Shown here: piece by piece, positions 1 to 64,000 of the stretch
Position numbering within the stretch: the first letter of the stretch is position 1
Layout of the letters: each line of letters opens with the position of its first letter
Source of the DNA: Acetobacteraceae bacterium
Lineage (GTDB): Bacteria > Pseudomonadota > Alphaproteobacteria > Acetobacterales > Acetobacteraceae
Direction: 5' to 3'
Assembly: GCA_965276785.1 (NCBI GenBank)
Contig: OZ255629.1
Coordinates: forward strand, 3,020,391 to 3,084,390
Length of the DNA: 64,000 nucleotides
The notes under the pieces: generated by a model
What the model was told of the DNA's origin: nothing
The model's database searches: none
The model's input: only the letters and a program-made list of their open reading frames with translations
Position numbers and translations under genes: made by a program

Positions 1-1
1 C

Positions 2-3000
2 CTGGCCGAGCGCTACTTCCCCGACGACCCGATCACCTGCCTGATGAAGCTGCGGCAGTTCGGCGAGCTCCTCGCCCAGCAGGTCGCCGCCCGTGCCGGC
101 GTGTTGGTGGCGGTGGATGAACCGCAGTCCGACCTGCTCGGCCGGCTCCGCCGCGACACCGCCTACTCGCGCGATGTGATCGACCTGTTCCACGACCTGC
201 GCCGCACCGGCAACGAGGCGGTCCACCAGCACCGGGGGACCCACGCGACGGCGCTCGCGGGCCTCAAGGTCGCGCGGCAGCTCGCCGTCTGGTTCCACCG
301 CACGTTCGGCGACCGCACCTTCAAGCCCGGTCCCTTCCAGCCGCCGCGGCCGCCCATCGATCCCACCGTCCAACTGCGGGATGAACTCGAGCGACTGCAG
401 TCGGAGCGGCTGGCGTCCGTCTCGGTCGCTGAGGCCGCGGCCGCTGCCGCCGCCCGACAAGCCGACGACGCCCAGCGAGCGTTGCGCACCGCCGAGGAGC
501 GCGCCGCCGCCGAAGCGGAGGCGCGGGCGGTGTGGGAGGCGCTGGCGACCGAGACGGAGAGTCGGCTCCTGGCGCTCCGGGAGGAACTCGCGCGAGTTCA
601 GGCGGCTGCCGTCGCACAGCCGGCCACGCTCCAACTCCTCGCCACCGCCGCGAACGAGGCCGCCCAGGCGATCGACCTGGACGAGCAGGCCACCCGGTCC
701 CTCATCGACGGACGGCTGCGCGCCCGGGGATGGGAGGCGGACACGCCGGCGCTGCGCCATGCGGCCGGGGCGCGCCCGGTCGCAGGACGCAACCGGGCGA
801 TCGCCGAGTGGCCCACGGCGACCGGCCCGGCAGACTACGTCCTGTTCGTCGGGCTGCTGTGCGTCGGCGTCGTCGAGGCGAAGCGGGGCAGCAGGAACGT
901 ATCAGCTGCCATCGACCAGGCCGGCCGGTATAGCCAGGGCTACCTCCCCGAGCCCGGCGTCCTGCTGCCCGCCGGCGGACCCTGGCTCGCGCAGACCGGT
1001 TCCATCGACGAGCCGCCCTACCGCGTGCCGTTCCTGTTCGCCACGAACGGACGCGCCTACCTCAAGCAGCTCGAGGCGCAGTCCGGCATCTGGCACCGGG
1101 ACGCTCGGGATCCGACCAACCGGCGGCGGGCGCTGACCGACTGGCCGACGCCCGATGGCCTGAGGGCGATGCTGGATGTCGACCGCGTTGGCGCCAGCGC
1201 GGCGTTGACGACGCTGCCGTTCGACTTCGCGTTCGGGCTGCGGGATTACCAGATGCGCGGTATCCAGGCGGTCGAGGCGGCACTGGCCGACGACGACCGG
1301 CGCGCGCTGTTGCTCGCGATGGCCACCGGCACCGGAAAGACCGCGCTGGCCGTGGCGCTGCTGTATCGGCTGCTGCATACGCGGCGCTTCCGTCGGGTCT
1401 GCTTCGTGGTGGATCGCACCGCCCTCGGCGACCAGGCGAAGGACGCGTTCACCACCACCCGCATCGTCAGCGCCCGCACCTTCGCCGACATATTCGGCCT
1501 CAAGGTGCTGGGGGACGCCGCGCCCGAGCCGGACACCAAGGTCCACATCTGCACCATCCAGGGGCTGGTCAAGCGCGTGCTGTTCGCCGCCACGCCGGAG
1601 GACGTGCCGCCGGTCGACCAATACGACCTCATGCTCGTGGACGAGTGCCACCGCGGCTACACGCTGGACCGCGAGATGAGCGACGCCGAGCTCGGGTTCC
1701 GCTCCGAGGCCGATTACGTCAGCAAGTATCGTCGCGTCATCGAGCACTTCGACGCCGTCCGCATCGGCCTGACCGCGACGCCGGCCCTCCACACCACCGA
1801 GATCTTCGGCCGTCCGATCTTCACCTACGGCCTGCGGGAGGCGGTGATCGACGGCTGGCTGGTGGACCAGGAGCCGCCCATCCGCATCGAGACCGTGCTG
1901 TCCCGCGACGGCATCCACTTCCCCAAGGGCGCCGATCTGCCGCAGCTCGACCCGCTCACCGGCACGATCGACCTGACGACCGCGCCGGACGATCTCGGCT
2001 TCGAGGTCGAGAGCTTCAACCGGCGCGTCGTGACCGCCGAATTCACCCGCGTCGTCTGCGAGCAGCTGGCCGAGCACATCGACCCGGCCGACCCCGGCAA
2101 GACGCTGGTCTTCGCGGCGTCGGACGCGCATGCGGACATGGTCGTGGGCGCATTGGGGGCGGCCATGGAAGCGCGCCACGGGAAGCAGGACGAGGCGCTG
2201 ATCCGCAAGATCACCGGCAGCGTCGACAAACCCGGCACCATGATCCGGCGCTTCCGCAACGATCCCACGCCGAGGATCGCCGTCACAGTGGACCTGCTGA
2301 CCACCGGCATCGACGTGCCCAGGATCGTAAACCTCGCCTTCCTGCGCCGGGTCAGCAGCCGCATCCTCTACGACCAGATGATCGGCCGCGCGACCCGGCT
2401 ATGCCAGGAGATCGGCGGCCCCGGGATCGACAAGGAGAGCTTCCGCGTGTTCGACGCAGTGCGCCAGTCGGAGGCGATCGGCGACCTGACGGAGATGAAG
2501 CCGGTGGTGGTCAACCCGTCGCTGTCCTTCACCCAGCTGCTGGAGGAGATGGCGCGGGTGACGGACCCGGAGCAGCGCGCCCTGGTCAGGGATCAGCTGC
2601 TGGTCCGCCTACGCCGGCGGGTCGCCCGGTTGTCGCCACAGGCGGCAGAGCAGTTCGCGGTCGCCGCGGGGGAGACGCCGGCCGAGACCCTCGCCCGCGT
2701 GCGCACCGCCGACCCCGCGGACCTCGCCACTTGGGTCGCCGCGCGCCCCGGCCTCGGCAGGGTCCTGGACTGGCAGCCGGATGCCGGCCGCCCGGTGCCG
2801 CTGGCCGTGTCGTTCCACCCGGATGCGCACGTCGCCACCACCATCGGCTACGGCGCCGCCGGCCGGCCCGAGGACTACCTCGAGGCGTTCGGCGCGTTCC
2901 TGCGGGCCAACGAGAACGGGCTGGCCGCCCTCTCGCTGGTGCTGCGCCGCCCCCGCGACCTGACGCAGGCCGACCTGCGGGCGCTGGCCTTGGCGCTGCA

Positions 3001-3373
3001 GGAGGCCGGGTTCTCCGAGACTGCGCTGCGTTCCGCCTGGCGGGAGGCCAAGCAGGCGGACGTCGCGGCCAAGCTGATCGGCTTCGTGCGCCAGGCGGCG
3101 CTCGGCGATGCGCTGGAGCCCTGGGCCGTCCGCGTGCAGCGCGCCGTTGAGGCCGTCATCAAGCGCGCGAGCCTCACGCCCCAGCAGCAACAATGGCTGA
3201 GGCGCATCGGCACGCAGGTGGCCGAGATTGGCGTGGCCGACCCGGCGGCGCTCGACCAAGGGCAGTTTCGCGAGGCGGCGGGCGGCTTCACCCGGCTGGA
3301 CCGCGTGTTCGGCGGCAGGTTGGCCGGATTGCTGGGCGACATCAACGAGGCGGCGTGGAAGGATACGGCATGA
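2..3373 (+). CDS. hsdR: Type I restriction enzyme R subunit (HsdR), 5'-truncated by the window edge. It has an N-terminal DUF4145-like/coiled-coil extension, a PD-(D/E)xK nuclease, an SF2 helicase and an EcoEI-R-like C-terminal region.
   Basis: The frame is open to nt 2 (LAERYFPDDPITCLMKLRQFGE). Motifs read in ORF 44..3373: ADYVLF...VVEAKR (nuclease), LLLAMATGTGKT (motif I), VDECHRGY (motif II), GLTATP (motif III), QMIGRATR (motif VI). hsdM and hsdS follow directly. Confidence 0.92.
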   Translation: MAERYFPDDPITCLMKLRQFGELLAQQVAARAGVLVAVDEPQSDLLGRLRRDTAYSRDVIDLFHDLRRTGNEAVHQHRGTHATALAGLKVARQLAVWFHRTFGDRTFKPGPFQPPRPPIDPTVQLRDELERLQSERLASVSVAEAAAAAAARQADDAQRALRTAEERAAAEAEARAVWEALATETESRLLALREELARVQAAAVAQPATLQLLATAANEAAQAIDLDEQATRSLIDGRLRARGWEADTPALRHAAGARPVAGRNRAIAEWPTATGPADYVLFVGLLCVGVVEAKRGSRNVSAAIDQAGRYSQGYLPEPGVLLPAGGPWLAQTGSIDEPPYRVPFLFATNGRAYLKQLEAQSGIWHRDARDPTNRRRALTDWPTPDGLRAMLDVDRVGASAALTTLPFDFAFGLRDYQMRGIQAVEAALADDDRRALLLAMATGTGKTALAVALLYRLLHTRRFRRVCFVVDRTALGDQAKDAFTTTRIVSARTFADIFGLKVLGDAAPEPDTKVHICTIQGLVKRVLFAATPEDVPPVDQYDLMLVDECHRGYTLDREMSDAELGFRSEADYVSKYRRVIEHFDAVRIGLTATPALHTTEIFGRPIFTYGLREAVIDGWLVDQEPPIRIETVLSRDGIHFPKGADLPQLDPLTGTIDLTTAPDDLGFEVESFNRRVVTAEFTRVVCEQLAEHIDPADPGKTLVFAASDAHADMVVGALGAAMEARHGKQDEALIRKITGSVDKPGTMIRRFRNDPTPRIAVTVDLLTTGIDVPRIVNLAFLRRVSSRILYDQMIGRATRLCQEIGGPGIDKESFRVFDAVRQSEAIGDLTEMKPVVVNPSLSFTQLLEEMARVTDPEQRALVRDQLLVRLRRRVARLSPQAAEQFAVAAGETPAETLARVRTADPADLATWVAARPGLGRVLDWQPDAGRPVPLAVSFHPDAHVATTIGYGAAGRPEDYLEAFGAFLRANENGLAALSLVLRRPRDLTQADLRALALALQEAGFSETALRSAWREAKQADVAAKLIGFVRQAALGDALEPWAVRVQRAVEAVIKRASLTPQQQQWLRRIGTQVAEIGVADPAALDQGQFREAAGGFTRLDRVFGGRLAGLLGDINEAAWKDTA

Positions 3374-3383
3374 GGGAGTGGGC

Positions 3384-4868
3384 ATGAGCGAATCACGAGC
3401 GGTTGTCGGGGTGACCCGGGACATCGTCCAGAAGCTGTGGCGCCTATGCGACATCCTCCGCGACGACGGCATCACCTACCAGGCCTACGTCACCGAGCTG
3501 ACCCACCTGCTGTTCCTCAAGATGCTGGCCGAGACGCAGCGCGAGGCGACCCTGCCGGCAGACTCGCGCTGGGCCAGCCTGACCAGCCGCCAGGGCGAGG
3601 CGCTGCTGATGCATTACCGCGCGCTGCTGCTGCGCCTCGGCACCGAGGGCGCCGGCACCGTCCGCACCATCTTCACCGACGCCCAGACCAGCCTACGCAA
3701 GCCGACCAACCTGCACGAGCTGGTCATGCAGATCGACCGGTTGGACTGGTATTCGGCCAAGGCGGAGGGCCTGGGCGACCTCTACGAGGGCTTGCTGGAG
3801 AAGAACGCTGGCGAGAAGAAGTCCGGCGCCGGGCAGTATTTCACGCCGCGCCCGCTGATCGACTGCATGGTCCGCCTGCTGCAGCCGCAGCCGGGCGAGG
3901 TGGTGCAGGACCCGGCCGCCGGTACCGGCGGCTTCCTGGTCGCCGCCGACCGCGCCATCAAGGACCGCACCGACGACCTGTTCGCGCTCAAGACCGAGGC
4001 CGAGCGCCGCTTCCAGCGCGAGGAGGCGTTCCGCGGGCTGGAGCTGGTGCCTGACACGCACCGGCTGCTGCTGATGAACCTGATGCTGCACGGCATCGGC
4101 GGTGACCTGGTGCGCGGCGGCGACGCCATGGGGCCGGACGGCGAGGCGCTGGGCCCAGCCGACCTGATCCTGACCAACCCGCCCTTCGGCACCAAGAAGG
4201 GCGGCGGCCGCCCCGCGCGGCCGGATTTCACCATCACCGCCGACACCAGCAACAAGCAGCTCGCTTTCGTGGAGCACGTGGTCCGCGCACTTCGTCCCGG
4301 TGGACGCGCTGGCATCGTCGTGCCGGATAACGTGCTGTTCGCCGACGGTGCCGGGCGGGAGCTGCGCCGCTGGCTGATGGACGTGGCCGACCTGCACACC
4401 ATCCTGCGTCTGCCCACCGGTATCTTCTACGCCCAGGGTGTCAAGACGAACGTGCTGTTCCTGCGCCGCGGCCCTGCCCGAGCGGCCAAGGCCAACACGC
4501 CGGCGGTGTGGGTCTACGACATGCGCGCCGGCCAGCCCGCCTACGGCAGGACGCGCCCGTTGCGAGCCGACGACTTCGCCGCATTCGAGACCTCCTACGG
4601 CGACGATCCGAACGGCACCGCTGCGCGCGAGGACCAGGGCGCCGAAGGCCGCTTCCGCCGCTTCACCCGCGCCGAGATCGAGGCCCGCGGTGACAACCTC
4701 GACATCGCCTGGCTTCGCGGCAGCGACGAGGCCGGCGAGGATGCGCTGGAGGAGCCGGAGGATATCCTGGAGGCAATGCGAATACACCTGGCGCGGGCGC
4801 TGGCGGAGGTGGACGCGCTGGCTGCGGAGTTCGTTGACGTGCCCGCGTTAAACGCGGCTGCAGAATGA
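3384..4868 (+). CDS. hsdM: Type I R-M N6-adenine DNA methyltransferase subunit (HsdM)
   Basis: ATG at 3384 lies 11 nt after the hsdR stop. The N-terminus (IVQKLWRLCDILRDDGITYQAYVTELTHLLFLKML) is HsdM-like, with an AdoMet motif VQDPAAGTGGFLV and catalytic LTNPPFG. Confidence 0.93.
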   Translation: MSESRAVVGVTRDIVQKLWRLCDILRDDGITYQAYVTELTHLLFLKMLAETQREATLPADSRWASLTSRQGEALLMHYRALLLRLGTEGAGTVRTIFTDAQTSLRKPTNLHELVMQIDRLDWYSAKAEGLGDLYEGLLEKNAGEKKSGAGQYFTPRPLIDCMVRLLQPQPGEVVQDPAAGTGGFLVAADRAIKDRTDDLFALKTEAERRFQREEAFRGLELVPDTHRLLLMNLMLHGIGGDLVRGGDAMGPDGEALGPADLILTNPPFGTKKGGGRPARPDFTITADTSNKQLAFVEHVVRALRPGGRAGIVVPDNVLFADGAGRELRRWLMDVADLHTILRLPTGIFYAQGVKTNVLFLRRGPARAAKANTPAVWVYDMRAGQPAYGRTRPLRADDFAAFETSYGDDPNGTAAREDQGAEGRFRRFTRAEIEARGDNLDIAWLRGSDEAGEDALEEPEDILEAMRIHLARALAEVDALAAEFVDVPALNAAAE

Positions 4869-6172
4869 GTGATCGCCTTCCGGCAGGCTGGTCCAAGCCG
4901 TGTCTCTCAGACATCGCGGAACTTCAACTTGGCAAGATGCTCGACCGGGCGAAGAACTTCACCGGCCAATCGATGCCGTATCTTCGGAACGTCAATATCC
5001 GATGGGGCTCGATCGAGACGGGTGATCTGTACAACATGCGGTTCACAGATGCGGAGGCGACGCGCTTCTCCGTTCGCGACGGTGACGTTTTAGTCTGTGA
5101 GGGAGGAGAGCCGGGGCGTTGCGCGATTTGGCAAGGAGGCCCCACCAGCCTGAAGTTCCAGAAGGCCATCCACCGCATCCGTCCAAGCGGGCGCGTCCTT
5201 TCCGGATGGATTGCATTGTTCCTCCGGCATGAGGCCCTGCATGACCGGCTAGCTGGCCACTTCACCGGAACAACGATCAAGCATCTACCAGCTCAAGCGC
5301 TGGCAGCTATCCGTCTGCCAGTCCCACCCCTGGCCGAGCAACGCCGGATCGTGGCGCGGATCGAGGCGCTGTCCGCCCGTACCCGCCGCGCCCGCGCCGA
5401 CCTCGAACGCATCGCGCCGCTGTGCCGCCGGCACCGTGACCGTACCCTGGCCAACGCATTCGACATCGGCAAGTCCACTCTCGTTGCAGAGTTGGCCTCG
5501 GCAGTCTTCGATGGTCCATTCGGCTCCAATCTCAAGTCGGATGACTACACCGCCAGTGGAACTCGAGTTGTTCGTCTAGAGAACATTGGCCACCTCCGCT
5601 TCATTGGTGACAAGGAGACCTTCATCACGGACGAGAAGGCCGACGGTCTCCGCCGACATCATCTCCACCCCGACGATGTTCTGTTCTCATCCTTCATAGA
5701 CAAGGAGGTTCGGGTATGCCTGTTCCCTCCTGGTCAGCCAACGAATGCAATCAACAAGGCCGACTGCTTCTGCGTCCGCGTTGATCCCAAGCGCGCCGAC
5801 CCGCGTTATGTCGCACTTCGCCTCGCCTCTCCGGTGACCTATGACGACATGCGGGATGCCGTCCACGGCGCGACGAGACCGCGGATCGGCATCACCGACC
5901 TGAAGCAATACGTCATCAACGCGCCGTCAGTCGCCGAACAGACGTCCATAGCGGACCGGGTCGAACGGCAGCACGGCATGTCCAACACCATCCATCGGGA
6001 GGCCACCCGTGCCCTCGCCCTCCTCGACCGCCTCGAACAGAGCATCCTCGCTCGCGCCTTCCGCGGTGAACTCGTGCCAGTTCACCTATCGGACACTGTG
6101 CCGGACGCCGCGCCGGTAAGTGCGTCGCCGACATCGGTCAGTCCGCGACGATTACAACGCGTCTCTGCTTAG
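4865..6172 (+). CDS. hsdS: Type I R-M specificity subunit (HsdS) with two target-recognition domains
   Basis: ATGA start/stop overlap with hsdM. N-terminus LPAGWSKPCLSDIAELQLGKMLD. The conserved spacer helices LPVPPLAEQRRIVARIEAL and APSVAEQTSIADRVE...LEQSILARAFRGELV are typical of HsdS. Confidence 0.9.
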   Translation: MSDRLPAGWSKPCLSDIAELQLGKMLDRAKNFTGQSMPYLRNVNIRWGSIETGDLYNMRFTDAEATRFSVRDGDVLVCEGGEPGRCAIWQGGPTSLKFQKAIHRIRPSGRVLSGWIALFLRHEALHDRLAGHFTGTTIKHLPAQALAAIRLPVPPLAEQRRIVARIEALSARTRRARADLERIAPLCRRHRDRTLANAFDIGKSTLVAELASAVFDGPFGSNLKSDDYTASGTRVVRLENIGHLRFIGDKETFITDEKADGLRRHHLHPDDVLFSSFIDKEVRVCLFPPGQPTNAINKADCFCVRVDPKRADPRYVALRLASPVTYDDMRDAVHGATRPRIGITDLKQYVINAPSVAEQTSIADRVERQHGMSNTIHREATRALALLDRLEQSILARAFRGELVPVHLSDTVPDAAPVSASPTSVSPRRLQRVSA

Positions 6173-6220
6173 CCGGGCGAGAACGATAGGGATCGCGCCT
6201 GTCCTGAGCTAGCAAGACAC

Positions 6221-7846
6221 ATGCTCAACCCTGATCCGAATGTGGAGTCGAACGCTCACGAGCGTTCCCGCGCCGGCCTCCAACATTGGCCCGACGAGAT
6301 CTGCTCCGACTATCCCGTTGCTTATGTCAGAATGACGACGCTGCGCGTCGATGACGATACCCACCTTCTGTTCGGCTGCGTGGAGTTGCTGCCCCGGGAG
6401 ATCGCGCCCCTGCCAAGCCACCAGGCGCCACGCCTGAACCTCCCGCGCGGCGCGACTGCGATGAGCAGCCTCACCGTGCTCGCCACGGACGCTGCGCTGC
6501 GCTGGTACGAGAGCGTTCTCGCCGGTGCTATCAGTATTCCAGGGACGACTGGACCGGCCATCGTCCGCACGGTCCGCCTCGCCCCGGAGCCGCGCCTTGG
6601 CGATCTGGTCGTAGCCAGGACGCCCACGGTTCCGGTGGCCTGGACCTCAGGACCGAGGATGCACCGCATGGTTCCCATGGAGCCACTGCCCGACGGGATG
6701 GCGGCATTGCTGACGCCGACATCAGGCAGTTCGGCGCTTCGCGACTGGATGCTCGAACATTGCTTCATTGACCTTGCCGCGCACCCGGACTGCGCAGGCG
6801 GGCTCGTTCTGCTCGCGGCCAATCCGATCATCCGGCATGTGTCGGAGTATCCCTTGCGCAAGCTCCCGGATGGCCGGGAGGTCCTCGGGATCAGGCTGGT
6901 TCCGCGTCTCGGCTGCTCCCTTGAGACAGTGAAGGTGCGCCTCTCCGAAATACGGCCTGATGGCATTGGACTTGCGCAAGAAGTCGCGCTTGACGCGTTT
7001 GGCGAAGCCGAGGTGACCCTGTCGCAAGAAGCCCTGGACACCGCGCTGGAGGTGAGTTGTTCCCGTCGCGGGTTGCTGCATGTGGCTCCGCACACGGGGT
7101 TTCTTCGATCGATCGGCTTCGAGATGAGACCGGTGCGCGCCACGATGTCCGTGGAGGTGCCCGCGAGGACCAAGACGCAGGCTGGAAGCCGCTACGATGT
7201 TCCGGTTGCGGACAGCCGGCTGAACGGTGCGGGCCAGATAGGCAGGCCCGCCGAGACCGGAGCCGCTTCCAGGCTCGCGTCGCTGCTCGCGGCTCGAGCC
7301 CAGCCGGTAGGCAGGATCGCGGAGCAGGTCGTGTTCCGCGATGATCGACCATTCGCCGTTACGTTCGTCCGCGGGCTTGTCGCGCACGCCCATTCGCGCG
7401 CGCTCTTCGTCGACCCCTACTTCAGCTTCGATGACATACGCGATTTTGCGCTATCAGCCTGGTCGGGATCGTGCATCGTGAGCGTTCTGACGAGCGTGCG
7501 CGTCGGTTGGACCAAGCGGGTCCAACACTTGGCCACCGAGCAGCCGCACGGCGACATGATGATTGCGGACCTCGAGCAGATCAATCGCATCCGGAATGGC
7601 AGCGGACTGTCTTCAGTCGAGGTCGGCATCATGGGAGAGCCGGGCATCCACGATCGGTTCTTGGTGGTGGACGACGCGGTCTGGCACTTCGGTGATTCAT
7701 TCAGATCACTGGGTGGCGCATTGTCCATGGCCTCCAAGGTCCGTGATATGCCGTCGCTCTTGCCCATGCTGCTCGACGCCCAGGCCAGGGCGACAGCGTT
7801 CGCCGAATATTGGGCGCGGGCGAACCATGGGAGTTCCGCAGCTTGA
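6221..7846 (+). CDS. Hypothetical protein (541 aa) with a C-terminal PLD-fold-like module carrying an HDR motif. First gene of the uncharacterised operon (ORF A).
   Basis: Long ORF with G/C-rich third positions, starting 49 nt after the hsdS stop. C-terminal ALFVDPYFSFDDI ... GIHDRFLVVDDAVWHFGDSFRSLG (HDR codons at 7649-7657). The start is uncertain; alternative ATGs are at 6332 and 6461. Confidence 0.6.
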   Translation: MLNPDPNVESNAHERSRAGLQHWPDEICSDYPVAYVRMTTLRVDDDTHLLFGCVELLPREIAPLPSHQAPRLNLPRGATAMSSLTVLATDAALRWYESVLAGAISIPGTTGPAIVRTVRLAPEPRLGDLVVARTPTVPVAWTSGPRMHRMVPMEPLPDGMAALLTPTSGSSALRDWMLEHCFIDLAAHPDCAGGLVLLAANPIIRHVSEYPLRKLPDGREVLGIRLVPRLGCSLETVKVRLSEIRPDGIGLAQEVALDAFGEAEVTLSQEALDTALEVSCSRRGLLHVAPHTGFLRSIGFEMRPVRATMSVEVPARTKTQAGSRYDVPVADSRLNGAGQIGRPAETGAASRLASLLAARAQPVGRIAEQVVFRDDRPFAVTFVRGLVAHAHSRALFVDPYFSFDDIRDFALSAWSGSCIVSVLTSVRVGWTKRVQHLATEQPHGDMMIADLEQINRIRNGSGLSSVEVGIMGEPGIHDRFLVVDDAVWHFGDSFRSLGGALSMASKVRDMPSLLPMLLDAQARATAFAEYWARANHGSSAA

Positions 7847-7989
7847 CCGCGGACGCGTCCGCCCTCGGCTCGATCGAGGCCTGGTTCATGCGGCACGAAG
7901 TCGACCTCGCGCTCGCGTCTTGCGAGGACAGGGAGATGGCCCCTGAGCAGCGGGCGAGCTGGACGCCCTGGTGCGGACCGCCAGCCTAA
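7843..7989 (+). CDS. Possible 48-codon ORF bridging ORF A and ORF B. It is either a separate small gene or the displaced 5' end of ORF B.
   Basis: It is not in the ORF track because it is under 60 aa. My own translation is LTADASALGSIEAWFMRHEVDLALASCEDREMAPEQRASWTPWCGPPA. Third positions are almost all G/C. The TTG overlaps the ORF A stop (TTGA), and an internal ATG sits at 7888. Its end overlaps the ORF B GTG by 19 nt. Confidence 0.3.
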   Translation: MTADASALGSIEAWFMRHEVDLALASCEDREMAPEQRASWTPWCGPPA

Positions 7990-9707
7990 GTGCGAATCGC
8001 CCCCAGCCCGACGCGCACGGCTCTGGTCCGTGGCCAGGCCACGCCGACGATGGAGCCGACACGCTCGTGGGCCGTGCCTTGGGCGCCTGCTTCGCGAGGG
8101 CGCCGGGCACGCGTTTGCTCGACGCCGCGGCTGGCATCCTGCGCTCGGATGCCGGCTGGCGCGCGTTCGCCGCCACCGCTGCGGATGAGGTGAGGTCGGA
8201 CTCGGCAAGGTTGGCCGCGTTGGAGACGTACCTGGAAGGGTTGGTCCACGCGTTCACCTGGGCGCCCCGTAGGATCGTCTATGCGCACCGGGACAACATG
8301 TGCGCGCTCGTGGAGCGGTTCCGTCAGCAGCCCCGGCTGGACGATGTTTGGCCGAGCCCACACTTCAGGATCATGCTCGTCAAGCATGAGCCGGCGTTCG
8401 ATGTCTTGAGGTTGAGCGACCCGGCCGGGTTCCTGAGAATGCTCGATCGTTTCCCGCATCCCGAACCCAGCCGGCACATCCTCGCATATTCGTCGGATCG
8501 CTTGAATATGGCCGAGCTGCTGGGCCTGCTGGAGCTCGCCAGACCATGCTTCGACGGTGGCGCTTGGCTGCCCTGGATCAAGGCTCCCGTCCTGGTCCTC
8601 GCGGCGGTCGAGCAGAACCTGGCGGCACTCGCTGATGGGGGAGACGATGATGGCTCCATTCCGTCGGAGGCGTTCGCGTCTGCCACTGCGAAGGCTGTGG
8701 GCGCGGTCTTGGAGAGGGCCGATGGGAATAATCTCGGCCACGGCTGGCTACAGCGATTGATGCATCGGGGTGCCTTCCGTGCTGGCCGTGGGGCGGCGAA
8801 CGACCGCCCGAGCATTTGGCTGCAGCACTTGATGCTCGAACTCGCCTCGGCATTGTCAACGAGGCAAGACGCCCTCCAGTGGATCCGGGCCGAACATGAA
8901 GTCTGGCGACGCGACCGCGCCGTGGCGGCCATCTCGGCGGCGGGATTGGGCGAGGTAAGCAGCCCGGCCGCGGCGGCGACTCTCATCCGGGAGGTCCTCG
9001 GTCTCGGTCTCCATACCACGGGCCAGGAGGATGGCTTTGGCGCTTCGTCGAATGCGGAGCGACGGCTCATGGCAGCAGTGGTTGGCCGCCATCCCGACCC
9101 CGCCGCATGGTTCGAGGAGCTGTGGCGCTCCATGGCGCCAATCCGGGACCGAGCCCGGCACACGACGACGTCGGCAGGCGGGCACGCCGGTGACGCCACC
9201 GTCATAGCGGTGACGTGGTTCATGTTCGGCTTGGACGCCGTCGACCCTCGCGCGCCGGCATACCGCGCACTCTGGAGGGCACTGCTTCGAGCGGTGCGGG
9301 AATGCGCCGTCGCACAGACCTCACCGCTCGCTCAACCTGCGTGGCGGGCACGCTACCAACTCCTGGCCGCGCATCTCGCACATCGGCTTGGGGATGCTGC
9401 GGACGAAGCGGCGGCCGACGACCTTCGGGAATTGCTTGAACCGTTGCTATACCTTGACATGACCCTGGCCGAGGTCGTGCACGTGCTGTTCGACGCGAGG
9501 GTCGCGCCGAGCGCAATCGCGATCGCTGCCGGTCAGACCGAACGTCTCGTGGGATTGTTGCGGCGCCTTGAGGTAGAACAGGCCTGGCGGGAAGAGAGGC
9601 AGCAGGAACAACTCGGCCGTCAGACCCGGTTCTCAGAGACGATCGCGCGGATGGCCGACGCTATCGAGGGTGCAGCCTCGCCACAGCATGACCCGGACGG
9701 AGGATGA
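7971..9707 (+). CDS. Hypothetical alpha-helical protein (578 aa), no recognisable motif (ORF B)
   Basis: Long ORF co-directional with ORF A and ORF C. GTG at 7971 is the first canonical start after an in-frame stop at 7944-7946. The composition is Leu/Ala/Arg-rich. Confidence 0.6.
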   Translation: MRTASLSANRPQPDAHGSGPWPGHADDGADTLVGRALGACFARAPGTRLLDAAAGILRSDAGWRAFAATAADEVRSDSARLAALETYLEGLVHAFTWAPRRIVYAHRDNMCALVERFRQQPRLDDVWPSPHFRIMLVKHEPAFDVLRLSDPAGFLRMLDRFPHPEPSRHILAYSSDRLNMAELLGLLELARPCFDGGAWLPWIKAPVLVLAAVEQNLAALADGGDDDGSIPSEAFASATAKAVGAVLERADGNNLGHGWLQRLMHRGAFRAGRGAANDRPSIWLQHLMLELASALSTRQDALQWIRAEHEVWRRDRAVAAISAAGLGEVSSPAAAATLIREVLGLGLHTTGQEDGFGASSNAERRLMAAVVGRHPDPAAWFEELWRSMAPIRDRARHTTTSAGGHAGDATVIAVTWFMFGLDAVDPRAPAYRALWRALLRAVRECAVAQTSPLAQPAWRARYQLLAAHLAHRLGDAADEAAADDLRELLEPLLYLDMTLAEVVHVLFDARVAPSAIAIAAGQTERLVGLLRRLEVEQAWREERQQEQLGRQTRFSETIARMADAIEGAASPQHDPDGG

Positions 9708-12700
9708 CGCGACGCCGATGAATTCCGACCCGGCGTTGCCCCCCCGTAGAGGCGCGAGCAGCCCGGCCTCAACCGGGCCGGCCGGGAGCCTGTTCGAGGC
9801 CCAGGTTGCCGCCAGCTACATGCTCGCCATGCTCGCCGGCGCTCCACCCCGCGGCCTGCCGAACGCGCTGGTAGAGAGCGTGCAGGTCCAAGCGGCACCC
9901 GAGGGCTTTCCGCTAGACGATGTCGTTGTGCACGCCCGCGACGCGGCCGGTAGCCCGGCGATACTGGAGATTCAGGTGAAGCGAACGGTGAGCTTCACAC
10001 ACTCCGACCCTGTCTTCGCAGACGTTGTGGGCCAGGCCGTCTCCGCCCGCGGAGACGGCGGTGAACAGGGCCATCATGAGTTGGCGGTGGCGCTGGCACG
10101 GTCGGCCCGAACTGCCTTGGGTCCATGCCATGATGTGCTGATGTGGGCGAGGAACACGACGGCGACCCAACTATTCGCCCGGCTCGCGCTGCGGGGCGTT
10201 GCCAATGAGCCTATGCGGACATTCGCGGAGACGTTCAGGTCCAACCTCGCCAAGGCGGGAGTACCCAGCGACGACGCCACGACCTGGGGGCTATTGCGGA
10301 GGTTCCAGATCCTCCCGTTCGACTTCGACGTGGCTGGCTCCGAATGGGAGCAACTCATGTTGGATCGGGCGCGCCGCTCACTGCACGACGAGGAGGCGCA
10401 TCTTGCCGGGTCGCTATGGTCGAGACTGGTCACCCACGCGCTCGCGCTGGCCACCACTGGCGGTTCAGTTACGACTGGAGAACTCAGGCAGGAGCTGCAT
10501 GAGTTCCGGTTCGCGGGCGAACGGCGCTACGCCGCCGCCCGCCGAGCCGTCGCCGAAGCAGCGCGGCACGCGTATGCTGACATCGACGATGACGTCGGCG
10601 GGGTGATCCTATCCAGGTCCGCCCACCTGGCCGGCCTGAGAGCGTCGATGGACCGCGGGCGCTATGTCGAGGTTCGAGGCGATGCCGGCGTCGGGAAGTC
10701 GGCGCTTCTGCGACACCTGGCTGCCCAATTATCGGCAGAGGCGCGGGTGATATTCCTCTCGCCGGGACGGACTACCCCGGGCGGTTGGCCCGCCATGCGC
10801 GCACAGATCGGGTTCTCCGACGGCGCGGTAGACCTGCTGTCTGACCTCACGGCCTGCGGCGGCGCCGTGCTCTTCCTGGACAACCTCGACAGGTTCAGCC
10901 CGGGCGAACAGACCACTGTCCGGGACCTCGTCCGCGAGGCGTCGACCGTGCCGGGCCTCTTCGTCGTCGCAAGCGCGAGGCGGGAGTTCGGCCTCGAGAC
11001 GCCTTCGTTCATCCCGGACGACGCGGTGGCACGGCTCGGGCGCGCGCCGCCGCTCGTCGTCGACGAGCTCGATGATCAGGACCTCGCCGAGTTGCGGGAC
11101 GGCAGTCCAGAGCTCCGAGGCCTGCTCGACGATCGGCACCCGGCATTGGCTATTACACGCAACCTTTTTCGGCTGGGCAGGCTGGCGAGGAGGCGCTCGC
11201 CAACGGGCGATCCGACGCTACCGCGGACCGAGGCGGAGATGGCCCGGCAGTGGTGGGACACGGGCGGCGACGGTTCCGACGACGGCCCTCTGAGGAGGAA
11301 CCGTCGCCGCCTGCTGCGCCGCCTCGCGATTGAGGTAATCGAAGGGGTCGACCCGCACGACGGGTCGGCCGAACCGTCGCATGTCGTGGATGCTCTTGTG
11401 GCAAGCCAGACGCTACGCGAGCCCAGTCACGACGTTATTGAGTTCCGGCATGACGTGCTGCGGCAGTGGGCGATCGCCAATGTGCTCATGCAGGAGCCGC
11501 AACTGGTCGGTCGTCTGGCGTTGGATCGGGCCCCATCAGCGATCGAGGCGCGGGGTCTCGAGCTGGCCGGCATCGGCAGCCTGGCGCCCGGCGACGGGTC
11601 GACGATCTTCGCCACGCTGCTGGCGGCGGTAAGCCGCGACTGCGCGCATCCAGCATGGCGACGTTCGGTGCTGCTCGCGCCGATGCGTTCAGAGAACCCC
11701 ACGGCGGCGCTCTTGGGAGCGGCGGACCTGCTCGCTGTAGATCGCGCCGCCATACTCAGGGAGTTGGTGCGCGTCGTGAGGGCCGTGGAGGTGACCAGCG
11801 CATCCGACCTGCTTCGTTCCGCGGGTATCGAACCCACTGCCGCCGCATCCGGCGTTGACGTGCCGGTGCTCAACCGCTGGCTACCGCTGGTCGAATACCT
11901 CGTCCAATTCGATGCGCTGCCTGCCGCGACGCTGCTTGAAGTCGTGCCATTCCTTGCGACCTGGTCAGCCTGCACGAGGGGTGCCGACCCCCTCAGTCCC
12001 GCGATCACACGCCGCATGTACGAGTGGCTCGACAGGTTCGAGGCGGGCACGCTCTTCGTCGGTGACGCAGGGTCGGCGGTGGGAGAGTGGCATCGGCGGC
12101 GTGCCCTGGGCAGCGAGATCAGATCCGCGTTCCTGCGTTTTAGCGACACGAGCCCGGACCTCGCCATCGCGTATATCGAGCGTCTTGCGGCCGGCCCCGC
12201 CGACGGACCGATCGTCAAGAGCGTGCTGACAGACAGCGGAAAGCTTGCGTTCGCGGCACCGGACCGGTTGGCCGCCCTCGCTGCACGCTCGATGGTGCCA
12301 CCAAGGGAACCGTCGGGCCGCACGGGACTCCGAGTGGCTCGGACATTCGGTAGCTGGGATTACGAGCTTTATCCTCCATCGCCCCGACAGGGCCCGTTTC
12401 TAAGCTTGTTGGAAGCTGCACCTGAGCACGGGTTGCGGCTGGTGCGCAGGATGGTGGACCATGCAATCCAGGACGACGACCCTGACGGCCAGCCGAACGC
12501 TATCGGCACAGTGCTGATGTTCGACGCCGGCCCGCGGTCATTCGACCATCCGAGATCGTACCGTTTGGCGCGGGAAGCCTCAGGCGGCCCGCTCGCCTCT
12601 GCGCTCATGGCCCTTGAGCAGTGGGGACATCTCCGCCTGGAGCGGAACGATGATGCCCGCGACGTCATTGCGGACGTGCTCGGAGACGGCGTGGCGCCCG

Positions 12701-14787
12701 CGGCCTACCTGCTCGTCGCAGTCGACCTGATCCTCTCACACTGGCCGTCCACCGCGGCGACGTCGGTCCCGTTTCTCGGCTGTCCGACCCTCCTCGCATG
12801 GGACCTCGAGCGGGCGGTCGTCGATGACGCTTCATCGGCCCGGGTGCCCGGATTGGAGGACATGAACCGCAGCGAGACCGATGCCGCGGATGACCTCGCG
12901 GCAAGGCCGTCGAGGAGGACCCGCCTTGACTACAGGCTCGACACCCTAGCGATAGAGGGTCCTGCTGTCGTTCGCGAAGAAGTCGAGCGCCGGCTGCGAT
13001 CCGCTGCGGAGCTGCTTGGGTCGCCGGAGCAAGATGCCACCCTTTCCTGCGCACCGATGATGGCGATGCACGCCCTGAACCGCATTGATCCCGCGAACTG
13101 GCGCAAGATGCATTTGCAGGACGGACGGGTAGGTTGGTCCTACGTCTCACCACAAGCAGAAGAGGAGCATTTCCGGCGGCTGCAGGACATCATGGCCGCC
13201 CGCAACGATGACGACCCACTGCTCTACTTGCCGATATCAGCGGCGCTCGACACCCATCCGGCCAAGCCAGGCGAATTGTCGGCGGCGTGCCTCCGATGGG
13301 CGTTTGGCAAGCTGCCCGGTGAAGAATCGCAGGCGGACCCGTCGCAGATGCGCAATGTCGCAATCGTAGGCGCAGCAATGCTGGTGGTCCGGCACGGAGA
13401 TCAAGGCACGATACTGTCCGCAGTCTCGTGGGCGAGGCAGGTGTTCGACTCGGCCGTCTTGATGCCCGACGATCAAGTCCATCGGACGCGGGCAGGCCTG
13501 GCGTACAACCCCGGCGGTATTGCATTCGCCGGGCGCGTCATGCTTCTTCGCGGTGGAGCTGCTGAGTGCGATGTTGAAGCGATACTGCGGCAGGCGGCCA
13601 GCGGCAACCCGGCCGGTGCCCGTGGTCTCGCGAAGACGGCGGTCGAGCTCGCCACCGCGGACGTGCGGCTCGTCAAGTCTGTCCTGCGCCTTGCCCTGGG
13701 CAGTTGTTGGACCAGTGCACGGGGCTCGTCCTCGAGGCGAGGTCGATTGGGCATGCGGTCCAACGAGGCGATCGCAAAGGCGGTCGGCTTGGAACTGAGT
13801 TGGTTGCGGAGCAATGGCGTCGAGCCACTCTGGCCCGGCTTCCCCATACGTGGTGCAGGTGGAAGTTCTCGAGGGGGAGCAGCTGCAACCCGCGCGGGCT
13901 TCGTCGATCAGCAGGCAGCGGCCCTGTGGCTCGATGCGATCCGCGAATTGTTCGACGCGGTAGTCCATCCATGGATGCGGGACTTGGCCGAGGCCTATGC
14001 CCCTTGGACATGGGAGGCGAACGGACAAGGCAGCGAGGATGAGGATTGCGGCGACCGCCCTGACGAGTGGAACGACGTTTTTCTCGAACTACTCGGACGC
14101 CTCGGGCCGGCGCTGCAGGCGCCTGACATGGACAGGTTGGCGCTGGAACCGCTCGTGGAACTGCCCGACAGGTCATTCCTGTGCGCCGTCCCGTCATTCC
14201 TCTACGGCGTCCACTACGCCCATTTCGGGGATGGCGGGCTCGCGGCCGCCGAGGCGGCACGGATCCGCGTCGCAGTGGCGCAACGCCTTGCCAAGTCGTC
14301 CGGTTGGCGCCGCATGGCGCGCGATCTGTCCGATGGTGTCGAGCACACGCTGGGGCCGGCGGTCGCAGCCCTCTTCTTCGCGCACCAGGGACCGCTTCAG
14401 CCCATCCAGACCTATCTCAACCCGGCGGGCATCGCGCGGCTCGACCCATTCCTGCCGCTGCTCATTGAGCTCGCGTCAGAGGCGCCCTGCCTCTACGTCG
14501 CGCGCCTGCTCCTGCAGTTGCTGTCTGTCCATGCCGAACCCCGCCATATCGCCGGGTTGCTGCGAGTCTCCCGGATATGGATCGAGAACCAGCCTCCGGA
14601 AGCTGCATTCTGGTTGGACTACGGAGTTGGAGGTTCGTTCTGCCGCTACATCCGCGATGCGCTCGCTGGGCCAGACGTAGACGCTGTCGTAACGGATACG
14701 ATCCGACGAGAACTGCAGGGGCAAGTTGCGGATCTGGTCCGGTTCGGGGTGTCCGAGGCTAGCCGGCTCGAGAAGGAACTGGCGTAG
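9688..14787 (+). CDS. Giant (~1,700 aa) putative nuclease-NTPase (ORF C). It has an N-terminal Mrr/Cap4-like PD-(D/E)xK module, a NACHT/STAND-like P-loop and a ~1,250-aa helical C-terminal region.
   Basis: PLDDVVVHARDAAGSPAILEIQVKR (9916-9981) fits a D...(E/Q)xK nuclease signature. Walker A GDAGVGKS is at 10678-10701 and Walker B-like VLFLDNLDRF at ~10870-10893. The start is ambiguous: ATG 9688 overlaps the ORF B stop by 20 nt, ATG 9718 lies 10 nt after it, and the track start is GTG 9670. Confidence 0.8.
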   Translation: MTRTEDDATPMNSDPALPPRRGASSPASTGPAGSLFEAQVAASYMLAMLAGAPPRGLPNALVESVQVQAAPEGFPLDDVVVHARDAAGSPAILEIQVKRTVSFTHSDPVFADVVGQAVSARGDGGEQGHHELAVALARSARTALGPCHDVLMWARNTTATQLFARLALRGVANEPMRTFAETFRSNLAKAGVPSDDATTWGLLRRFQILPFDFDVAGSEWEQLMLDRARRSLHDEEAHLAGSLWSRLVTHALALATTGGSVTTGELRQELHEFRFAGERRYAAARRAVAEAARHAYADIDDDVGGVILSRSAHLAGLRASMDRGRYVEVRGDAGVGKSALLRHLAAQLSAEARVIFLSPGRTTPGGWPAMRAQIGFSDGAVDLLSDLTACGGAVLFLDNLDRFSPGEQTTVRDLVREASTVPGLFVVASARREFGLETPSFIPDDAVARLGRAPPLVVDELDDQDLAELRDGSPELRGLLDDRHPALAITRNLFRLGRLARRRSPTGDPTLPRTEAEMARQWWDTGGDGSDDGPLRRNRRRLLRRLAIEVIEGVDPHDGSAEPSHVVDALVASQTLREPSHDVIEFRHDVLRQWAIANVLMQEPQLVGRLALDRAPSAIEARGLELAGIGSLAPGDGSTIFATLLAAVSRDCAHPAWRRSVLLAPMRSENPTAALLGAADLLAVDRAAILRELVRVVRAVEVTSASDLLRSAGIEPTAAASGVDVPVLNRWLPLVEYLVQFDALPAATLLEVVPFLATWSACTRGADPLSPAITRRMYEWLDRFEAGTLFVGDAGSAVGEWHRRRALGSEIRSAFLRFSDTSPDLAIAYIERLAAGPADGPIVKSVLTDSGKLAFAAPDRLAALAARSMVPPREPSGRTGLRVARTFGSWDYELYPPSPRQGPFLSLLEAAPEHGLRLVRRMVDHAIQDDDPDGQPNAIGTVLMFDAGPRSFDHPRSYRLAREASGGPLASALMALEQWGHLRLERNDDARDVIADVLGDGVAPAAYLLVAVDLILSHWPSTAATSVPFLGCPTLLAWDLERAVVDDASSARVPGLEDMNRSETDAADDLAARPSRRTRLDYRLDTLAIEGPAVVREEVERRLRSAAELLGSPEQDATLSCAPMMAMHALNRIDPANWRKMHLQDGRVGWSYVSPQAEEEHFRRLQDIMAARNDDDPLLYLPISAALDTHPAKPGELSAACLRWAFGKLPGEESQADPSQMRNVAIVGAAMLVVRHGDQGTILSAVSWARQVFDSAVLMPDDQVHRTRAGLAYNPGGIAFAGRVMLLRGGAAECDVEAILRQAASGNPAGARGLAKTAVELATADVRLVKSVLRLALGSCWTSARGSSSRRGRLGMRSNEAIAKAVGLELSWLRSNGVEPLWPGFPIRGAGGSSRGGAAATRAGFVDQQAAALWLDAIRELFDAVVHPWMRDLAEAYAPWTWEANGQGSEDEDCGDRPDEWNDVFLELLGRLGPALQAPDMDRLALEPLVELPDRSFLCAVPSFLYGVHYAHFGDGGLAAAEAARIRVAVAQRLAKSSGWRRMARDLSDGVEHTLGPAVAALFFAHQGPLQPIQTYLNPAGIARLDPFLPLLIELASEAPCLYVARLLLQLLSVHAEPRHIAGLLRVSRIWIENQPPEAAFWLDYGVGGSFCRYIRDALAGPDVDAVVTDTIRRELQGQVADLVRFGVSEASRLEKELA

Positions 14788-14834
14788 GAACCTCGCTCAT
14801 ACCGAAGTCGGTAGAGCCCTTACCGACGAGATCT

Positions 14835-15719
14835 TTAGGGGAGGCTCAATGTTCTGCTGCACGACCTCTCGACCCGGCCATTCTGCAGGGTATTCAGCTC
14901 GATGGTGTGCGCCCATCCGTCGTATCGGGCCCGCGTGCCCCATAGCGCTGGGTCCTTCCAGTCCGGCGCGCCCTCGCGAACGCCGCCATCGTTGATCGTC
15001 TCGGCGCAGAGCTTGCCGATGGAACGCGACATGACGAGCCTGCCACCCTCGACCACGCCCACCTTGGCCGGGCAGACCGCGTAATCCCGCGTCGACGCCG
15101 CGCTGTTCGGCCCGTCGTCGCAGGCGGTGGCGCCAAGTTGCGCGATCGACACGATGATGGTCCGCGGGCCGTCGGGGAACGAGACGGAGTAGGTCGGCAA
15201 CGTGCCGCCTTGGCCGTCCGGGGGATTGTCGATCTCGTTGCGCCACAGGGCGGCCTCGGCATCGGGGTTCCGCTCGGCCTTGGTATGATAGCGGAGCGTC
15301 AGGAACTGCCATCCGACCTGCGGGTGGCCGGGCGGGACCTCCGGGCCCCGGGGCTCGTGCGACGCCGGCGGAAACGACGCCACGGTCCCGGCAGCGGCAG
15401 TGGCATCGGCGCCGACGATGTGGCCACGGGACGCCATGCAGTCGGCGAAGACGGCATCATACGATGCTTGGATCTGGCTATTGTTGGCCGCGATCTGTTG
15501 CGGGGTCGCGCCGGGCCCGTTGAGCCTGTCCGCAACGGGCTGGAGCTGCCGGTCGGTCAGCCTCCCGCAGCTCGTCCGGTCGTCATCGAAGGCGGCCTGC
15601 GACTTACCCGGCCCCGGCTCCACGTGCACGGTCGGTTTGATGACCGCACACGACGCGGACATGAGCGCCAGCAGCAACGCAGCCGCGCGCGGCGCTCCCC
15701 CGCGGCAAGCGCGACGCAT
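14835..15719 (-). CDS. Probable exported protein or lipoprotein (294 aa)
   Basis: An internal ATG at 15719 in ORF 14835..16301 gives MRRACRGGAPRAAALLLALMSASCAVIK, a signal peptide ending in Cys. The sequence upstream in the same ORF is R/G-rich junk. Confidence 0.65.
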   Translation of the reverse strand: MRRACRGGAPRAAALLLALMSASCAVIKPTVHVEPGPGKSQAAFDDDRTSCGRLTDRQLQPVADRLNGPGATPQQIAANNSQIQASYDAVFADCMASRGHIVGADATAAAGTVASFPPASHEPRGPEVPPGHPQVGWQFLTLRYHTKAERNPDAEAALWRNEIDNPPDGQGGTLPTYSVSFPDGPRTIIVSIAQLGATACDDGPNSAASTRDYAVCPAKVGVVEGGRLVMSRSIGKLCAETINDGGVREGAPDWKDPALWGTRARYDGWAHTIELNTLQNGRVERSCSRTLSLP

Positions 15720-15775
15720 GCTCCCTCGCCTGGGGATTCCGTGATCGCCACCCGGAACATGCGTCGAGGACGCGT

Positions 15776-16339
15776 TCACTCCCCGCCCTGCCCCAGCCAC
15801 ACCAACTCCTCCGGCGGCGCTTCCTCCAACATCAGCAAGGTCAGCGACGCCACGAATACCGCATCGTGCTCGGCCTGCGATTGCCCGGGGTCGGACCCGG
15901 CCCGACCGATCTCGATTGCCATCCCCATCGCGGCCATCGCCATCGCGGCCACGGGCATCGATGTCCACAGCCGCTCGGCAGCGACCAGTGCGCAGATGAT
16001 GGGGGTGCCGCGCCTCACCTCGTCCGGCAACGTCGCCCGCGCATCCGGATGAGCGACGACGATCGCGTCTGGCGGCTGCGGCGCCCACACCGCCCGGTCG
16101 AGACGACCGCCGGCGATGAACGGCAGCGACGCCTCCATGCGGCCGGAGGCCCGGGCATCGTATCGCGCGGACATGGGCCGGCCCAGCCCCGAGCCGAAGA
16201 TCGGGTCCGTGCGCAGGTCGATCCGGCCCACGCTGCGGATCGAGCCGGCCAAGCGCCCGTCCAGCTCGAAGCTCATGACCCGCAACCTGGTCTTGGGCCA
16301 CAGGCCTCGCCGCACGCTCACGGCGGCGGTCTCAATCAC
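15776..16339 (-). CDS. Hypothetical protein (~187 aa)
   Basis: GTG at 16339 overlaps the stop of the upstream 751-aa gene (GTGATTGA). An alternative ATG is at 16276 (MSFELDGRL). Confidence 0.45.
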   Translation of the reverse strand: MIETAAVSVRRGLWPKTRLRVMSFELDGRLAGSIRSVGRIDLRTDPIFGSGLGRPMSARYDARASGRMEASLPFIAGGRLDRAVWAPQPPDAIVVAHPDARATLPDEVRRGTPIICALVAAERLWTSMPVAAMAMAAMGMAIEIGRAGSDPGQSQAEHDAVFVASLTLLMLEEAPPEELVWLGQGGE

Positions 16340-18587
16340 CGGCCGCCTGCCTGCGGAACGCCTTCTTGGCGGCGTCGCAGGCCTGGGCATCGACCATGTC
16401 CCGGCGCGCCTGCTCGGCCAGCAGGCCGCCGGTCAAGGGCAGGTCCTCGAACAGCGCGAGGGCGACGGCGCTGACCCTCGCGGCCTGGCCGCCCCGGTAG
16501 GCCTCCTCTACCGGCATGGCCAGGCATTCGATGGTCTCCAGCGGTCCGTCGAGCCCGGGGAGGTTCGGCAAGCCGGTGACCTCCAGGTCGACGATCCGGT
16601 CGCCGCGCGTGCTCTCCGCGAGCGCGCCCTCGATCGCGGGCGCCGTCCGCCCGAACGCGGCGACGCGCAGGCTCCGCGCCGTCCCCAAGCCCAGGATCCG
16701 CGTGGTGTGCACGAACGTCACCTGTAGCCCATCGACTGCCGCCGCCCTGACCAGCTCTGTGGGATCGACCTCCCGCAACTCGCCCTGCTTGGACCGGACC
16801 GCCAGGTGCTGGCCGGCGGCGAACATGCCGGGCACGTTCGCCGCGGCCACGGCCGACGCCACGCGCCGCTCGATGGTCTGGGCGTGCCCGTCCCGGCACG
16901 CCGCCTCGATCCATGATGCCGCCTCCATCGCACCCAAGGACGGCTTGGCGGCGGTCGCCTCACGCCATCGCCTGGATTGCGCCCAGTTGCGCTCTGGGCC
17001 GATGACGATCGCCATCACGTCGTCGACCGTCCGGCGGTAATGGTCGATGCACATGCGTGTGGCGGTCGCCGGCTCGATGCCGGTTGCGACGGCGAAGGAA
17101 TGCTCGATCCGGGCGACGCCCCCGGCCGCCGCGGCCTTGCGGAGGGGCCCCATGGCTGAATCGTAGGCGGCCTGGAACGCGGCGGGGTAGGCGGACACGG
17201 CGTATGGGTCCTCGCGCCCGTCGATCCACGCCGTCCCGCCCGGGGCGGCCGGGAACCAGTGTCTGGCCTCCCATCCTTCCAGGGCGTCCGGCTCGGGGCG
17301 GCTGGCCGCGACCGCCGCCGCCAGGTGCTTGTCCATCACCGCCTGCAGCACGCCCGTCGCGGCCGTCAGGCAATCGCGTCGCAGGCCGGCGGACTGATCC
17401 GCGTCGAGGCCCGCCAATGGGAAGGCGCCGGCGTCGTAGTGGTTGACCGGGGCCGGGAAGTGCGGGGCCAGCGTCCCGGCGCAAGCCGCCGTCGGCGTGC
17501 GGACGATGCGGGCATCATCGACCCTGCCGTTCCGGACGCGGTCGGCTTCGGCATCGAAGGTCGCGACCACGGTGTGGCGGATGCGCTCCAACATGACCGG
17601 GATCTGCCGCGCGGCCGCCTCCATGCACGCCTGCCCCAATCCCCGCGCCACCTGCGTCGATGCGGGAAGCCCAGCCAGCGGGCCGGCGTAGGGTCCCAGG
17701 AGGCCGCGGCAGTCGATGTCCGGAGGGAGCACGACGTCGGTGGCGGCACGCCGTGCCAGCAACTCCGCCAACAGCGCCCGGAGCTTCGGACCCGCCGCCT
17801 CGAACCTTGCCTTGAGCCGATCCTGGAACGCCGCATCGAGCGGCTCGAACCGGAGCGGGGCGAGCCGCTCCCCCGGGAGGACGGAACGTGCCAGCTGCAG
17901 GCCGGCGGTATCGCCCGCCCTATCCATGACGGGTGCCGGCGGGCTGCCCAGCGAGGGCAGGTCCGGGATGAGGGCGAGGTCCGCCAGGCGCCGGACGAGG
18001 ACGGCGATGAATACATCGCGGTCCTCGATGCAGTGCCTCCACAAGGCCGTCGCCAGGTCCGGCATAGGGGAACCCGCCGCTTGCGCGATCCATCGGCAGT
18101 AGGTGACGGGTGACGCCGCCACCTGGGGGAGCACGATCGACCCGGCCGCCTCGACCGCCGCCGTGAGCTCGGCGAAGCGCGCATCGAGCTCGGCCTGCAG
18201 GAGCGGGGCCGCCGCCCGCACCTTCGCCAGGATCGCCGCCGCGTTAGCGGCCGCGTCCGGGCTGGTCTCCGGGGGGAGCGGCGGCCGGTCCGGTGGCGGA
18301 TGCAGGGTGCCCGGGGGCGAGTAGAAGTGGAAGAGCGCCGCCTGATCCAGCGTCGGGTCCGACGCCAGCATCGATCTCGTGTAGGCGCGCGTCCGGTCCT
18401 GCCCGGTTATGACGTGCGGCAACTCGTCATCGGCCTCGCGGTGGACGGACGGCGCGATCGGCTGGCCCGGCTGCCGCCCCCAAGAAGCATCCACCCCGGG
18501 GTTGCCGAGCACGAACTCGGCCGACAGCGCGGGCAGCGGCATGGCTCCGACGAGCGCGCCCAGCGCGGCACGCCTCAGCCATCGCAT
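16332..18587 (-). CDS. Large secreted protein of unknown function (751 aa)
   Basis: ATG at 18587 gives MRWLRRAALGALVGAMPLPALSAEF, a Sec-type signal peptide. The upstream part of track ORF 16332..18851 looks non-coding. Confidence 0.7.
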   Translation of the reverse strand: MRWLRRAALGALVGAMPLPALSAEFVLGNPGVDASWGRQPGQPIAPSVHREADDELPHVITGQDRTRAYTRSMLASDPTLDQAALFHFYSPPGTLHPPPDRPPLPPETSPDAAANAAAILAKVRAAAPLLQAELDARFAELTAAVEAAGSIVLPQVAASPVTYCRWIAQAAGSPMPDLATALWRHCIEDRDVFIAVLVRRLADLALIPDLPSLGSPPAPVMDRAGDTAGLQLARSVLPGERLAPLRFEPLDAAFQDRLKARFEAAGPKLRALLAELLARRAATDVVLPPDIDCRGLLGPYAGPLAGLPASTQVARGLGQACMEAAARQIPVMLERIRHTVVATFDAEADRVRNGRVDDARIVRTPTAACAGTLAPHFPAPVNHYDAGAFPLAGLDADQSAGLRRDCLTAATGVLQAVMDKHLAAAVAASRPEPDALEGWEARHWFPAAPGGTAWIDGREDPYAVSAYPAAFQAAYDSAMGPLRKAAAAGGVARIEHSFAVATGIEPATATRMCIDHYRRTVDDVMAIVIGPERNWAQSRRWREATAAKPSLGAMEAASWIEAACRDGHAQTIERRVASAVAAANVPGMFAAGQHLAVRSKQGELREVDPTELVRAAAVDGLQVTFVHTTRILGLGTARSLRVAAFGRTAPAIEGALAESTRGDRIVDLEVTGLPNLPGLDGPLETIECLAMPVEEAYRGGQAARVSAVALALFEDLPLTGGLLAEQARRDMVDAQACDAAKKAFRRQAAGD

Positions 18588-18841
18588 CCCGTGAGATCCG
18601 ATGACCCTGGTGCTCGATGACTGCGGGACGCCCGCGCGGATCGGCGCGGCCGGGAGGAGCGCATCCGCGCGGGAACGCGCCCCTCCGCCACACCTAGCCG
18701 CACCATACGGGACCTTTCCCCGCTGGACCGGACCCCGCCAAGCCTCGCCGGGTCCGGCTTGGTAGCGGCCATCGCACACCCGAGGCAACTCGCACGAGGC
18801 GCGGGTCGGAACGGCCGCCGATGGACCGGTCGCGAACGCCG

Positions 18842-19438
18842 TCACGGGCACTGCCCGGCGGTCGCGGGCATGGGTTCGGCCCAGAACCTACCGAACTTCG
18901 GCCGCCAGTCACCGAGACCGATCTGCTCGCCGGCGACGGCAACGAACCTGCGGATCTCCTGGGGGTCCAGGATCGAAGGCAGGTAATCGACCACCAGCTC
19001 CGCCGACCAATCCGTGAACTTCGGCCTCGTGCGCATGATCCGGCTGCCGCCGACGCGCACCCCGACCCGCAGGCGGAAGCGACCATCCGCCCACAGCGCG
19101 GCCGGGTCCGATGGACCATCGTAGCGGAGGCGGAGGTCATCCCTCACGACCAGCCCGGCGCGCGCCTTCGCAGCGCGCCTTTCCTGGCCCGCCGCTCTGG
19201 TCAGCGACGCCTCCACCATCTCGCCCGGGATGCAGGGCGAGCCGGAGCTGGTGTACATGCTTCCCAGGAACTCGAGCTCGGCCAGACGAAGGTGGTCCGC
19301 CTCGGTCTTCCGCCGCCGGCCCGCGACCTCCGCTATCGCCCGGGCGTGCTCATCCAACGGATCCGCGAGGCGACCGGAATGCATGAGCAGGGGTGCGGCG
19401 GACGTGATCTCGAAGCGCAATGACCGGTAGGCGCTCAT
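18842..19438 (-). CDS. Hypothetical protein (198 aa) with a C-terminal glycine-rich loop
   Basis: ATG at 19438 gives MSAYRSLRFEITSAAPLLMHSGRL. The C-terminus is GEQIGLGDWRPKFGRFWAE. The ORF is well-formed and overlaps the 3' end of the HNH ORF by 89 nt. Confidence 0.6.
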   Translation of the reverse strand: MSAYRSLRFEITSAAPLLMHSGRLADPLDEHARAIAEVAGRRRKTEADHLRLAELEFLGSMYTSSGSPCIPGEMVEASLTRAAGQERRAAKARAGLVVRDDLRLRYDGPSDPAALWADGRFRLRVGVRVGGSRIMRTRPKFTDWSAELVVDYLPSILDPQEIRRFVAVAGEQIGLGDWRPKFGRFWAEPMPATAGQCP

Positions 19439-19739
19439 GTTCGTTGCCTCGCTGAACGACTGGGGTGAGTCGGACGACGTCGCGCACCTCAGGATGCGCG
19501 GTGGCAGCATATCTTCGCGCCCTGAGGGCGGTGGTGGTGAACGCGTGGCACGGCGCGCACAGCACGGTCAGCGCATCGAGGCGATCGCGATCCCATCGGC
19601 CGGGTTGCGGATAGGACCGATGGTGGACGTCCAGGTCGCGCCGGGCGTTGCAGAGCCGGCAACTATGGCCGTCGCGGCGTAGCGCGCGAAGACGAAGCCC
19701 GGCCCAAGCCGGGCCCGCGAGATAGTCCTCGTACGTCAT
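19350..19739 (-). CDS. HNH endonuclease (small, phage-type)
   Basis: MTYEDYLAGPAWAGLRLRALRRDGHSCRLCNARRDLDVHHRSY...LTVLCAPCH shows the CxxC...HH...CxxCH pattern of HNH zinc-finger nucleases. Confidence 0.8.
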   Translation of the reverse strand: MTYEDYLAGPAWAGLRLRALRRDGHSCRLCNARRDLDVHHRSYPQPGRWDRDRLDALTVLCAPCHAFTTTALRARRYAATAHPEVRDVVRLTPVVQRGNEHERLPVIALRDHVRRTPAHAFRSPRGSVG

Positions 19740-19845
19740 CGGGTTGCCCCGCCGGATGCGAGCCTTGGCGTCGATCGTCGCCCGCGACACGAGCAGGATT
19801 GTCGTTGGACATGCATGCGCGTCACCACCCATTACCCGTGTCGAC

Positions 19846-19851
19846 TATAAT
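19846..19851 (+). promoter_or_regulatory. Candidate -10 hexamer for the XRE gene
   Basis: A perfect TATAAT lies 40 nt upstream of the ATG at 19891, in the 150-bp divergent HNH/XRE intergenic region. No good -35 hexamer is present at 17-bp spacing. Confidence 0.25.
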
Positions 19852-19890
19852 CGATGTCCCAGCCCACGCCAATCGGTGTCCGTGCTGCGG

Positions 19891-20157
19891 ATGGACCTAT
19901 GTGGACTGGTTGGGCGGAACGTACGGCGTGAACGCCTGGCGGCCAGGATGACCCAAGAGGACTTGGCCCATCGCACCGGATGGGACCGCACCTACATCAG
20001 CGACATTGAGCGCGGCATCCGCAATCCGTCGGTGCGCTTGCTGGAGGATGTCGCCACCGCCCTGGGGCTCCACCCCGCGCTGCTCCTGTTCGAGGAGCAA
20101 GAAGCAGCCATGGTTCGCGCGGCGCTACGGGACACACCGGACAGGGATCCCCCCTAG
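19891..20157 (+). CDS. XRE-family helix-turn-helix transcriptional regulator (88 aa)
   Basis: VGRNVRRERLAARMTQEDLAHRTGWDRTYISDIERGIRNPSVRLLEDVATALG is the canonical Cro/C1 HTH_3 pattern. Confidence 0.88.
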   Translation: MDLCGLVGRNVRRERLAARMTQEDLAHRTGWDRTYISDIERGIRNPSVRLLEDVATALGLHPALLLFEEQEAAMVRAALRDTPDRDPP

Positions 20158-22121
20158 CTTGTCAGGTCGGTGCTTCTCGATCGCCATCCCACGGGAGCAA
20201 CCAGCCGGTTCCGATATGAGAACAACGGCAGCATCGCTAGTCGGAAGATCAACCAGCAGCCGTATACTGCAGCGGCCTCATGTGGAGAGCCGTCATCCAG
20301 CAGCCCGTGTGCCAACGCATGCCGTAGATGAGGTCCCGGCTTCACCAGGAACACATTTTCCATATCGGTCGTCAGCGCGGCGCCGAATACCCCATCAATT
20401 TCGCTCCTCATCTGCTCGAACATCGTTGAGATCGTTCGATCTTGTTGGGTCTGGCTGGCGTCGTCGAAGATTGTTACGTCGTGCCCTACCGACTTCAGCA
20501 CGTGCCGGAGCATTGCTTCCAAGTTCGGAACGAGCGTGTAGGTCGCGCCCGTGTAGTCTCCTTGGAACATGCGGGTGAATCCCGAGGCGAACGTGGATGT
20601 CAGTTCGGGCGGAACAGCGGGGCTCTGCCCTATGAGGCATAGGATGCCGTCCGCATGCACGTGGTGCTCGTTGGCGATGATCTGTCGAGCCACGTCGATA
20701 TAGCCTCCGACCACGACGTGCCGCCTCACGGCTTCCGCCTGCGCGATCTGAGCGTCGATGGCGCCCGCGTCCGCCTTGCCGAGTGCACTTGAGGACGTCC
20801 GATGGATGACCTTGCCCTGACGATCGAGGTGAGACGCTCCGAAGAGGCTTGAGAGCGGGTGAGAGCGGATCGTCTCCTCGGCAGCGGCGCGCAGTTCCTC
20901 CGGAACAGGCGAGCTGGTCAGGGCCGCGAAGCGGAATAGCTTTTCAATCAAGTCGGCGCCTTGGAAGCTGTGCTCGACAGCCTCCGCCAATTGCCGGAGG
21001 TCCATAGGGTGCGAGAATGACGACAGCTGGTCGGTCACGTGCGCTTGGAGATCGACGAGACGATGGCGGAGCTCGGCTCTGCGCGCCTTCTGTGTCGGCG
21101 AACCACCGAGTTGGGCGATAGCCGAACCGAGCAACGTGGATGCCGTCAAGGCTGACGTGCCCAAGGCCATGTCCGCCTGCCGCACGAGGCTTTCGGCAGC
21201 TTCAGCCCTGCATCTTTGCGCATCGTCCGAACGGTTCGCGCGGAAGTATGCCTTGGATGCGAACTGCCACAGCGAGACCGTGAGATGGTCGTCCTGTCCT
21301 ATGGGCAGACCGCCAGCCACGAGTTCTGCCGCTTCGCCAAGACCGGCTCTCCCTGGCGTGATACCGAACTGTAGGTCGATCTCGGCAAGCCAGAGGAACG
21401 CCATCGGCGCCGCTTCGCTCATTGCTCGTTGCCGTAGTTCCGCCGCAAGGCCCTTCAGTTCAACCACCTCGGGCTTATCGGCACCCACGGCGGAGCCGAT
21501 ATAGAGCGCCCTCCGAAGGTTGTCGCAGGTGTCGTGCGTGAGCACGTCGCCACGTTCCCCAAACCTATACCGAGAGGTGCACCTCGCTACCGATTGGACG
21601 ACCGCCGTGTAGGCTGAGACCGCGGCGACCGCAGACCGCCAACGCCGCCGATCAAGGAGCCAGCAGACATCCGACAGCCGCGCCCTGATCGCAGGATGGG
21701 AGCATCGCGAGACAAGCGCTTCAATCAGGTCCAGCTTCGCGACGAAGTCCGACGGCTGCGGGCTGCGGCGGCCGTTCATGACGATCATGGGCCCGAACGG
21801 CTCGTTCCGCTCCTCCGGCTTGAAGTGCATGTCAAGCAATGCGCACAGCAAGGAAGCAGCCATCCCGTCTGGCGTGACTGCCTGCGCCTGACCATCAGGC
21901 GACTCGAAGCCAGCAACACGCGCGGCCTGGATCAGGTCGGCCAACTCGTGGCAGTCCACGGTATCTGAGCCTGAGACGGACGAGTCGGGCTCCATCCCGT
22001 CCAGGTCAGGCACCGTCAGTTGCTCCCATGGGAATACGGGCAGGTCATCTTGGATCGCCGGCTCAACACCCTCGTCAGGAGGGCCGTTTGATGTATCGGC
22101 TTCCAAGATTGTCCCCGGCAT
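20154..22121 (-). CDS. Hypothetical protein (655 aa) with a DUF4209-like C-terminal region
   Basis: ATG at 22121 (MPGTILEAD). The C-terminus LVPNLEAMLRHVLK...GPHLRHALAHGLLDD resembles the LRNxxAHG signature of DUF4209; this is recalled from memory and not searched. Its stop shares the CTAG tetranucleotide with the XRE stop. Confidence 0.65.
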   Translation of the reverse strand: MPGTILEADTSNGPPDEGVEPAIQDDLPVFPWEQLTVPDLDGMEPDSSVSGSDTVDCHELADLIQAARVAGFESPDGQAQAVTPDGMAASLLCALLDMHFKPEERNEPFGPMIVMNGRRSPQPSDFVAKLDLIEALVSRCSHPAIRARLSDVCWLLDRRRWRSAVAAVSAYTAVVQSVARCTSRYRFGERGDVLTHDTCDNLRRALYIGSAVGADKPEVVELKGLAAELRQRAMSEAAPMAFLWLAEIDLQFGITPGRAGLGEAAELVAGGLPIGQDDHLTVSLWQFASKAYFRANRSDDAQRCRAEAAESLVRQADMALGTSALTASTLLGSAIAQLGGSPTQKARRAELRHRLVDLQAHVTDQLSSFSHPMDLRQLAEAVEHSFQGADLIEKLFRFAALTSSPVPEELRAAAEETIRSHPLSSLFGASHLDRQGKVIHRTSSSALGKADAGAIDAQIAQAEAVRRHVVVGGYIDVARQIIANEHHVHADGILCLIGQSPAVPPELTSTFASGFTRMFQGDYTGATYTLVPNLEAMLRHVLKSVGHDVTIFDDASQTQQDRTISTMFEQMRSEIDGVFGAALTTDMENVFLVKPGPHLRHALAHGLLDDGSPHEAAAVYGCWLIFRLAMLPLFSYRNRLVAPVGWRSRSTDLTS

Positions 22122-22265
22122 AGTGCTCACACGTTGCGCACGCGAAGTTACCCGGCAGCGAGGCGCACGCCAACTTGAGACGACCAGGCTTGTGAACGGC
22201 AACCTCGAAGCGTCAGGGCATTGGTCATGAGGGCCCCTGGCTGCAGATCGGTCGGGAGTGCGGGT

Positions 22266-22305
22266 CACGCGGCCCCCGCCAGGACGTCCTGGCGGGGGCC
22301 GCGTG
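22266..22305. repeat. Perfect 40-bp palindrome centred on GACGTC
   Basis: I checked 22266-22285 (cacgcggcccccgccaggac) against 22286-22305 (gtcctggcgggggccgcgtg) base by base. G-U and G-C pairs extend the structure to 22262-22309. Confidence 0.95.
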
Positions 22306-22920
22306 GTCCAGGGTGGGATGCCGTGTCGGTCGTTGTCGAGCTGATGGAGCTTGCGGAGCCCGCCCGTCGCGCAGGTATTGCCTGCCCTGCCAAGCCGGGA
22401 ACACTGCATTGCTGCGGGATGTCAGCGTGCGCACCCCGCGTATGAAGAGGACGAGCCGGCCGAGGCCGCCCGCCCGCCCACCATCAGCCGAATGACCATG
22501 CCGTCACCGCTCCTATCGTCGTCGAGAGGGAGCGTGGCGTCACCACATCGCCTACGATCCGCAGGAACTGCGGCGCCCCGCGTCGAGGGGAGTGGAGGTG
22601 CTTGCCCCGCAAGCCGCACGTCGCGGGTTGGCGCGGTCGGCGGCCTGTCCGTGACGACGCCGGACGCGGGCGCAATCCGTAGGTCATAGCCCAGGACGGA
22701 TCGGTCCTGGATGCATGAGCGTGGATGCATCGGTTGATACCCGACCCGGCGACACCGCTGCGACCAGCTGGACGAAGGTCCACACGATCAACACTATCCT
22801 CATCTCCGCTTGTCTCCGTTCATCCAGGACCTTCGGGGGTCGGATCGAGATGAAGCCCGTTCGGCAAGATTGCACGGACAAGGCGGTGTTCTGGAAGGCG
22901 TTTAGCCCGGGGCCGTGAGG

Positions 22921-23676
22921 CTAGACCGCGGGCTTCTCAACCCGCACCATCCACATCAACGACAGCGCCGTCCGGAAGTGGGAACCGTTGCCGACGACCC
23001 GCAGACCGGCTTCGCGGAAGGCGGCGGCGTAGGCGCTTGTGGGCAGGTAATCCGCGACCAGGGCGATCCCGCCGGGCTTCAGCACGCGCGCTATCTCCCG
23101 GCAGGCGCGCACCTGCTCCACCTTGCCCTCGATGTTGTGGAGGCACAGCAGCGAGACCACGCGATCGAACGTGTCGTCCGCCATCGGCAGTGCGCGGGCG
23201 TCGGCGGTGTGGACCACGGCGCGTTCGGCCACGCCCTCGGCCACCATGTTGCGCTCCGTCGTCGCACGCGCGTTGTCGGACAGGTCCTTCGTCGACCATG
23301 TGTCGATGCCGATGGCCGTGCCGCCGGTCAACCGCTTGGCCGCGCCGACCAGCAGCAGCCCGGCTCCCGTCCCGACGTCGAGGACGCGCTCCTGCCCGCT
23401 CCATGGCACGGACCCGAGCATCAGGTCGCGCATCCGCATCTTTCCGAAGGCACCGTACATCACGAGTGACGCGCCTAGGAGCAACGGCACGCCCCCGAGC
23501 AAGAGTCCGATCGCGAACGCGACGCCTGCCCATGCACCACCGCCGGACCAGGTCCACCGCGCACCCGCGGCTGCGAGAAGGATGGCGAGCCCGACCGCCA
23601 TCAACCCGCGCATGATGCCAGGAGCATCATAGCCGTAGTCTGGCCGGACCCGGGTTTCGGTCGAGGCTACAGCCAT
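22921..23676 (-). CDS. Class I SAM-dependent methyltransferase with N-terminal transmembrane helices
   Basis: Motif I VLDVGTGAGLLLVGAAKRL. Hydrophobic N-terminal segments (GLMAVGLAILLAAAG, VAFAIGLLLGGVPLLLGASLVMY). ATG at 23676. Confidence 0.8.
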   Translation of the reverse strand: MAVASTETRVRPDYGYDAPGIMRGLMAVGLAILLAAAGARWTWSGGGAWAGVAFAIGLLLGGVPLLLGASLVMYGAFGKMRMRDLMLGSVPWSGQERVLDVGTGAGLLLVGAAKRLTGGTAIGIDTWSTKDLSDNARATTERNMVAEGVAERAVVHTADARALPMADDTFDRVVSLLCLHNIEGKVEQVRACREIARVLKPGGIALVADYLPTSAYAAAFREAGLRVVGNGSHFRTALSLMWMVRVEKPAV

Positions 23677-23698
23677 GCGGTGCGCAACGAACCTCCGA

Positions 23699-24112
23699 TC
23701 ATCGCTGGGCGGGCGCCATGCCGGCGAAGCCCATGATTCCCTCGACCGGCCTGTCCCATGCCGGCGCGCACGCGACATACATGTTGACTTGGGGTTCGAC
23801 GGCCGAGACGTCGTCGAGCGTGCCGGCCCGGATCAGCGCCAGGCCGGGCAGACCTGGCGGATGTGTGCAGAGCGGGGTTCCGCATACCGGGCAGAAGGTG
23901 TTGCGGATCGTCTGCCCGCTGTCGGACGGCTTCGTGAAGTCCTTGGTCTCGCCGCTCATCTGCAGCGTCGGATCCGGCACGGCGACCGCGGTGATGTGCC
24001 CGGTCCCGCTTTCACGCCGGCAATCGGCGCAGTAGCAGTTGCCCATGAACACCGCCGGGCCACTCGATTGATAGTGCACGGCCCCGCATAGGCATCGACC
24101 TTTGAACGCCAT
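23699..24112 (-). CDS. GFA (glutathione-dependent formaldehyde-activating / CENP-V) family protein
   Basis: GRCLCGAVHY...NCYCADCRR...FCPVCGTPL is the zinc-binding Cys pattern of the GFA family. Confidence 0.85.
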   Translation of the reverse strand: MAFKGRCLCGAVHYQSSGPAVFMGNCYCADCRRESGTGHITAVAVPDPTLQMSGETKDFTKPSDSGQTIRNTFCPVCGTPLCTHPPGLPGLALIRAGTLDDVSAVEPQVNMYVACAPAWDRPVEGIMGFAGMAPAQR

Positions 24113-24132
24113 GTCCCTCGATCCCCGAATAT

Positions 24133-24142
24133 GTTCATGAAC
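24133..24142. promoter_or_regulatory. Candidate TetR operator (10-bp palindrome GTTCATGAAC)
   Basis: It lies in the 79-bp divergent intergenic region between the GFA gene and the TetR gene. Confidence 0.3.
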
Positions 24143-24191
24143 GACTGCGTTCAGTAATGCGTGGGCCGAGAACCGTCGTCAAGGCTGCCCG

Positions 24192-24839
24192 ATGGGGGAC
24201 CGGGCGGTGACGCTTCGTCCACCAGGCCGGCCGCGCGACCTCGACAAGGGCGTAGCGATCCTGGACGCGGGATGGGAGCTGTTCCTCGAGCGCGGCGTCG
24301 AAGCGACGCCGATCGAGGCGATCGCCGCCAAGGCGGGCGTGTCCAAGGTGACGCTCTACACGCATTATCCCGACAAGGCGGCCCTGTTCCAGGCGGCGGT
24401 CGGGCGCGAGATGGAGCGGATAGAGGCGGGTCAACGCCTCAGCTCCATGGCTGACGGGCAGGCGCCCGTCGCCGACCGGCTCCGCGACTTCGGGCTGGGG
24501 ATATTGGGTTTCCTGACCAGCAAGCCGGCGATCGACTTCTACGCCGTGATCGCCGGCGAGCTGCGGCGCCACGAGGGACTTGCCCGCGCCTTCTATGATC
24601 TCGGCCCGGGGCGGACGCGCGCCAACCTGGTCGGGTTGATCTCCGCGGCAGCGAAGCGGGGGGAGCTGTCCGTCGCGGACCCGGAGCATGCGGCCGACGA
24701 ACTGTTCGGCACGTGGCAGGGCTTCACCAACTTCCAGATGTCGCTCGGCATCGACATCGACGCGGTCCGGCGCGATCTACCGGATCGCGTCGAGCGCGGC
24801 GTGCGATCGTTCATGCGCGCCTACGGCAGCAGCCGATGA
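24192..24839 (+). CDS. TetR/AcrR family transcriptional regulator
   Basis: ILDAGWELFLERGVEATPIEAIAAKAGVSKVTLYTHYPDKAALF is the TetR N-terminal HTH signature. Confidence 0.9.
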   Translation: MGDRAVTLRPPGRPRDLDKGVAILDAGWELFLERGVEATPIEAIAAKAGVSKVTLYTHYPDKAALFQAAVGREMERIEAGQRLSSMADGQAPVADRLRDFGLGILGFLTSKPAIDFYAVIAGELRRHEGLARAFYDLGPGRTRANLVGLISAAAKRGELSVADPEHAADELFGTWQGFTNFQMSLGIDIDAVRRDLPDRVERGVRSFMRAYGSSR

Positions 24840-24921
24840 CGGTGACGACCCCCCGCCGGGATCATCGTCCCGCTCGGCCCGGACGGTCTGATCCGCTCCA
24901 ACATCCTGGTCCTCGGAGCGT

Positions 24922-25923
24922 TCAGATAATCACCGTCGCGTCGCTCGTCTCCTCCACGAAACCGAAGCAGTATCGGTCCGGACCACTGACCCAGCGCACG
25001 CGGATCACCGGCTCTGCCGGCCATGGGGCGACGATGGCGGCGGCATTGGCCATGAGCTGGCACTCGACGTGTCCAGGATGTTCAGTCGCCTGATACACGC
25101 ACCGCAGAACTCGACCGGCCTCCCTGACGACCCTGTTGGACACCAGGGCCGACGACATGCTCCCGGTCACGCCCGATATCCAGGGCTTGTCGTCGACCAA
25201 CGCCGCCGTCGTCATCCCGGCCCTCCGCAACGCCTTGTGCTCGCCCTCGGTCCAATCCCGTCCCGGGAGGACACCGAGGGATACGAAAAGCCCTTGGTCG
25301 GGCCACGACCGGATCGTCGCCTCAATGAGGCGTCGGCTGGTCCATGCGCCATGGGGGGCGACGCCCAGGACGAACGCGACGCCGCGTCCGAGGATGGCGT
25401 ACAGCAACTCGTCACTCCTTTTCCTGAACCCGCCCTTGCCCGGCGCGTGATCGAGGTGCAGGTGGTGGATCCCCCACTCGTTCAGGAGCAAGTCGAAGTC
25501 CGGTCCGTCCTTCTTGCCGGGCGGATGCAGGCAGTAGCCCTGCTTGACGTCGTGACTGAGGTATCCGTTCACGTCGTCGCCTCGGCTGATGCCGGCGATC
25601 AATGCTTCGATGTCGTCCCGCTTGGCCCGGACTGCGGGCAAGCCATCGAAGCCGACGGCCCTATTTACCTGGCGAGGATGGGGATGGACGAGCCTCGACT
25701 GCCAATTCATGAACCGCCATGCTTGCTCGCCGACGCCCAACGCCGCGAACGCGTCCCGCTCGCGCGTGCTGCGGGTGGGCAGGACGCGCACCATCTCGGT
25801 CCTGAGCCGGTCCAGGTGATCGACGGGTGCAAGGATGTCGGGACACGACGCATTGTCCTCCGATGCGACGCCCATCCTGGATTGTGATCCACAGCCGGTG
25901 GACAGGTTTTCAACCTCCGCCAT
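24922..25923 (-). CDS. Hypothetical protein (~333 aa)
   Basis: The sequence is protein-like (e.g. DLLLNEWGIHHLHLDHAPGKGGFRKRSDELLYAILG) and I recognise no family. The start is uncertain (ATG 25923, or a start codon at 25875). Confidence 0.5.
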   Translation of the reverse strand: MAEVENLSTGCGSQSRMGVASEDNASCPDILAPVDHLDRLRTEMVRVLPTRSTRERDAFAALGVGEQAWRFMNWQSRLVHPHPRQVNRAVGFDGLPAVRAKRDDIEALIAGISRGDDVNGYLSHDVKQGYCLHPPGKKDGPDFDLLLNEWGIHHLHLDHAPGKGGFRKRSDELLYAILGRGVAFVLGVAPHGAWTSRRLIEATIRSWPDQGLFVSLGVLPGRDWTEGEHKALRRAGMTTAALVDDKPWISGVTGSMSSALVSNRVVREAGRVLRCVYQATEHPGHVECQLMANAAAIVAPWPAEPVIRVRWVSGPDRYCFGFVEETSDATVII

Positions 25924-26249
25924 GGACGTGCCGGCAAGGTGGATATGCGAGTGGTGTTTGGCCTCGGTCACAGTTGACCTCCATCGTATGGCTCCCTTGG
26001 GAGCCGGGACCCTACGTCTCACGACGCTGAACATGCCCAGCTTACCTTGGAGTTCGCTGAGTCTCAACGTGGTTGGCGTCGATCAAGCGGCGGCTACGCC
26101 GACCTGGTCGTGACGCAAGAGTTGCCTGGTCGGCCCTCGATCTGGCGCAGGATTTCGGCGGTATCGACTCGTGCCCCGTGTTCCTCTTACGTTCTGAAAT
26201 GCCCAATGCCGTCCCACCCTATGATCGCGCTATCGCACTGGCCTGCACC

Positions 26250-26543
26250 ATGGCGACCATACGCACCCGATGGCTCGTGTGCCGCTGCGGTTGCGGGCAC
26301 AGCACGCCGAAACCGGTCCGGCTCATGTTGGACGGGGAGCCCAGCATGGCCGAACGGACGCTCGCCGACGTGGTCGTGCAGCTCCGGTGCCACGGATGCC
26401 GGCAGAAGGGGCGGTTGACTGTCCACCTGTGCGAGACCGCGCGCGGGGCGGGACTGGTTGGTGGGACCGTGCGGCGGGGATGGGCGCTGCTGCTGCACGA
26501 CAGTATGGGCGGACCGGGGATCGAAGCGGCAGCGTCCGAGTAG
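26250..26543 (+). CDS. Small Cys-rich (zinc-ribbon-like) hypothetical protein
   Basis: MATIRTRWLVCRCGCGH...LRCHGCRQKG. Third positions are mostly G/C. An alternative ATG is at 26199. Confidence 0.4.
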   Translation: MATIRTRWLVCRCGCGHSTPKPVRLMLDGEPSMAERTLADVVVQLRCHGCRQKGRLTVHLCETARGAGLVGGTVRRGWALLLHDSMGGPGIEAAASE

Positions 26544-26621
26544 CCTATGGTCAAGAGGATCACAGGGAGCCGATTACGAGCGTCCGTCTCCGAACACTTC
26601 GTCAGGCGACGTCGAGGCATC

Positions 26622-28112
26622 TCAGTAGGTGGCTCGCCGCTTGGCACCGGGACGGCCATGCTCGGCCTGGAGCGCAAGCCCTTCGGCCCAGATATCGCGG
26701 CCGAACTGAAGATGGAGGTGCGGAAGATCCGCCAGCGCCCACCCCTCCGGCTCTGAACTGCCGTCACACCGCCAGAACTGCACGGCCCTGAGTGAGACGT
26801 GGTCATCATACGGAGCGACTGCGTTCTCGCTCTGCCACAGCCTGGCGCGGAAGGCGGGCCATCCGGCCGCTGCGACGTATGCTCCGTCACATATCGTCGC
26901 CGCGCCTGGCGTGGGCAGATATCCGCCCGACATGCCCGCCCGCTCCAGTTTGTCGGACGTTAGACAACAGTAGCCGCCTCCGCGCCGGGTGCCGATGCCA
27001 CCCGGCCCGTACCACATCGTTCCGGCAGACCTGAATACGTCCGTGCGGCCGCCGCTGAATGCGGAGTCATCCGGGACGCTGGCTGCGTGCGACAACATCG
27101 GGTCTACGCGGTCGAGTGCGCACCGTGACAGCGCCGCCGACTGGCCGTCGACCAACAGCCCGTCCTGGGCCGCCGGCCCCGGGCAGTGTCCCCGGAGACC
27201 GGGACCGGACGATATCGGGCACGCACCGGCCTGCGTGAGCAAGTCGACCATGTCGAGGATCACGTGGCTGCCGACGATGCGTCCTCGTTCTATGGCGTGG
27301 ATCTCACCGAACCGGAGGCGCACCAAGCCGACCGGCTTCAGTCCCCAGAGCGGGTAGAACATCTCACCCTGGTAGTATCCCGTCGCGGCGATCCAGTCCC
27401 GCCCGCCCAAGCGTCCGCCCATCAGGATGTCGTCGCGACGCGACATCCCCGGCATCGCCTCCTTCAACGGGCGCCAGAACCCGCAGTTGATGTCGTCGTG
27501 GCCGTTGAGCGTCCCGACCGGATGCGAACACGACAAGGTGGCGCCCTCGGCGTAGAGGGCTTGGATGCAATCATCAGCGGCATGGCCGCCGGTCCGCGCG
27601 GCCTCCCGCAACTCCTTGAGGATGCGCCGCTTCACGACCGCGGGTTCATGGTCCTGCATCCTCACCGGCGGCAGGAACCTGGCCCTCGGGTCGTCGTCGT
27701 CCATGCCATCCGCATCGACGGGCACGGCCTCCGCGGCGAGCAGCGATCGATACCCGCGCACTGCGCCCCGCTTCGCGGCGGCGACCAACGTGGCGTGGAA
27801 CGGGTTCCAGGCGGACTCGACGTCGGCTGCACCCAGCAACGCCTCGTACTCGGCCCTCGGAAGCGCGAGGGCTTCATCGACCATTCGCCGCGGGGCGTAG
27901 CGCTGGAGGAACTCGGTCAGTTCCCGCCCATCCGCCGGGCGCCACTTGAATTGCGACAGGTCCCCCTCGTGGATCGCGTGGAGCGCACCGTCGGGTTTCG
28001 GCCATGGATAGCGGTCCCGTCGATGGTCCAGGAGGACCTCGGCTTCTACGGCGTCCGAGATCGCCTCCATCTCCGCCTGCCCGCCCAGCACCTTCGTTCG
28101 ATCTGCTTCCAT
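26622..28112 (-). CDS. Hypothetical protein (497 aa) with two SnoaL/NTF2-like (ester-cyclase-like) modules
   Basis: GYYQGEMFYPLWGLKPVGLVRLRFGEIHAIERGRIVGSHVILDMVDLLTQAG resembles the C-terminal strand pattern of SnoaL-like cyclases. A second, weaker copy occurs near the C-terminus (AVQFWRCDGSSEPEGWALADLPHLHLQFG). Confidence 0.55.
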   Translation of the reverse strand: MEADRTKVLGGQAEMEAISDAVEAEVLLDHRRDRYPWPKPDGALHAIHEGDLSQFKWRPADGRELTEFLQRYAPRRMVDEALALPRAEYEALLGAADVESAWNPFHATLVAAAKRGAVRGYRSLLAAEAVPVDADGMDDDDPRARFLPPVRMQDHEPAVVKRRILKELREAARTGGHAADDCIQALYAEGATLSCSHPVGTLNGHDDINCGFWRPLKEAMPGMSRRDDILMGGRLGGRDWIAATGYYQGEMFYPLWGLKPVGLVRLRFGEIHAIERGRIVGSHVILDMVDLLTQAGACPISSGPGLRGHCPGPAAQDGLLVDGQSAALSRCALDRVDPMLSHAASVPDDSAFSGGRTDVFRSAGTMWYGPGGIGTRRGGGYCCLTSDKLERAGMSGGYLPTPGAATICDGAYVAAAGWPAFRARLWQSENAVAPYDDHVSLRAVQFWRCDGSSEPEGWALADLPHLHLQFGRDIWAEGLALQAEHGRPGAKRRATY

Positions 28113-28426
28113 GGCGGCGTTCCCTCCCGTATGGCGACGTGCCCGAATCAGCACCAATGTTCATGATCTGTGCACGCGGCCCGTGAGATCGATAGCCCCT
28201 TCGTGGGACGGTCTGGCCTGCAGACGGAAGCTGATTGCACCTGCCTCGCCCGGTCTTCTCGTTGCTGTCGCGGATGCCGGCCTAGGGTCCGAGGACCTGC
28301 CCTGACCAGACAACCGCCTCACCAGCCTCCCGTTCGGTCGGCGGGAACCCAGCGGTGGGCACGGGCGCCGCTTCTGCACGGCGGTGCGGGCGGCGAACCA
28401 GGGATCGAAGCGGGGTTGGCCGTAGG

Positions 28427-28633
28427 TCACGTGAACCACGCGAGGACCTCGTCGAAGGACCGGCGCACCACCACCACCCGGCTGCCGGTCAGGTGCATGA
28501 CCGTGGCGTCGCCCGCGTCGTCGGCGTCGGACAGGACCATCACGGCTCCCGCCTTGACCGCATGGCGCAGCCCCTCATCGTCCCGGAGCACGAGGAAGCC
28601 GCCCACGCGCTGGCCCGCGACGATGTCAGCCAT
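28427..28633 (-). CDS. Small hypothetical protein (68 aa)
   Basis: I read the codons by hand and nearly every third position is G/C. It has an ATG start and no recognisable motif. Confidence 0.5.
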   Translation of the reverse strand: MADIVAGQRVGGFLVLRDDEGLRHAVKAGAVMVLSDADDAGDATVMHLTGSRVVVVRRSFDEVLAWFT

Positions 28634-28791
28634 CGCCGCCGCACCCCGACGGGTCTTGATTGATCGATGTCATGGATTCGCCTCCTGATCGGGTCCCTGC
28701 CCGAGGCTCCACAGTTGCGACCTCGTCGATCGGATCGTCGTGCGCGTCGCGGAACCGGACTTGCCAGCCGGTCGCACCGCATTCGCGCCGC

Positions 28792-29520
28792 CTATGAGCG
28801 CCGCAACCAGATCGGCATGCCCGGGACGTTCTTCGCAACGATCCGGACCAGGGTCTTCACCTGCGGGTGCCGCGCGACGTAGTCCCTGACCCAGGTCCCG
28901 CGATGGGGCATGAGCCATGCGAGCGCCGCCTGCCGCCAGGCCGGGTGGGCCGAGAGCGCGTACGCCACGGCCTGCGGGAGCTGCCAGACTCGCCCGTCGC
29001 GCCAATGCTCGAGTTGGGCGGTCAGCACCGCGGTGAGCATCATCGGGTCGCGGTAGACCGGATCCGAGCCATCGATGAGTTCTTGGTAGCGCGCCAGGAG
29101 CGACTCGTACCTGGACGCGGGGTCGTCGTCGAGGTCGGCCATCTGACCCATGGCCTCTTGGAAGCCGTCCATGACGTAGTCGTCGATCGACGTCGCCGGG
29201 AACGGCAATCCCACGATCGGGGGCCGGATGCCCCCGTACCCCGATACTATCCGCAGGAGCGTCACCGGCCTGATCTCGAACAGGTGCGGCAGGTCGGGGT
29301 CCTGCACGGAAGCCCGGTCAAGCGCGGCGGCGCACCGGGCGCGCGCCTCCGGCGGATGGATGCCGGCCAAGCTGATGAGGGCGTTCCGTGGCAGCTCCCA
29401 GACGTCCCCGCGGCGCGCGAAGCGGAACCTCTCGCCGTAGGGCGTCATCAGGGTTCCGGTATCCCTACCGGGTGCGACCGTCCAATTCCCCTTGACCATC
29501 CTGATCTTCCATCGCGGCAT
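28792..29520 (-). CDS. Hypothetical protein (242 aa), divergent partner of the giant helicase gene
   Basis: An internal ATG at 29520 (MPRWKIRMVKGNWTV) sits in track ORF 28792..30213. Third-position G/C is strong from there on, while the upstream part is junk antisense to the helicase gene. Confidence 0.7.
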   Translation of the reverse strand: MPRWKIRMVKGNWTVAPGRDTGTLMTPYGERFRFARRGDVWELPRNALISLAGIHPPEARARCAAALDRASVQDPDLPHLFEIRPVTLLRIVSGYGGIRPPIVGLPFPATSIDDYVMDGFQEAMGQMADLDDDPASRYESLLARYQELIDGSDPVYRDPMMLTAVLTAQLEHWRDGRVWQLPQAVAYALSAHPAWRQAALAWLMPHRGTWVRDYVARHPQVKTLVRIVAKNVPGMPIWLRRS

Positions 29521-29644
29521 CGGACCCTCCCTGGGGGACGCATTCCCCCTTCCGGATGGTCGGTGGCCGACCCCCCACCGGTCGCGGTTGGCCAAGCGCC
29601 CGCGCCATGGTCTGTTGTCGGAACGAAGGAACAGGCGTGGATCG

Positions 29645-32600
29645 ATGACCCAGGACGAACTCGGCGGCAGCGTCGCCGACCAGCACACGCCACCACTGCA
29701 GGCCGTAGCGGACGCAGACCCGGCCGGAGCAAGCCGGCCCGCTACGCCCCGGGCACGGATCACCGCCCGGTTCCAGCCGGCCCTGAACGCGGCGCTATGG
29801 CAGAACCACGTGCCCGTGCTTTCCGAGCTGGCGATCGCCAACGCGAGCGATGAGCCGCTGGGGGACATCGAGATCGAACTCGGTTCACAGCCACCGGTGC
29901 TGCGGGCGCGGACGTGGCGGGCTGCGGGCCTCGCATCCGGCCAGATACTCGCCTTCGACGACCTGGACATCCCCATCGATGGCCCATTCCTGTCGGGCCT
30001 GTCCGAGGCGACCCGCGGCACGGTGTCGCTCACGGCCCGCAGCGGGGGCGAGATCGTCGGCGAGTTCACCCAGGACATCCGCATCCTCGCCTTCAACGAG
30101 TGGGGCGGCACGGCGGGCATCCCCGACATCCTCGCCGCCTTCGTCCAGCCGAACGACCCGGCGGTCGCCCGCATCATCCACGCCGCCTCGGACCTCCTGC
30201 GGGCAAGCGGCAAGCCAGACTCGTTCGAGGGCTACCAGGGCAGCAGCAAGACCCGCGTCTGGGAACAGGCGCAGGCGATCTGGAACGCGGTCTGCCGGAT
30301 GGACCTACGCTACATCAACCCGCCACCATCCTTCGTCGGCGGCGGCCAACGCATCCGCACCGCACGCCAGATCGGCGAGGAGCGGCTGGCGACCTGCCTC
30401 GACTTGGCGGTGCTGTTCTGCTCCTGCCTGGAGGCGGCCGGGCTCCGCCCGCTGATCGTGCTGCAGCGGGAGCACGCATTCGCCGGCGTGTGGCTGTCGA
30501 AGGGCGACTTCGGCACGTCCACCGTGGACGATGCGCCGGGCTTGCGGACCCGGCTCAAGCTCGACGACCTCAAGCTGTTCGAGGCGACCGGCACGACCCA
30601 TGCCCGCAAGCCCAGCTTCCAGCAGGCGACGCTCGCCGGCGCCGCCCATGTCGAGCCTGAGAAGGACGCCGAGTTCGAGGGGCTGATCGACATCCATCGT
30701 GCCCGCCAGCGGCGCATCCTGCCCCTGGCGAGTGCCGCGACCGGCTACGCCTTCCAGGCCGGCGCCATGGACGCGGCCGAACTCGCGCTGCCGGCCATCG
30801 AGGACGCGCCGCCGCTACGCGACGACGTGCCGACGGCCGATGAACCGCCGCCCGCGAGCGCCGAGGATCGGCTCGACCGCTGGCGCAAGCGGCTGCTGGA
30901 CCTTTCCGGCCGCAACCGCCTGCTGAACCTGCCGGCGTCCGGGCGCCAGGTGCTCTGGGTGGACTGCCCGGACGCCGCCAAGCTGGAGGACCGTCTGGCG
31001 GAGATGCGCGGCAAGGCCCGCGCTGCGTCGCTGAAGTTCCGCCCCTGGCCCGACCTGATGGGCGATGCCGACCCACGCAGCGCGGCACTGCACCGCAACC
31101 GGCTGCAGGAGGATGCCAACCTCGCCTTCGCGCGGGACGCCATGGCCAAGGGCGAGCTGGTGGTGGGGCGGGACGAGGCGTCCCTGCAGGCGTCGCTGAC
31201 CGACATCTACCGCAAGGCGCGCGCCGACCAGCAGGAAGGCGGCTCGAACACGCTGTTCCTGACGATCGGGACCTTGCTGTGGCGCCGGGAGGACCGCGAG
31301 ACGCCATACCGGGCGCCGCTGATCCTGGTGCCGGTCGTGCTGGAGCGTCCGAGCGTGCGCTCGGGGTTCGTGCTGCGGGTGCACGATGATGAGACCCGGC
31401 TGAACTCGACGCTGCTCGAGATGCTGCGCCAGGAGTTCGCCCTCCAGTTCCCGACGCTGGAAGCCGAACGGCCGCCGGAGGACGAGGCCGGGTTCGACGT
31501 GCCCGCCATCATGGACACCTTCCGGTCCAAGCTGCGCGACGTCCGTGGCTGGGAGGTCCGGGACGAGGTGGCGCTGACCACCTTGTCGTTCACCAAGTTC
31601 CTGATGTGGAAGGACCTTGCCGACAGGGCTGAGGCGCTGCGCGGCAACGTCGTCTCGCGCCGGCTGATGGATGGGCCGGCACCCGAGGTCGACACAGCGT
31701 CAGGGACTGGCGGCGAGCGCCATCCGATCGGCGGCATGCTGGACGATGAGCTGGCCGCGGCGGACCTGTACTGCCCATTGGAGGGCGACTCGTCGCAGTT
31801 GCGGGCGGTGGCGCGGGCGGCCGCCGGCGAGAGCTTCGTGCTGATCGGGCCGCCCGGCACGGGCAAGAGCCAGACCATCGCCAACATCGTCGCCAACACG
31901 CTGGCCCAGGGCCGGACGGCCCTGTTCGTGGCGGAGAAGCGGGCGGCGCTGGAGGTGGTGCAGCGGCGGCTCAAGAGCGTCGGGATGGCCGATTTCTGCC
32001 TCGACCTGTTCTCCAGCAAGGTCAGCAAGACCGCCGTGCTCGGCCAGCTGGAGCGCGCCCAATCCGTGTCCGAGGCGGATGGCGGACGGGACTGGGCCGC
32101 CGCCAAGGCGGACCTCGCGAGCCTTCGCGAGGAGCTGAACGGGTACGTGCGCGAGCTGCACAAGCCGGGGCGGAACGGTTGGACGCCGTTCCGCGCGATC
32201 GGCGCCGTGCTGCGGGCCGCCGATGGCGGCGTCCCCGAGATCGCACTGGCATGGCCCCACTCCGACGTGCACGACGCCGGGGACTGGCGGCGGCTGGTGG
32301 AGGCGGTCGAGGAAGCGCGGGAGGTGCTGCGCCGGGCCGGCGACGCCGTGCGCATGCCGGCCCTTGCAGGTATCGACCAGGCGGAGTGGTCGCCCGTCTG
32401 GCAGACCCGCCTGCTGGAAGCGGCGCGGCACGCGGCCATGCGACTGGACGAGTTGGAACAGGCGGTCGGCGCCGCCTGCCGAACGCTGAAGCTCGGCGAC
32501 TACGTCCGTTCGCGGCCCAGCTTGCAGCGCTTGGTGGCGCTGGCCGGCCAGTTGACCGACCCGATCGGCCCGGAGGCGGCATGGGCGCTGTCCGAGGACG

Positions 32601-35600
32601 CCGCGGACCTGCACGAGGCGGTCCAGGCAGTGGCCACCCAGGCAAGCCGGCATCGCGAGATACGCCAGGCGCTCACGGGATCATGGCGACCCGGCGTATA
32701 CGCCCTGCCGCTGGCGGCGCTGCGGTCCGACTGGCGCGCGGCCGGCGAGAAGTGGGCGCTGCCGCGGAGCATGGCGCAGCGGGCGGTGCGCAAGCGGCTC
32801 GCGTCCGAGGCGGACGGCCCGGTGCCCGAGGATTGCGGCCCCGACCTCGACCGGCTGCTGGAGATCCAGCAGATCGACGCATCCGTCGCGGCCACCCCGC
32901 ATACGACGGCGCTGGGCCGGGCGTGGCGCGGGATCGACACGGATTTCCTGCGGATGCAGGCGGCCCATGAGTGGGGTCGGCGTATCCGGTCGGCCACGGC
33001 GTCGTGCACGCAGGACGCGGCGGACTTGGCCGGCCTGCGGGCCCTCATCCGCCAGTTGGTCGGCGAGGCGGCCGACCTCCTGGCGCCGTCCGGCTCTGCC
33101 GGGGCCGTCCTGGCTCGCCTGACCGACGCCTGGGTAGTGGCGGAAGCGGCACTGGAGGCCGTGGCGGCGCTCGCTGGCAGCCCGGCCGCTCGCCTGGTGC
33201 CCGAGGACCGGGCGGAATGGCTGGCCGCCTTGTCGCAGCACCTGACTGGATGGTCCGCCGCCGTGCGATCGATCCAGGAGTGGTGCGCTTGGCGCGGGGT
33301 GTCGCAGTCGGCCGAGGCGCAAGGCTTGGGGCCGCTGGTCCGGGCCATGGAAGACGGCATCGTCGCGCCGGGCGATGCGGTCCGCGCGCTGGAGGCGAAC
33401 TACGCCCGCTGGTGGATAGACCTCGCCGTCGATGCGGCACCCAAGCTGCGCGGCTTCGTCGCGGCCCGGCACGAGACGCGTATCGAGCGTTTCCGCATTC
33501 TGGACGCGCGCATGCTGGAGCTGTCCAGCCGGGTCGCCCGCGCCCGGATCGCCGCCGCCATCCCCAACGCGGTGCAGCGCCACGCCGACCCTGAATACGC
33601 TGTGCTCACCCGCGAGCTCGCCAAGCGCCAGCGCCACTTGCCGGTCCGCCAGTTGGCCTCGCGCATGCCGAAGGCGCTGCGCCGGCTGACGCCCTGCCTG
33701 ATGATGAGCCCGCTCTCCGTGGCGCAATACCTGCCGGCGGACGCGGAGCCGTTCGACCTCGTGATCTTCGACGAGGCCTCGCAGATCACGACCTGGGACG
33801 CCATCGGCGCGGTCGGGCGCGGGCGCCAGGTGATCGTCGTGGGCGACCCGCGGCAGCTGCCGCCGACCAGCTTCTTCGAGCGGCGCAGCGGCGAGGAGGA
33901 CGGGGCCGCGGTCGAGGTGGAGACGCACGACCTGGACTCCATCCTCGACGAGTGCCTAGGCGCCGGCATCCAGAACGTCGAACTGACCTGGCACTACCGC
34001 AGCCGGCACGAGAGCCTGATCGCATTCTCGAACCAGGTCTATTACGGCGGCCGCCTGGTCACCTTTCCCTCGCCCGTGACGAGGGATGACGCGGTGTCGT
34101 TCCGTCACGTCGCCGATGGCGTGTATGCCCGGGGCGGCGCGCGCACCAACGAGCGCGAGGCCAGGGCCGTGGTCGCAGAGGCGCTGGCCGTCCTGCGCGC
34201 ACCCGAACCGAAGTCGCTCGGTATCGTCACGTTCAACGCCGAGCAGCAGGGACTGATCGAGGATCTGTTCGACAAGGCGCGGCGCGATGATCCGGCACTC
34301 GAACGGCACTTCGCCGACGAGGCGGCCGAGCCCGTGCTGGTGAAGAACCTCGAAGGGATCCAGGGCGAGGAGCGCGACGTCATGCTGTTCTCGCTCACCT
34401 ACGGCCCGGACGCGACGGGACGCATCGCGCTAAACTTCGGGCCGCTCAACCTATCGGGCGGCGAGCGCCGGCTCAACGTCGCCGTGACCCGGGCGCGCGA
34501 GCGGTTGGTCGTGTTCGGCAGCGTGCGGGCGGAGCAGTTGGACCTGTCGCGCACGGGCGCGGTGGGCGTGCGACACCTCAAGCAATTTCTATCCTTCGCC
34601 GAGCACGGCGCGCGGTCGTTCGCCACGGCCGATCGGGGCTCCCTGGGTGATCACGAGAGCCCGTTCGAGGCGGAGGTGGCCGAACGGCTCCGCCGGCTGG
34701 GATGGACGGCGCACCCGCAGGTCGGCGTGTCGGGCTTCCGCGTCGATCTCGGCATCGTCGATCCGGATGCGCCGGGGGCCTACCTCGCCGGCGTCGAGTG
34801 CGACGGCGCCACCTACCACCGCGGCGCCACCGCGCGGGACCGCGACCGGCTGCGACAGCACGTGCTCGAGGCGCTCGGCTGGCGCATCCTGCGCGTGTGG
34901 TCGACCGACTGGTGGACCAACGCCGCCCGGGAGGCGGACAGGCTGCACGCGCAGCTCGGCGACGCGCTGGGAAGGGCGTGCGCCATGAGGGCCGAGAGGG
35001 CCGAGCCGACGGGCGCACCGCCTGACGCGGGCGACCCGCTACTCAATGGAACCGAGACGCTGGACGACGGCGGAGCGGTGTTGCCGCCCCTGGACGCCGA
35101 TCTCATGCCTCATGACGACGCGGGGCCGGTGCCAGAGCCTGACCTCTTCTACGATCCCGCCTACCGGGATCGCCTGGGTGCGCTTGTCGCGGAGCTGTTG
35201 CGTAAGCAGGGGCCGTTGCGAGAGGACCGGCTGGTCCAGGCCGTTGCCCGCCTACACGGCTTCGGCCGGGCCGGCCGCGAGATCAGGGATCGGGTGATGG
35301 CCGTCCTGCCGGACACCAGCGCGGTCACGACCGAGGACATCGGCCGCTTCGTCTGGCCGCCGGGCATCGATCCCGCTTCCTGGGACGACTTCCGTTCACC
35401 GGTTGTCGGTCGTGCTGTCGATCCGGCGGAGATACCGATGCCGGAGCTGGTCGCATTGGCCCGGCGCTGCATGATGCCCGGCATGACGGATGACACCATC
35501 CTTATCGCGATGCGCGATGCCTGCGGCCTACAACGGCTACGCGAGACCGTCCGGAACCGCTGTGTCGCGGCGCTCGCGGCTGGGCGGGGCCAAGCTAACC

Positions 35601-35605
35601 CCTGA
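29645..35605 (+). CDS. Giant (~1,986 aa) SF1 (Upf1/Dna2-like) helicase. It has an N-terminal transglutaminase-like region, a DUF4011-like region, a Vsr/DUF559-like endonuclease domain and a DUF3320-like C-terminus.
   Basis: ATG at 29645. The TGase-like pattern is ATCLDLAVLF...GLRPLIVLQREHAFAGVW (Cys codon 30395-30397, His codon 30473-30475). Also LLDLSGRNRLLNL, Walker A GPPGTGKS (31847-31870), DEASQ (33770-33784), VVGDPRQLPP and NVAVTRARE. The nuclease-like block is FEAEVAERL...VDLGIVD...GVECDGATYH...RVWSTDWW (34661-34915). Confidence 0.9.
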   Translation: MTQDELGGSVADQHTPPLQAVADADPAGASRPATPRARITARFQPALNAALWQNHVPVLSELAIANASDEPLGDIEIELGSQPPVLRARTWRAAGLASGQILAFDDLDIPIDGPFLSGLSEATRGTVSLTARSGGEIVGEFTQDIRILAFNEWGGTAGIPDILAAFVQPNDPAVARIIHAASDLLRASGKPDSFEGYQGSSKTRVWEQAQAIWNAVCRMDLRYINPPPSFVGGGQRIRTARQIGEERLATCLDLAVLFCSCLEAAGLRPLIVLQREHAFAGVWLSKGDFGTSTVDDAPGLRTRLKLDDLKLFEATGTTHARKPSFQQATLAGAAHVEPEKDAEFEGLIDIHRARQRRILPLASAATGYAFQAGAMDAAELALPAIEDAPPLRDDVPTADEPPPASAEDRLDRWRKRLLDLSGRNRLLNLPASGRQVLWVDCPDAAKLEDRLAEMRGKARAASLKFRPWPDLMGDADPRSAALHRNRLQEDANLAFARDAMAKGELVVGRDEASLQASLTDIYRKARADQQEGGSNTLFLTIGTLLWRREDRETPYRAPLILVPVVLERPSVRSGFVLRVHDDETRLNSTLLEMLRQEFALQFPTLEAERPPEDEAGFDVPAIMDTFRSKLRDVRGWEVRDEVALTTLSFTKFLMWKDLADRAEALRGNVVSRRLMDGPAPEVDTASGTGGERHPIGGMLDDELAAADLYCPLEGDSSQLRAVARAAAGESFVLIGPPGTGKSQTIANIVANTLAQGRTALFVAEKRAALEVVQRRLKSVGMADFCLDLFSSKVSKTAVLGQLERAQSVSEADGGRDWAAAKADLASLREELNGYVRELHKPGRNGWTPFRAIGAVLRAADGGVPEIALAWPHSDVHDAGDWRRLVEAVEEAREVLRRAGDAVRMPALAGIDQAEWSPVWQTRLLEAARHAAMRLDELEQAVGAACRTLKLGDYVRSRPSLQRLVALAGQLTDPIGPEAAWALSEDAADLHEAVQAVATQASRHREIRQALTGSWRPGVYALPLAALRSDWRAAGEKWALPRSMAQRAVRKRLASEADGPVPEDCGPDLDRLLEIQQIDASVAATPHTTALGRAWRGIDTDFLRMQAAHEWGRRIRSATASCTQDAADLAGLRALIRQLVGEAADLLAPSGSAGAVLARLTDAWVVAEAALEAVAALAGSPAARLVPEDRAEWLAALSQHLTGWSAAVRSIQEWCAWRGVSQSAEAQGLGPLVRAMEDGIVAPGDAVRALEANYARWWIDLAVDAAPKLRGFVAARHETRIERFRILDARMLELSSRVARARIAAAIPNAVQRHADPEYAVLTRELAKRQRHLPVRQLASRMPKALRRLTPCLMMSPLSVAQYLPADAEPFDLVIFDEASQITTWDAIGAVGRGRQVIVVGDPRQLPPTSFFERRSGEEDGAAVEVETHDLDSILDECLGAGIQNVELTWHYRSRHESLIAFSNQVYYGGRLVTFPSPVTRDDAVSFRHVADGVYARGGARTNEREARAVVAEALAVLRAPEPKSLGIVTFNAEQQGLIEDLFDKARRDDPALERHFADEAAEPVLVKNLEGIQGEERDVMLFSLTYGPDATGRIALNFGPLNLSGGERRLNVAVTRARERLVVFGSVRAEQLDLSRTGAVGVRHLKQFLSFAEHGARSFATADRGSLGDHESPFEAEVAERLRRLGWTAHPQVGVSGFRVDLGIVDPDAPGAYLAGVECDGATYHRGATARDRDRLRQHVLEALGWRILRVWSTDWWTNAAREADRLHAQLGDALGRACAMRAERAEPTGAPPDAGDPLLNGTETLDDGGAVLPPLDADLMPHDDAGPVPEPDLFYDPAYRDRLGALVAELLRKQGPLREDRLVQAVARLHGFGRAGREIRDRVMAVLPDTSAVTTEDIGRFVWPPGIDPASWDDFRSPVVGRAVDPAEIPMPELVALARRCMMPGMTDDTILIAMRDACGLQRLRETVRNRCVAALAAGRGQANP

Positions 35606-35682
35606 AGGGCCGTTGACCGCGCTGGTCCGCACCGAGGGACAAGGGGCTGCTTGCCATAGCAACTGCCGGGACCGCGTCGGGA

Positions 35683-36351
35683 TCATCCTGGCAGACTGGG
35701 AGGACCGCTCCGGGGACCCGACACGTATGCCACGTCGAACCCGTCCGCGCCTTCCGGACCGAGCAACGACAATGGATCCACGTCCAGATCCAGCCACGTC
35801 GACCAGTCCGCCCAGGCCAGCACGACCGGGGCGCGATCGTGGTAGGCGTTCGACGCCGAGCCGGCCGGCTGCGTCACGATGGTGAAGCTCTCGACCTCGC
35901 CGACATCCGTCGTGGTGCAGCGGTCCCACAGGCCGGCGAGGCAGATCGGCGGATCGCCCTTGGGCGTGAACAGCCACTTGGCCTTCTGGCCCTTGGCGCC
36001 CGTCCACTCGTACCAGCCCTCCGCCGGCACGAGGCAGCGGCGGCGTTTGAAGCTGTCCCTGAAGGTGCGGCTGGTGGAGACCGTCTCGGACCGGGCGTTG
36101 AACGTCGCCAACTTGAAGTCTTTCAGGGCGCCCTCGTGCCACCATGGCACCAGCCACCAGCGCGCTTGCACCATCTCCACCCCGTCGTCGCGGCGGCGGA
36201 AGATGGGCGATCGGTCCGTGGGGCGCACCTCGGCGCGCGGCTCAAGGTTGGGCGCGTCGTGGGGTTCCGGGAAGCGCAGCGGCAGCCGCGTCTTGCTGAA
36301 TTCCTCGACGTAGGCCCGGTACGCCTTCTGGCGCTGGTAGTTGGAGCACAT
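35683..36351 (-). CDS. SOS-response-associated peptidase (SRAP / YedK family, abasic-site crosslinking protein)
   Basis: The start is MCSNY, so the catalytic Cys is residue 2. The family pattern is ...FNARSETV...FRDSFKRRRCLVPAEGWYEW...HDRAPVVL. Confidence 0.9.
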   Translation of the reverse strand: MCSNYQRQKAYRAYVEEFSKTRLPLRFPEPHDAPNLEPRAEVRPTDRSPIFRRRDDGVEMVQARWWLVPWWHEGALKDFKLATFNARSETVSTSRTFRDSFKRRRCLVPAEGWYEWTGAKGQKAKWLFTPKGDPPICLAGLWDRCTTTDVGEVESFTIVTQPAGSASNAYHDRAPVVLAWADWSTWLDLDVDPLSLLGPEGADGFDVAYVSGPRSGPPSLPG

Positions 36352-36652
36352 GGCGGGATCATAGCGCGACGGGCAGCTGGAGCGAGTAGGCGGAGGTGCA
36401 AGCCGGGGCGCCGGCGCGATGAGCGGCCGGCGCGAGCGCGTCTCCACGTAGCGAGGCGGCCGGCACCACGTGGTCGCGGTCCTGCACCTAGCGCACCATC
36501 GAGATCGTCTGCGCCCGCCCGCTACATCCTTGGCGCTGGGGCGCAACCCGCCCGACCGATGCCAGCTCGGCGGCGGTCGACCGGCCCTCCCCTGCCGACC
36601 AGCGTGAGAAGTGGCCAGCCGCTCGACTGTCTGGCAGCCGGCGGGCTGATTG

Positions 36653-36985
36653 CCGGTTCGGCTGATCGAACCGGTTCACAGAAGCGGACCGCTACGGCCG
36701 CGATCTGGCAACCCATTGTGCCTGCTTCGATTCCTTCCAGCGGACATCCGTCCTGCTTGCACCAGGTCCCTGAACCAGCGTGGACCGAAGACGGTCGGCC
36801 GGTTCAGTGACCTGGTTCAGACTTGGCCATGCTGGTCCACGCTCTGGATCGGCATAGTACATTGATTCATACATTATATCTGAGAGTGGCGCTGGGTCGG
36901 GCCAACAACTGGAGCGCTGAACTGGTTCATCGAACAAGGAGCAATATCAACGAGTTGAGCCCTGATGAACCGGTTGGATGGTTCA
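36653..36985. repeat. Cluster of iteron-like 8-mers CYGGTTCA in a non-coding region
   Basis: Exact copies are at 36671-78(+), 36771-78(-), 36799-806(+), 36812-19(+), 36922-29(+) and 36966-73(-). One-mismatch copies are at 36653-60, 36978-85 and 37032-39. A 10-bp palindrome GAACCGGTTC is at 36668-77. A visibly AT-richer stretch follows (about 36850-37300). Confidence 0.8.
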
Positions 36986-37484
36986 AGGATACCTACAGGG
37001 TGTCGCTGGAGCCGCAGAGCCGATTCTTCGGCTGGTTGGCCGCAACCACCACTGGGTAACAAGGATGATCCTGACCGCTAACAATGCTCAGCAACGCTGG
37101 CTCGATTGTATGAACGATTTCAACTTACTAGGGGCTAGAAGAAGGGACCGCTCTCGTCGTGGTTCCGGTCCAAGTGAAGCACTGGAAGTTGTTAGTGAAG
37201 GTGATCTGCGGCGATAGCTATCCTATTGCCACCAGTGACTTAGCATGCTCATGAATACTTCGAGCTTCACATATCAGTCTTTTCGGCGCGCTGAGTCGTA
37301 ACAACGGGCGTGAATGACATCGCGTCGGTCGACGCGAACACTTCGCCTGGCTCAGGGCACGTGTGATGGCGGAAGCGAGCGGCGGTGCTGACGGCAAGCA
37401 TCGACGCCGTTGGCGCGATGGAGTGGAGCGGGTCTCGCGGCAACGGCGACAGACCTCGGGGACGAGACGGACCTCGAAGCCCGT

Positions 37485-40400
37485 TCAATGGGTCCGCTGC
37501 CGCTGGAGTTCCTCGCTCGCGAGCCGCTCCGTCATGAGCGGGCACCCGTGCGATCGGTATGGGCATGCTGAACAGCCGCAGCAGAAGTCCGTGGCGGCCC
37601 TGGCCAAGGGTGGTGCCGCGGCCTGACCCTCCAGAGCCTCCTCGAGGAAGTGCTTGCTGAACGGGTAGACGCGAAGGTTCTTGCCCCACAGCCGCCTTCG
37701 ATAGCCCGGCTCGCCAGGGGCCAGGATATCCCGCAGGCGCAGCATGCGCCCGACCCATTCCGGCTGCTGCGACTCGGGGATGTCCGTCGTGCTGGACTGA
37801 CCGTAGTTGGCGTCGACCAGTCGCTTCATCTCGAGGATGACGTGCGTCGGGGAGATCTCGGCATATCCCTCCCTGGCCAGGGTCGTGGCGGCCTCCTGGA
37901 GCACCTCGCCGGGGTCGTCGGGGTTGAAGGCGGCGCCGCGGGTCCTGGACAACGCCACCTCCAGGAAGGCGCCGTGGCCAGGGTTCGAGGAGAGGCGGGC
38001 CAGCACCCGCAGCGGCGCGGCGATCTCCTCGGACCGCTCCGACGCAGACGGGCACACGTCCGCATACGTGGCGGCGATGTCGGCCACGTGGTCGAACGTC
38101 CATGCGTGCAGCTCGTCCCGGAGGCCCTGCAGCCGCTCGGCCGCTGCCGGCACCAGGGCGCGCCGCGCTTCCGCCTGGCTGGGCGGCATCTTCCGCGTCT
38201 GCACCCGGATCATGCGCGTGCCAAGGATGGTGTCGACGCCGGTTGTGTTGTTGACGACCTTGATGCCGAAGCCGTTCAGCCGCTCGACCTTGAAGTTCTT
38301 CGAGGCATCGACCCAGATCTTGGTCGCGGTGTCCCGGTTGTACGAGACCTTGAGCCACTGGACGAGCTCGCCGAAGCGGTTGCCGTCCTTGCCGGCCTTC
38401 GCGCCGTTGATCGACTCCAGGTCGTCGAGCACGGCCAATCCCCGCGTCTCGTGGATCAGCCTGGCCGCGGCCGGCGCGCTCACTTGCCCCACGATGGTGC
38501 CGTTCGCGGACAGCTGCGACATCACAATGCCGGCCGTGGACTTCCCCGATCCCGCCTCGCCCGAGAGCAGCAGCAGCGGCAAGGCCTGAAACACCGCCTG
38601 GCAGTAGCTCGCGGCCGCCGTCAGTGCGAGGACCGCGTAGTCCTCCTCGTAGGGCAGCCAGATCGCCGCGCGGAACGCCTGCAGGACGTCCTCCACCATG
38701 TCGCCGAACGGGCGGTGTTCGATCTGGTCTCCACGCTTCTTGGCCGCGAGCCAGCCCTCGATCGAGGGCCATGACCAGCTGGGTTGGGCCGGGGCCTTGG
38801 GCAGGCCGTCGATCAGCGTGCCGTCGGACAGTCGGAGGACCCGCTTGTCCGACGGGGTCCCTTCGGCGACGGCATCTCGACGGCGTGCAGCTGCTGCCCG
38901 TCGGACCTGACCACAACCGTCTCGACGTGCTCGACCCTGGTGGCCTTCCCCTCCTTGTCGATCTCGATCCCGACCACGAGCGTGTCGACCGGGTAGTACA
39001 GGTTGCCCTTGTGGAAGGCTCGGCCGATGTCGAGCGGGCGGTAGGCCTTGCGGCCCAGGCCGTCGGCGTCCCCGGGCTTGATGTCGTCCTCGATCTCGGT
39101 CGCCTCGGCGAGGGCGGCGAGTAGGTCGGCGGCCGTGGCGCCGCCGGCGAACGCGTCGCGCCATGTCGTCGCCGGCGGCGGCAAGCGGTGCACCGGCTTG
39201 CCCGCGGAACGGTGCACCAGCCGGGCGATGCGGTCGCCCCGCGCGTCGGCCGCGGTCGCGACGTAGATCGCGTCCCAGGAATCCCAGAACGCCGGTGACG
39301 ACCACTCCTTCGGCACCGCCTCGATGCCCGTAGAGGCGATCACCTGGGCCGACAGGCCGTCTCCGGCGCCCCGAACCTCCTGCCACGTGCGCCATAGGTC
39401 CGGCATGTCGCACACGATGACGGCGGGGGACGGCCCGGCCGAAGCGTGGAAGGTGGACTCCTCCTTCGCCGACGACCAGCAGGCGGCCTTGGGGTTCCGG
39501 GTCACGCCGGGGACGTCCGCCTTGCAGAAGACCGCCAGCTGGGTGCCGTCGGGCGCGCGCAACGGGAAGGTCAGCGCATCGGAATAGATCAGCCCGGTCT
39601 TCGGGCTCTCGTAAGGCTTGTCCAATCCGAAGCCGAAGTGGTCCAACGTCTGCTGCACCAGCCCGCCCGTGACGGTGAGCCATTCCATGGCCGCGGCGTT
39701 GTCCCGGAGACGCTTGCGCCGGCTGCCCTGTGCCTCGAGGTTGGCGGCCCTCCTGCGCTCCTCCTTGGCGGCTTCCAGCTTGGCCAAGTCGCGGGGGTTC
39801 GATATCCCGAAGTCGAGGCCGGATTTGATGGTCGCGTTCGCCTCTTGCAGCGGCAGGCCGCAGCCCACGGCGGCCTGGGCGAGGCGTTGCGCGGCCGTGG
39901 CCCGGTCAAGGGATCCGGCGCCGACCAGTCCACCGATCTTCACCGCCGCCTTGTTCAGCGTGTCATTCCGCGAGCCCTCGCTGGCCCTCAGGACAGTCAG
40001 AACCTCACCGTTCAGCGCCGCGGCGGCGTACGCGGAGGCGTCCGCGGCCGGATCGAACCGGATGGGCGCCGAGGGTGACGCCGACGGGACGGCGGTAGCG
40101 TCCATGGCCTCGTACAGCCAGGCCGGGGCGGGCGCCGTCGTGATCTCCTTGGGCGCCCGCCCCGGGGCCCATTCATATGCCCGGCCCGACGCGTGCCGTG
40201 ACGGCGGCGCCACGGCGCCGCCGCCTTCCGCCCGGACGTCCAGCCCAGGGGCGATCTTCGCCACGCTGTTCCGGACCGTACGGCCTTCGGGGTAGGCGAA
40301 GTAGATATGGCGGCCGCCCCCGCCCGTCTTGCACTCCACCGTGTCGGGCAACGCTCCGCGGCAGGCGACCAGCGCGGCGAGGGAGACTTCGCCCGCCGTA

Positions 40401-40681
40401 CCGTCGACGTCGAGCACCCAGACCCCGCTCCCGGCCCCGGTGGCGATGCCGACGTTCCCCGATTGCCGAAATGCGGCTCCTATGGCGTCGGCGCAGGCGG
40501 TGGCGTCCTTGAAGCCGTGCTCGGCGCGCGGGTGTTTCCCGGGGTTCCGGCAGTCAGCCTTGCCGCACGCGCAGCCGCCCGCCTCCGTGACGCCGTGGAC
40601 GAGGACCACCCGCCAGCCCAACTCGCCATAGGCCGCCGCCGCGGCGGCGGATGGGTTATGCACCCCCTCCTGACAAGGCAC
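37485..40681 (-). pseudogene. Prim-Pol / P4-type primase-helicase-like replicase with its reading frame interrupted near 38,873-38,884
   Basis: The N-terminal frame (38813..40681, GTG start) has a bifunctional primase-polymerase pattern (GWRVVLVHG...GKHPR...GVWVLDVDG...GGGRHIYF). The C-terminal frame (37485..~38873) carries the P-loop LLLSGEAGSGKST. The protein-like sequence switches frame at ...DGQQLHA / VAEGTPSDKRVLRL. The second frame has no nearby start codon. Confidence 0.75.
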
Positions 40682-40682
40682 C

Positions 40683-42767
40683 TCAAGCCGCCCGCCCCAG
40701 TATCAGGGGCGGCATCTTCGTCGCCAACCAGTCGTTGTAGAGCTCGAGACCATCGCTCGGCTTGTCGTGGGCGTAGTTGTCGAGCACCGTCTTGAGCGTG
40801 TCGTGAAGGATATGCGCCACCGTCAGGTAATCCTTCGGATGCGCCCTCAGCCAAGCGGTCGCTATAATGTGGCGGAACGCATGTGTCCTGAACCCCAGGG
40901 TGTCGATGTCCTCCTGGACGTAGCGGCCGGTCAGGCTGAGAACCACGGACGCCATGCCGCTGCTGTCGAAGTGGTGCCCATCCTTGCTGACGAAGACCCG
41001 GTCCGTCGCGTCGGCCGACCTCAGGAGGACGGGCCTGGCCTTCGTGATGTAGAGCTCGACCAGGGGATGGAGGCACTTCGGGACGGGGACGTCGTATGTC
41101 TCCTTGGCCGCGCCACGCTCGTTCTTGAAGTCGCTGGGCTGGAACAACAGCCGCCAGCCACCGTCCTTCGACCGGTAGAGATTGCCCTGGTCGTCCTGTG
41201 TGGGTTTTTCCACATACCGCATCTCGCGGTAGTTCCGGTTGCGCAGCGGGTTCGAGGCCAGCATGCGGAGTAGGAGCTGATCGCGCACCCAGACCGCGAG
41301 CAGCACGGACCCGCTCCACCCGGACACCAGTCTCCCGACCGGACGGTCCGCGGCGTGGTTCTCGATGATGGTGTTGATGACGCCGATCAGGTCCCGCTGA
41401 TCCAGGATCGGCTTCAGCTTGTCCCGAGCGGCGCGGCTGTTGCCGGCGTTGGCGAACGGCATCAGGTCCTGCAGTTCCGTCGTCCAGGTCGCGCACCTGG
41501 CGGCCCAAGCCCTCGTGGCGGCTGCATACGCCTGCCGGAAGTCCGCGCCGATGATCTCGGCCCGCGCGATACCGGCCTTCGAGTAGGCCCATGCGCACTC
41601 CACCTGTTGGGCCAGGAAGCCCTTCTCGGGCTGTAGGAGCGTGAGCGCATCCTTGATGAACAGGTCCGGAATGGACCCATGCCTGTTCTTGTGCCACTCG
41701 ACGAACTCGGCCACGAGATCCGGATCGACCAAGTGGGCGGGCGTCAGGTCGTCCAGGAGCATGGCCCGACCCATGAATAGCGGGGCGAGCGCCGCGATAT
41801 CCCTCGGTTCGAGGAGCTTTCTCTTCCAGTGGCAATTCGCGACGACATAATCGCGCGCACCCTCCAACGTGTCGGGCAGGAGCAGCCAGCCGACGTATGT
41901 CCGCAGGCGCCCTTCCATCATGGCCTTGGCGGGGATGGGGACATCCGCCCTGGTGACGATGCGCCAGGTCTTCCCCGCCCGCTTGATGGCGCTCCCGCCG
42001 GCGTTGCGGAGGATCCTGACAGTCCCCTTCAGCGTGGCGAGCCTCTCGAAGAACCCGCCGATCGGATCTGGAAGCCGTTGGGGGCGAAGCCTGATGGCAG
42101 TCAGGGATACCTTGCCGACCCGGGCCTTCCGCCGCGCCGTCAGGTCAATGGCTGCCCTACCAGTCTTCCTCCTCGGCGCCAGCTTCGAGGCCAATGCGCC
42201 GGCCGGGATCCCAAGGATATCCTCGAGGCGCGCGGCCACCGCCGTGTTGCCGGCGCCCGCGCTGGCCCGCGCCAATTCCGGCTTGGCCCAACGATACAGT
42301 GTGTCCAGGGTCGTGCCGGCCCGCTGCGCGACCTCCGTCTTGGTGACGCCGGGGTTGGCTCCCAGGTATGCGGACAGCGCGCGGCCAAGCACCTCGGAGA
42401 AGAGGGCGGCCTCGGGCGCCTGCTTCTGCACGAGCAACCTCGCCATCGTATTCCATGCCTTTAGGCGGCTCCTATAGGGGCCGATCGTCTCGGCGGCGAA
42501 GGACGTCTTCTCTTCGAACGACTGGAGGCTCGGACGGAAGTCGCCGTCCGACACACCCATCAGCGGCGTGAACGCGTCCTCGTCCGCCAGGCCGTGGGCG
42601 CGGGCGAAGCTGCGCAGCGCGGCCTCATTGCTTGCGACGGCGTTCCGCGGGGCCTCGCCGTGTCGCACACGCCGCCTTCCCTCGATCATCAGGGCCTTGA
42701 ACGTCAGCCGGGACGCGTGGTCGCTGGAATCTTGGGCTTGGCGGCTTGCCGCACTGTCCTCGTTCAT
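40683..42767 (-). CDS. Large tyrosine recombinase / phage-integrase-family protein (~694 aa)
   Basis: The C-terminal catalytic region is LGFRTHAFRHIIATAWL...AHILHDTLKTVLDNYAH (HxxR ... H ... Y). ATG is at 42767, and the track start at 42857 is an alternative. Its TGA stop is 1 nt from the GTG of the replicase gene. Confidence 0.8.
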   Translation of the reverse strand: MNEDSAASRQAQDSSDHASRLTFKALMIEGRRRVRHGEAPRNAVASNEAALRSFARAHGLADEDAFTPLMGVSDGDFRPSLQSFEEKTSFAAETIGPYRSRLKAWNTMARLLVQKQAPEAALFSEVLGRALSAYLGANPGVTKTEVAQRAGTTLDTLYRWAKPELARASAGAGNTAVAARLEDILGIPAGALASKLAPRRKTGRAAIDLTARRKARVGKVSLTAIRLRPQRLPDPIGGFFERLATLKGTVRILRNAGGSAIKRAGKTWRIVTRADVPIPAKAMMEGRLRTYVGWLLLPDTLEGARDYVVANCHWKRKLLEPRDIAALAPLFMGRAMLLDDLTPAHLVDPDLVAEFVEWHKNRHGSIPDLFIKDALTLLQPEKGFLAQQVECAWAYSKAGIARAEIIGADFRQAYAAATRAWAARCATWTTELQDLMPFANAGNSRAARDKLKPILDQRDLIGVINTIIENHAADRPVGRLVSGWSGSVLLAVWVRDQLLLRMLASNPLRNRNYREMRYVEKPTQDDQGNLYRSKDGGWRLLFQPSDFKNERGAAKETYDVPVPKCLHPLVELYITKARPVLLRSADATDRVFVSKDGHHFDSSGMASVVLSLTGRYVQEDIDTLGFRTHAFRHIIATAWLRAHPKDYLTVAHILHDTLKTVLDNYAHDKPSDGLELYNDWLATKMPPLILGRAA

Positions 42768-42883
42768 CTCGAATTCCCGCACGTCGGCCCGTGACGCCAC
42801 CCATCGGTTGCGCCCGGTCCCCGGGTTGACTAGGTTCGAGACAGGTCCCGGGTCCACTCGGAATCCTCTCTCGCCTAGGGATG

Positions 42884-42917
42884 CAACGGGCGCCGGCTGC
42901 CAGGCCGGCGCCCGTTG
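42884..42917. terminator. Strong GC-rich hairpin (14-bp perfect stem, 6-nt loop) between the AlpA-like gene and the large recombinase gene
   Basis: caacgggcgccggc-tgccag-gccggcgcccgttg, checked base by base. A T-rich tail is present only on the + strand, so its function (attenuator, terminator or protein site) is unclear. Confidence 0.35.
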
Positions 42918-43041
42918 TTGCTTGTGTCCGCCCTACGGGGCGTTGATGCGTTCACATGCTAGGTCTGCCTTCGCGGCAGGGCCGCCATGGGGGTGGGCCA
43001 CATCGGTGGATCGAGCACGACGCGGCCTTGCGGCATCGCCA

Positions 43042-43293
43042 TCACGTTGACGCCCCGTCGCGGGGAGCGGCCGGCGGCGTTTGTCCCCGGTCGTCGATCC
43101 ACGCCGCCAGCTCGGTTGAACGCCAGTAGTTGCGCTTGTTGATGGTGAGCGGCCGGGGGAAGCGGAGCGCGGAGTCGTTGCGCCAGCGCCAGAGCGCCAT
43201 CGCGGAGATCCGGCCCAACCGAGCCCGGACCTGACCGCTGTTGAGCAGCAATCCTCCGTCTTCGGGATCATCGGACGCGACCTCCAACACCAT
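43042..43293 (-). CDS. AlpA-family phage regulatory / excisionase-like HTH protein (83 aa)
   Basis: LLNSGQVRARLGRISAMALWRWRNDSALRFPRPLTINKRNYWRSTELAAWID is the typical AlpA/Phage_AlpA pattern. Confidence 0.85.
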   Translation of the reverse strand: MVLEVASDDPEDGGLLLNSGQVRARLGRISAMALWRWRNDSALRFPRPLTINKRNYWRSTELAAWIDDRGQTPPAAPRDGAST

Positions 43294-43681
43294 GCGTATC
43301 CCCCTGCGATCGACGACACCGTGATGCCGCGTTCAGTCTCGTTCGATCTGGATACCCCTGTCCGGTTGCACCGGGGAGTTCGAAGGGTGGCGTCTATGTT
43401 CTGCCTGGCAAAACCTCGCTGCGACGTTTTGCCTTCCGGTCGCACCCGAGCTCATTGCAGCAGCGATGCCCCATCGACGTCACACGCTTGCGCCTTGGCT
43501 GGTGCGGACCTCGGTTGACGCCGGATGGCGGATCGCTGCGCTGGGCTAGTCCCCGCGGCAGGCCGGAGACCGCGCCAACCCAACCTGGCAGTGCGAGGGT
43601 GTTCCGATCACCGTCGGCGTCCCAATGGGCTCGAACCTGCGCACCGCATGGTGCAGGATGCACGCAAGCGATCGCGCTCCT

Positions 43682-44281
43682 TCAGGCGCGCCGTAGCGCC
43701 TTGCCCCGCTTGACCCGCTTGCGGACCACGCCGTCCTCGCGGACGGTCCCTGCGTCTATCTTGAGATCCTCCAGCTTCTGAGGGCGATCGCCAGTCGGGG
43801 TCTGGACGCTTCGCAAGAAATCCAGGCGCCCGGCCAGGTCGATGTCGGCCTTGTCGGCGCCGAAGTCCCTGAATGCGTTCTTGCCGCGCCGGGTCAGACC
43901 CAATGCCTGGGGAACGCGTTGCGCGGCCCCGCGCGGGGTCAAGACCCGCTTCTCCCTCGTCTCCACGGCGACGGGTTCGCCACGCCGCCGGACGCCCCGG
44001 GCGATGGCGAGGACGTTGCCGAGAGCCGGATGCAGCCAGTCGAGGCACCATTCCGGGATCGCAAACGCGGGGTCGACGCCTCGTGCGGTCGCCAAGCGCG
44101 GGTCGCTGACGATGTGGAGGGCCCAGATGGCGTACAGCGGGTTGCCGGTCTCGCCGTATAGTCTCCGCGCATACTCAAGGTTGGAGTGGAGTGCAGGGGC
44201 AAGCCCCACTGCCTGCGGATTGGTCGTGCGGCCGCTATCGACCGGTGCGCCCCGGCCGTCCGGTGTGTTCGTCTCTCCCAC
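43682..44281 (-). CDS. Hypothetical protein (~199 aa)
   Basis: GTG at 44281 lies 1 nt after the integrase TGA stop (TGACGTG). The remainder of track ORF 43682..44407 would overlap the integrase gene. Confidence 0.5.
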   Translation of the reverse strand: MGETNTPDGRGAPVDSGRTTNPQAVGLAPALHSNLEYARRLYGETGNPLYAIWALHIVSDPRLATARGVDPAFAIPEWCLDWLHPALGNVLAIARGVRRRGEPVAVETREKRVLTPRGAAQRVPQALGLTRRGKNAFRDFGADKADIDLAGRLDFLRSVQTPTGDRPQKLEDLKIDAGTVREDGVVRKRVKRGKALRRA

Positions 44282-44282
44282 G

Positions 44283-45617
44283 TCAAGCTCCCCCGGCCGC
44301 GACGGGGCTCCCGCCACCGGGCCGCGCGGCCGCCACCAGTTTGACGACGAACGCGGACCACACCTCGAGCGCGCCCTGCTTCTCGGCGAAGTATTCCCAC
44401 AGGTCATAGACCGTGTCCGTCACGGTGCGGGGGGCGTGGTCCAGGATCTTTGAGATGACGTGCTTCTGGATCCCGAGGCGCCCGAGGTTGGTCGCACATG
44501 ACCGCCGCAGGTCGTGGATCGTCCACGCCGGCATCGGCCCACTCCCCCTCGCCTCGCGTGCGGTGGCGATGAGCGCGTCCACGTCGCGCTTGGCCTTCGA
44601 GTACCCGCTGATCGGGGTGGAGCCGTTCGTCGTGAAGACGAATCCCGCGAGGCCGCCGCCGGGCGCGGAGCAGCGCGGCACCGCCTTGATCATGGCCGCG
44701 ACTGCCACGGGGATCGGCACCGCGCTCCGCCGCTTCATCTTCGTCAGGTTCATCCAGACCGACGCATCCATGTCGAGGTCCGCCCAGCGCATCCGCGCCA
44801 CCTCGGTCCGGCGCTGGCCCAGCAACAATGCGAGCTTCATGAACGTCCCGAACGGATAGCCGAGGGCGTCCATCGCGGCCCAGGCGTCCGCGATCTCGGT
44901 ATCGGACAGGACGCGCGACCTCTTCTTCTCCTCACCCGGCTTCTCGACCAGCGCGCACGGGTTGGCCGGCATCAGGTCCTGGCGGACCGCCCAGCCGAAG
45001 AGCGCGCTGAGAGCCGACAGCACGCGGTTGGCGGCGATCGGACCGCCCCGCGCCGCCGTTCGCCCGCCGGCACGGGCGGGAACCTCGCCCGCCGCCACCG
45101 CCATCACGAGCGTCCGAACATCCGCGCGCATGATTGAGGCGATCGGACGGTCGCGCCAGCGCGGCAGGACGTGGTTGTCGAGATTGCGCCAGGTCTCCGC
45201 CGCGTAGCGCGGCGACGGCTTCTTCCCCTTCCGCACCGGCATGCCGCCGGACATGAACGCTTCGACCGCCGCGCCGAAGGTCCGGGCCGCTGCCGCATCC
45301 GCGGCGTGGGCCGCCTGCGCCCGGGTGGCCGCCGGATCACCCCCGGACGTGAGGGCGACCTGCAGGCCCCCGGCCTCCCTCCGGGCCGCCTCGAGCGACA
45401 CCTCGGGGTAGGTGCCGAGCGTCATGCGCACCTGCCGCCCGGCACCGCGCTCGCGATAGTAGAACATCCAGGTCTTGCGCCCGCGGGGATGCCGCCCGGT
45501 CGGCAGCGCGACGCGCAGCCCGAAGCCGGGGAGGGTCGCATCGTAGTAATCGGTCCGCCGGCCATCCCGCGCCTGGAGGCGTTGCACGGCCGCGTCCGTC
45601 AGCCTCAGCCTCGGCAC
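44283..45617 (-). CDS. int: P4-type tyrosine integrase with an N-terminal arm-binding (DUF4102-like) domain
   Basis: MPRLRLTDAAVQRL...DYYDATLPGFGLRV...KTWMFYYR...TLGTYPEVSLEAAR. The C-terminal catalytic region is TIHDLRRSCATNL...ISKILDH...VYDLWEY. It is adjacent to a tRNA-derived sequence. Confidence 0.93.
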   Translation of the reverse strand: MPRLRLTDAAVQRLQARDGRRTDYYDATLPGFGLRVALPTGRHPRGRKTWMFYYRERGAGRQVRMTLGTYPEVSLEAARREAGGLQVALTSGGDPAATRAQAAHAADAAAARTFGAAVEAFMSGGMPVRKGKKPSPRYAAETWRNLDNHVLPRWRDRPIASIMRADVRTLVMAVAAGEVPARAGGRTAARGGPIAANRVLSALSALFGWAVRQDLMPANPCALVEKPGEEKKRSRVLSDTEIADAWAAMDALGYPFGTFMKLALLLGQRRTEVARMRWADLDMDASVWMNLTKMKRRSAVPIPVAVAAMIKAVPRCSAPGGGLAGFVFTTNGSTPISGYSKAKRDVDALIATAREARGSGPMPAWTIHDLRRSCATNLGRLGIQKHVISKILDHAPRTVTDTVYDLWEYFAEKQGALEVWSAFVVKLVAAARPGGGSPVAAGGA

Positions 45618-45635
45618 GGCGCTACGCCCGCTCTT

Positions 45636-45655
45636 CTGGGTAGCGCCTGGGTAGC
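45636..45655. repeat. Tandem direct repeat CTGGGTAGC x2 (11-bp register) just upstream of the integrase start
   Basis: The copies are at 45636-45644 and 45647-45655, identical and separated by GC. Confidence 0.7.
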
Positions 45656-45784
45656 AAATCCATGCTGATATGCCCCGTTATGTAGTGTTACGATCGGCCA
45701 CGACGAATCGCCGCGGCGACCATATTCATAGGCATTTACAGTGACTTGCGCGAGCGGATAGTTCGGGTATGTTGTGGCGTGTCA

Positions 45785-45834
45785 CCAGACTACGAATCTG
45801 GGGGTTGGAAGTTCGAGTCTTTCCGGGCGCGCCA
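45785..45834 (+). tRNA. 3' fragment of tRNA-Arg (anticodon ACG) from the anticodon arm to CCA. No 5' half is present, so it is a probable att core at the island boundary.
   Basis: Anticodon arm CCAGA-CTACGAA-TCTGG (45785-45801). T arm GGAAG-TTCGAGT-CTTTC (45807-45823). 3' acceptor CGGGCGC, discriminator G and CCA (45824-45834). The ~27 nt upstream cannot form an acceptor or D arm. Confidence 0.75.
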
Positions 45835-45923
45835 CTGATAGTAGAACATCGCGAACTCGGAACTGACATTGACCCCGCCCGTCGAGCTGCCGCCATATTG
45901 GTGGACGCATGAAGCCTTCGGTC

Positions 45924-46442
45924 CTAGGCCTTCTTCTTCCGCACCGCCCCTCGCCTAGTGTTCCCCGGGGCAGCCGCTTTCTGCACCTGACAGGAGCCAA
46001 GCTCCGGCGGAACCAGATCCTTGCCCGCGGCATATTCCGGCAACACGCTGGAGGAGGGCAGCGCCATCACCTCGTCAAACACCGACCGGTTGCGCGGGCA
46101 AAAATCGCTGCCTTGATGCTGGCCCAGTTCACCCTGCTCATTGGCCAGCAAGGTTATGTAGCTGTCATACTGTTTTTGCGCCAAGCGGCCATATTCGTGC
46201 TTGAACCAGGCATTCACCACCCCGTCCTCCCGCACAAGTTCACTGCGATACCGCTCTATGAAGCCATTATAGGCATCCTCGTCGCTGCAGCCCACCGCAA
46301 GCACCGAAAGTTCGCTCTTGAGCGCGCCGATCTCGAAGGCGGATTGGTCGGCGCTGGACGGGCAGCGTAGCTGCGCGCTGGCCACGTTGGCGCAGAGCAG
46401 GCCAAAACTGGCCACGAGCGTGGGGGCAAAACGGCGGCTCAT
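45924..46442 (-). CDS. Secreted hypothetical protein (172 aa)
   Basis: Signal peptide [28 protein letters not shown] overlap with the upstream lipoprotein gene. Confidence 0.7.
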
Positions 46443-46966
46443 TTCCTAACTCCTTTGCGTATCGGTTGGGCGCGAGCGGGGCTCGGCGTGGGGCTCTGCG
46501 GCGGGAGGCTGGCGGCGGGCTTGGGCGTCTCAGCCGCCGCGTTCACCGGCCTCACATCGACCGCCAGAGTGGCGTTCCCCGGAATCAGCAGAACGGCAAA
46601 GCTGTCGGGCGCCGGCGTGCCGTCGGGCGTGTAGTCCACCCGCGTGTCGTCGCCGACAGTATGGATATAGACGTGGCCCCGCTCCGGCCGACGCTGCACC
46701 AGCCCCGCAGCATAGGGCTTGCCGCCATTTGCCACTACCAAGCCGCACCAGCCGCCGCCGCCCGTGGTCATGCTCGCCGTCACCGTCTTGCCACCTTCGG
46801 GCTGGACCGGTTGGGTGGTGCAGGTCTTGGCCTTGCCTTGCAGGTCGCTGGCGTAGACGGTCGCGTGGGACTGCGGCAGCGCAATGGGTTGAGTGCAGCC
46901 TCCAAGCAGGCCGGCCAGGAGCGCCAAGGTCGCTACGCTCGTCGAGGCGCCGGTCTTGGAGATCAT
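46439..46966 (-). CDS. Lipoprotein (175 aa)
   Basis: The N-terminus has a canonical lipobox, [15 protein letters not shown]. Confidence 0.75.
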
Positions 46967-47167
46967 CGTTCAGCGTACTCCATTGAGACTGCTCCACGAC
47001 TCGCGCGCGCGGTCTGCGCGACAGGGCGCCGGGGTATTAGCGCAGCGGCAAGCGGCTGCAAACTGTTTGACTTGTTCCGACCCGGCGCTATAACGCGCCG
47101 CCCGGCAGCTGGAGGCTCCAGCCGCCCGAATGCTTTTGCGCGCGTTGCGTTGGTAGGATCAGCTTCG

Positions 47168-47482
47168 ATGTTTGCAGTCATCCGCACCGGCGGAAAGCAG
47201 TACCGCGTTACCCCCGAGCTTGTGCTGAAGGTGGAGAAGCTGGAGGCGGAGCCCGGCAGCACCGTTACCTTCACCGACGTGCTCGCCATGGGCGGCGAAG
47301 CGGGGCTCACCATCGGCGCCCCTGTGGTCGCGGGCGCCTCGGTGACGGCGACGGTGGTGGCGCAGGATCGGTTGGACAAAGTCATTATCTTCAAAAAGCG
47401 CCGGCGTCAGAACAGCCGACGCAAGAACGGGCATCGTCAGCACGTTACGGTGTTGCGCATCGCCGACATCAACGCCGCTTGA
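47168..47482 (+). CDS. rplU: 50S ribosomal protein L21
   Basis: [14 protein letters not shown]...[19 protein letters not shown], followed directly by rpmA. Confidence 0.96.
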
Positions 47483-47499
47483 AATAGAGGCATAGCAAG

Positions 47500-47766
47500 A
47501 TGGCACATAAGAAGGCAGGCGGCTCGTCGCGCAACGGCCGCGACACCGAGGGGCGGCGCCTTGGAGTGAAGAAGTTCGGTGGCGAGAGTGTGGTCGCGGG
47601 CAATATCATTATTCGCCAGCGGGGCACCAAGGTGAAGCCGGGGCTGAACGTCGGCGTCGGCAAGGACCATACCCTTTTCGCGCTGAAGAATGGCCAGGTG
47701 GTGTTCTCCCGCCGGGCAGAAGGGCGCGTGCACGTCTCGGTGGCGGTTCCCGCCGCAGCGGAATAG
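47500..47766 (+). CDS. rpmA: 50S ribosomal protein L27
   Basis: [29 protein letters not shown]...IIRQRGTK. Confidence 0.96.
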
Positions 47767-47793
47767 CTTCTCCATCGCCGTTGCGATGAGGCA

Positions 47794-49961
<2,168 letters not shown>

Positions 49962-50017
49962 ACCGATTGCTCTGCAACGAACCGGCCGGCGCGGCGCTGA
50001 ATCGGGTGGAGGCTCAC

Positions 50018-50608
50018 ATGTCGGACACGATTTTGGTGCTGTATGGTTCCTACCGCTCCGATCGCCAAGGCATCCGGCTGGCGGAGTTCATTGTCGCCGG
50101 ATTGCGGTCACGGGGAGCCAATCCAGAATTGATCGACGCTCAAGCGGTTGGCTTGCCAATGCTCGACCGGATGTACAAGGAGTTTCCCGAAGGCACGGCG
50201 CCCGCGGCCATGGCTGATCTTGCCGGCAAGATCGCCGCCGCCGATGCGTTTGTGTTTGTCACAGGGGAGTACAACTGGAGCGTGCAGCCTGGGCTTAAGA
50301 ACCTCACCGACCACTATCTGGAGCAATGGTATTGGCGCCCGGCCGCGATCGCGAGCTACTCGGGCGGCCGCACCGGCGGGGTCCGCTCCGCACTGGCCTG
50401 GCGCGGCATTGTATCGGAGATGGGCATGGTGGCAATTTCGAGCACGCTTTCGGTGAGTTCCATCGGCCAAGCGCTGGGGTCTAGCGGCGAGCCGATGGGA
50501 GAGGGAGGCGCCGCCTTGCAACGCTCTTTCCCGCGGTTTGCCGATGACCTTGCCTGGTGGACCGAAGCGGCGCGAGCACAGCGGACGCGCAAGGCACCGC
50601 CCTATTGA
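50018..50608 (+). CDS. NAD(P)H-dependent FMN reductase family oxidoreductase
   Basis: MSDTILVLYGSYRSDRQGIRLAEFIV...FVFVTGEYNWSVQPGLKN is a flavodoxin-like FMN_red pattern. Confidence 0.8.
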   Translation: MSDTILVLYGSYRSDRQGIRLAEFIVAGLRSRGANPELIDAQAVGLPMLDRMYKEFPEGTAPAAMADLAGKIAAADAFVFVTGEYNWSVQPGLKNLTDHYLEQWYWRPAAIASYSGGRTGGVRSALAWRGIVSEMGMVAISSTLSVSSIGQALGSSGEPMGEGGAALQRSFPRFADDLAWWTEAARAQRTRKAPPY

Positions 50609-50616
50609 GCGCCCCG

Positions 50617-51096
50617 ATGGGATTTCTGTTCGGCCTCCTCGCGGGCGCGCGGACGTTCACACCGATGGCGATCGTGGCCCTGGCGTCACGCAAGGGACCG
50701 TCACCGCGCCAAAGGAAATGGGTAGGCAGTTCGCCCACGCTGGCCATTCTCACCGCCTTGGCCGCGGGCGAGTTGGTTGGAGACAAGCTGCCACGGATCG
50801 GCAGCCGCACATCGCCGCCCCAATTCGCCGCGCGGCTGGCGAGTGGTGGCTTATGTGCGGCAGCCCTGGCCCAGCCGGGCCAAAGACGGTCCAGCGTGGC
50901 GGCAGGCATGGCTGGTGCCGTGTTCGGCACCGTCGCAAGCGCGGCCGCGCGGTCCAGACTGGCCAAGCGTCTTGGCGCGGACCTGCCCGCGGCGTTGGCC
51001 GAGGATGTTGCCGTCCTCGCCGCCGCCGCGGTATTGCTCACTTTGGTTAGCTCTGGACTGGCATCTCCTGCTGCATTGCCTGTGCCACCGGAATAG
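50617..51096 (+). CDS. DUF4126-like membrane protein
   Basis: MGFLFGLLAGARTFTPMAIVAL...LAAGELVGDKLP. Hydrophobic helices. Confidence 0.6.
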   Translation: MGFLFGLLAGARTFTPMAIVALASRKGPSPRQRKWVGSSPTLAILTALAAGELVGDKLPRIGSRTSPPQFAARLASGGLCAAALAQPGQRRSSVAAGMAGAVFGTVASAAARSRLAKRLGADLPAALAEDVAVLAAAAVLLTLVSSGLASPAALPVPPE

Positions 51097-51206
51097 CAAG
51101 CTTCACCTTGTTGCCCACGAGCGAGGCGACCGTCTCGAGCTTCATGATGTGAGGCTGCCCATGAGCGGTCGGGCCACTCTTGGGTGGCGGCAAGCGCCGG
51201 GTTGCT

Positions 51207-52436
51207 TCACGAAAGCGAACGCCGGGCTGGGTCCGCGGGCACGGCGCGCCACGTCCAAGCCAAGCTGGCCAGCAGCATGGCGCCGGTGACCAGGAATACC
51301 CACGGCAACCCGAACGCTGCCGCGACTGCACCCCCGGCCAGCGGGCCAACCGAATTGCCCAGGAACGTCGCCGACGCACTCAGCCCCAGCACCGCGCCCC
51401 TCTGCCCAGGGGCGGCGCTGCGGGCGATCAGCGCGTTCGCGGTCGGCAGGATGCCCCCCACGAACAGGCCGACGCCGAAGCGTTCGGCCATGAACAGCCA
51501 ATAGCTATGGGCAAAGGCCTGCGGCAGGCTGAACAAGGCGGCGCCGAACAGGCAGATCAGCAGCACGCGGCGATACCCGAGCACGTCGCTGCGCTTGCCG
51601 AGAAATGGCGAGGACACGATGTCGCCCAACCCCGTGACGGAGAATGCCAAGCCGGCCAAGGTCGCCAGATTCGGCGCATTGCCGGCGATGGATTGGACAT
51701 ACAGCGTTATCACCGGCTGCACCGAGCGGACGCCGAGTTGCGCCAGCAACAGCACGACGAACAGCGGCAGCAATCCGGCCGCCATGAGGTTGCGCAAGCC
51801 TGAGAGGCGCGGCCCGCGCTGCTCCCGGCCCCGGTAGGCAGAGGCTTCCTCGCGGACCAGCACGGCCGCAGCGACCGTCACGGCGGCGGCGATGGCGCTG
51901 GTGACAAAGAACGGGGCCCGGACGCTGCCAAACCAATCGGCGACAACGCCTCCCAGGAGCGGCCCCATCAGCCCACCCACCAATTGTCCGGTGCTCAGCC
52001 AGCCCAAAGCGTAGCCCATCCGGTCGTCGCGGGTCTGGCCGCTGACCAGCGTGATGGCGCTGGCCGAGAACCCGGAAAAGGCGCCCATCACCATGCGCAA
52101 GATAAAGAATTGCCAAACAGTCTGGGACAGCCCCATCAGCCCGGTAAACACGCTGATCGCCAGCATGGAGCGCAGCAGCATCAGCTTGCGGCCCTGCCGG
52201 TCCCCCAACCGGCCCCATAGCGGCGAGGCGAAGGCGGCAACAAACGGGGTTGCGGCGTTCAGCACGCCGGTCCACAGGTCGATTGCCGCACGCCCGTGGA
52301 CGCCGAGTTGCGGCAAGAACAGCGGCATGACCGGGCTGAGCACGGTAAACGCGGCGGTCATGAAAAACTGGATCGCCACCATGACCCAGAGCATCCGTGT
52401 CTCCCCCGAGATTGGGGCCGCGGCGTCATCGGTCAT
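51207..52436 (-). CDS. MFS transporter
   Basis: About 12 hydrophobic segments, with an MFS loop motif GRLGDRQGRKLML. Confidence 0.85.
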   Translation of the reverse strand: MTDDAAAPISGETRMLWVMVAIQFFMTAAFTVLSPVMPLFLPQLGVHGRAAIDLWTGVLNAATPFVAAFASPLWGRLGDRQGRKLMLLRSMLAISVFTGLMGLSQTVWQFFILRMVMGAFSGFSASAITLVSGQTRDDRMGYALGWLSTGQLVGGLMGPLLGGVVADWFGSVRAPFFVTSAIAAAVTVAAAVLVREEASAYRGREQRGPRLSGLRNLMAAGLLPLFVVLLLAQLGVRSVQPVITLYVQSIAGNAPNLATLAGLAFSVTGLGDIVSSPFLGKRSDVLGYRRVLLICLFGAALFSLPQAFAHSYWLFMAERFGVGLFVGGILPTANALIARSAAPGQRGAVLGLSASATFLGNSVGPLAGGAVAAAFGLPWVFLVTGAMLLASLAWTWRAVPADPARRSLS

Positions 52437-53182
52437 CCGGAGCGGTGATCCTCTTTAACCGTGGTGCGGACCCATTCCGGCACAATTTCGGACGCAACGC
52501 CGTACTGCCGCTGATCGAACGCATCGGCGTTTTCGGACGGTTCGAGGTTGAGTTCGCAGGTCGTGGCACCGGCTGCGCGCGCCTGTTGCACAAAACCAGC
52601 CGCCGGATGGACCAAGCCCGAGGTTCCGATGGCGACGAACAACTCAGCGCTGGCGAGTGCGGCCAGAATTTCAGCCATGCGCAGCGGCAGTTCGCCGAAC
52701 CATACCACGTGCGGCCGCAATGCAGGCGCCGCGCGGCAGGCTGGGCAGCGGTCACTTGTGCCGAGATCGTCCCGCCACGGGACGATCGCGTCGCAACGGG
52801 TGCAGCGGGCCTTGAGCAACTCGCCATGCATATGGAGCACCGGGGCGGACCCGGCCTGTTCGTGCAAGTCGTCGATATTCTGGGTGACGAGGACGAGTTC
52901 GTCGCCAACAGCGCGAAGGCGGTCCGCGAGTTGGGCCAAGGCAGCGTGCGCCGCATTGGGCCGCGCGGTCAGAAGCCCGCGGCGGCGCGCATTGTAGAAG
53001 GCCTGCACGGTCGCGGGGTCGCGCGCGAAGGCTTCGGGCGTGGCCAGGCGCCTTGCGTCGAAGCGCTGCCAGAGCCCGCCGCTGTCGCGGAATGTGCCCA
53101 GGCCGCTCTCGGCGGAGACCCCGGCCCCGGTCAATACGACGATCTTCACAAAAGGGCTCGCGACATGGCCGAGGCAATACAC
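52433..53182 (-). CDS. cobB: NAD-dependent protein deacylase (Sir2/CobB family)
   Basis: KIVVLTGAGVSAESGLGTFRDSGGLW...NIDDLHE...zinc Cys pairs CTRC / CPAC. Start is either the GTG at 53182 or the GTG at 53149 (VKIVVL). Confidence 0.9.
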   Translation of the reverse strand: MYCLGHVASPFVKIVVLTGAGVSAESGLGTFRDSGGLWQRFDARRLATPEAFARDPATVQAFYNARRRGLLTARPNAAHAALAQLADRLRAVGDELVLVTQNIDDLHEQAGSAPVLHMHGELLKARCTRCDAIVPWRDDLGTSDRCPACRAAPALRPHVVWFGELPLRMAEILAALASAELFVAIGTSGLVHPAAGFVQQARAAGATTCELNLEPSENADAFDQRQYGVASEIVPEWVRTTVKEDHRSG

Positions 53183-53222
53183 CCGGCTTCGGCGAGGTGA
53201 AACCGGGCGGGCTAAACTGGGT

Positions 53223-54149
53223 CTAACCCGGCTGCGTCCTTTGATGCGCCAGCAGGGCCATCAGCCGCCGGTCGCGCCAGGCCTGACGGGCCGGCTGTTC
53301 GGCGGCAGGCAGCTCGGCACGGCGGGCGTCGTCAAGCTGCTTCACCATCACGTCGTCCCAGTGGCGCGGCGTCATTTCCTGCTGCAGCGTGGCATACAGG
53401 CCGCCATAGCGGGCACAGTAGTCGCTCAGCCCTCCAGGCGCGTTGAGGTCGATGGTTTCGAACGGACCCATGAACGACCACCGTAGCCCAAGCCCGTGCT
53501 TGACCGTGGCGTCCAGGTCGGCCGGCGACACCACCCCGTCCGCCACCAGGCGAAACGCCTCTGCGAGCAGCGCACCTTGCAGCCGGTTGAGCACGAAACC
53601 CGGCACTTCGCGGTGGATCGTGGCCGGGACTTGCCCAGCGGCAACCATAATCTCCCTCGCACGGGCCACGGTCTGCGCGCTTGTCCAGGGCGCAGGGCAT
53701 AGCTCCACCACAGGAACCAAGTACGGTGGATTGACCGGGTGCGCGACTAAGCATCGGCCGCGGCTGGGCAGGTCCTCGGTGAACTCGCTGCAGGGAATAC
53801 CGCTGGTCGAGCTGGCGAGGATCGCGTCCGCCGGCGCCTCCGCATCCAGCATGGCGAACAGCGCCCGTTTGTCCGCGACGCGTTCCGGCCCGTTTTCCTG
53901 CACGTAGTCAGCTATGTGCACGGCGGCGGCAAGGCTGCCGGCCGCCCTCACGCGAGCGAGCACCGTCTCCGGCGGGTCGGTCAGCAACCCGGCCTCGTGC
54001 AGTTCCTTCAGGCGGTCGGCAATCGTGCTCTTAGCCGCGTCTACCGTCCCGGGTGCCGGGTCCCACATTGCCACCTCGTTGCCAGCGCGGGCGAACACGA
54101 TGGCCCAGGCGCGCCCGATCAGTCCCGCGCCGATGACGGCGATCTGCAT
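53223..54149 (-). CDS. 3-hydroxyacyl-CoA dehydrogenase family protein (NAD-binding)
   Basis: MQIAVIGAGLIGRAWAIVFARAGNEVAMWD is a Rossmann GxGxxG fold, followed by a C-terminal 3HCDH-like region. Confidence 0.85.
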   Translation of the reverse strand: MQIAVIGAGLIGRAWAIVFARAGNEVAMWDPAPGTVDAAKSTIADRLKELHEAGLLTDPPETVLARVRAAGSLAAAVHIADYVQENGPERVADKRALFAMLDAEAPADAILASSTSGIPCSEFTEDLPSRGRCLVAHPVNPPYLVPVVELCPAPWTSAQTVARAREIMVAAGQVPATIHREVPGFVLNRLQGALLAEAFRLVADGVVSPADLDATVKHGLGLRWSFMGPFETIDLNAPGGLSDYCARYGGLYATLQQEMTPRHWDDVMVKQLDDARRAELPAAEQPARQAWRDRRLMALLAHQRTQPG

Positions 54150-54188
54150 GGCTTGTGTCCTCCTGCTGCAACCGGCTGACTGATCGCA

Positions 54189-54920
54189 TCACGCCCGGCT
54201 GTCTTGCTGATGCGCTTTCACCATGTCTGCCAGGCTCGGGAAACGGAAGTCCCACTGGGAGCCATTGGGCACCGGCATGGTGGCGCCCCCGCCGGACGCG
54301 CCTGCCCGGCGATCAATCCAGGCAGTGCGCAAGCCAATCTGCTGCGCCGGCACGTGGTCGTGAAACAGGCTCTGCGCAGTGTGCAGGATGCTGGCTGGGG
54401 CCGTGCCGTGCTCGTCGAGACGGGCAAGCAAGTAGCGGAAATTGCTCGGATCCGGCTTGTAGCTGCCAATGTCCTGCGCCGTGTAGACTGCGTCAAACTC
54501 GACGCCAAGGCGTTCGTTGCTGGCGGCAAAGCTCGCTCGATCGACGTTGGACAGAATCACGAGCCGGTAGGACGTCTTGAAATACTGCAGGCTTGCCGCG
54601 GAATCGGCAAAAGCGGGCCAGTCCGGCACCGAGGCGCCGAACCGGTGGTGATCGGCTTGCGTCATCCCCACTCCGAGCCGCTTGGCCATCTGGCGATGCA
54701 CCTCCGCCAGTATGTCCGGATAGAGCATGCCCGGCATGCGCCTTTGCTGCTCCGACTCCTGGCTGGCAAACAGGGCGAGTACTGCCTCGCGGGGGAGCGG
54801 CGAGCCCGTCGCGGCGAGCAGCGGCTGCAGCGCCGCCATGATGCCGCTCTCCCAATCAATCAGAGTGCCGTAGCAGTCAAAGGTGAGCGTGGTGAATTCG
54901 GTCAGCCGGCTCGGAGCCAT
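54189..54920 (-). CDS. Haloacid dehalogenase type II / HAD-superfamily hydrolase
   Basis: LTFDCYGTLIDWESG (DxYGT nucleophile motif), ...ILSNVD..., ...SYKPD... Confidence 0.85.
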   Translation of the reverse strand: MAPSRLTEFTTLTFDCYGTLIDWESGIMAALQPLLAATGSPLPREAVLALFASQESEQQRRMPGMLYPDILAEVHRQMAKRLGVGMTQADHHRFGASVPDWPAFADSAASLQYFKTSYRLVILSNVDRASFAASNERLGVEFDAVYTAQDIGSYKPDPSNFRYLLARLDEHGTAPASILHTAQSLFHDHVPAQQIGLRTAWIDRRAGASGGGATMPVPNGSQWDFRFPSLADMVKAHQQDSRA

Positions 54921-55078
54921 GTTGCTTGCACCTTTGTTTAGAAGCTCCAGTCCCCAAACCTTGCATCTCAGCCATCTGTCCGAGTTTTCACACGTGCGAC
55001 AGGGCAACGTTCGGCGGCGCCATTAGGTTGGTTGCAAAGATGCTCGCCGCATCCCCGCGTATTGGAAAGGATCAAATC

Positions 55079-56575
55079 ATGCAGTCCACACAATTGTTGC
55101 TGCGCCGCCGTGCCAGGCAAGGGCTCGCGGTGCTCTTCTTGGCCGGCACTGCACTCGGCGGCTACGCGGTGGCCGATTACGGGCATGCACAAACGGCGCC
55201 CGCGACCACGTCGGCCACCCAGCAGCCCTCTGGCGCGATCCAGCCCACCGCCACGCCGCATCTCATCCCGGATTTCTCCGACTTAGTCACCCAGGTCCGG
55301 CCAGCGGTGGTCTCCATCACCACCAAGCTGCGCCCGGATCAGGACACCGCTGAGGACATTCCAATGTTGCCGGGCTTCGGCCACCCAGGCGGCGACGAGC
55401 GCGGCCAGGCGGTCGAGGCGCGCGGCTCGGGCTTCATCATTGATGCCAACGGCACCATTGTCACCAACAACCATGTCATCCGCAACGCACGATCGGTCAG
55501 CGTCACGCTCGATGACGGCACCACGCTGCCCGCCAAGATTGTGGGCCATGACCGTGGCACCGACCTCGCCGTGCTGAAAGTGGATGCCGGGCATTCCCTG
55601 CCCTTCATCCAGTTGGGCGACTCGAACGACGTCAAGCCCGGCCAATGGGTGGTCGCCATGGGCAACCCGTTCGGCCTCGGCGGCAGCGTCACGGCAGGCA
55701 TCGTCTCCGCCAGTGGGCGCGACATCGGCTCCGGCCCCTACGATTCGTTCATCCAGGTGGATGCGCCGATCAACCAGGGCAACTCGGGCGGCCCGCTGTT
55801 CACCCAGGACGGCAAAGTGGTGGGCGTGAACACAGCCATCCTGTCGCCGAGCGGCGGTAGCGTCGGGATCGGTTTTGCCATCCCCTCCGACACGGTTCGA
55901 ACCATCGTGGCGGACTTGGAGAAGAACGGCCATGTCACCCGCGGCTACCTCGGCGTGCAGGCGCAGGCGATCAGCGGGCCCATGCGCGCCGCCCTGCACC
56001 TGCCGAAGCGCGGCGGTGCGCTGGTCGCTAGCGTGGAGCCGGATAGCCCGGCGTCCCGCGCGGGGTTGCAGCCGGGCGATGTGATCGAGCAGGTCAATGG
56101 CAAGAAGGTCGGTGATCCCCGCGAGTTGGCGGTGGACGTGGCCGCGGTGCAACCCGGCGGTGACGCAAAGCTGACTTTGATGCGCAATGGCGACAGCAAG
56201 GACGTGCAGGTCGCAGTTGCCTCGCTGCCGGCCGACAATGAGAACGCGACGTCGCCGAACCAGCAGAAAGGCATTGGACTGGCTCTGGCGCCGCTAACGC
56301 CGGACATGCGCTCGCAACTGAACCTGCCGGATCAAACCAGAGGTGCGGTGATTGCGCAGGTGCGGCCGGGATCTCCCGCCGAGCAGGCTGGCTTGCAGCA
56401 GGGCGATGTCGTGATGGGTGTAGGCGATAAGTCCGTGTCGACGCCGTCTGAGGCGGTGTCCGCGATCCGCCAGGCGACTTCCGGCGGCAAGGCAGCGGCG
56501 CTGCGGATCATGCGCGACGGCGAGGCGGCGTTCGTGGCCGTCTCCCCCTCTGCGGCCGTGCCTGACCAAGGCTGA
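55079..56575 (+). CDS. Periplasmic serine endoprotease DegP/HtrA family (trypsin domain plus two PDZ domains)
   Basis: A signal/anchor segment; GSGFIID, HDRGTDLAVLK, GNSGGPLF (catalytic triad context); two PDZ-like regions (GDVIEQVNGK, GDVVMGVGDK). Confidence 0.92.
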   Translation: MQSTQLLLRRRARQGLAVLFLAGTALGGYAVADYGHAQTAPATTSATQQPSGAIQPTATPHLIPDFSDLVTQVRPAVVSITTKLRPDQDTAEDIPMLPGFGHPGGDERGQAVEARGSGFIIDANGTIVTNNHVIRNARSVSVTLDDGTTLPAKIVGHDRGTDLAVLKVDAGHSLPFIQLGDSNDVKPGQWVVAMGNPFGLGGSVTAGIVSASGRDIGSGPYDSFIQVDAPINQGNSGGPLFTQDGKVVGVNTAILSPSGGSVGIGFAIPSDTVRTIVADLEKNGHVTRGYLGVQAQAISGPMRAALHLPKRGGALVASVEPDSPASRAGLQPGDVIEQVNGKKVGDPRELAVDVAAVQPGGDAKLTLMRNGDSKDVQVAVASLPADNENATSPNQQKGIGLALAPLTPDMRSQLNLPDQTRGAVIAQVRPGSPAEQAGLQQGDVVMGVGDKSVSTPSEAVSAIRQATSGGKAAALRIMRDGEAAFVAVSPSAAVPDQG

Positions 56576-56614
56576 TCAAGCGGGGGCTGATCAAGCGGGG
56601 GCTGATCAAGCGGG
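56571..56614. repeat. Tandem repeat GCTGATCAAGCGGGG, about three copies
   Basis: Copies at 56571-85, 56586-600 and 56601-14. The degP stop codon lies in the first copy. Confidence 0.95.
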
Positions 56615-56615
56615 T

Positions 56616-56656
56616 CCGTCCGGTGGCGTTGGAGGAGTGCTAATGCCACCGGACGG
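56616..56656. terminator. Hairpin (12-bp perfect stem) between the convergent degP and ctrA genes. Probable bidirectional terminator.
   Basis: CCGTCCGGTGGC (56616-27) pairs with GCCACCGGACGG (56645-56), with a 17-nt loop. There is no clear U-tract. Confidence 0.5.
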
Positions 56657-56668
56657 GTGCGGTAAGGG

Positions 56669-57418
56669 CTAGGCGGCGGAAAGCGCATGCTGCCGAACCT
56701 CGGGCGCGTCCAGCAGGGGCGCGCTGCCGGCAAACGGCTTCTCCGCCGACGGGTCGCGCATCATGTAGCCACGGCCCCAGACGGTGCCGATCAAGTTGCC
56801 GGCGCCAGCAATGGCGAGCTTCTTGCGCAGCTTGCAGATGAAAACATCGATGATCTTCATCTCTGGTTCATCCATGCCGCCGTAAAGGTGGTTCAGGAAC
56901 GCCTCCTTGGTGAGCACCATGCCTTTGCGCAGGACCAGGAGTTCAAGAATGGAGTACTCCTTGCCGGTTAGATGCACCTGCGCGCCGGCCACCAAAACTT
57001 CGCGGCTGTCGAGGTTCAACTGAAGCGTGCCGACGCGCAAGGTGGGCTGGCTGTAGCCCTTGCTCCGGCGCACCACCGCTTGCATCCGGGCCACCAGCTC
57101 GGCCTTGTCGAACGGCTTGGAAATGAAGTCGTCGGCGCCCATGCCGAAGCCCTTTACCTTGGCAGCGGGGCGAGACAGGCCGGAAAGGATCAGCACCGGG
57201 GTTTCCAGCCGCGCGGCGCGCATCCGGCGCACAACCTCATAGCCTTCCATGTCCGGCAGCATCAGGTCGAGAATGACGACGTCGTAGTCGTAGTGGCGCA
57301 CGAGTTCGAGGGCTTCCTCGCCCGTGTCGGTGGTGTCGACGATCAAGCCACCGGATTTCAGCATGAGGGCGATGCCGCGGGCGGCGATCAGATCATCCTC
57401 GACGAGAAGAACACGCAT
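56669..57418 (-). CDS. ctrA: Cell-cycle response regulator CtrA (OmpR family)
   Basis: MRVLLVEDD...[14 protein letters not shown]...R.....TPVLILSG...[11 protein letters not shown]...KPF...EL.AR...V.RR...[45 protein letters not shown]. The match to CtrA runs across the whole length. Confidence 0.9.
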
Positions 57419-57583
57419 CGGTTGCACTCCTGGTTACCAACGTGTTCATGTCTACCACTCATACGTGTGTATGGCTACAGAAAATTCATCTTTAGCGTGT
57501 AAAAATCGAGCGAAGGTTGAAGTCGGCTCAAGAGGATGTCTGAACTGTGAAGATTGCGACACTTATTGTGAATAGTCTCTAAA

Positions 57584-58969
57584 TTGCATCAAAACTCCTT
57601 GCTGGCGCGCTTGGCGCAGGCGGAAGCGGCGTTGTCACGCGTCAACGCGGCCGAAGTCGCAGGCCGGGTTGCCAACATTTCCGGCCTATCTGTCGATGTC
57701 GCCGGGCTCGCCCCGTTGCTGAGCGTGGGCGACCGAATGGTGCTTGCGACCCGGCAGGGTGCGAGCGTTCCGGCCGAGGTAGTGGGGTTCGCCGGGCAAT
57801 CCGCACGTGCCATGGCGTTTGCAGCACTCGACGGAATCGGTCCCGGCAGCCCAGCGCGGATGCCGCTGCGGCTCGGCGATCGCCGGATCGGCAATCGCGC
57901 CACCCTGTCCCCGTGCGATGCTTGGCTTGGCCGGGTGATCGATCCGGTCGGGACCCCGCTCGATGGGCTTGGCGCCTTACCCCGGGGAGAACTGGCGCGC
58001 TCCGTGCGGGTCGGGCCGCCCGATGCGGCCAGGCGGGCGCGCCTGGGCGAACGAATCGACCTCGGGGTGACGGCGCTGAACGCCTTCGCCACCTGCCGCG
58101 CCGGTCAGCGCTTGGGTCTGTTCGCCGGCTCCGGGGTGGGCAAATCCACCTTGCTCTCCATGCTGGCGCGCTACACCGCCTGCGACGTCGCGGTGCTGGC
58201 GCTGGTCGGCGAGCGCGGACGCGAGGTGCGCGAATTCCTCGAAGACGATCTCGGCCCCGAAGGCCTGGCGCGCTCCGTGGTCGTAACGGCGACGTCCGAC
58301 ACGCCGCCGCTGATGCGGCGAGAAGCTGCCTACGCCGCGATGACGGTGGCTGAGCATTTCCGCGACCAGGGCAAATCCGTGCTGCTGCTGATGGACAGCG
58401 TGACGCGGTTCTGCCTGGCGTTGCGCGAGATCGGGCTCTCCGCCGGCGAGCCGCCGGCGACCCGCGGTTATCCTCCCAGCGTGTTCGCCGAGCTGCCCCG
58501 GCTGCTGGAACGGGCCGGCCCCGGGCTGGAGCGGGAGGGCGGCGCCGGGCAAATTACCGCTTTCTTTACTGTTTTGGTGGAAGGTGATGACCATAATGAG
58601 CCGATCGCCGATGCGGTGCGCGGCATCCTGGATGGGCATGTCGTGATGGATCGGCGCATTGGCGAGGCCGGCCGATACCCAGCGATTGACGTGTTGCGCA
58701 GCTTATCGCGCACCGTGCCGGGATGCCTGCAGCCATCGGAGCGGGACTTGGTGCGCAAGGGCCGCGCCCTGCTCGCAACCTATGCCGAGATGGCGGATTT
58801 GGTGCGCCTTGGCGCTTACAAGCGCGGCGCGGACCCGGCAATTGACGAAGCAGTGGCGTTGGCGCCGCAAATCGAGCGCATGCTCAATCAAGGCCGCGAC
58901 GAGCCGAACACCCTGGCGGGCAGCTTCGCCGCGCTGGCGCAAGCGATGGAGCTGCCGGCCAATGTCTGA
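57584..58969 (+). CDS. fliI: Flagellum-specific ATPase FliI
   Basis: GQRLGLFAGSGVGKSTLL (Walker A), VLLLMDSVTRF (Walker B), an F1-ATPase-like fold pattern. The track start is TTG and the true start is uncertain. Confidence 0.92.
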   Translation: MHQNSLLARLAQAEAALSRVNAAEVAGRVANISGLSVDVAGLAPLLSVGDRMVLATRQGASVPAEVVGFAGQSARAMAFAALDGIGPGSPARMPLRLGDRRIGNRATLSPCDAWLGRVIDPVGTPLDGLGALPRGELARSVRVGPPDAARRARLGERIDLGVTALNAFATCRAGQRLGLFAGSGVGKSTLLSMLARYTACDVAVLALVGERGREVREFLEDDLGPEGLARSVVVTATSDTPPLMRREAAYAAMTVAEHFRDQGKSVLLLMDSVTRFCLALREIGLSAGEPPATRGYPPSVFAELPRLLERAGPGLEREGGAGQITAFFTVLVEGDDHNEPIADAVRGILDGHVVMDRRIGEAGRYPAIDVLRSLSRTVPGCLQPSERDLVRKGRALLATYAEMADLVRLGAYKRGADPAIDEAVALAPQIERMLNQGRDEPNTLAGSFAALAQAMELPANV

Positions 58970-59393
58970 CGCCCTACAAACCGTGATGCGCATCCGCAAG
59001 CTGGCGATGGACGAGGCCAAGCGCGCGCTGGCCGAAGCGCTGGGCACGGAAGACGCGGCACGCGTCGAAGCCGAAGCTGCCGAGGCGCAGATCGGCATCG
59101 AGGGCGAGATCGCCGCTGATCTGAATTCGGACGATGGCGCGGTGGAGGCGTTTGCCCGCTGGCTGCCGACCGGCCGAGCCATCGCGGTGCGGACGCGCGC
59201 TGTGCATGAGCAAACGTTGCTGGAGGTTGCGCGGGCGCGAGCCGGCTTGAGCGCGGCGCGGGCGGCGGCTGAAGCGGCTGAGGCGTTCAAGGAGCGGCGT
59301 GAGGCGGAGGCGGCGGTGGGGGCCGGGAGGCGCAGCCAGGCTGCCATGGATGAAATTGCCTTGCAGCAAGCAGCCCGGGCCCGCAAAGCTTGA
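58962..59393 (+). CDS. fliJ: Flagellar export chaperone FliJ-like coiled-coil protein
   Basis: The ATG overlaps the fliI stop (ATGTCTGA). 143 aa, Ala/Glu/Arg-rich coiled coil. The position after fliI is typical. Confidence 0.65.
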   Translation: MSDALQTVMRIRKLAMDEAKRALAEALGTEDAARVEAEAAEAQIGIEGEIAADLNSDDGAVEAFARWLPTGRAIAVRTRAVHEQTLLEVARARAGLSAARAAAEAAEAFKERREAEAAVGAGRRSQAAMDEIALQQAARARKA

Positions 59394-59444
59394 GGTCACA
59401 ACCCCGCCAACAGCACTGGTGAAACGCAACAGGGAGTTTCGGCC

Positions 59445-60017
59445 ATGCCAATGGATACTGTGCTTCCCTTCCGAGCGATGGCCTACAACAATGCCTGGGC
59501 GAACCACCGCCTGCTCACCGTCTGCGCTACGTTGTCACAGGAGGAGTTCATCGCCCGGCGGCCAGGCTTTTTCCCAAGCCTACGCGCGACACTCAACCAC
59601 ATCCTGGTCGTCGACCGATTCGTCGTGGACGCGATGGAGGGAGGCACGCTCGGGCTGGCCGCCTGGGCCGACCGCGAGCCGTGCCAAACCGTCGCAGCCC
59701 TCAGTCAAGCGCAAGCCGACATAGACCGGCGACTGCTCGCTGTCGTCAGCAGCCTGGATGAGACGACGATCCCTCGAACCGTCGCGCTGCACCGCGCGAC
59801 CCGCGTGCAACATGAGCGGATGGACCGACTGTTGCTGCACCTGTTCCAGCATCAAATCCACCATCGTGGTCAAGCTCATGCAATGCTCAGCGACACCTCG
59901 GTGCGGCCGCCTCAGCTCGACGAGTTCTTCTCGATTGGCGAAGCCGGGTTGCGGACGGAGGAGTTCAACTCGCTCGGTTGGACGGAGGAGATGGTTTGGG
60001 GCGCTCACCAAGCGTAG
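59445..60017 (+). CDS. DinB-family (DinB/YfiT-like four-helix bundle) protein
   Basis: YNNWANHRLL...LNHILVVDR...LFQHQIHHRGQAHAML shows the His triad pattern. Confidence 0.85.
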   Translation: MPMDTVLPFRAMAYNNAWANHRLLTVCATLSQEEFIARRPGFFPSLRATLNHILVVDRFVVDAMEGGTLGLAAWADREPCQTVAALSQAQADIDRRLLAVVSSLDETTIPRTVALHRATRVQHERMDRLLLHLFQHQIHHRGQAHAMLSDTSVRPPQLDEFFSIGEAGLRTEEFNSLGWTEEMVWGAHQA

Positions 60018-60113
60018 CTCGAAAGGCACTTGGGCGATGCGGGCAATGCAACTCAGTCCATCCGCTATGGCTCGGCATCTGGACAGTTTAGGATGGCCCA
60101 TTGAGGTCATGGC

Positions 60114-61202
60114 CTAGTCCAGCCGCCCGGCCCGCTGGCGCAGCCGCAGCAACGGGCGTGCCAGGCCTGCGCGCGCCGTGAGCCGGTCGACATAAGCCCA
60201 CCAGGCGAATTGCGGCGGCAGCACCGCCAGCAGCCAAAGCGGCTTCCACACGGGCGCTGCCAGCAGGAACAGCACGCAGCAAACCCCACCCCACGCCGCA
60301 AACCCCCAATGGACGAGCGTGACCGCTATCGCCGGCAGGCCGCTGCGATGGGCCAACTGATACAGGTGGCTGCGATGCGCCTGGGCCAGCCGCTCCCCGG
60401 CGAGGGCCCGGCGCACCAGCGTCAGCGCCACATCGAACAACAGCCCGGCCAGCAACATCGGCACCAGGGCCACCGAGAGCGCCACAGCTTCGAACCGCCC
60501 GGCGGTGATCGCCAGCACAGCGAGCAGGAAGCCGCAGAACTGACTGCCAACGTCGCCCATGAAGATGCGGGCGTGGGGGAAGTTGAACGGCATGAAGCCC
60601 AGAATGCCGGCCAATAGGATCAGCGCGGCGAAATACACGAACGATGCGCCGAGCCAGGCGCCGAACGCGGCCAGGGCGACGCAGGCGATGGCGGACACGC
60701 CGGAGGCCAGGCCGTTCAGCCCATCCATGAAGTTCACCGCGTTGGTGGCGGCGACGATCCAGGCCACGGTGACCACCGGGCCGAACCAGCCGAGCGGGAC
60801 GACGCCAAGACCGGGCAAGCTCACGGAAGGCAGGCTCAACCCGCCCAGCACCGCCAGCAGAGCCGCAGCGACCTGCGCCAACAGCTTCACCGAGGCGGGC
60901 CAGTAGAGCAGGTCGTCCAGGAAGGCGACGACCGCGATCCCGGCGGCCGCGAGGATCACCGCGCGGAAATACGGGTCGGCAATGCGGCTGAACTCGGCAT
61001 AGCGATACAGCACGGCAACGCCCACCAGGAACGCGAGCACGATGCCCACGCCGCCGCCTTTGGGGGTCGGCCGGCTGTGGCTGCTGCGCGCGCCCGGCGT
61101 GTCGATGGCGCCCACACGCGTCATCCCCCACACCGCCGCGGCAGAAAGCAGCGCCAGGCAGGTAACGAAGGCGAGGTGGGTGGCGACGGCGTAGACGGTC
61201 AA
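60114..61202 (-). CDS. Glycosyltransferase family 4 (WecA/WbpL/MraY-like polyprenyl-phosphate sugar-phosphate transferase)
   Basis: DTPGARSSHSRPTPKGGG...NAVNFMDGLNGLA...multiple TM helices. The proposed start is the TTG at 61202, preceded by GGAG. The upstream part of track ORF 60114..61679 is junk. Confidence 0.82.
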   Translation of the reverse strand: MTVYAVATHLAFVTCLALLSAAAVWGMTRVGAIDTPGARSSHSRPTPKGGGVGIVLAFLVGVAVLYRYAEFSRIADPYFRAVILAAAGIAVVAFLDDLLYWPASVKLLAQVAAALLAVLGGLSLPSVSLPGLGVVPLGWFGPVVTVAWIVAATNAVNFMDGLNGLASGVSAIACVALAAFGAWLGASFVYFAALILLAGILGFMPFNFPHARIFMGDVGSQFCGFLLAVLAITAGRFEAVALSVALVPMLLAGLLFDVALTLVRRALAGERLAQAHRSHLYQLAHRSGLPAIAVTLVHWGFAAWGGVCCVLFLLAAPVWKPLWLLAVLPPQFAWWAYVDRLTARAGLARPLLRLRQRAGRLD

Positions 61203-61262
61203 CAGGAAGCTCCGGGAAGGGGGACTGACCCGCTGGGCCGCGTGCGCTATAGGGGGGGCGGC

Positions 61263-63155
61263 ATGGCCTCGCAACGCTCCGTCAACCGCATCCTGATGAA
61301 CGTGGCGCTCGATGGCGGGTTGGCGGCGGTCGCCTCCGTGCTGGCGCGCTGGGTGGCGGACCCGCATGGCGGCTTCCTGCATCCGCTTTGGTTTGTTGCC
61401 GGCGGGGTGATCACGCTGCTGCTGGGCGGGCTGCCGTTCCGGCTGTCGCAGCAATATTGGCGGTTCTCCGGCATGGAGGACCTGGTCGGCGTGGCCGGCG
61501 GCAGCGTGCTGTGCGCCGCCCTGTTTGCTCTGTTGTGGACGGTGACCGGCTACCCGCTCCCCACCCCCACCTTCCCAGTGGTGCATGCGCTGACCCTGCT
61601 GGCCTTCCTCGGCGCGCCCCGCGTGCTCTACCGGCTGTCCAAGGCCCGGCCGCGTGCTGCCTGCGGCCCGGCGATCCAAACCGTGCTACTGGTCGGCGCA
61701 GGCGACGGCGCCGACAGCTTCCTGCGCGCGCTGAGCGGAGACCGGCGCTTGCGCGTAGCCGGCCTGCTCTCCCTGGGGCGGCACCAGACCGGGCGCCGCA
61801 TGCAGGGCCACCCAATCTTGGGCGGCGTGTCGGACCTGCGGCGGGTGTTGGCCCGGCTGTCCGCCCGCGACCGCCTGCCGGACGCGCTGGTGGTGACCGA
61901 GCCGCGACTCGCCGGGTCCCGCTTGGCCTACCTGTTGGAGGAGGCGCAGCGGCAGGGCATCCCCGTGCGCCAGGCGCCGCACCCGACCGAGTTGCGCGAA
62001 GCAGGCGAGATCGAGCTTAAGCCGGTCGCGCTGGAGGACCTGCTCAACCGCCCGCAGGTGCGGCTGGACCGGGAGGCGATGGCCCGCCTGGTCAGCGGCC
62101 GCCGCGTGCTGGTGACGGGCGCGGGCGGCACAATCGGTTCGGAGCTGGCGCGGCAAATCGCAGCCCTCGGCCCGGCCGAGCTCACCCTGCTGGACAACGG
62201 CGAATACGCATTGTGGCAGATCGACCTCGAATTGGCCGAGCTGTTGCCGGGCGTGCGGCGCAACGCAGTCATCGCCGACGTGCGGGATGAGCCGCGCATC
62301 CGCGCCGCGTTCGAGGCGGCCCAGCCCGAACTGGTGTTTCATGCTGCCGCGCTGAAACACGTGCCGATGGTCGAAGCCAATCCACTGGAAGGATTGCTGA
62401 CCAATGCCTGCGGCACCCGCGTGGTGGTGGATGCCGCGGCAGCGGCTGGAGCGGCGGCTACAGTGCTGATCTCCACCGACAAAGCGGTTAACCCGAGCAG
62501 CCTGATGGGGGCCAGCAAGCGGCTTGCCGAGATGTATTGCCAGGCGCTGGACGACCGGGCGCGGGAGACGGGCGGAATGCGCTGCGTCACCGTCCGCTTC
62601 GGCAACGTGCTGGGTTCGACCGGCAGCGTGGTGCCGCTGTTCCGCCGCCAGCTTGCCCGCGGCGGCCCGCTGACCGTGACCCACCCCGACATGCAGCGCT
62701 ACTTCATGACCGTGCGCGAGGCGGTGGCGCTGGTGCTGCAGGCGACGGTGGTGGGGTTGGAAGAGAACGCAGTCTCGGAAGGGGGCATCTTCGTGCTGGA
62801 CATGGGCAAGCCGGTGAAGATCGTGGAGCTGGCGCGGCAGATGATCCGCCTTGCCGGGCTGCGCCCCGATGTGGATGTGAGGGTGGAGTTCACCGGGCTC
62901 AGGCCCGGCGAGAAGCTGTTTGAGGAGTTGTTTCACGGCCAGGAACCCCCTGTCCCGACCGGGCATCCCGGCCTGCTGATGGCCACGCCGCGCACGGCCG
63001 AACTGAGCGCGGTGCGCCGGGCCACAGCCGAGATCGCTCAGGCGTGCCGCAGCGGCGATGCCGACACTGCCCGCACCCTGTTGCGCCGGATGGTGCCGGA
63101 GTTCGACCCGATTACCGGCGGCGAGCCCGCTTTGCCTGCGAGGAGCCCAGTTTGA
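61263..63155 (+). CDS. Polysaccharide biosynthesis protein, CapD/PglF/WbpM-like membrane-anchored NDP-sugar 4,6-dehydratase
   Basis: ATG at 61263. N-terminal TM helices, then VLVTGAGGTIGSEL (Rossmann), ...HAAALKHVP..., ...STDKAVNP...GASKRLAE... Confidence 0.9.
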   Translation: MASQRSVNRILMNVALDGGLAAVASVLARWVADPHGGFLHPLWFVAGGVITLLLGGLPFRLSQQYWRFSGMEDLVGVAGGSVLCAALFALLWTVTGYPLPTPTFPVVHALTLLAFLGAPRVLYRLSKARPRAACGPAIQTVLLVGAGDGADSFLRALSGDRRLRVAGLLSLGRHQTGRRMQGHPILGGVSDLRRVLARLSARDRLPDALVVTEPRLAGSRLAYLLEEAQRQGIPVRQAPHPTELREAGEIELKPVALEDLLNRPQVRLDREAMARLVSGRRVLVTGAGGTIGSELARQIAALGPAELTLLDNGEYALWQIDLELAELLPGVRRNAVIADVRDEPRIRAAFEAAQPELVFHAAALKHVPMVEANPLEGLLTNACGTRVVVDAAAAAGAAATVLISTDKAVNPSSLMGASKRLAEMYCQALDDRARETGGMRCVTVRFGNVLGSTGSVVPLFRRQLARGGPLTVTHPDMQRYFMTVREAVALVLQATVVGLEENAVSEGGIFVLDMGKPVKIVELARQMIRLAGLRPDVDVRVEFTGLRPGEKLFEELFHGQEPPVPTGHPGLLMATPRTAELSAVRRATAEIAQACRSGDADTARTLLRRMVPEFDPITGGEPALPARSPV

Positions 63156-64000
63156 TCCCCTTTCTCGACCTGAAGGCCCAGCAAGCCCGAATCGCTCCCG
63201 AGCTGCGCCGGCGGCTGGAGGCGGTGCTGGCACACTGCCAATTCATTCTGGGCCCGGAAGTGCCGGAGCTGGAGAATCATTTGGCCGATTATTGCGGTGC
63301 GGCGCACTGCGTTGCGGTCAGCTCCGGCACGGACGCATTGCAAATCGCGATGATGGCCGAGGGCGTCGGCCCCGGCGATGCGGTGTTCCTGCCCGCCTTC
63401 ACCTACACCGCCACCGCCGAGGTGCCGCTGGTGTTGGGCGCCACCCCCGTGTTTGTCGACGTGGACCCGGCGACGTTCCAGATCGACCCGGCGCATCTGG
63501 CGGAGCGGGTCCGCGGCGTGCGAGCGGACGGGCGGCTGCGGCCGCGCGCGCTGATCGGGGTGGATCTGTTCGGCCAGCCTGCGCCGTGGCCAGAGTTGCG
63601 GGCCGTGGCGGCGGCAGAAGGCCTGTTTACCCTGGATGATTGCGCGCAAAGCTTCGGCGCCAGCCTGCACGGCCGCAAGCTGGGCCGCGAGGCGGACGCG
63701 ACGGCGGTGAGCTTCTTCCCATCCAAGCCTTTGGGCGGGTATGGCGATGGCGGCGCGTTGCTGACCGATTCGGCCGAGCGGGCGGCGCTATACCGCTCGT
63801 TGCGCAGCCATGGCGAGGGCACCACCCGCTACGAGGTGTTGCGCACGGGGATGAACGGCCGGTTGGATACGCTGCAGGCCGCCGTGTTGCTGGCCAAGCT
63901 GGACGTGTTCGAGGCGGAGCTGGCCGCGCGGGAGCAGGTGGCACAGGTTTATGACCGCGGGCTCGGCAATGTGCTGCAGGTGCCGGCGCGGGTGCCGGAC
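63152..64000 (+). CDS. DegT/DnrJ/EryC1/StrS-family aminotransferase, 3'-truncated by the window edge
   Basis: It is not in the ORF track because there is no stop within the window. My own translation from TTG 63152 (which overlaps the capD-like stop) is LIPFLDLKAQQARIAPELRRRLEAVLAHCQFILGPEVPELENHLADYCGAAHCVAVSSGTDALQIA...FFPSKPLGGYGDGG. Confidence 0.88.
   Translation, partial: MIPFLDLKAQQARIAPELRRRLEAVLAHCQFILGPEVPELENHLADYCGAAHCVAVSSGTDALQIAMMAEGVGPGDAVFLPAFTYTATAEVPLVLGATPVFVDVDPATFQIDPAHLAERVRGVRADGRLRPRALIGVDLFGQPAPWPELRAVAAAEGLFTLDDCAQSFGASLHGRKLGREADATAVSFFPSKPLGGYGDGGALLTDSAERAALYRSLRSHGEGTTRYEVLRTGMNGRLDTLQAAVLLAKLDVFEAELAAREQVAQVYDRGLGNVLQVPARVPD

What the first reader, a model, noticed from the sequence alone, without database searches (positions are those of the whole stretch)
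6221..14787. Uncharacterised three-to-four gene operon attached to the 3' end of a type I R-M locus: candidate novel defence system
ORF A (541 aa), a possible 48-codon ORF, ORF B (578 aa) and ORF C (~1,700 aa) follow hsdS on the same strand. The junctions are a 49-nt gap after hsdS, a TTGA overlap after ORF A, a 19-nt overlap into ORF B, and an ORF C start either overlapping the ORF B stop or 10 nt after it. This spacing suggests one transcription unit with translational coupling. Two of the products carry nuclease-like signatures, an HDR PLD-like motif in ORF A and a D...QxK motif in ORF C. ORF C also has a NACHT-like P-loop, and ORF B has no motif I recognise. I cannot match this gene set to any named defence system I know (Druantia, Zorya, Lamassu, Septu, Gabija, PARIS, Hachiman, BREX, DISARM and others). 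It sits in an integrase-bounded island next to R-M genes, which is the usual context for new systems.
Basis: partly seen in the sequence, partly recalled or inferred. Interest (0 to 1): 0.85.

Follow-up and report, generated by a model that had tools for sequence, protein, structure and literature searches.

The report
Two stacked defence modules, not one
The supposed new three-to-four-gene defence operon is two separable anti-phage modules joined end to end: a rare gene pair (a PLD-type nuclease and a helical partner, related to the recently described Juno protein) and a divergent Avs4-type sensor ATPase, so it is a modest new variant rather than a new kind of system.

Summary
(1) The "48-codon ORF" is not a gene. 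It is the true 5' end of ORF B, displaced by a 1-nt deletion at ~7960. A second 1-nt deletion at ~9678 distorts the B/C junction. In relatives the layout is A-(TTGA)-B-(ATGA)-C. (2) ORF C is a divergent Avs4-like STAND NTPase: its sensor-only profile hits Avs4 (PDB 8dgf) at E=3e-7, and 15 of 20 family members hit the PADLOC Avs4 model. In 76 of 80 genome loci its homologues have neither A nor B nearby and sit in variable mobile-element and defence neighbourhoods. (3) ORF A carries the N-terminal domain of VPA1262/"Juno", including a PLD-nuclease fold with an invariant HxR(x)4D(x)6GxS motif. ORF B is an all-helical solenoid-like protein. A and B form a conserved pair in 14 loci, 11 of them without C. 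(4) The A-B-C cassette (6263-14787) recurs at ~87% identity in two other flanking contexts with sharp edges, and the R-M linkage is not conserved. Best reading: two independent defence modules fused into one co-transcribed cassette. An integrated three-gene system remains possible (~0.2). This is a new variant of known kinds, of moderate interest.

The parts
44..6172 (+). Type I R-M genes hsdR (44-3373), hsdM (3228 or a later start, to 4868) and hsdS (4865-6172). They are neighbours only and are not part of the cassette.
   Evidence: Pfam and PADLOC hits. Relatives of the cassette show no homology upstream of 6263.
6221..7846 (+). ORF A, 541 aa. It has an N-terminal alpha/beta region, tandem beta-sandwich domains and a C-terminal PLD-fold domain. 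It corresponds to the VPA1262 (Juno) N-terminal domain.
   Evidence: NCBIfam NF040700: 103.5 bits against a cutoff of 80. AF2 model pLDDT 84. Foldseek top hit NucT 6ehi, E 4e-5, target TM 0.61. Pfam PLDc_2 in 6 of 28 family members.
7649..7699 (+). PLD-type motif H477-D-R-F-L-V-V-D-D-A-V-W-H-F-G-D-S493, i.e. HxR(x)4D(x)6GxS, a variant of the HKD motif.
   Evidence: Invariant columns in the family alignment. Present in all 18 A-family proteins checked, down to 21% identity.
7843..7959 (+). The TTG start overlaps the ORF A stop (TTGA).
   Evidence: It matches the N-termini of full-length B homologues. Repairing the frame gives a 621-aa protein.
7958..7960 (+). Frameshift site 1: a 1-nt deletion (CC->C) relative to all close relatives.
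   Evidence: A near-identical copy (P0313) reads through the site.
7971..9707 (+). ORF B main body, listed mechanically as a 578-aa ORF. It is an all-alpha-helical, solenoid-like protein.
   Evidence: AF2 pLDDT 71, all helices. Only weak alpha-solenoid fold matches. 148 representatives in 1.84 billion proteins; nearly all near-complete ones are stand-alone, 590-700 aa.
9676..9678 (+). Frameshift site 2: a 1-nt deletion (CCC->CC) that moves the B stop from TGA 9689-9691 to 9705-9707.
9688..14787 (+). ORF C, about 1,699 aa from ATG 9688 (the ORF is open from GTG 9670; residue numbering below counts from 9670). It is an Avs4-like STAND NTPase.
   Evidence: The ATG overlaps the B stop as ATGA in relatives. 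Family of more than 766 proteins. PDB Avs4 hits. PADLOC Avs4 and PDC-M54A hits.
9916..9981 (+). Putative PD-(D/E)xK-type nuclease motif, D83-D84 ... E100-I-Q102-V-K104.
   Evidence: Invariant in 20 of 20 and 24 of 24 sequences. There is no Pfam or PDB sequence match for this domain, so the assignment rests on the motif only.
10678..10890 (+). NTPase core: Walker A GDAGVGKS (10678-10701) and Walker B LFLDNLD (10870-10890).
   Evidence: Invariant residues. Pfam AAA_16, nSTAND5 and NACHT hits, all below curated threshold.
11605..12859 (+). Region of the C-terminal sensor with detectable homology to the Avs4 sensor (residues ~646-789 and ~879-1064).
   Evidence: The sensor-only profile A9 hits 8dgf_A at E 3.1e-7 (Avs4 residues 522-672 and 759-952). 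Coordinates mapped.

Best explanation
The region holds two separable anti-phage modules that, in this lineage, have been fused into one tightly packed and probably co-transcribed cassette (6221-14787). This cassette happens to have landed next to a type I R-M locus inside an integrative island.

Module 1 is A+B. ORF A is a PLD-superfamily nuclease-type effector with one HxR(x)4D(x)6GxS half-site, so it must dimerise to form an active site. It sits behind beta-sandwich domains, and the whole protein is homologous to the N-terminal domain of the single-gene Juno (VPA1262) defence protein. ORF B is a ~620-aa alpha-helical solenoid-like protein, translationally coupled to A. The inference is that B is the sensor or regulator that controls A's dimerisation or activity.

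Module 2 is ORF C, a divergent Avs4-type STAND NTPase. By analogy with Avs4, its helical C-terminal sensor binds a conserved phage protein, ATP-dependent oligomerisation follows, and the N-terminal PD-(D/E)xK-like nuclease is activated to cut DNA and abort infection.

Shown here: the homologies, the fold of A, the separability of the modules, the cassette boundaries and the two frameshifts. Inferred: nuclease activity of A and of C's N-terminus, B's role as sensor, the phage trigger, and the defence phenotype. In this assembly ORF B carries two 1-nt deletions, so module 1 may be impaired here, or the assembly may be in error.
For: C is Avs4-like. The full-length profile hits Avs4 8dgf_A at E 3.8e-7 in three collinear segments. 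The sensor-only profile hits it alone at E 3.1e-7. 15 of 20 family members hit the PADLOC Avs4 model and 17 of 20 hit PDC-M54A. Walker A, Walker B and the D...ExQxK motif are invariant.

C is autonomous. 76 of 80 genome loci have no A or B relative. 127 immediate neighbours fall into 117 Pfam families with no recurrent partner, but include integrases, TrwC, AbiEii/AriA-like ATPases, REase_I, MADS components, LmuB and SoFic. L002 is flanked by toxin-antitoxin pairs.

A is related to Juno. NF040700 scores 103.5 bits against a cutoff of 80. Juno gave more than 100-fold protection against T4, two BASEL phages and lambda-vir.

A has a PLD fold. NucT match at E 4e-5; invariant motif; the three-gene variants carry a second stand-alone PLD half-site gene.

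A+B is a conserved pair without C: L003, L004/5, L086, L087, L088, L091, L092, L094, L095 and L096, with 4-8-nt overlaps in several loci.

Module boundary. A+B-only loci share 68-70% nucleotide identity from 6260/6282 to 9682/9692, which ends at the B/C junction.
Against: In every known instance of this particular C subfamily (window, L001, L006, L007, L015, and the contigs of P0005/P0006), C is preceded by A+B or B. In relatives the junctions are 4-nt overlaps. The cassette C is only 40-43% identical to all stand-alone homologues, which are 53-73% identical to one another. This fits co-evolution with A+B rather than recent stacking.

No experiment exists for the two-gene A+B form. B shows no detectable homology to anything characterised. 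C's N-terminal nuclease is supported only by a motif. Juno itself rests on one preprint.
Confidence: 0.58

Rival explanations
1. In this lineage A, B and C form one integrated three-component system. For example, the Avs4-like sensor C controls, or is controlled by, the PLD nuclease A and solenoid B, in the way some Avs proteins drive operon-encoded accessory effectors.
For: Ancestral 4-nt overlaps at both junctions (TTGA, ATGA). The cassette moves as a block with sharp edges at 87% identity in two other flanks (L001, L007); in L006 the downstream flank is shared with the window. The cassette C is a deep separate lineage, 40-43% identical to all others, and has been seen only with A+B. Avs proteins with operonic accessory effectors exist, for example Avs2-trypsin-MBL (abstract of bioRxiv 10.64898/2026.08.25.746987).
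Against: All instances are close relatives (C at least 78% identical), so this is one evolutionary event. C keeps its own complete effector-NTPase-sensor architecture with all invariant residues. A+B is complete and conserved without C in 11 loci, and C-type proteins have no A/B in 76 of 80 loci.
Confidence: 0.2
2. Only ORF C is functional here. ORF B, and with it the A+B module, is a decaying pseudogene in this genome.
For: The only two uncompensated 1-nt indels in the 8.5-kb cassette both fall in ORF B. If two errors were placed at random, the chance that both land in B is about 5% (my estimate, from B being ~1.9 kb of the 8.5 kb). The public annotation calls B as a truncated 546-aa CDS (P0121).
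Against: Both deletions shorten short C runs (CC->C, CCC->CC), a common type of assembly error. A near-identical copy (P0313) reads through site 1 but has its own frameshift elsewhere, which points to indel-prone assemblies. Apart from the two sites, B has no stops and keeps a coding GC pattern. The second deletion changes only the last few residues.
Confidence: 0.3
3. The A+B pair is not an anti-phage system. It could be another conflict or maintenance module, such as a toxin with a large immunity or regulator protein, or a plasmid/MGE addiction or DNA-processing function.
For: There is no experimental data for the two-gene form. Several A+B loci sit among metabolic or transport genes (L086, L092). 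B has no informative homology. The PLD fold also occurs in non-catalytic proteins such as TrmBL2 and FAM83.
Against: A is homologous, above the curated cutoff, to the domain that defines Juno, which protected E. coli from four phages. Many A+B loci are next to a SIR2-family giant protein, toxin-antitoxin pairs, IS elements, recombinases, a large DEAD/DEAH-box helicase-family gene and a DUF4011-helicase-MTES_1575 nuclease gene, or lie on conjugative plasmids. The catalytic-type residues are invariant.
Confidence: 0.15
4. One reading: a single, categorically new 3-4-gene defence system functionally attached to the type I R-M operon.
For: Same strand, short gaps, and no PADLOC system call.
Against: The fourth ORF is a frameshift artefact. 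C is Avs4-like. A is Juno-related. The modules are separable. Homology with relatives starts at 6263 and excludes hsdS.
Confidence: 0.03

Closest known systems
Avs4 (AVAST type 4; EcAvs4, PDB 8dgf)
   Same: A giant single polypeptide (1,587 aa against ~1,700 aa) with an N-terminal effector region, a central STAND P-loop NTPase and a long C-terminal sensor. There is detectable sequence homology in the NTPase and in two collinear sensor segments. The PADLOC Avs4 model hits 15 of 20 family members. Both are single-gene systems in variable islands.
   Different: It is very divergent. The window protein itself does not reach E<=0.01 against the PADLOC Avs4 model, and Pfam STAND models score below their thresholds. 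The N-terminal domain has no sequence match to solved nucleases, including that of Avs4. The trigger is unknown. In this lineage the gene is translationally coupled to two upstream genes.
PADLOC candidate PDC-M54A
   Same: It is the best PADLOC hit: E 1.5e-9 for the window protein over residues 38-619, 17 of 20 family members, best E 3e-14. The lengths are similar (1,621-1,657 aa).
   Different: The scores are weak and cover only the N-terminal third. PDC-M54 is an uncharacterised multi-gene candidate, and neither ORF A nor ORF B matched any PDC-M54 model. No paper in the library mentions it.
Juno / VPA1262 family (bioRxiv 10.64898/2026.08.01.741415)
   Same: ORF A matches the NCBIfam VPA1262 N-terminal domain model above its cutoff (residues 171-502, including the PLD motif). 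Both are found in mobile islands alongside other defence genes.
   Different: Juno is a single protein; the NCBIfam model of the family (NF040699) has 1,026 positions. ORF A is 541 aa and scores 11 bits against the full-length model's cutoff of 325. The second half is replaced by a separate ~620-aa gene (B). B shows no detectable similarity to the full-length VPA1262 model (0 of 75 B-family members) and is not found as the C-terminal half of a longer protein. The two-gene form has not been tested.
Single-HKD PLD-family nucleases (NucT, Nuc, BfiI type)
   Same: The C-terminal domain of A superposes on NucT (6ehi, target TM 0.61). It has one half-site motif per chain, which implies dimerisation. 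The three-gene variants supply a second half-site protein.
   Different: The motif has Arg in place of the canonical Lys (HxR rather than HxK) and GxS in place of GS. The domain is embedded behind ~370 aa of extra domains. Activity is untested. Non-catalytic PLD folds (TrmBL2, FAM83) score similarly.
PADLOC candidate PDC-S05
   Same: The C-terminal ~45 residues of ORF A, around the PLD motif, hit two PDC-S05 models (E 2e-8 and 2e-5).
   Different: PDC-S05 is a ~285-306-aa single-gene candidate. Only the motif region matches.

Membership tests
Avs (antiviral STAND) in general | Central STAND-type P-loop NTPase (definition from PMC11897194) | tested here: met
   Invariant Walker A GDAGVGKS and Walker B LFLDNLD. 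AAA_16 in 17 of 20 members, nSTAND5 in 15 of 20 and NACHT in 7 of 20, all below Pfam thresholds. P-loop segment aligned to Avs4.
Avs (antiviral STAND) in general | Extended C-terminal sensor made of superstructure-forming repeats | tested here: inconclusive
   There are ~1,150 conserved residues C-terminal to the NTPase, with homology to the Avs4 sensor.
Avs (antiviral STAND) in general | N-terminal cell-killing effector domain | tested here: inconclusive
   The D83/D84...E100xQ102xK104 motif is invariant, but the domain has no Pfam or PDB sequence match.
Avs4 specifically | Sensor homologous to the Avs4 sensor | tested here: met
   The sensor-only profile hits 8dgf_A as the only significant PDB match, E 3.1e-7, in two collinear segments.
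Avs4 specifically | Recognised by a curated Avs4 model | tested here: inconclusive
   PADLOC Avs4 PDLC02169 hits 15 of 20 family members (best E 5e-10), but not the window protein at E<=0.01. PADLOC's system-level rules could not be run.
Avs4 specifically | Activated by the phage portal protein; forms a tetramer; nuclease-dependent defence | not testable with these tools
   This needs co-expression and biochemistry. The literature basis is PMC11897194.
Juno / VPA1262 family | VPA1262 N-terminal domain (NCBIfam NF040700) | tested here: met
   ORF A scores 103.5 bits against a cutoff of 80, E 1.1e-29.
Juno / VPA1262 family | Full-length match to VPA1262_fam (NF040699, 1,026 positions) in one polypeptide | tested here: not met
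   ORF A scores 11.1 bits against a cutoff of 325. ORF B gets no hit. 0 of 75 B-family members hit the model. B-family proteins are stand-alone.
Juno / VPA1262 family | Confers phage resistance | not testable with these tools
   Shown only for two full-length Juno proteins in a preprint.
PLD (HKD) superfamily nucleases | PLD fold | tested here: met
   Foldseek match to NucT 6ehi, E 4e-5, target TM 0.61. Model pLDDT 84.
PLD (HKD) superfamily nucleases | Canonical HxK(x)4D(x)6GSxN motif | tested here: inconclusive
   A variant, HxR(x)4D(x)6GxS, is invariant in 18 of 18 proteins, with Lys replaced by Arg. Pfam PLDc_2 does not hit the window protein but does hit 6 of 28 relatives.
Type I R-M operon accessory genes | Conserved linkage of A-B-C to hsdRMS | tested here: not met
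   Nucleotide homology with L001 and L007 begins at 6263/6264. L001 has no R-M genes nearby.

The most novel reading that the evidence does not exclude
In this lineage a Juno-like PLD-nuclease/solenoid pair has been wired to an Avs4-like pattern-recognition ATPase to form one three-protein immune machine. For example, B or C senses the phage, and both the PLD nuclease and the Avs nuclease are released. This would be the first case of a Juno-type module acting as an accessory to a STAND sensor. Separately, the stand-alone A+B pair would be a previously undescribed two-gene ('split Juno-like') defence system.
Probability: 0.2. Interest if true: 0.65.

Novelty: new variant of a known kind. Interest (0 to 1): 0.4.

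Why it matters
If the A+B pair is confirmed as a defence system, it would extend the newly reported Juno family to a two-gene (and three-gene) architecture. It would also give Juno its first mechanistic handle: a dimerising PLD-type nuclease with an invariant HxR half-site, regulated by a separate helical protein. The ORF C family has hundreds of members across many phyla and almost all are annotated as hypothetical. It can now be read as a divergent Avs4 branch, which predicts a portal-like trigger that can be tested. The fused cassette is a natural test of whether stacked defence modules cooperate. None of this overturns current ideas; it refines annotation and offers tractable candidates.

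Tried and rejected
1. "ORF B is the split-off C-terminal half of Juno." Rejected at sequence level. There was no NCBIfam VPA1262_fam hit for ORF B or for 75 diverse B-family members. In the exhaustive profile search, nearly all near-complete B relatives are stand-alone 590-700-aa proteins matched at the same offset. A structural comparison was not possible because no full-length Juno sequence could be obtained: the plasmid collection holds only the N-domain form and the E. coli genomes gave no match.

2. The Azospirillum 1,314-aa ATPase upstream of A as a second, independent A+B/STAND association. Rejected: only the P-loop aligns (hhalign probability 6%).

3. Sequence-level identification of ORF C's N-terminal nuclease. 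No PDB or Pfam hit with a dedicated 24-sequence profile.

4. PDB sequence searches with the A and B profiles gave only chance-level hits.

5. The Foldseek search with the B model gave only generic alpha-solenoid matches (E >= 2.6e-3, query-normalised TM 0.10-0.33 among those listed).

6. The metagenome scan for B returned only two short loci. Viral contigs: none for A and one partial hit for C.

7. Promoter and terminator scans of 5900-15200 found nothing. This is uninformative in 68% GC DNA.

The organism is therefore unidentified; the nearest relatives are Caulobacteraceae and Acetobacteraceae MAGs.

9. No paper in the library mentions PDC-M54.
Full report
OBSERVATION. The window is ~68% GC. 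On the + strand lie hsdR (44-3373), hsdM (to 4868) and hsdS (4865-6172), confirmed by Pfam and PADLOC. After them come ORF A (6221-7846, 541 aa), a small ORF (7843-7989), ORF B (7971-9707, 578 aa) and ORF C (9670-14787, 1,705 aa from GTG). All three large ORFs have a coding-type GC1/GC2/GC3 pattern. Their GC3 is ~0.76, against 0.88-0.92 for hsdR and hsdM. The hsdS-A gap is 48 nt.

THE "48-CODON ORF" AND THE JUNCTIONS. A tblastn search of the small ORF against related loci placed it on the N-terminus of full-length B homologues. A DNA alignment shows that the window lacks one base at ~7958-7960 relative to L001, L007 and L003; L015 and L089 show the same. Restoring the base gives a 621-aa ORF B starting at the TTG that overlaps the ORF A stop (TTGA). 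Its N-terminus, MTADASALGSIEAWF..., matches homologues of 614-635 aa. A near-identical copy from another assembly (P0313) reads through the site. A second single-base deletion (CCC->CC at ~9676-9678) is seen relative to L001, L006 and L007. In those loci the B stop TGA overlaps the C start ATG (ATGA), which corresponds to the window's ATG at 9688. These are the only uncompensated 1-nt indels in the 8.5-kb cassette, and both lie in B. So there are three genes, with the ancestral layout A-(TTGA)-B-(ATGA)-C. In this assembly B is either damaged or mis-assembled, and the tools here cannot decide which.

ORF C. It belongs to a family of more than 766 proteins of ~1,700 aa, almost all unannotated, from many phyla. 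It is conserved end to end. The invariant residues include D83/D84, E100-x-Q102-x-K104, Walker A GDAGVGKS and Walker B LFLDNLD. Pfam gives only sub-threshold STAND/AAA hits. A full-length profile hits one PDB protein, Avs4 (8dgf_A), at E 3.8e-7 in three collinear segments. A profile of the region C-terminal to the NTPase alone again hits only Avs4, at E 3.1e-7, in Avs4 residues 522-672 and 759-952. Against PADLOC, 15 of 20 members hit the Avs4 model and 17 of 20 hit the candidate PDC-M54A. The N-terminal ~300 aa has no PDB or Pfam match, so its nuclease nature rests on the motif only. Avs proteins are defined by an N-terminal effector, a central NTPase and an extended C-terminal sensor. Avs4 is activated by phage portal proteins and forms tetramers that switch on the nuclease (PMC11897194). 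At least 90 Avs families are now recognised (PMC13581612). ORF C is therefore best read as a divergent Avs4-branch STAND protein.

ORF A. NCBIfam NF040700 (VPA1262 N-terminal domain) matches residues 171-502 at 103.5 bits (cutoff 80). The full-length VPA1262 model does not match (11 bits against a cutoff of 325). [quoted passage not shown] The AF2 model (pLDDT 84) has an N-terminal alpha/beta region, beta-sandwich domains and a C-terminal alpha/beta domain. The best structural match for the C-terminal domain is the PLD-family nuclease NucT (E 4e-5, target TM 0.61), followed by other PLD-like folds. PLDc_2 hits 6 of 28 relatives. The motif HDR[FL]xxxD(x)6GxS is present in all 18 proteins checked, down to 21% identity. 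It is a Lys-to-Arg variant of the HKD signature; the comparison with the canonical motif is from my own knowledge of the superfamily.

ORF B. It has no Pfam, PADLOC, NCBIfam or PDB sequence match. The model is all-helical (pLDDT 71) with only generic alpha-solenoid fold matches. An exhaustive profile search of 1.84 billion representatives finds 148 relatives. Nearly all near-complete ones are stand-alone proteins of 590-700 aa. None of 75 diverse members hits the full-length VPA1262 model.

ARE A, B AND C ONE SYSTEM? The A-to-B link is strong. In 14 distinct loci with an A-family gene and downstream sequence, a B-family gene is the next or next-but-one gene. These loci are the window, L001, L003, L004/5, L007, L086-L089, L091, L092 and L094-L096, and they reach down to ~21-29% identity in A. 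They include plasmids of Rhizobium, Bradyrhizobium, Methylorubrum, Azospirillum, Burkholderia and Klebsiella. A further locus without DNA fits by gene size. In Klebsiella, Burkholderia and Azospirillum a small extra gene lies between A and B. In Klebsiella and Burkholderia this gene is a stand-alone PLD domain carrying the same motif; the Azospirillum gene is homologous to the Burkholderia one. That fits an active site built from two half-sites.

The link to C is not general. Eleven of those 14 A+B loci have no C. Of 80 genome loci with C homologues, only the three near-identical ones (L006, L007, L015) carry A or B. 65 of the stand-alone loci have at least 3.7 kb of upstream sequence. The neighbours of stand-alone C genes are highly variable (117 Pfam families among 127 neighbours). 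They include integrases, relaxases and many PADLOC families, which is what one expects of a single-gene system in defence or mobile islands.

Nucleotide homology places the module boundary at the B/C junction: A+B-only loci align to 6260/6282-9682/9692. It also defines a sharp A-B-C cassette, 6263-14787, shared at ~87% with L001 and L007, where no hsd homology is found.

Against simple stacking, the cassette C is a deep lineage. It is 40-43% identical to stand-alone homologues that are 53-73% identical to one another, and it is known only with A+B. I therefore give 0.58 to "two autonomous modules fused into one cassette" and 0.2 to "one integrated three-gene system in this clade".

CONTEXT. 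The island also holds a DUF7380/DUF4209 protein and a 2,037-aa DUF4011-SF1 helicase-MTES_1575 nuclease protein. Further along are an SRAP peptidase, a Prim-Pol gene and a tyrosine integrase at 44283-45617(-), with housekeeping genes beyond ~46 kb. There is no tRNA gene in the window.

MECHANISM (inferred). For C: recognition of a conserved phage protein by the Avs4-like sensor, ATP-dependent oligomerisation, activation of the N-terminal nuclease and abortive infection. For A+B: A dimerises to complete a PLD-type active site and cleaves nucleic acid, and B, a large helical scaffold translationally coupled to A, senses infection or restrains A. None of these activities was or could be tested here.

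VERDICT. The interpretation as a single novel system attached to R-M is not supported. What remains is a divergent Avs4-like gene (a new member of a known kind) and an untested two-gene relative of Juno (a new variant), fused in one mobile cassette. Interest is moderate.

Noticed in passing
window 29492-35605 (+); L003 18527-21908: A 2,037-aa protein with DUF4011, SF1 helicase (AAA_11/AAA_12), MTES_1575 REase and DUF3320 domains lies in the same island. A gene with the same architecture lies near the A+B-only pair in L003.
   Followed up: no
window 20154-22409 (-): A 751-aa protein with DUF7380 (E 1.6e-37) and a weak DUF4209 match. It may be another conflict-system gene in the island.
   Followed up: no
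window 14835-16301 (-) and 16332-18851 (-): Two large ORFs (488 and 839 aa) convergent with ORF C have no Pfam, PADLOC or NCBIfam hit. The first has an unusual GC2 of 0.62. The region 14856-16678 is shared at 93% with L006, where ~5.6 kb is inserted between C and this flank.
   Followed up: partly
L088 8214-8855; L096 7518-8201; L095 7539-8021: Three-gene variants of the A+B module carry a small (160-227 aa) middle gene. In Klebsiella and Burkholderia it is a stand-alone PLD-like domain with the same HDRFxxxD..WxFG motif; the Azospirillum gene is homologous to the Burkholderia one. This looks like a second half-site supplied in trans.
   Followed up: partly
L095 1955-5899: In the Azospirillum plasmid a 1,314-aa ATP-binding protein with an SMC/Rad50-like Walker A (GQNGAGKSS) sits 33 nt upstream of the A homologue. 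It is not related to ORF C. L003 also has an AAA_23/AAA_27 ATPase plus a Metallophos gene nearby.
   Followed up: partly
window 35683-36546 (-); L094 4978-5718: An SOS-response-associated peptidase (SRAP) gene lies in the window's island. Another lies directly upstream of the A+B pair on the Bradyrhizobium plasmid.
   Followed up: no
window 37485-39683 (-) and 38813-40681 (-): Two long same-strand ORFs overlap by ~870 nt; the second carries a Prim-Pol domain. This could be another frameshift in this assembly or a spurious high-GC ORF.
   Followed up: no
window 4865-6172 (+): hsdS has GC3 of 0.70, much lower than hsdR (0.92) and hsdM (0.88) and closer to the A-B-C cassette (0.76). This suggests the specificity subunit was exchanged or acquired separately.
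   Followed up: no
L059 3910-5559 (-): A weak A-like (PLD-type) hit (E 1e-8) lies ~4.4 kb upstream, on the opposite strand, of a stand-alone ORF C homologue in Terracidiphilus gabretensis. No B-family gene is present.
   Followed up: no
P0313 (ENA contig of 10,926 nt): This near-identical copy of ORF B reads through frameshift site 1, but its last ~40 residues diverge from the window's B. That indicates a different frameshift near its 3' end, so indels in this gene differ between assemblies.
   Followed up: partly
L001 15194-17221: In the L001 copy of the cassette, an IS5-like transposase (DUF4096, DDE_Tnp_1) follows ORF C directly. This may be relevant to how the cassette moves.
   Followed up: no

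Follow-up and report, generated by a model that had tools for sequence, protein, structure and literature searches.

The window analysed here, 64,000 nucleotides of an Acetobacteraceae genome (contig OZ255629.1), contains a long reading frame, ORF C, preceded by two large genes, A and B. The locus raises the question of what ORF C does, and whether it acts on its own or as one component of a three-gene system. Our analysis indicates that ORF C is likely to work alone as a pattern-recognition protein of the antiviral STAND (Avs) type, divergently related to Avs4 and with a predicted Cap4-type nuclease effector. All positions given below are those of the window, and all features lie on the + strand. 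ORF C (9688..14787) is a reading frame of 1,699 aa that opens with the ATG at 9688 and closes with the stop codon 14785-14787; its longest form starts at GTG 9670. It is a coding gene rather than a chance ORF in high-GC DNA, because it has 471 database homologues, the majority of them full length (about 1,700 aa, 37-45% identity), and full-length relatives at 35-45% identity in at least 145 of about 185,000 species genomes. These relatives are patchily distributed over many phyla, among them Alpha- and Betaproteobacteria, Acidobacteriota and Nitrospirota. A search with the N-terminal domain returned about 400 representatives at E<=1e-30 (50%-identity clusters, fragments included), and the best 150 of these are mostly proteins of about 1,700 aa. 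The reading frame called in the first-pass annotation is real, and the strings quoted there are all present in the translation: GSLFEAQVAASYMLAML (aa 33-49), PLDDVVVHARDAAGSPAILEIQVKR (aa 75-99), GDAGVGKS (aa 331-338) and VLFLDNLDRF (aa 394-403). The NCBIfam search of ORF C gave ABC-ATPase P-loop noise only, the comparison of the whole protein with the PDB, before a family profile was used, gave P-loop noise only, and scanning 5.8-15.4 kb for promoters and terminators yielded nothing useful. The evidence on the identity of the protein comes from residue conservation across 50 diverse sequences, structure prediction, fold search and profile search. Conservation of the motif residues is far above chance, with D77, D78, Q96, K98, G331, G334-S338, D398 and R431 invariant in the 50 sequences.

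Residues 1-30 of ORF C are disordered and show no conservation. They are followed by a predicted Cap4-like PD-(D/E)xK nuclease domain (aa ~31-300; 9778..10587), which the first-pass annotation had proposed as a Cap4/Mrr-type nuclease, along with a structure prediction of the N-terminal region. The AF2 model of aa 31-300 returned a confident nuclease fold (pLDDT 84.9, pTM 0.77), in which an alpha-beta-beta-beta-alpha-beta core spans aa 34-137 (H34-50, E61-67, E78-84, E90-98, H108-123, E129-137) and leads into a helical extension. In the Foldseek search with this model, the best 15 matches were all to Cap4, to LmuA or to 8zue_A, a Hachiman entry. Among them were AbCap4 (6wam/6wan/6vm6, E 4e-6 to 4e-5), LmuA (9hr5, E 7e-5), MoCap4 (6vm5, E 1e-4) and 8zue_A (E 3.5e-4), all at probability 1.0. 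Over the Cap4, LmuA and HamA matches as a whole, E-values range from 4e-6 to 5e-4 across 227-273 aligned columns, with an identity of 8-14% and TM-scores of about 0.4, which are moderate (0.41-0.44). In the model the predicted catalytic residues D77, D78, E94, Q96 and K98 (PLDD...EIQVK; 9916..9981) fall on two strands: strand 2 begins with D77 and D78, and strand 3 carries E94, Q96 and K98. The conserved acidic position where strand 2 begins and the (D/E/Q)xK of strand 3 are both present. The spacing D78-x17-Q96-x-K98 equals that of D41/E59/K61 in the HerA-associated DUF4297 nuclease, a triad that has been mutationally validated (bioRxiv 10.1101/2024.10.24.620088).

Q96 occupies the canonical (D/E)xK position, and it is plausible, from the sequence, that catalysis would require D78 and E94 as metal ligands. 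The presence of Q instead of D/E would also suit a degenerate, non-catalytic PD-(D/E)xK fold that serves for DNA binding or oligomerisation only, with the protein working in a different way, for instance through sequestration or signalling. The same can be said of the lack of a sequence-profile match to any nuclease family: in 40 members searched against Pfam at E<=10, the N-terminal domain matched no nuclease family, not even DUF4297, and a profile search of the PDB with this domain gave no relevant match. However, none of D77, D78, Q96 and K98 varies among the 50 sequences, and E94 is kept in at least 90% of them, in a domain whose overall identity is only about 50%, a pattern typical of active sites, and the closest structures are all active nucleases. 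A loss of catalysis is therefore very improbable. The reservation in the first-pass annotation, that the N-terminus might turn out to have no nuclease fold and no conserved catalytic residues, is answered by the predicted fold and by these invariant residues, and we favour an active, Cap4-type nuclease as the effector.

Directly downstream of the nuclease, a STAND-type NTPase (aa ~306-610; 10603..11517) comprises P-loop nucleotide-binding, helical and winged-helix domains, as judged from the secondary structure of the model, Foldseek and weak Pfam matches. In the Walker A motif GDAGVGKS (aa 331-338; 10678..10701), G331, G334, V335, G336, K337 and S338 are invariant. In the Walker B motif VLFLDNLD (aa 394-401; 10867..10890), which the model places on a strand, F396 and D398 are invariant, and L400 is conserved at >=90% in the 50 sequences and at >=97% in a set of 112. 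Walker A, Walker B with its following acidic residue (LFLDNLD, 395-401) and R431 are thus all present. The invariant R431 (10978..10980) closes strand 4 in a T-A-R context (model strand E119-126, aa 424-431, ending at R431) and is a candidate sensor-1 arginine by analogy with the STAND "TSR" motif. Directly past the winged-helix beta-hairpin lies F-R-H-D-V (aa 586-590; 11443..11457), in which F586, H588, D589 and V590 are invariant; the hairpin and the helix after it span aa 576-602 (E271-275/E278-281 and H284-297 in model numbering). By analogy this motif is a candidate equivalent of the "MHD" histidine of STAND/NLR proteins, and its function would be equivalent too. The order of nucleotide-binding, helical and winged-helix domains followed by a large sensor is seen in ORF C in both the model and the Foldseek alignment to Avs4, which runs through the NTPase and the sensor. 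The P-loop STAND-type NTPase of the first-pass annotation is borne out by these observations, but its "NACHT-like" label appears too specific. On ORF C the Pfam STAND models all score below their gathering cut-offs (AAA_16 25.9 vs 32.6; nSTAND5 19.6 vs 34; NACHT 16.5 vs 26.7), with nSTAND1 as a further weak match. Across 19 members the four models are found in 3-9 of 19 each, sub-threshold yet consistent (AAA_16 9/19, best E 2.5e-6; nSTAND5 8/19, 3.7e-6; NACHT 4/19, 4.4e-3), and NACHT is the weakest match both on ORF C and among the 19 members.

The remainder of the protein (aa ~611-1699, ~1,090 aa; 11518..14784) is predicted to be an all-alpha, Avs4-like C-terminal sensor, on the basis of profile, Foldseek and PADLOC comparisons and a model that extends to aa 1500. 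In the model of aa 306-1500, built from an alignment of 19 sequences (pTM 0.55), the tail is almost wholly alpha-helical. The first-pass annotation described it as helical and repeat-like; the helical, sensor-like character stands, whereas a tail of sequence repeats was rejected, as a self-comparison with hhalign found no internal repeats (best off-diagonal E 0.6, probability 0.1%). Conservation also extends throughout its length, so the tail is not a variable repeat array. The Foldseek search with the same model singled out EcAvs4, with 8dgf_B at E 1.8e-19 over 1,302 columns and 8dgf_A at E 8.7e-19 over about 1,300 columns (both at probability 1.0) and the next match at E 7e-5. This alignment spans the NTPase and the sensor, at a moderate TM-score of 0.45. 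The profile search proposed in the first-pass annotation gave a concordant result: the ORF C family profile aligns with 8DGF (E 2e-9) in three segments that follow the same order, among them 625-764 and 863-1048, which pair with Avs4 residues 527-671 and 760-952. Identity to EcAvs4 is about 13%. The PADLOC Avs4 HMM does not match the window protein; it matches the relatives P0087 (E 5e-21, aa 290-1086), P0113 (1e-7), P0008 (8e-6) and P0030 (3e-5). The sensor of ORF C is thus predicted to have an Avs4-type fold. Structure prediction, the fold and profile searches and the conserved residues all support the Avs/STAND-like architecture claimed at the outset, and Avs4 is the only strong relative.

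The genomic context agrees with a role in defence. Within the window, ORF C lies in a defence island that encodes a Type I R-M system, PDC-S39, PD-T4-7 and a PDC-S37/Hhe-like helicase-nuclease, plus integrases. It shares with Avs proteins in general an effector, an NTPase and a sensor in one polypeptide, no obligatory partner, and association with a defence island. Many STAND clades have non-defence functions (PMC13581612), and the database names of the homologues are generic ("ATP-binding protein" or "hypothetical protein", with "NACHT domain-containing protein" for one homologue in one source), so that a regulatory or housekeeping role might be considered. Such a role is extremely improbable, given that among the structural matches this type of nuclease effector is confined to defence systems, that ORF C itself sits in a defence island, and that the family is patchy yet present in many phyla. 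The neighbourhoods of the homologues are, moreover, variable and rich in mobile-element genes, with toxin-antitoxin and transposon genes close by. We therefore regard an antiviral function as likely for ORF C.

The two upstream genes led the first-pass annotation to place ORF C in an operon with two large partners, in contrast to the single-gene Avs systems. Neighbour A (541 aa; 6221..7846) has a VPA1262-family N-terminal domain (NCBIfam NF040700 at 1e-29), a PLD/HKD-like HxR...D motif at its C-terminus and a weak PADLOC match to PDC-S05; one of its distant relatives, P0161, has PF13091 PLDc_2. Neighbour B (578 aa; 7971..9707) starts at GTG 7971, a database entry begins at 8067, and it has no recognisable domain, with no match in Pfam, PADLOC, NCBIfam or the PDB; profiles of A and of B gave no PDB match for either. 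The physical clustering is real. A, B and ORF C lie on one strand, the stop of B at 9707 falls 20 nt inside ORF C (the overlap is 4 nt in the related locus L003), and the A-B-C order is kept in each close relative sampled (L003, L005/L010, L011 and L022). These four distinct loci form a close clade with 82-92% identity in the best segment, in MAGs labelled Acetobacteraceae and Caulobacteraceae. Some Avs loci, such as the KpAvs2 operon, do have accessory genes (PMC11564622), and a three-gene system could be envisaged in which A-B modulates or licenses the STAND sensor, or adds a second effector to it, in the close clade. However, in L006, L007/L008 and L009 (45-68% identity) the A-B pair is present while a C homologue is not, and A and B are missing from every C locus examined outside the close clade, in many phyla. 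For B only 15 homologues were found; it always adjoins an A homologue, and adjoins C in the close clade only. Since A-B and C are each found alone elsewhere, their linkage is confined to one shallow clade, which is what would be expected of two modules juxtaposed in a defence island. Among 85 homologue loci there was no recurrent neighbour besides the close-clade B, the largest other cluster being 3 loci, and the more distant loci (34-45% identity) likewise had none.

An obligate three-gene operon was rejected, as this comparative context contradicts it, and a functional three-gene system in the close clade is distinctly improbable. In most genomes A does not belong to the ORF C system, A-B is a separable neighbouring module, and the operon with two partners, although physically present here, is no feature of the family. 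The contrast drawn with single-gene Avs systems does not hold family-wide, since the loci of distant homologues have no conserved neighbour. Nevertheless, the tight overlap of B and C is such that A and B may be functionally linked to ORF C in the close clade. One unlikely scenario is that in this clade an Avs4-like sensor was captured downstream of, and became translationally coupled to, an independent A-B pair, giving a composite system of three genes whose partners alter how it is triggered or supply a second effector, and/or that the very divergent sensor detects a phage protein that is not the portal. The A-B pair, a small, uncharacterised and defence-island-associated two-gene module, is the more open lead.

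For ORF C acting on its own, we infer a mechanism by comparison with characterised Avs proteins of the Cap4 and Mrr types (SeAvs3, EcAvs4 and SeAvs7). In the uninfected cell, ORF C would be an autoinhibited, ADP-bound monomer. During infection a conserved phage structural protein would bind the helical sensor, and the portal would be the leading candidate for this trigger because the sensor is Avs4-like. At the divergence observed, the trigger need not be the portal, as Avs sensors of similar fold can differ in target, and it may be another protein. Binding of the trigger would open the NTPase, and the subsequent binding of ATP would drive oligomerisation, probably to a tetramer. This would join the N-terminal nuclease domains into an active assembly, which would degrade DNA indiscriminately and abort the infection. 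Precedent comes from Avs3 and Avs4, which act as non-specific DNA endonucleases when activated by phage (PMC11564622). The present results provide a functional assignment for a widespread family of ~1,700-aa proteins whose members are largely missed by standard defence finders. They carry the Avs4 sensor fold into further phyla, paired with a Cap4-type effector, and make the family a candidate for testing whether portal recognition is conserved at about 13% identity. As at least 90 defence-associated STAND families have already been mapped, the advance is one of annotation and not of principle.

Among known systems, the best PADLOC sequence match of ORF C (E 1.5e-9) and of its relatives (down to 4e-17) is PDC-M54A, a profile of similar length (1,621-1,657 positions). 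Nuclease and NTPase both lie within the matched region, which ends at about aa 400-660; therefore the sensor differs. PDC-M54 is a multi-gene candidate, for which we found no literature, and its other components were not found at ORF C. The nuclease domains that match aa 31-300 best in structure, from CBASS Cap4, Lamassu LmuA and Hachiman HamA, all belong to defence nucleases activated by oligomerisation; their activators are SAVED, SMC or helicase partners, whereas in ORF C this place is taken by a fused STAND NTPase. The only strong relative, by sequence profile and by fold, is EcAvs4 (AVAST type 4), a single-gene system whose structure, PDB 8DGF, is bound to the portal of phage PhiV-1. The two proteins are alike in length (1,699 aa vs 1,587 aa) and collinear, with an N-terminal nuclease effector, a STAND NTPase and a large all-alpha sensor. 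They differ in the N-terminal region, which is about 100 aa longer in ORF C, and in the effector: that of EcAvs4 is described as Mrr-like, whereas the best matches of the ORF C effector are Cap4-type and 8DGF is absent from the Foldseek matches of the nuclease model. SeAvs3 and SeAvs7 share with ORF C an N-terminal Cap4-type PD-(D/E)xK nuclease joined to a STAND NTPase, and their structures are absent from the top Foldseek matches of both ORF C models. Their sensors, which are TPR-like, differ from that of ORF C; the target reported for Avs3 is the terminase, and that for Avs7 is the major capsid protein with EF-Tu. In both SeAvs3 and SeAvs7, binding of target and ATP leads the Cap4 domains to form tetramers (PMC13581612), and this target- and ATP-driven tetramerisation, by which the nuclease is assembled, is the best mechanistic model for ORF C.

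We propose that ORF C (window 9688-14787, + strand) is likely an antiviral STAND (Avs)-type sensor-nuclease; established for this protein are its domain folds (from models), invariant predicted catalytic and nucleotide-binding residues, an Avs4-like sensor, single-gene behaviour and a defence-island setting. Its longest form starts with GTG 9670 and ends with the stop codon at 14787 (1,705 codons), and the ATG at 9688 used in the first-pass annotation gives 1,699 aa; all of the peptide strings quoted there are found in the translation. ORF C is a genuine gene and not an artefact of high GC (about 68% in the window), because 471 homologues, almost all of full length (1,690-1,740 aa), came out of a word-indexed search of 5.8 billion proteins, and relatives turned up in 145 genomes when each species was scanned through a single genome. 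Identity is 37-45% for most homologues and 78-92% for a handful, and relatives occur in Alpha-, Beta- and Gammaproteobacteria, Acidobacteriota, Nitrospirota, Planctomycetota, Myxococcota, Actinomycetota, Bacteroidota, Spirochaetia and Binatia. Conservation is high over the full length of ORF C: the frequency of the commonest residue, averaged per 50-aa block, is 0.56-0.78, with slightly larger values over the first 600 aa. Residues 1 to ~30 are disordered and lack conservation, therefore the choice among the starts at 9670, 9688 and 9718 is immaterial.

A Cap4/Mrr-type nuclease had been suspected at the N-terminus. Pfam gave no match to this domain in 40 family members at E<=10, and a profile search of PDB found nothing relevant. 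The AlphaFold2 model of aa 1-315 (alignment of 40 sequences; pLDDT 84.9, pTM 0.77) is confident and comprises a helix (34-50), strands at 61-67, 78-84 and 90-98, a helix (108-123), a strand (129-137) and then a helical extension, with a predicted PD-(D/E)xK core. Foldseek aligned this model with 15 PDB entries at E<=1e-3 (probability 1.0; 227-273 columns; moderate query-normalised TM of 0.39-0.44), all of them Cap4-type defence nucleases, including Acinetobacter Cap4 (6wam, 6wan, 6vm6; E 4e-6 to 4e-5), Lamassu LmuA (9hr5; E 7e-5), Moraxella Cap4 (6vm5) and a Hachiman entry (8zue_A; E 3.5e-4). In the model, strand 2 begins with D77 and D78, and strand 3 carries E94-I-Q96-V-K98; D77, D78, Q96 and K98 are invariant across 50 diverse homologues, with E94 at least 90% conserved. 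The spacing of D78-x17-Q96-x-K98 in ORF C is identical to that in the HerA-associated DUF4297 nuclease, where mutagenesis showed D41/E59/K61 to be the catalytic triad, likened by its authors to that of Cap4 (bioRxiv 10.1101/2024.10.24.620088). The sole oddity of the predicted active site is a Q in place of the D or E of (D/E)xK. Therefore, the modelled fold, the structural matches and the invariant, equivalently spaced residues bear out the nuclease call, for which "Cap4-type" is the better-fitting name. A profile of the domain, searched against 1.84 billion entries, retrieved 2,689 cluster representatives at E<=1e-3, of which 401 reached E<=1e-30; the best 150 are mostly ~1,700-aa proteins or their fragments. 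Five homologue clusters (P0058, P0084, P0085, P0090 and P0100; 1,868-1,893 aa) carry an extra ~155-175 aa before the Cap4-like domain; this segment has Pfam GNAT acetyltransferase matches in P0058, P0084 and P0085, P0090 is called GNAT by its source and P0100 carries no GNAT annotation. ORF C of the window lacks the segment.

The Walker A motif GDAGVGKS lies at 331-338, its G and G-V-G-K-S being invariant, and is followed by LFLDNLD at 395-401 (D398 invariant) and T-A-R431 (R431 invariant). A model of aa 306-1500 (19 sequences; pLDDT 80.0, pTM 0.55) places GDAGVGKS, LFLDNLD and R431 on a five-stranded alpha/beta domain, after which come a helical domain and a helix-hairpin-helix winged-helix unit. 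Beyond the winged-helix hairpin stands the invariant F586-R-H588-D589-V590, a candidate counterpart of the NLR "MHD" histidine. Pfam matches to ORF C were exclusively of STAND or generic P-loop type and below the gathering threshold: AAA_16 (25.9 bits, cut-off 32.6), nSTAND5 (19.6, cut-off 34) and NACHT (16.5, cut-off 26.7), matched by 9, 8 and 4 of 19 family members, respectively, with nSTAND1 matched by 3. The scores and counts therefore support a STAND NTPase, but do not establish the NACHT type to which the first-pass annotation had likened it.

The full-length profile of 50 homologues gave exactly one informative match in PDB, 8dgf_A (E 2e-9), from the structure of EcAvs4 bound to the portal of phage PhiV-1. 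Three collinear stretches were aligned: 291-334 (P-loop) with Avs4 207-250, 625-764 with 527-671, and 863-1048 with 760-952. Foldseek with the 306-1500 model likewise returned 8dgf_B (E 1.8e-19) and 8dgf_A (E 8.7e-19) over 1,302-1,331 columns (TMq 0.44-0.45; 13% identity); the next best matches, karyopherins and other generic alpha-solenoids and ORC4, began at 7e-5, and Avs5 stood at 2.9e-3. The PADLOC Avs4 HMM has no match to ORF C of the window, although it matches relatives in clusters P0087 (5e-21, aa 290-1086), P0113 (1e-7), P0008 (8e-6) and P0030 (3e-5). The top PADLOC match of ORF C is the candidate defence model PDC-M54A (1.5e-9), with an alignment confined to the nuclease and NTPase; Avs2 matches are weaker, and the Avs1, Avs3, Avs5 and bNACHT models gave none. 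The tail, previously described as helical and repeat-like, is nearly all helical in the model, but internal sequence repeats were not found. Some plasmid-borne relatives have only aa 36-523 or 36-668 in common with ORF C (H11-H15, e.g. NC_008761.1 36106-38040). Their sequences suggest that one nuclease-NTPase cassette may be joined to differing sensors, and those sharing only aa 36-668 fit the modular sensor exchange typical of Avs proteins.

ORF C is preceded, on its own strand, by a Type I restriction-modification locus (hsdR 44-3373, then hsdM, and hsdS ending at 6172), gene A (6221-7846; 541 aa; NCBIfam VPA1262 N-terminal domain, 1e-29; weak PDC-S05 match) and gene B (7971-9707; 578 aa; no matches and no recognisable domain), whose stop overlaps the ORF C start. 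Genes A and B had been read as two large operon partners that set ORF C apart from single-gene Avs systems. The A-B-C order does recur in close relatives, at loci L003 (82%), L005/L010 (92%), L011 (87%) and L022 (92%), but neither A nor B was found in the flanks of the ORF C homologue loci examined outside this close clade. The databases hold 31 homologues of gene A and 15 of gene B, and the pair (window 6221-9707, +) occurs at 45-68% identity without any ORF C homologue at L006 (8376-11908), L007/L008 (L007 3210-6735) and L009 (2475-6065). When 1,188 flanking ORFs were clustered all against all, no neighbour proved common to more than 3-4 loci, the 4-locus clusters being the close clade itself. 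ORF C is therefore a single-gene system, and genes A and B form a separate module that happens to sit immediately upstream in one shallow clade. A functional coupling of ORF C to A-B specific to this clade, or a trigger other than the phage portal, is unlikely.

The A-B pair lies in defence-rich regions, with a 1,717-aa DUF4011 helicase adjoining it in L006 and L009, and is a candidate small-family, uncharacterised defence system. The C-terminal motif IHDRFLVVDD...GDSFRS of gene A is invariant and resembles a PLD/HKD variant (HxR...D); Pfam PLDc_2 is present in one distant relative. In more distant homologues of gene B, such as P0127 (635 aa), the protein has ~50 further N-terminal residues and the gene overlaps the gene A stop by 4 nt. 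Within window 7842-7971, an in-frame stop at ~7944 precedes the first possible gene B start, GTG 7971 (A-B gap 124 nt), and therefore the gene B N-terminus is shortened in the close clade.

Window 1-45617 as a whole looks like a mobile or integrative defence island. Besides the Type I restriction-modification locus and ORF C, it holds a PDC-S39-like DUF7380/DUF4209 protein (20154-22409, -), a PD-T4-7-like protein (24922-26067, -), a 2,037-aa helicase-nuclease (29492-35605, +; DUF4011/AAA_11/AAA_12/MTES_1575/DUF3320) matching PDC-S37 and Hhe, a Prim-Pol (38813-40681, -) and two tyrosine integrases (40683-42857, - and 44283-45617, -); no tRNA genes were found in the 64-kb window. Two putative long ORFs convergent to ORF C (14835-16301, -, 488 aa; 16332-18851, -, 839 aa) had no Pfam, PADLOC or NCBIfam matches. 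At L004, a divergent 1,524-aa protein with a weak AAA_16 match (5169-9743, -) lies immediately upstream of the homologue of ORF C and may be a second STAND protein.

Avs3 and Avs4 are non-specific DNA endonucleases activated by phage (PMC11564622). In the apo state SeAvs3 and SeAvs7 keep their Cap4 domains sequestered; once the target has bound and ADP has given way to ATP, these domains form an active tetramer (PMC13581612). By analogy with these characterised proteins, we propose that the ORF C sensor would bind a conserved structural protein of the phage, with the portal as a tentative first candidate. Binding would drive ATP-dependent oligomerisation, through which the Cap4-like nuclease domains would assemble and degrade DNA, resulting in abortive infection.

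The STAND landscape has already been described as comprising 198 defence-associated clades and at least 90 families, with sensors falling into 684 clusters (Lee et al. 2026, PMC13581612); therefore the ORF C family is one more divergent STAND family, in which both effector and sensor fold are of known types, and represents no new principle. Public names of its homologues are "hypothetical protein", "ATP-binding protein" and, once, "NACHT domain-containing protein", and full-length homologues on rhizobial and Pseudomonas megaplasmids bear no annotation beyond "hypothetical" or "ATP-binding protein". As these annotations and the PADLOC Avs4 HMM miss ORF C, the Avs-type assignment is useful for annotating the family. 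The original observation is confirmed, and its interpretation is supported apart from the operon distinction and the NACHT specificity. The modelled sensor has the Avs4 fold, and its sequence relationship is borderline, as the family profile matches 8dgf and the PADLOC HMM matches relatives only; ORF C is a candidate member of Avs4 proper. EcAvs4 is the nearest known relative of the ORF C NTPase and sensor, whereas SeAvs3 and SeAvs7 are nearest in effector type and activation logic.

Follow-up and report, generated by a model that had tools for sequence, protein, structure and literature searches.

The stretch of DNA analysed here (64,000 nucleotides of an Acetobacteraceae contig, hereafter the window) carries a very large helicase-nuclease gene with a small gene divergently oriented from it, and the question raised by this locus is whether both genes form an undescribed two-component system, as the initial annotation had proposed, or whether the large protein belongs to a known family and acts by itself. 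The large gene is a single intact ORF on the forward strand, encoding 1,986 aa from an ATG at 29645 to a stop at 35605; a mechanical call had placed its start at a TTG at position 29492. The small gene encodes 242 aa on the reverse strand (28792-29520), and a spacer of 124 bp (29521-29644) separates it from the large one. Both ORFs showed a composition typical of coding sequences, with GC1/2/3 values of 0.74/0.51/0.90 for the large one and 0.67/0.49/0.89 for the small one.

The five-region architecture that had been read into the large polypeptide was confirmed by Pfam matches, structural models and the translation itself. The domain order found was a beta-sandwich, a transglutaminase-like core, DUF4011, a split SF1 helicase, a Vsr-like nuclease and DUF3320, and the same layout was seen across the 107 aligned full-length homologues over which motif conservation was scored. 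Matches above the Pfam gathering score were obtained for DUF4011 (PF13195, 138.8 bits; aa 416-594, positions 30890-31426), for AAA_11/AAA_12 of the SF1 helicases (around aa 716-776 and 1366-1626), for REase_MTES_1575 (PF18741, 120.9 bits; aa 1674-1771, positions 34664-34957) and for DUF3320 (PF11784, 40.4 bits; aa 1833-1882, positions 35141-35290), the last of these regions having been assigned to the winged helix-turn-helix (wHTH) fold (PMC3710099). The nuclease is a restriction-endonuclease-like domain of the Vsr fold, and the DUF559 and Vsr models themselves matched it weakly.

The N-terminal part of helicase domain 1A, with the Walker A motif, lies at positions 31790-31972 (Pfam AAA_11, AAA_19 and AAA_30; IGHMBP2 in the PDB), and motifs II to VI, of the SF1B type of Upf1, Sen1 and DNA2, lie at positions 33740-34522 (AAA_11 and AAA_12; Sen1, Upf1 and DNA2 in the PDB). 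Of the helicase cores with known structure, those of Upf1, Sen1, IGHMBP2 and DNA2 are nearest in sequence (E from 1e-8 to 1e-5). The gap between the two AAA_11 stretches corresponds to an insertion of about 560-590 aa between motifs I and II (positions 32042-33724), which splits the helicase with largely uncharacterised sequence. In a class of homologues of about 2,200 aa, this region is longer by 58 and 154 aa (mapped in P0111), and at least one of these mid-helicase insertions shows the same W-x-G-x-x-T-D/Q motif. Neither the insertion of about 590 aa nor the beta-sandwich (aa 37-147) had been recorded in the initial annotation.

All the motifs quoted previously for this protein were located. 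The Walker A sequence GPPGTGKS (aa 735-742) was invariant among the homologues, and near-invariance across the 107 sequences was found for DEASQ (aa 1376-1380), GDPRQLPP (aa 1400-1407) and VTRARE (aa 1614-1619) in the helicase, for VDLGIVD (aa 1700-1706), ECDGATYH (aa 1718-1725) and RVWSTDWW (aa 1750-1757) in the nuclease, and for ATCLDLAVLF (aa 249-258) and REHAFAGVW (aa 275-283) in the N-terminal core; QGEERD was also present among helicase motifs II to VI. The core residues of the helicase motifs were kept in 105-107 of the 107 homologues, and D1701, E1718, D1720, H1725 and D1755 of the nuclease in 106-107. Walker A, DEAS and helicase motifs III and VI are all intact, as is the D...ExD...H...D signature of the nuclease.

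When the protein was compared with curated families, it scored 2108.1 bits against NCBIfam NF058533 ('anti-phage protein ProA', an equivalog model with a cut-off of 1500), and the alignment covered aa 48-1964 and profile positions 1-1903 of 1903, that is, end to end. The likeness includes the domain order, with the beta-sandwich/transglutaminase-like module, and the stand-alone character of the gene, and nothing substantive differs. This model was also passed, at 2147-2371 bits, by one metagenome protein and by homologues found in P. aeruginosa, Burkholderia and Acetobacter; the P. aeruginosa/Burkholderia class is about 235 aa longer and is the one that carries the 58- and 154-aa insertions. 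In PADLOC, the protein matched PDC-S37 (profile PDLC05009, 1209.4 bits; profile positions 6-1532 of 1550 against aa 406-1979), a single-gene phage-defence candidate. The similarity to PDC-S37 spans DUF4011, helicase, nuclease and tail, but this model of 1,550 positions begins after the N-terminal 405 aa and lacks the beta-sandwich and the transglutaminase-like module.

Judged from its sequence, the 1,986-aa protein is a full-length member of the already catalogued ProA family. The claim that the system was undescribed is contradicted by PDC-S37, by NF058533 and by an architecture reported in 2013 for MTES_1575 (PMC3710099), all of which already cover this family; the locus adds another copy to a widespread and curated family, in which a 96%-identical protein was already public. 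The main value of the result is negative, in that a candidate undescribed two-component system should be dropped. As no paper defining the name ProA was found in the literature, the antiphage label rests on NCBI curation and on the 'candidate' status in PADLOC.

Among experimentally studied systems, Hhe (Gao et al. 2020) likewise carries DUF4011, an SF1 helicase of the Upf1 type and a nuclease of the Vsr type on one chain, and it constitutes a single-gene defence system that is abolished by mutation of the nuclease site: it protects against lambda, T3, T7 and PhiV-1, and this protection is lost in the E1731A nuclease mutant (bioRxiv 10.1101/2022.06.16.496414). The match to Hhe in PADLOC (PDLC02194, 567 bits) was limited to aa 1263-1760, and the NCBIfam model of Hhe (NF042953, cut-off 2000) was missed with 802.5 bits, its best stretch being aa 1196-1768. 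Because the score lies below the cut-off and the best match does not extend beyond the C-terminal part, the protein is considered a paralogue of Hhe and not Hhe itself. The gene at 29645-35605 likely encodes a stand-alone, horizontally mobile antiphage helicase-nuclease of the ProA family, made of a single polypeptide and paralogous to Hhe.

A further relative is MTES_1575 of Microbacterium testaceum, for which a transglutaminase domain, an SF1 helicase, a Vsr-family REase and a wHTH were described (Anantharaman et al. 2013, PMC3710099). The helicase, the REase (a novel Vsr-family member) and the wHTH overlapping DUF3320 are common to both proteins, and the transglutaminase corresponds to the transglutaminase-like core of the 1,986-aa protein. 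MTES_1575 was reported with an added HEPN domain (SWT1/Abi2), whereas no HEPN family of Pfam matched the 1,986-aa protein at E <= 0.1. A conserved RGFVAAxHE sequence (aa 1269-1277) formally fits the Rx4-6H pattern and sits in the helicase region common to Hhe. The Pfam family REase_MTES_1575 takes its name from the M. testaceum protein. In the case of the SF1B helicases Upf1, Sen1, IGHMBP2 and DNA2, the likeness is restricted to the motor domains; DNA2 also joins a nuclease to an SF1B motor, but its nuclease is of the PD-(D/E)XK-FeS type instead of Vsr, and its position and all the accessory domains differ from those of the present protein.

The putative partnership with the 242-aa protein was assessed by co-occurrence over 75 ProA loci, with flanks that reached 8 kb wherever contigs were long enough, and by a homologue search among 5.8 billion proteins. 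The 242-aa gene was present in a single one of the 75 loci (L003), in which ProA is 96% identical at the amino acid level and the DNA about 94% identical; as this is the same island, L003 does not count as an independent observation. The other 74 loci carried no homologue of the 242-aa protein, even where the ProA genes themselves were 84-89% identical in DNA. The whole search yielded two homologues, neither of them adjoining a ProA gene; their neighbours were an S1/P1-nuclease-like gene and their own tandem paralogues, the latter at the L001 locus. No match to the 242-aa protein was found in Pfam, PADLOC, NCBIfam or PHROGs.

The DNA upstream of the large gene pointed in the same direction. 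Homology by blastn to loci L004, L005, L008, L010 and L030 started at positions 29579-29588, so that in relatives at 84-89% DNA identity the shared DNA comprises the ORF and about 60 bp upstream, the 242-aa gene lying outside. The proposal that the 242-aa protein, alone or together with the product of the 68-aa ORF, partners the helicase-nuclease through a shared divergent promoter found some backing in the orientation of both genes around a 124-bp spacer, in the coding-type composition of the small ORF and in the conservation of the pair in L003. Against it stand the identity of the L003 island with that of the window, the lack of the gene at the other 74 ProA loci, the location of both homologues away from ProA, the end of DNA homology about 60 bp before the start codon of ProA, short of the 242-aa gene, and the listing of the helicase as a single-gene candidate in PADLOC, and such a two-component system is now extremely improbable. 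The linkage suggested for the 68-aa ORF did not hold either. This ORF and a 511-aa gene were found, among the 75 loci, only in L003, had no counterpart at the L001 locus and gave no match in Pfam, PADLOC, NCBIfam or PHROGs, and a module shared with either of them was rejected on the basis of this distribution. Moreover, no flanking family recurred in more than 8 of the 75 loci, and the recurrences detected reflected genus synteny. The 242-aa, 68-aa and 511-aa upstream genes are unrelated, strain-specific cargo; that the 242-aa ORFan family represents a new immunity or anti-defence cassette merely adjoining ProA is a lesser possibility.

The leader of about 60 bp (29585-29644, forward strand; blastn against relatives, alignment A4) is also conserved ahead of ProA genes whose upstream neighbours differ, and it probably carries ProA's own promoter and ribosome binding site. 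No sigma-70 consensus was found in the spacer, and scans for promoter and terminator consensus sequences in the spacer and the 3' flank gave nothing above shuffled sequences. A sigma-54-like reading of the conserved leader was rejected for its wrong spacing, and so was a short ORF located upstream that overlaps the start codon of ProA and was not conserved in relatives.

The N-terminal region is the part of ProA that PDC-S37 does not cover. An AlphaFold model of residues 1-450, as had been recommended, revealed ahead of the core a beta-sandwich domain (aa 37-147, positions 29753-30085) with pLDDT above 90, for which Foldseek returned matches to beta-sandwich domains of GH2 enzymes and of eukaryotic transglutaminases. 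With the whole 450-aa model these matches dominated and the search was uninformative on the core, and Foldseek was repeated on the core alone (model of aa 150-365, pLDDT 91.9 and pTM 0.90). Nearly all top matches in the PDB then had a transglutaminase fold, but they were weak (E of about 1e-2, TM 0.28-0.35); PNGase, BDI_1141, TglA, 3isr, PeiP, Rad4/XPC and menin were among them, and the rest of the top matches were axonemal microtubule-doublet chains. In Pfam, Transglut_core (PF01841) fell below its gathering score (15.1 bits vs. 23, E 0.028). When 52 N-terminal fragments were searched, the sole recurrent families were Transglut_core (17/52) and DUF553 (28/52), always below threshold (best E 3.7e-4 and 9.3e-4, respectively), and the N-terminal alignment, used as a profile against PDB sequences, found no match. 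Convergent but weak evidence supports the assignment of the core (aa 160-355, positions 30122-30709) as transglutaminase-like.

In this core, Cys251, Asp253 and His277 were invariant in the 52 N-terminal sequences, a set that reaches down to about 30% identity and several phyla, and Asp296 and Glu/Asp313 were each kept in 51, the third residue of the predicted Cys-His-acid triad being either Asp296 or Glu313. The objection that the Cys and His might vary falls away, since both are conserved. In the model, Cys251 begins a helix and His277 begins a strand, an arrangement shared with active members of the fold. The module is widespread, with 3,983 cluster representatives at 50% identity, and in the best 150 of these 3,983 it was N-terminal, mostly in proteins of about 1,950-2,200 aa; shorter proteins bearing it are probably fragments. 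At the family level, interest remains in this N-terminal module, with a putative catalytic triad that appears invariant across phyla.

In the mechanism that we propose for ProA, the DUF4011 and DUF3320 (wHTH) regions would load the protein onto foreign DNA, the Upf1-like SF1B motor would translocate 5' to 3' with ATP, and the Vsr-fold nuclease would nick or cut the DNA and abort phage replication, by analogy with the nuclease point mutant of Hhe. Judging only from the Vsr and wHTH domains, the target would be DNA and not RNA. The transglutaminase-like domain, probably a catalytically active thiol enzyme (peptidase, isopeptidase or transamidase), could then serve as a sensing or gating module whose substrate would be either a phage protein or ProA itself. 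A more specific version, which we put forward only tentatively, is that an active thiol peptidase/transamidase domain licenses the helicase-nuclease once it has recognised or processed a phage protein, or once ProA has processed itself. If true, ProA would be a protease-gated, single-chain immune sensor of the helicase-nuclease type, a mechanism for which no description was found in the literature, nor was any published function for the beta-sandwich plus transglutaminase-like module; the substrate of this module would explain how single-chain helicase-nucleases discriminate foreign from self DNA.

Two rival readings of function have to be weighed against an antiphage enzyme with a catalytic N-terminal domain. 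The N-terminal domain could be a non-catalytic scaffold for binding nucleic acids or proteins, as in Rad4/XPC and menin, inactive folds that appear among the Foldseek matches, and the subthreshold scores of the Pfam transglutaminase models would also fit. Inactive homologues of this fold normally lose the catalytic residues, whereas here Cys251 and His277 are kept in every sequence down to about 30% identity and in several phyla, positions 296 and 313 are each acidic in 51/52, and the Cys and His are placed as in active members, making a scaffold unlikely.

The second alternative concerns the whole protein, since ProA-type enzymes could be housekeeping helicase-nucleases of DNA repair or replication conflicts, or general factors against plasmids and mobile elements. 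Relatives with roles in repair and quality control exist for the Vsr and DNA2/Upf1-like modules, and in 4 loci rpmA or obg lies no more than 8 kb from ProA, rpmA being 11.9 kb away in the window. In P. aeruginosa, a large DUF4011 gene that flanks hotspot cDHS1 is present in every isolate (PMC10250203); this core gene probably belongs to the ProA family, a P. aeruginosa protein of this type passes the ProA model, and presence in every isolate is unusual for defence, thus leaving room for a role in housekeeping or genome maintenance. In the Acetobacteraceae window, no tRNA was detected, and no convincing att-like direct repeats were found for a downstream integrative element (35.4-47.4 kb). The mobile-island setting suggested initially was borne out, with integrases, PrimPol, SRAP, a PD-T4-7-like gene and a STAND NTPase near ProA. 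These mobile and defence-like surroundings, the highly variable neighbourhoods of ProA among loci, the 69 plasmid records with a full-length homologue, the naming of the family as anti-phage in NCBIfam and as a defence candidate in PADLOC, and the experimental defence by its paralogue Hhe all speak against the housekeeping reading, which is improbable, and a role in defence is the best reading of ProA.

The giant gene of the window, where GC content ranges from 63 to 74% (2-kb windows), is a single ORF that opens with ATG 29645 and ends with the stop codon at 35605 (+ strand; 1,986 aa), the mechanical ORF starting further upstream at TTG 29492. Its GC1/2/3 values of 0.74/0.51/0.90 match the codon-position profile that genuine genes of the genome have. 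The motif strings that the initial annotation had quoted for the protein were all found and are near-invariant among 107 full-length homologues, and ORF, motifs and Pfam domains together confirmed a single helicase-nuclease polypeptide.

The protein reached 2108 bits (aa 48-1964 vs. profile 1-1903) against the NCBIfam equivalog NF058533, 'anti-phage protein ProA', which has a cut-off of 1500 bits, and 802 bits, below the cut-off of 2000 bits, against the model of Hhe, a known single-gene defence helicase-nuclease. In PADLOC, the known single-gene candidate PDC-S37 was returned with 1209 bits over aa 406-1979, its model lacking the N-terminal module that ProA has, and the Hhe model scored 567 bits over aa 1263-1760 only. 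From these scores, the window protein can be assigned to ProA, a paralogue of Hhe. The ProA model was also passed by homologues of P. aeruginosa (2,221 aa), B. pseudomallei and Acetobacter, and by the metagenome protein P0110; no publication naming ProA was found in the literature searched. The gene had been put forward as a candidate for an undescribed system, but with NF058533 and PDC-S37 the family is already curated, known and widespread, and the window gene is an ordinary member of it.

Four regions exceeded the Pfam gathering score: DUF4011 (aa 416-594), a split SF1 helicase (AAA_11/AAA_12; aa ~716-776 and 1366-1626), REase_MTES_1575 (aa 1674-1771) and DUF3320 (aa 1833-1882). As the solved cores closest by sequence are Sen1, IGHMBP2, Upf1 and DNA2, the helicase was placed in the Upf1-like SF1B group. 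Helicase motifs I and II are separated by a ~590-aa insert (window 32042-33724), and in the 2,200-aa class of P. aeruginosa and Burkholderia two insertions, of 58 and 154 aa, lengthen the mid-helicase region (aa 1005-1287 of P0111, a full-length homologue). By eye, one stretch of the ~590-aa insert and the 154-aa P0111 insertion both show a W-x-G-x-x-T-D/Q motif. A conserved RGFVAAxHExRIExFR motif (aa 1269-1284; window 33449-33496), in the helicase insert common to ProA and Hhe, is formally compatible with the HEPN Rx4-6H pattern; the ProA protein gave no HEPN family match, and a HEPN domain has been reported for the Microbacterium testaceum protein MTES_1575 (PMC3710099).

Residues 1-450 were modelled with AlphaFold on 48 homologues (mean pLDDT 83.7), revealing ~30 disordered residues followed by a beta-sandwich (aa 37-147) and an alpha/beta domain (aa 160-355). 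Beta-sandwich matches dominated the Foldseek search with this entire model, so aa 150-365 were modelled separately (pLDDT 91.9, pTM 0.90). Nearly every top PDB match of this region was a protein of the transglutaminase fold (PNGase, BDI_1141, TglA, 3isr, PeiP, Rad4/XPC and menin), with weak scores (E ~1e-2, TM 0.28-0.35). Pfam transglutaminase models matched the N-terminus below threshold, the sole recurrent families in 52 N-terminal fragments from diverse phyla being DUF553 (28/52) and Transglut_core (17/52), again sub-threshold, and a profile search of PDB sequences with this region gave no match. When conservation was counted in 52 N-terminal sequences, with identity down to ~30%, Cys251, Asp253 and His277 were present in all 52, Asp296 in 51, and Glu or Asp at position 313 in 51, inside an F-[ED]-x-[TS] motif similar to the transglutaminase 'DPT' motif. 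In the model, Cys251 lies at a helix start and His277 at a strand start, as in active members of the fold. These individually weak lines converge in support of a transglutaminase/papain-like fold, and the initial call of such a domain appears right: its Cys and His are invariant, whereas loss of their conservation had been named in advance as refuting it. The module was present in ~4,000 cluster representatives, and was N-terminal in all of the best 150 of these.

The 242-aa ORF (28792-29520, - strand), separated from the ProA ATG by 124 bp on the opposite strand, had been proposed as the partner of the helicase in a two-component module. Its GC1/2/3 (0.67/0.49/0.89) follows the real-gene pattern of the genome, and its product had no match in Pfam, PADLOC, NCBIfam or PHROGs. 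Only two homologues (44% and 39% identity) were found in 5.8 billion proteins, making a family of three members: one on a 1.3-kb contig adjoining an S1/P1-nuclease-like gene, the other on a 119-kb contig amid its own tandem paralogues and with no helicase nearby. A locus with a homologue (L001, 7883-10690) carries a tandem array of a 528-aa two-copy protein and then a 229-aa copy, with a transposase close by; immunity and anti-defence cassettes typically contain such tandem paralogues. The 511-aa (26622-28157, -) and 68-80-aa (28427-28669, -) ORFs share the orientation of the 242-aa gene and likewise had no match in the four databases.

Scanning 185,579 species genomes yielded 75 ProA loci, in which tblastn detected the 242-aa, 68-aa, 511-aa, SRAP and PrimPol genes in L003 only, whose ProA is 96% identical (aa) to that of the window and which is evidently the same island. 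Four loci with ProA DNA 84-89% identical (L004, L005, L008 and L010) lacked all five genes; their homology to the window starts at 29579-29588, ~60 bp 5' of the ProA ATG, and stops at 34994-35590 depending on the locus, the limit in L004, L005 and L010 (35580-35590) being just short of the stop codon. In all-against-all clustering of flanking ORFs, no family occurred in more than 8 of the 75 loci, and the recurrent ones reflected Gluconobacter or Methylobacterium synteny. ProA therefore forms a unit by itself, consisting of the gene and a short leader of its own, and the 242-aa gene is an unlinked ORFan; absence of linkage in other genomes is what the initial annotation had said would refute its two-component proposal. 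The initial interpretation is only partly supported: it stood in its architecture and transglutaminase-like call and fell in its novelty and its partner. The ~60-bp leader (29585-29644), TTGGCCAAGCGCCC...CATGGT(T/C)TG.TG...AAC...GGA, is kept 5' of ProA genes whose upstream neighbours are unrelated; no sigma-70 consensus was detected in it, and a promoter or a regulatory site is a candidate role for it.

ProA has no partner gene and resides on mobile elements; its N-terminal thiol-enzyme-like domain is conserved, its tails are of DNA-binding type, and the motifs of its SF1B ATPase/helicase and Vsr-fold nuclease are intact. ProA would load onto foreign DNA and translocate 5'->3', driven by ATP, and its Vsr-type nuclease would nick or cleave DNA as in Hhe, for which a preprint reports activity against lambda, T3, T7 and PhiV-1 that the nuclease mutation E1731A abolishes (10.1101/2022.06.16.496414). 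The transglutaminase-like domain may contribute a catalytic sensing or gating step. In a rival reading, this fold would be a non-catalytic scaffold; the invariant triad, which is probably functional, counts against it. In another, less likely than defence, ProA would have a genome-maintenance role, as suggested by a P. aeruginosa DUF4011 gene that is a core gene (PMC10250203) and probably that of P0111.

Upstream of ProA lie ORFans, TetR, GFA and methyltransferase genes and, at ~3.5 kb, a PD-T4-7-like gene (24925-26082, -; 386 aa; PADLOC PD-T4-7 model, 104.5 bits, E 1.3e-30), a probable second defence gene. Three large co-oriented genes at 6173-14784 (+) could be another defence module: a 557-aa protein that carries a VPA1262-N domain (103 bits) and matches PDC-S05 weakly, a 586-aa ORFan, and a 1,736-aa STAND/NACHT-like NTPase (9577-14784) with weak PDC-M54A matches. 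A 241-aa protein (18845-19567, -; phrog_4652, 149 bits) adjoining an HTH_3 regulator (19726-20154) is a phage-derived remnant in the island.

Downstream follow SRAP (35686-36546), PrimPol (38816-40702), a 749-aa integrase-like gene (40686-42932), a 96-aa excisionase-like gene, a P4-type integrase (44286-45677) and, from ~47.2 kb, rplU-rpmA-obg. As these core genes follow ProA within ~400 bp in L008 (13792-16776), an ~11-kb integrative element (35686-46000), made up of the genes from SRAP to the P4-type integrase, sits between them in the window, where neither a tRNA nor convincing att repeats for the element were found. Full-length homologues occur on 69 plasmid records. In the window, rpmA/obg (47488-48840) are 11.9 kb from ProA; rpmA or obg lie ≤8 kb from it in L008, L038, L055 and L027, of different lineages (two uncultured proteobacterial/Acetobacteraceae MAGs, Kaistia and Longimicrobiales). 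In P. aeruginosa, a large DUF4011 gene flanks the defence hotspot cDHS1 (PMC10250203), and ProA may mark an integration hotspot. The homologue of L010, an Acetobacteraceae MAG (88-93% DNA identity to the window), carries a ~1.5-kb insertion (L010 10621-12134, equivalent to window ~32280), probably an inactivating IS element. L003 (CAXTRP010000001.1) is a MAG labelled 'uncultured Caulobacteraceae', and the other close ProA relatives are all Acetobacteraceae; its DNA identity to the window is 93-94% across the stretch that the 511-aa gene and SRAP delimit, both included, and 81-89% in PrimPol and the integrase-like gene, which suggests mis-binning or recent transfer.
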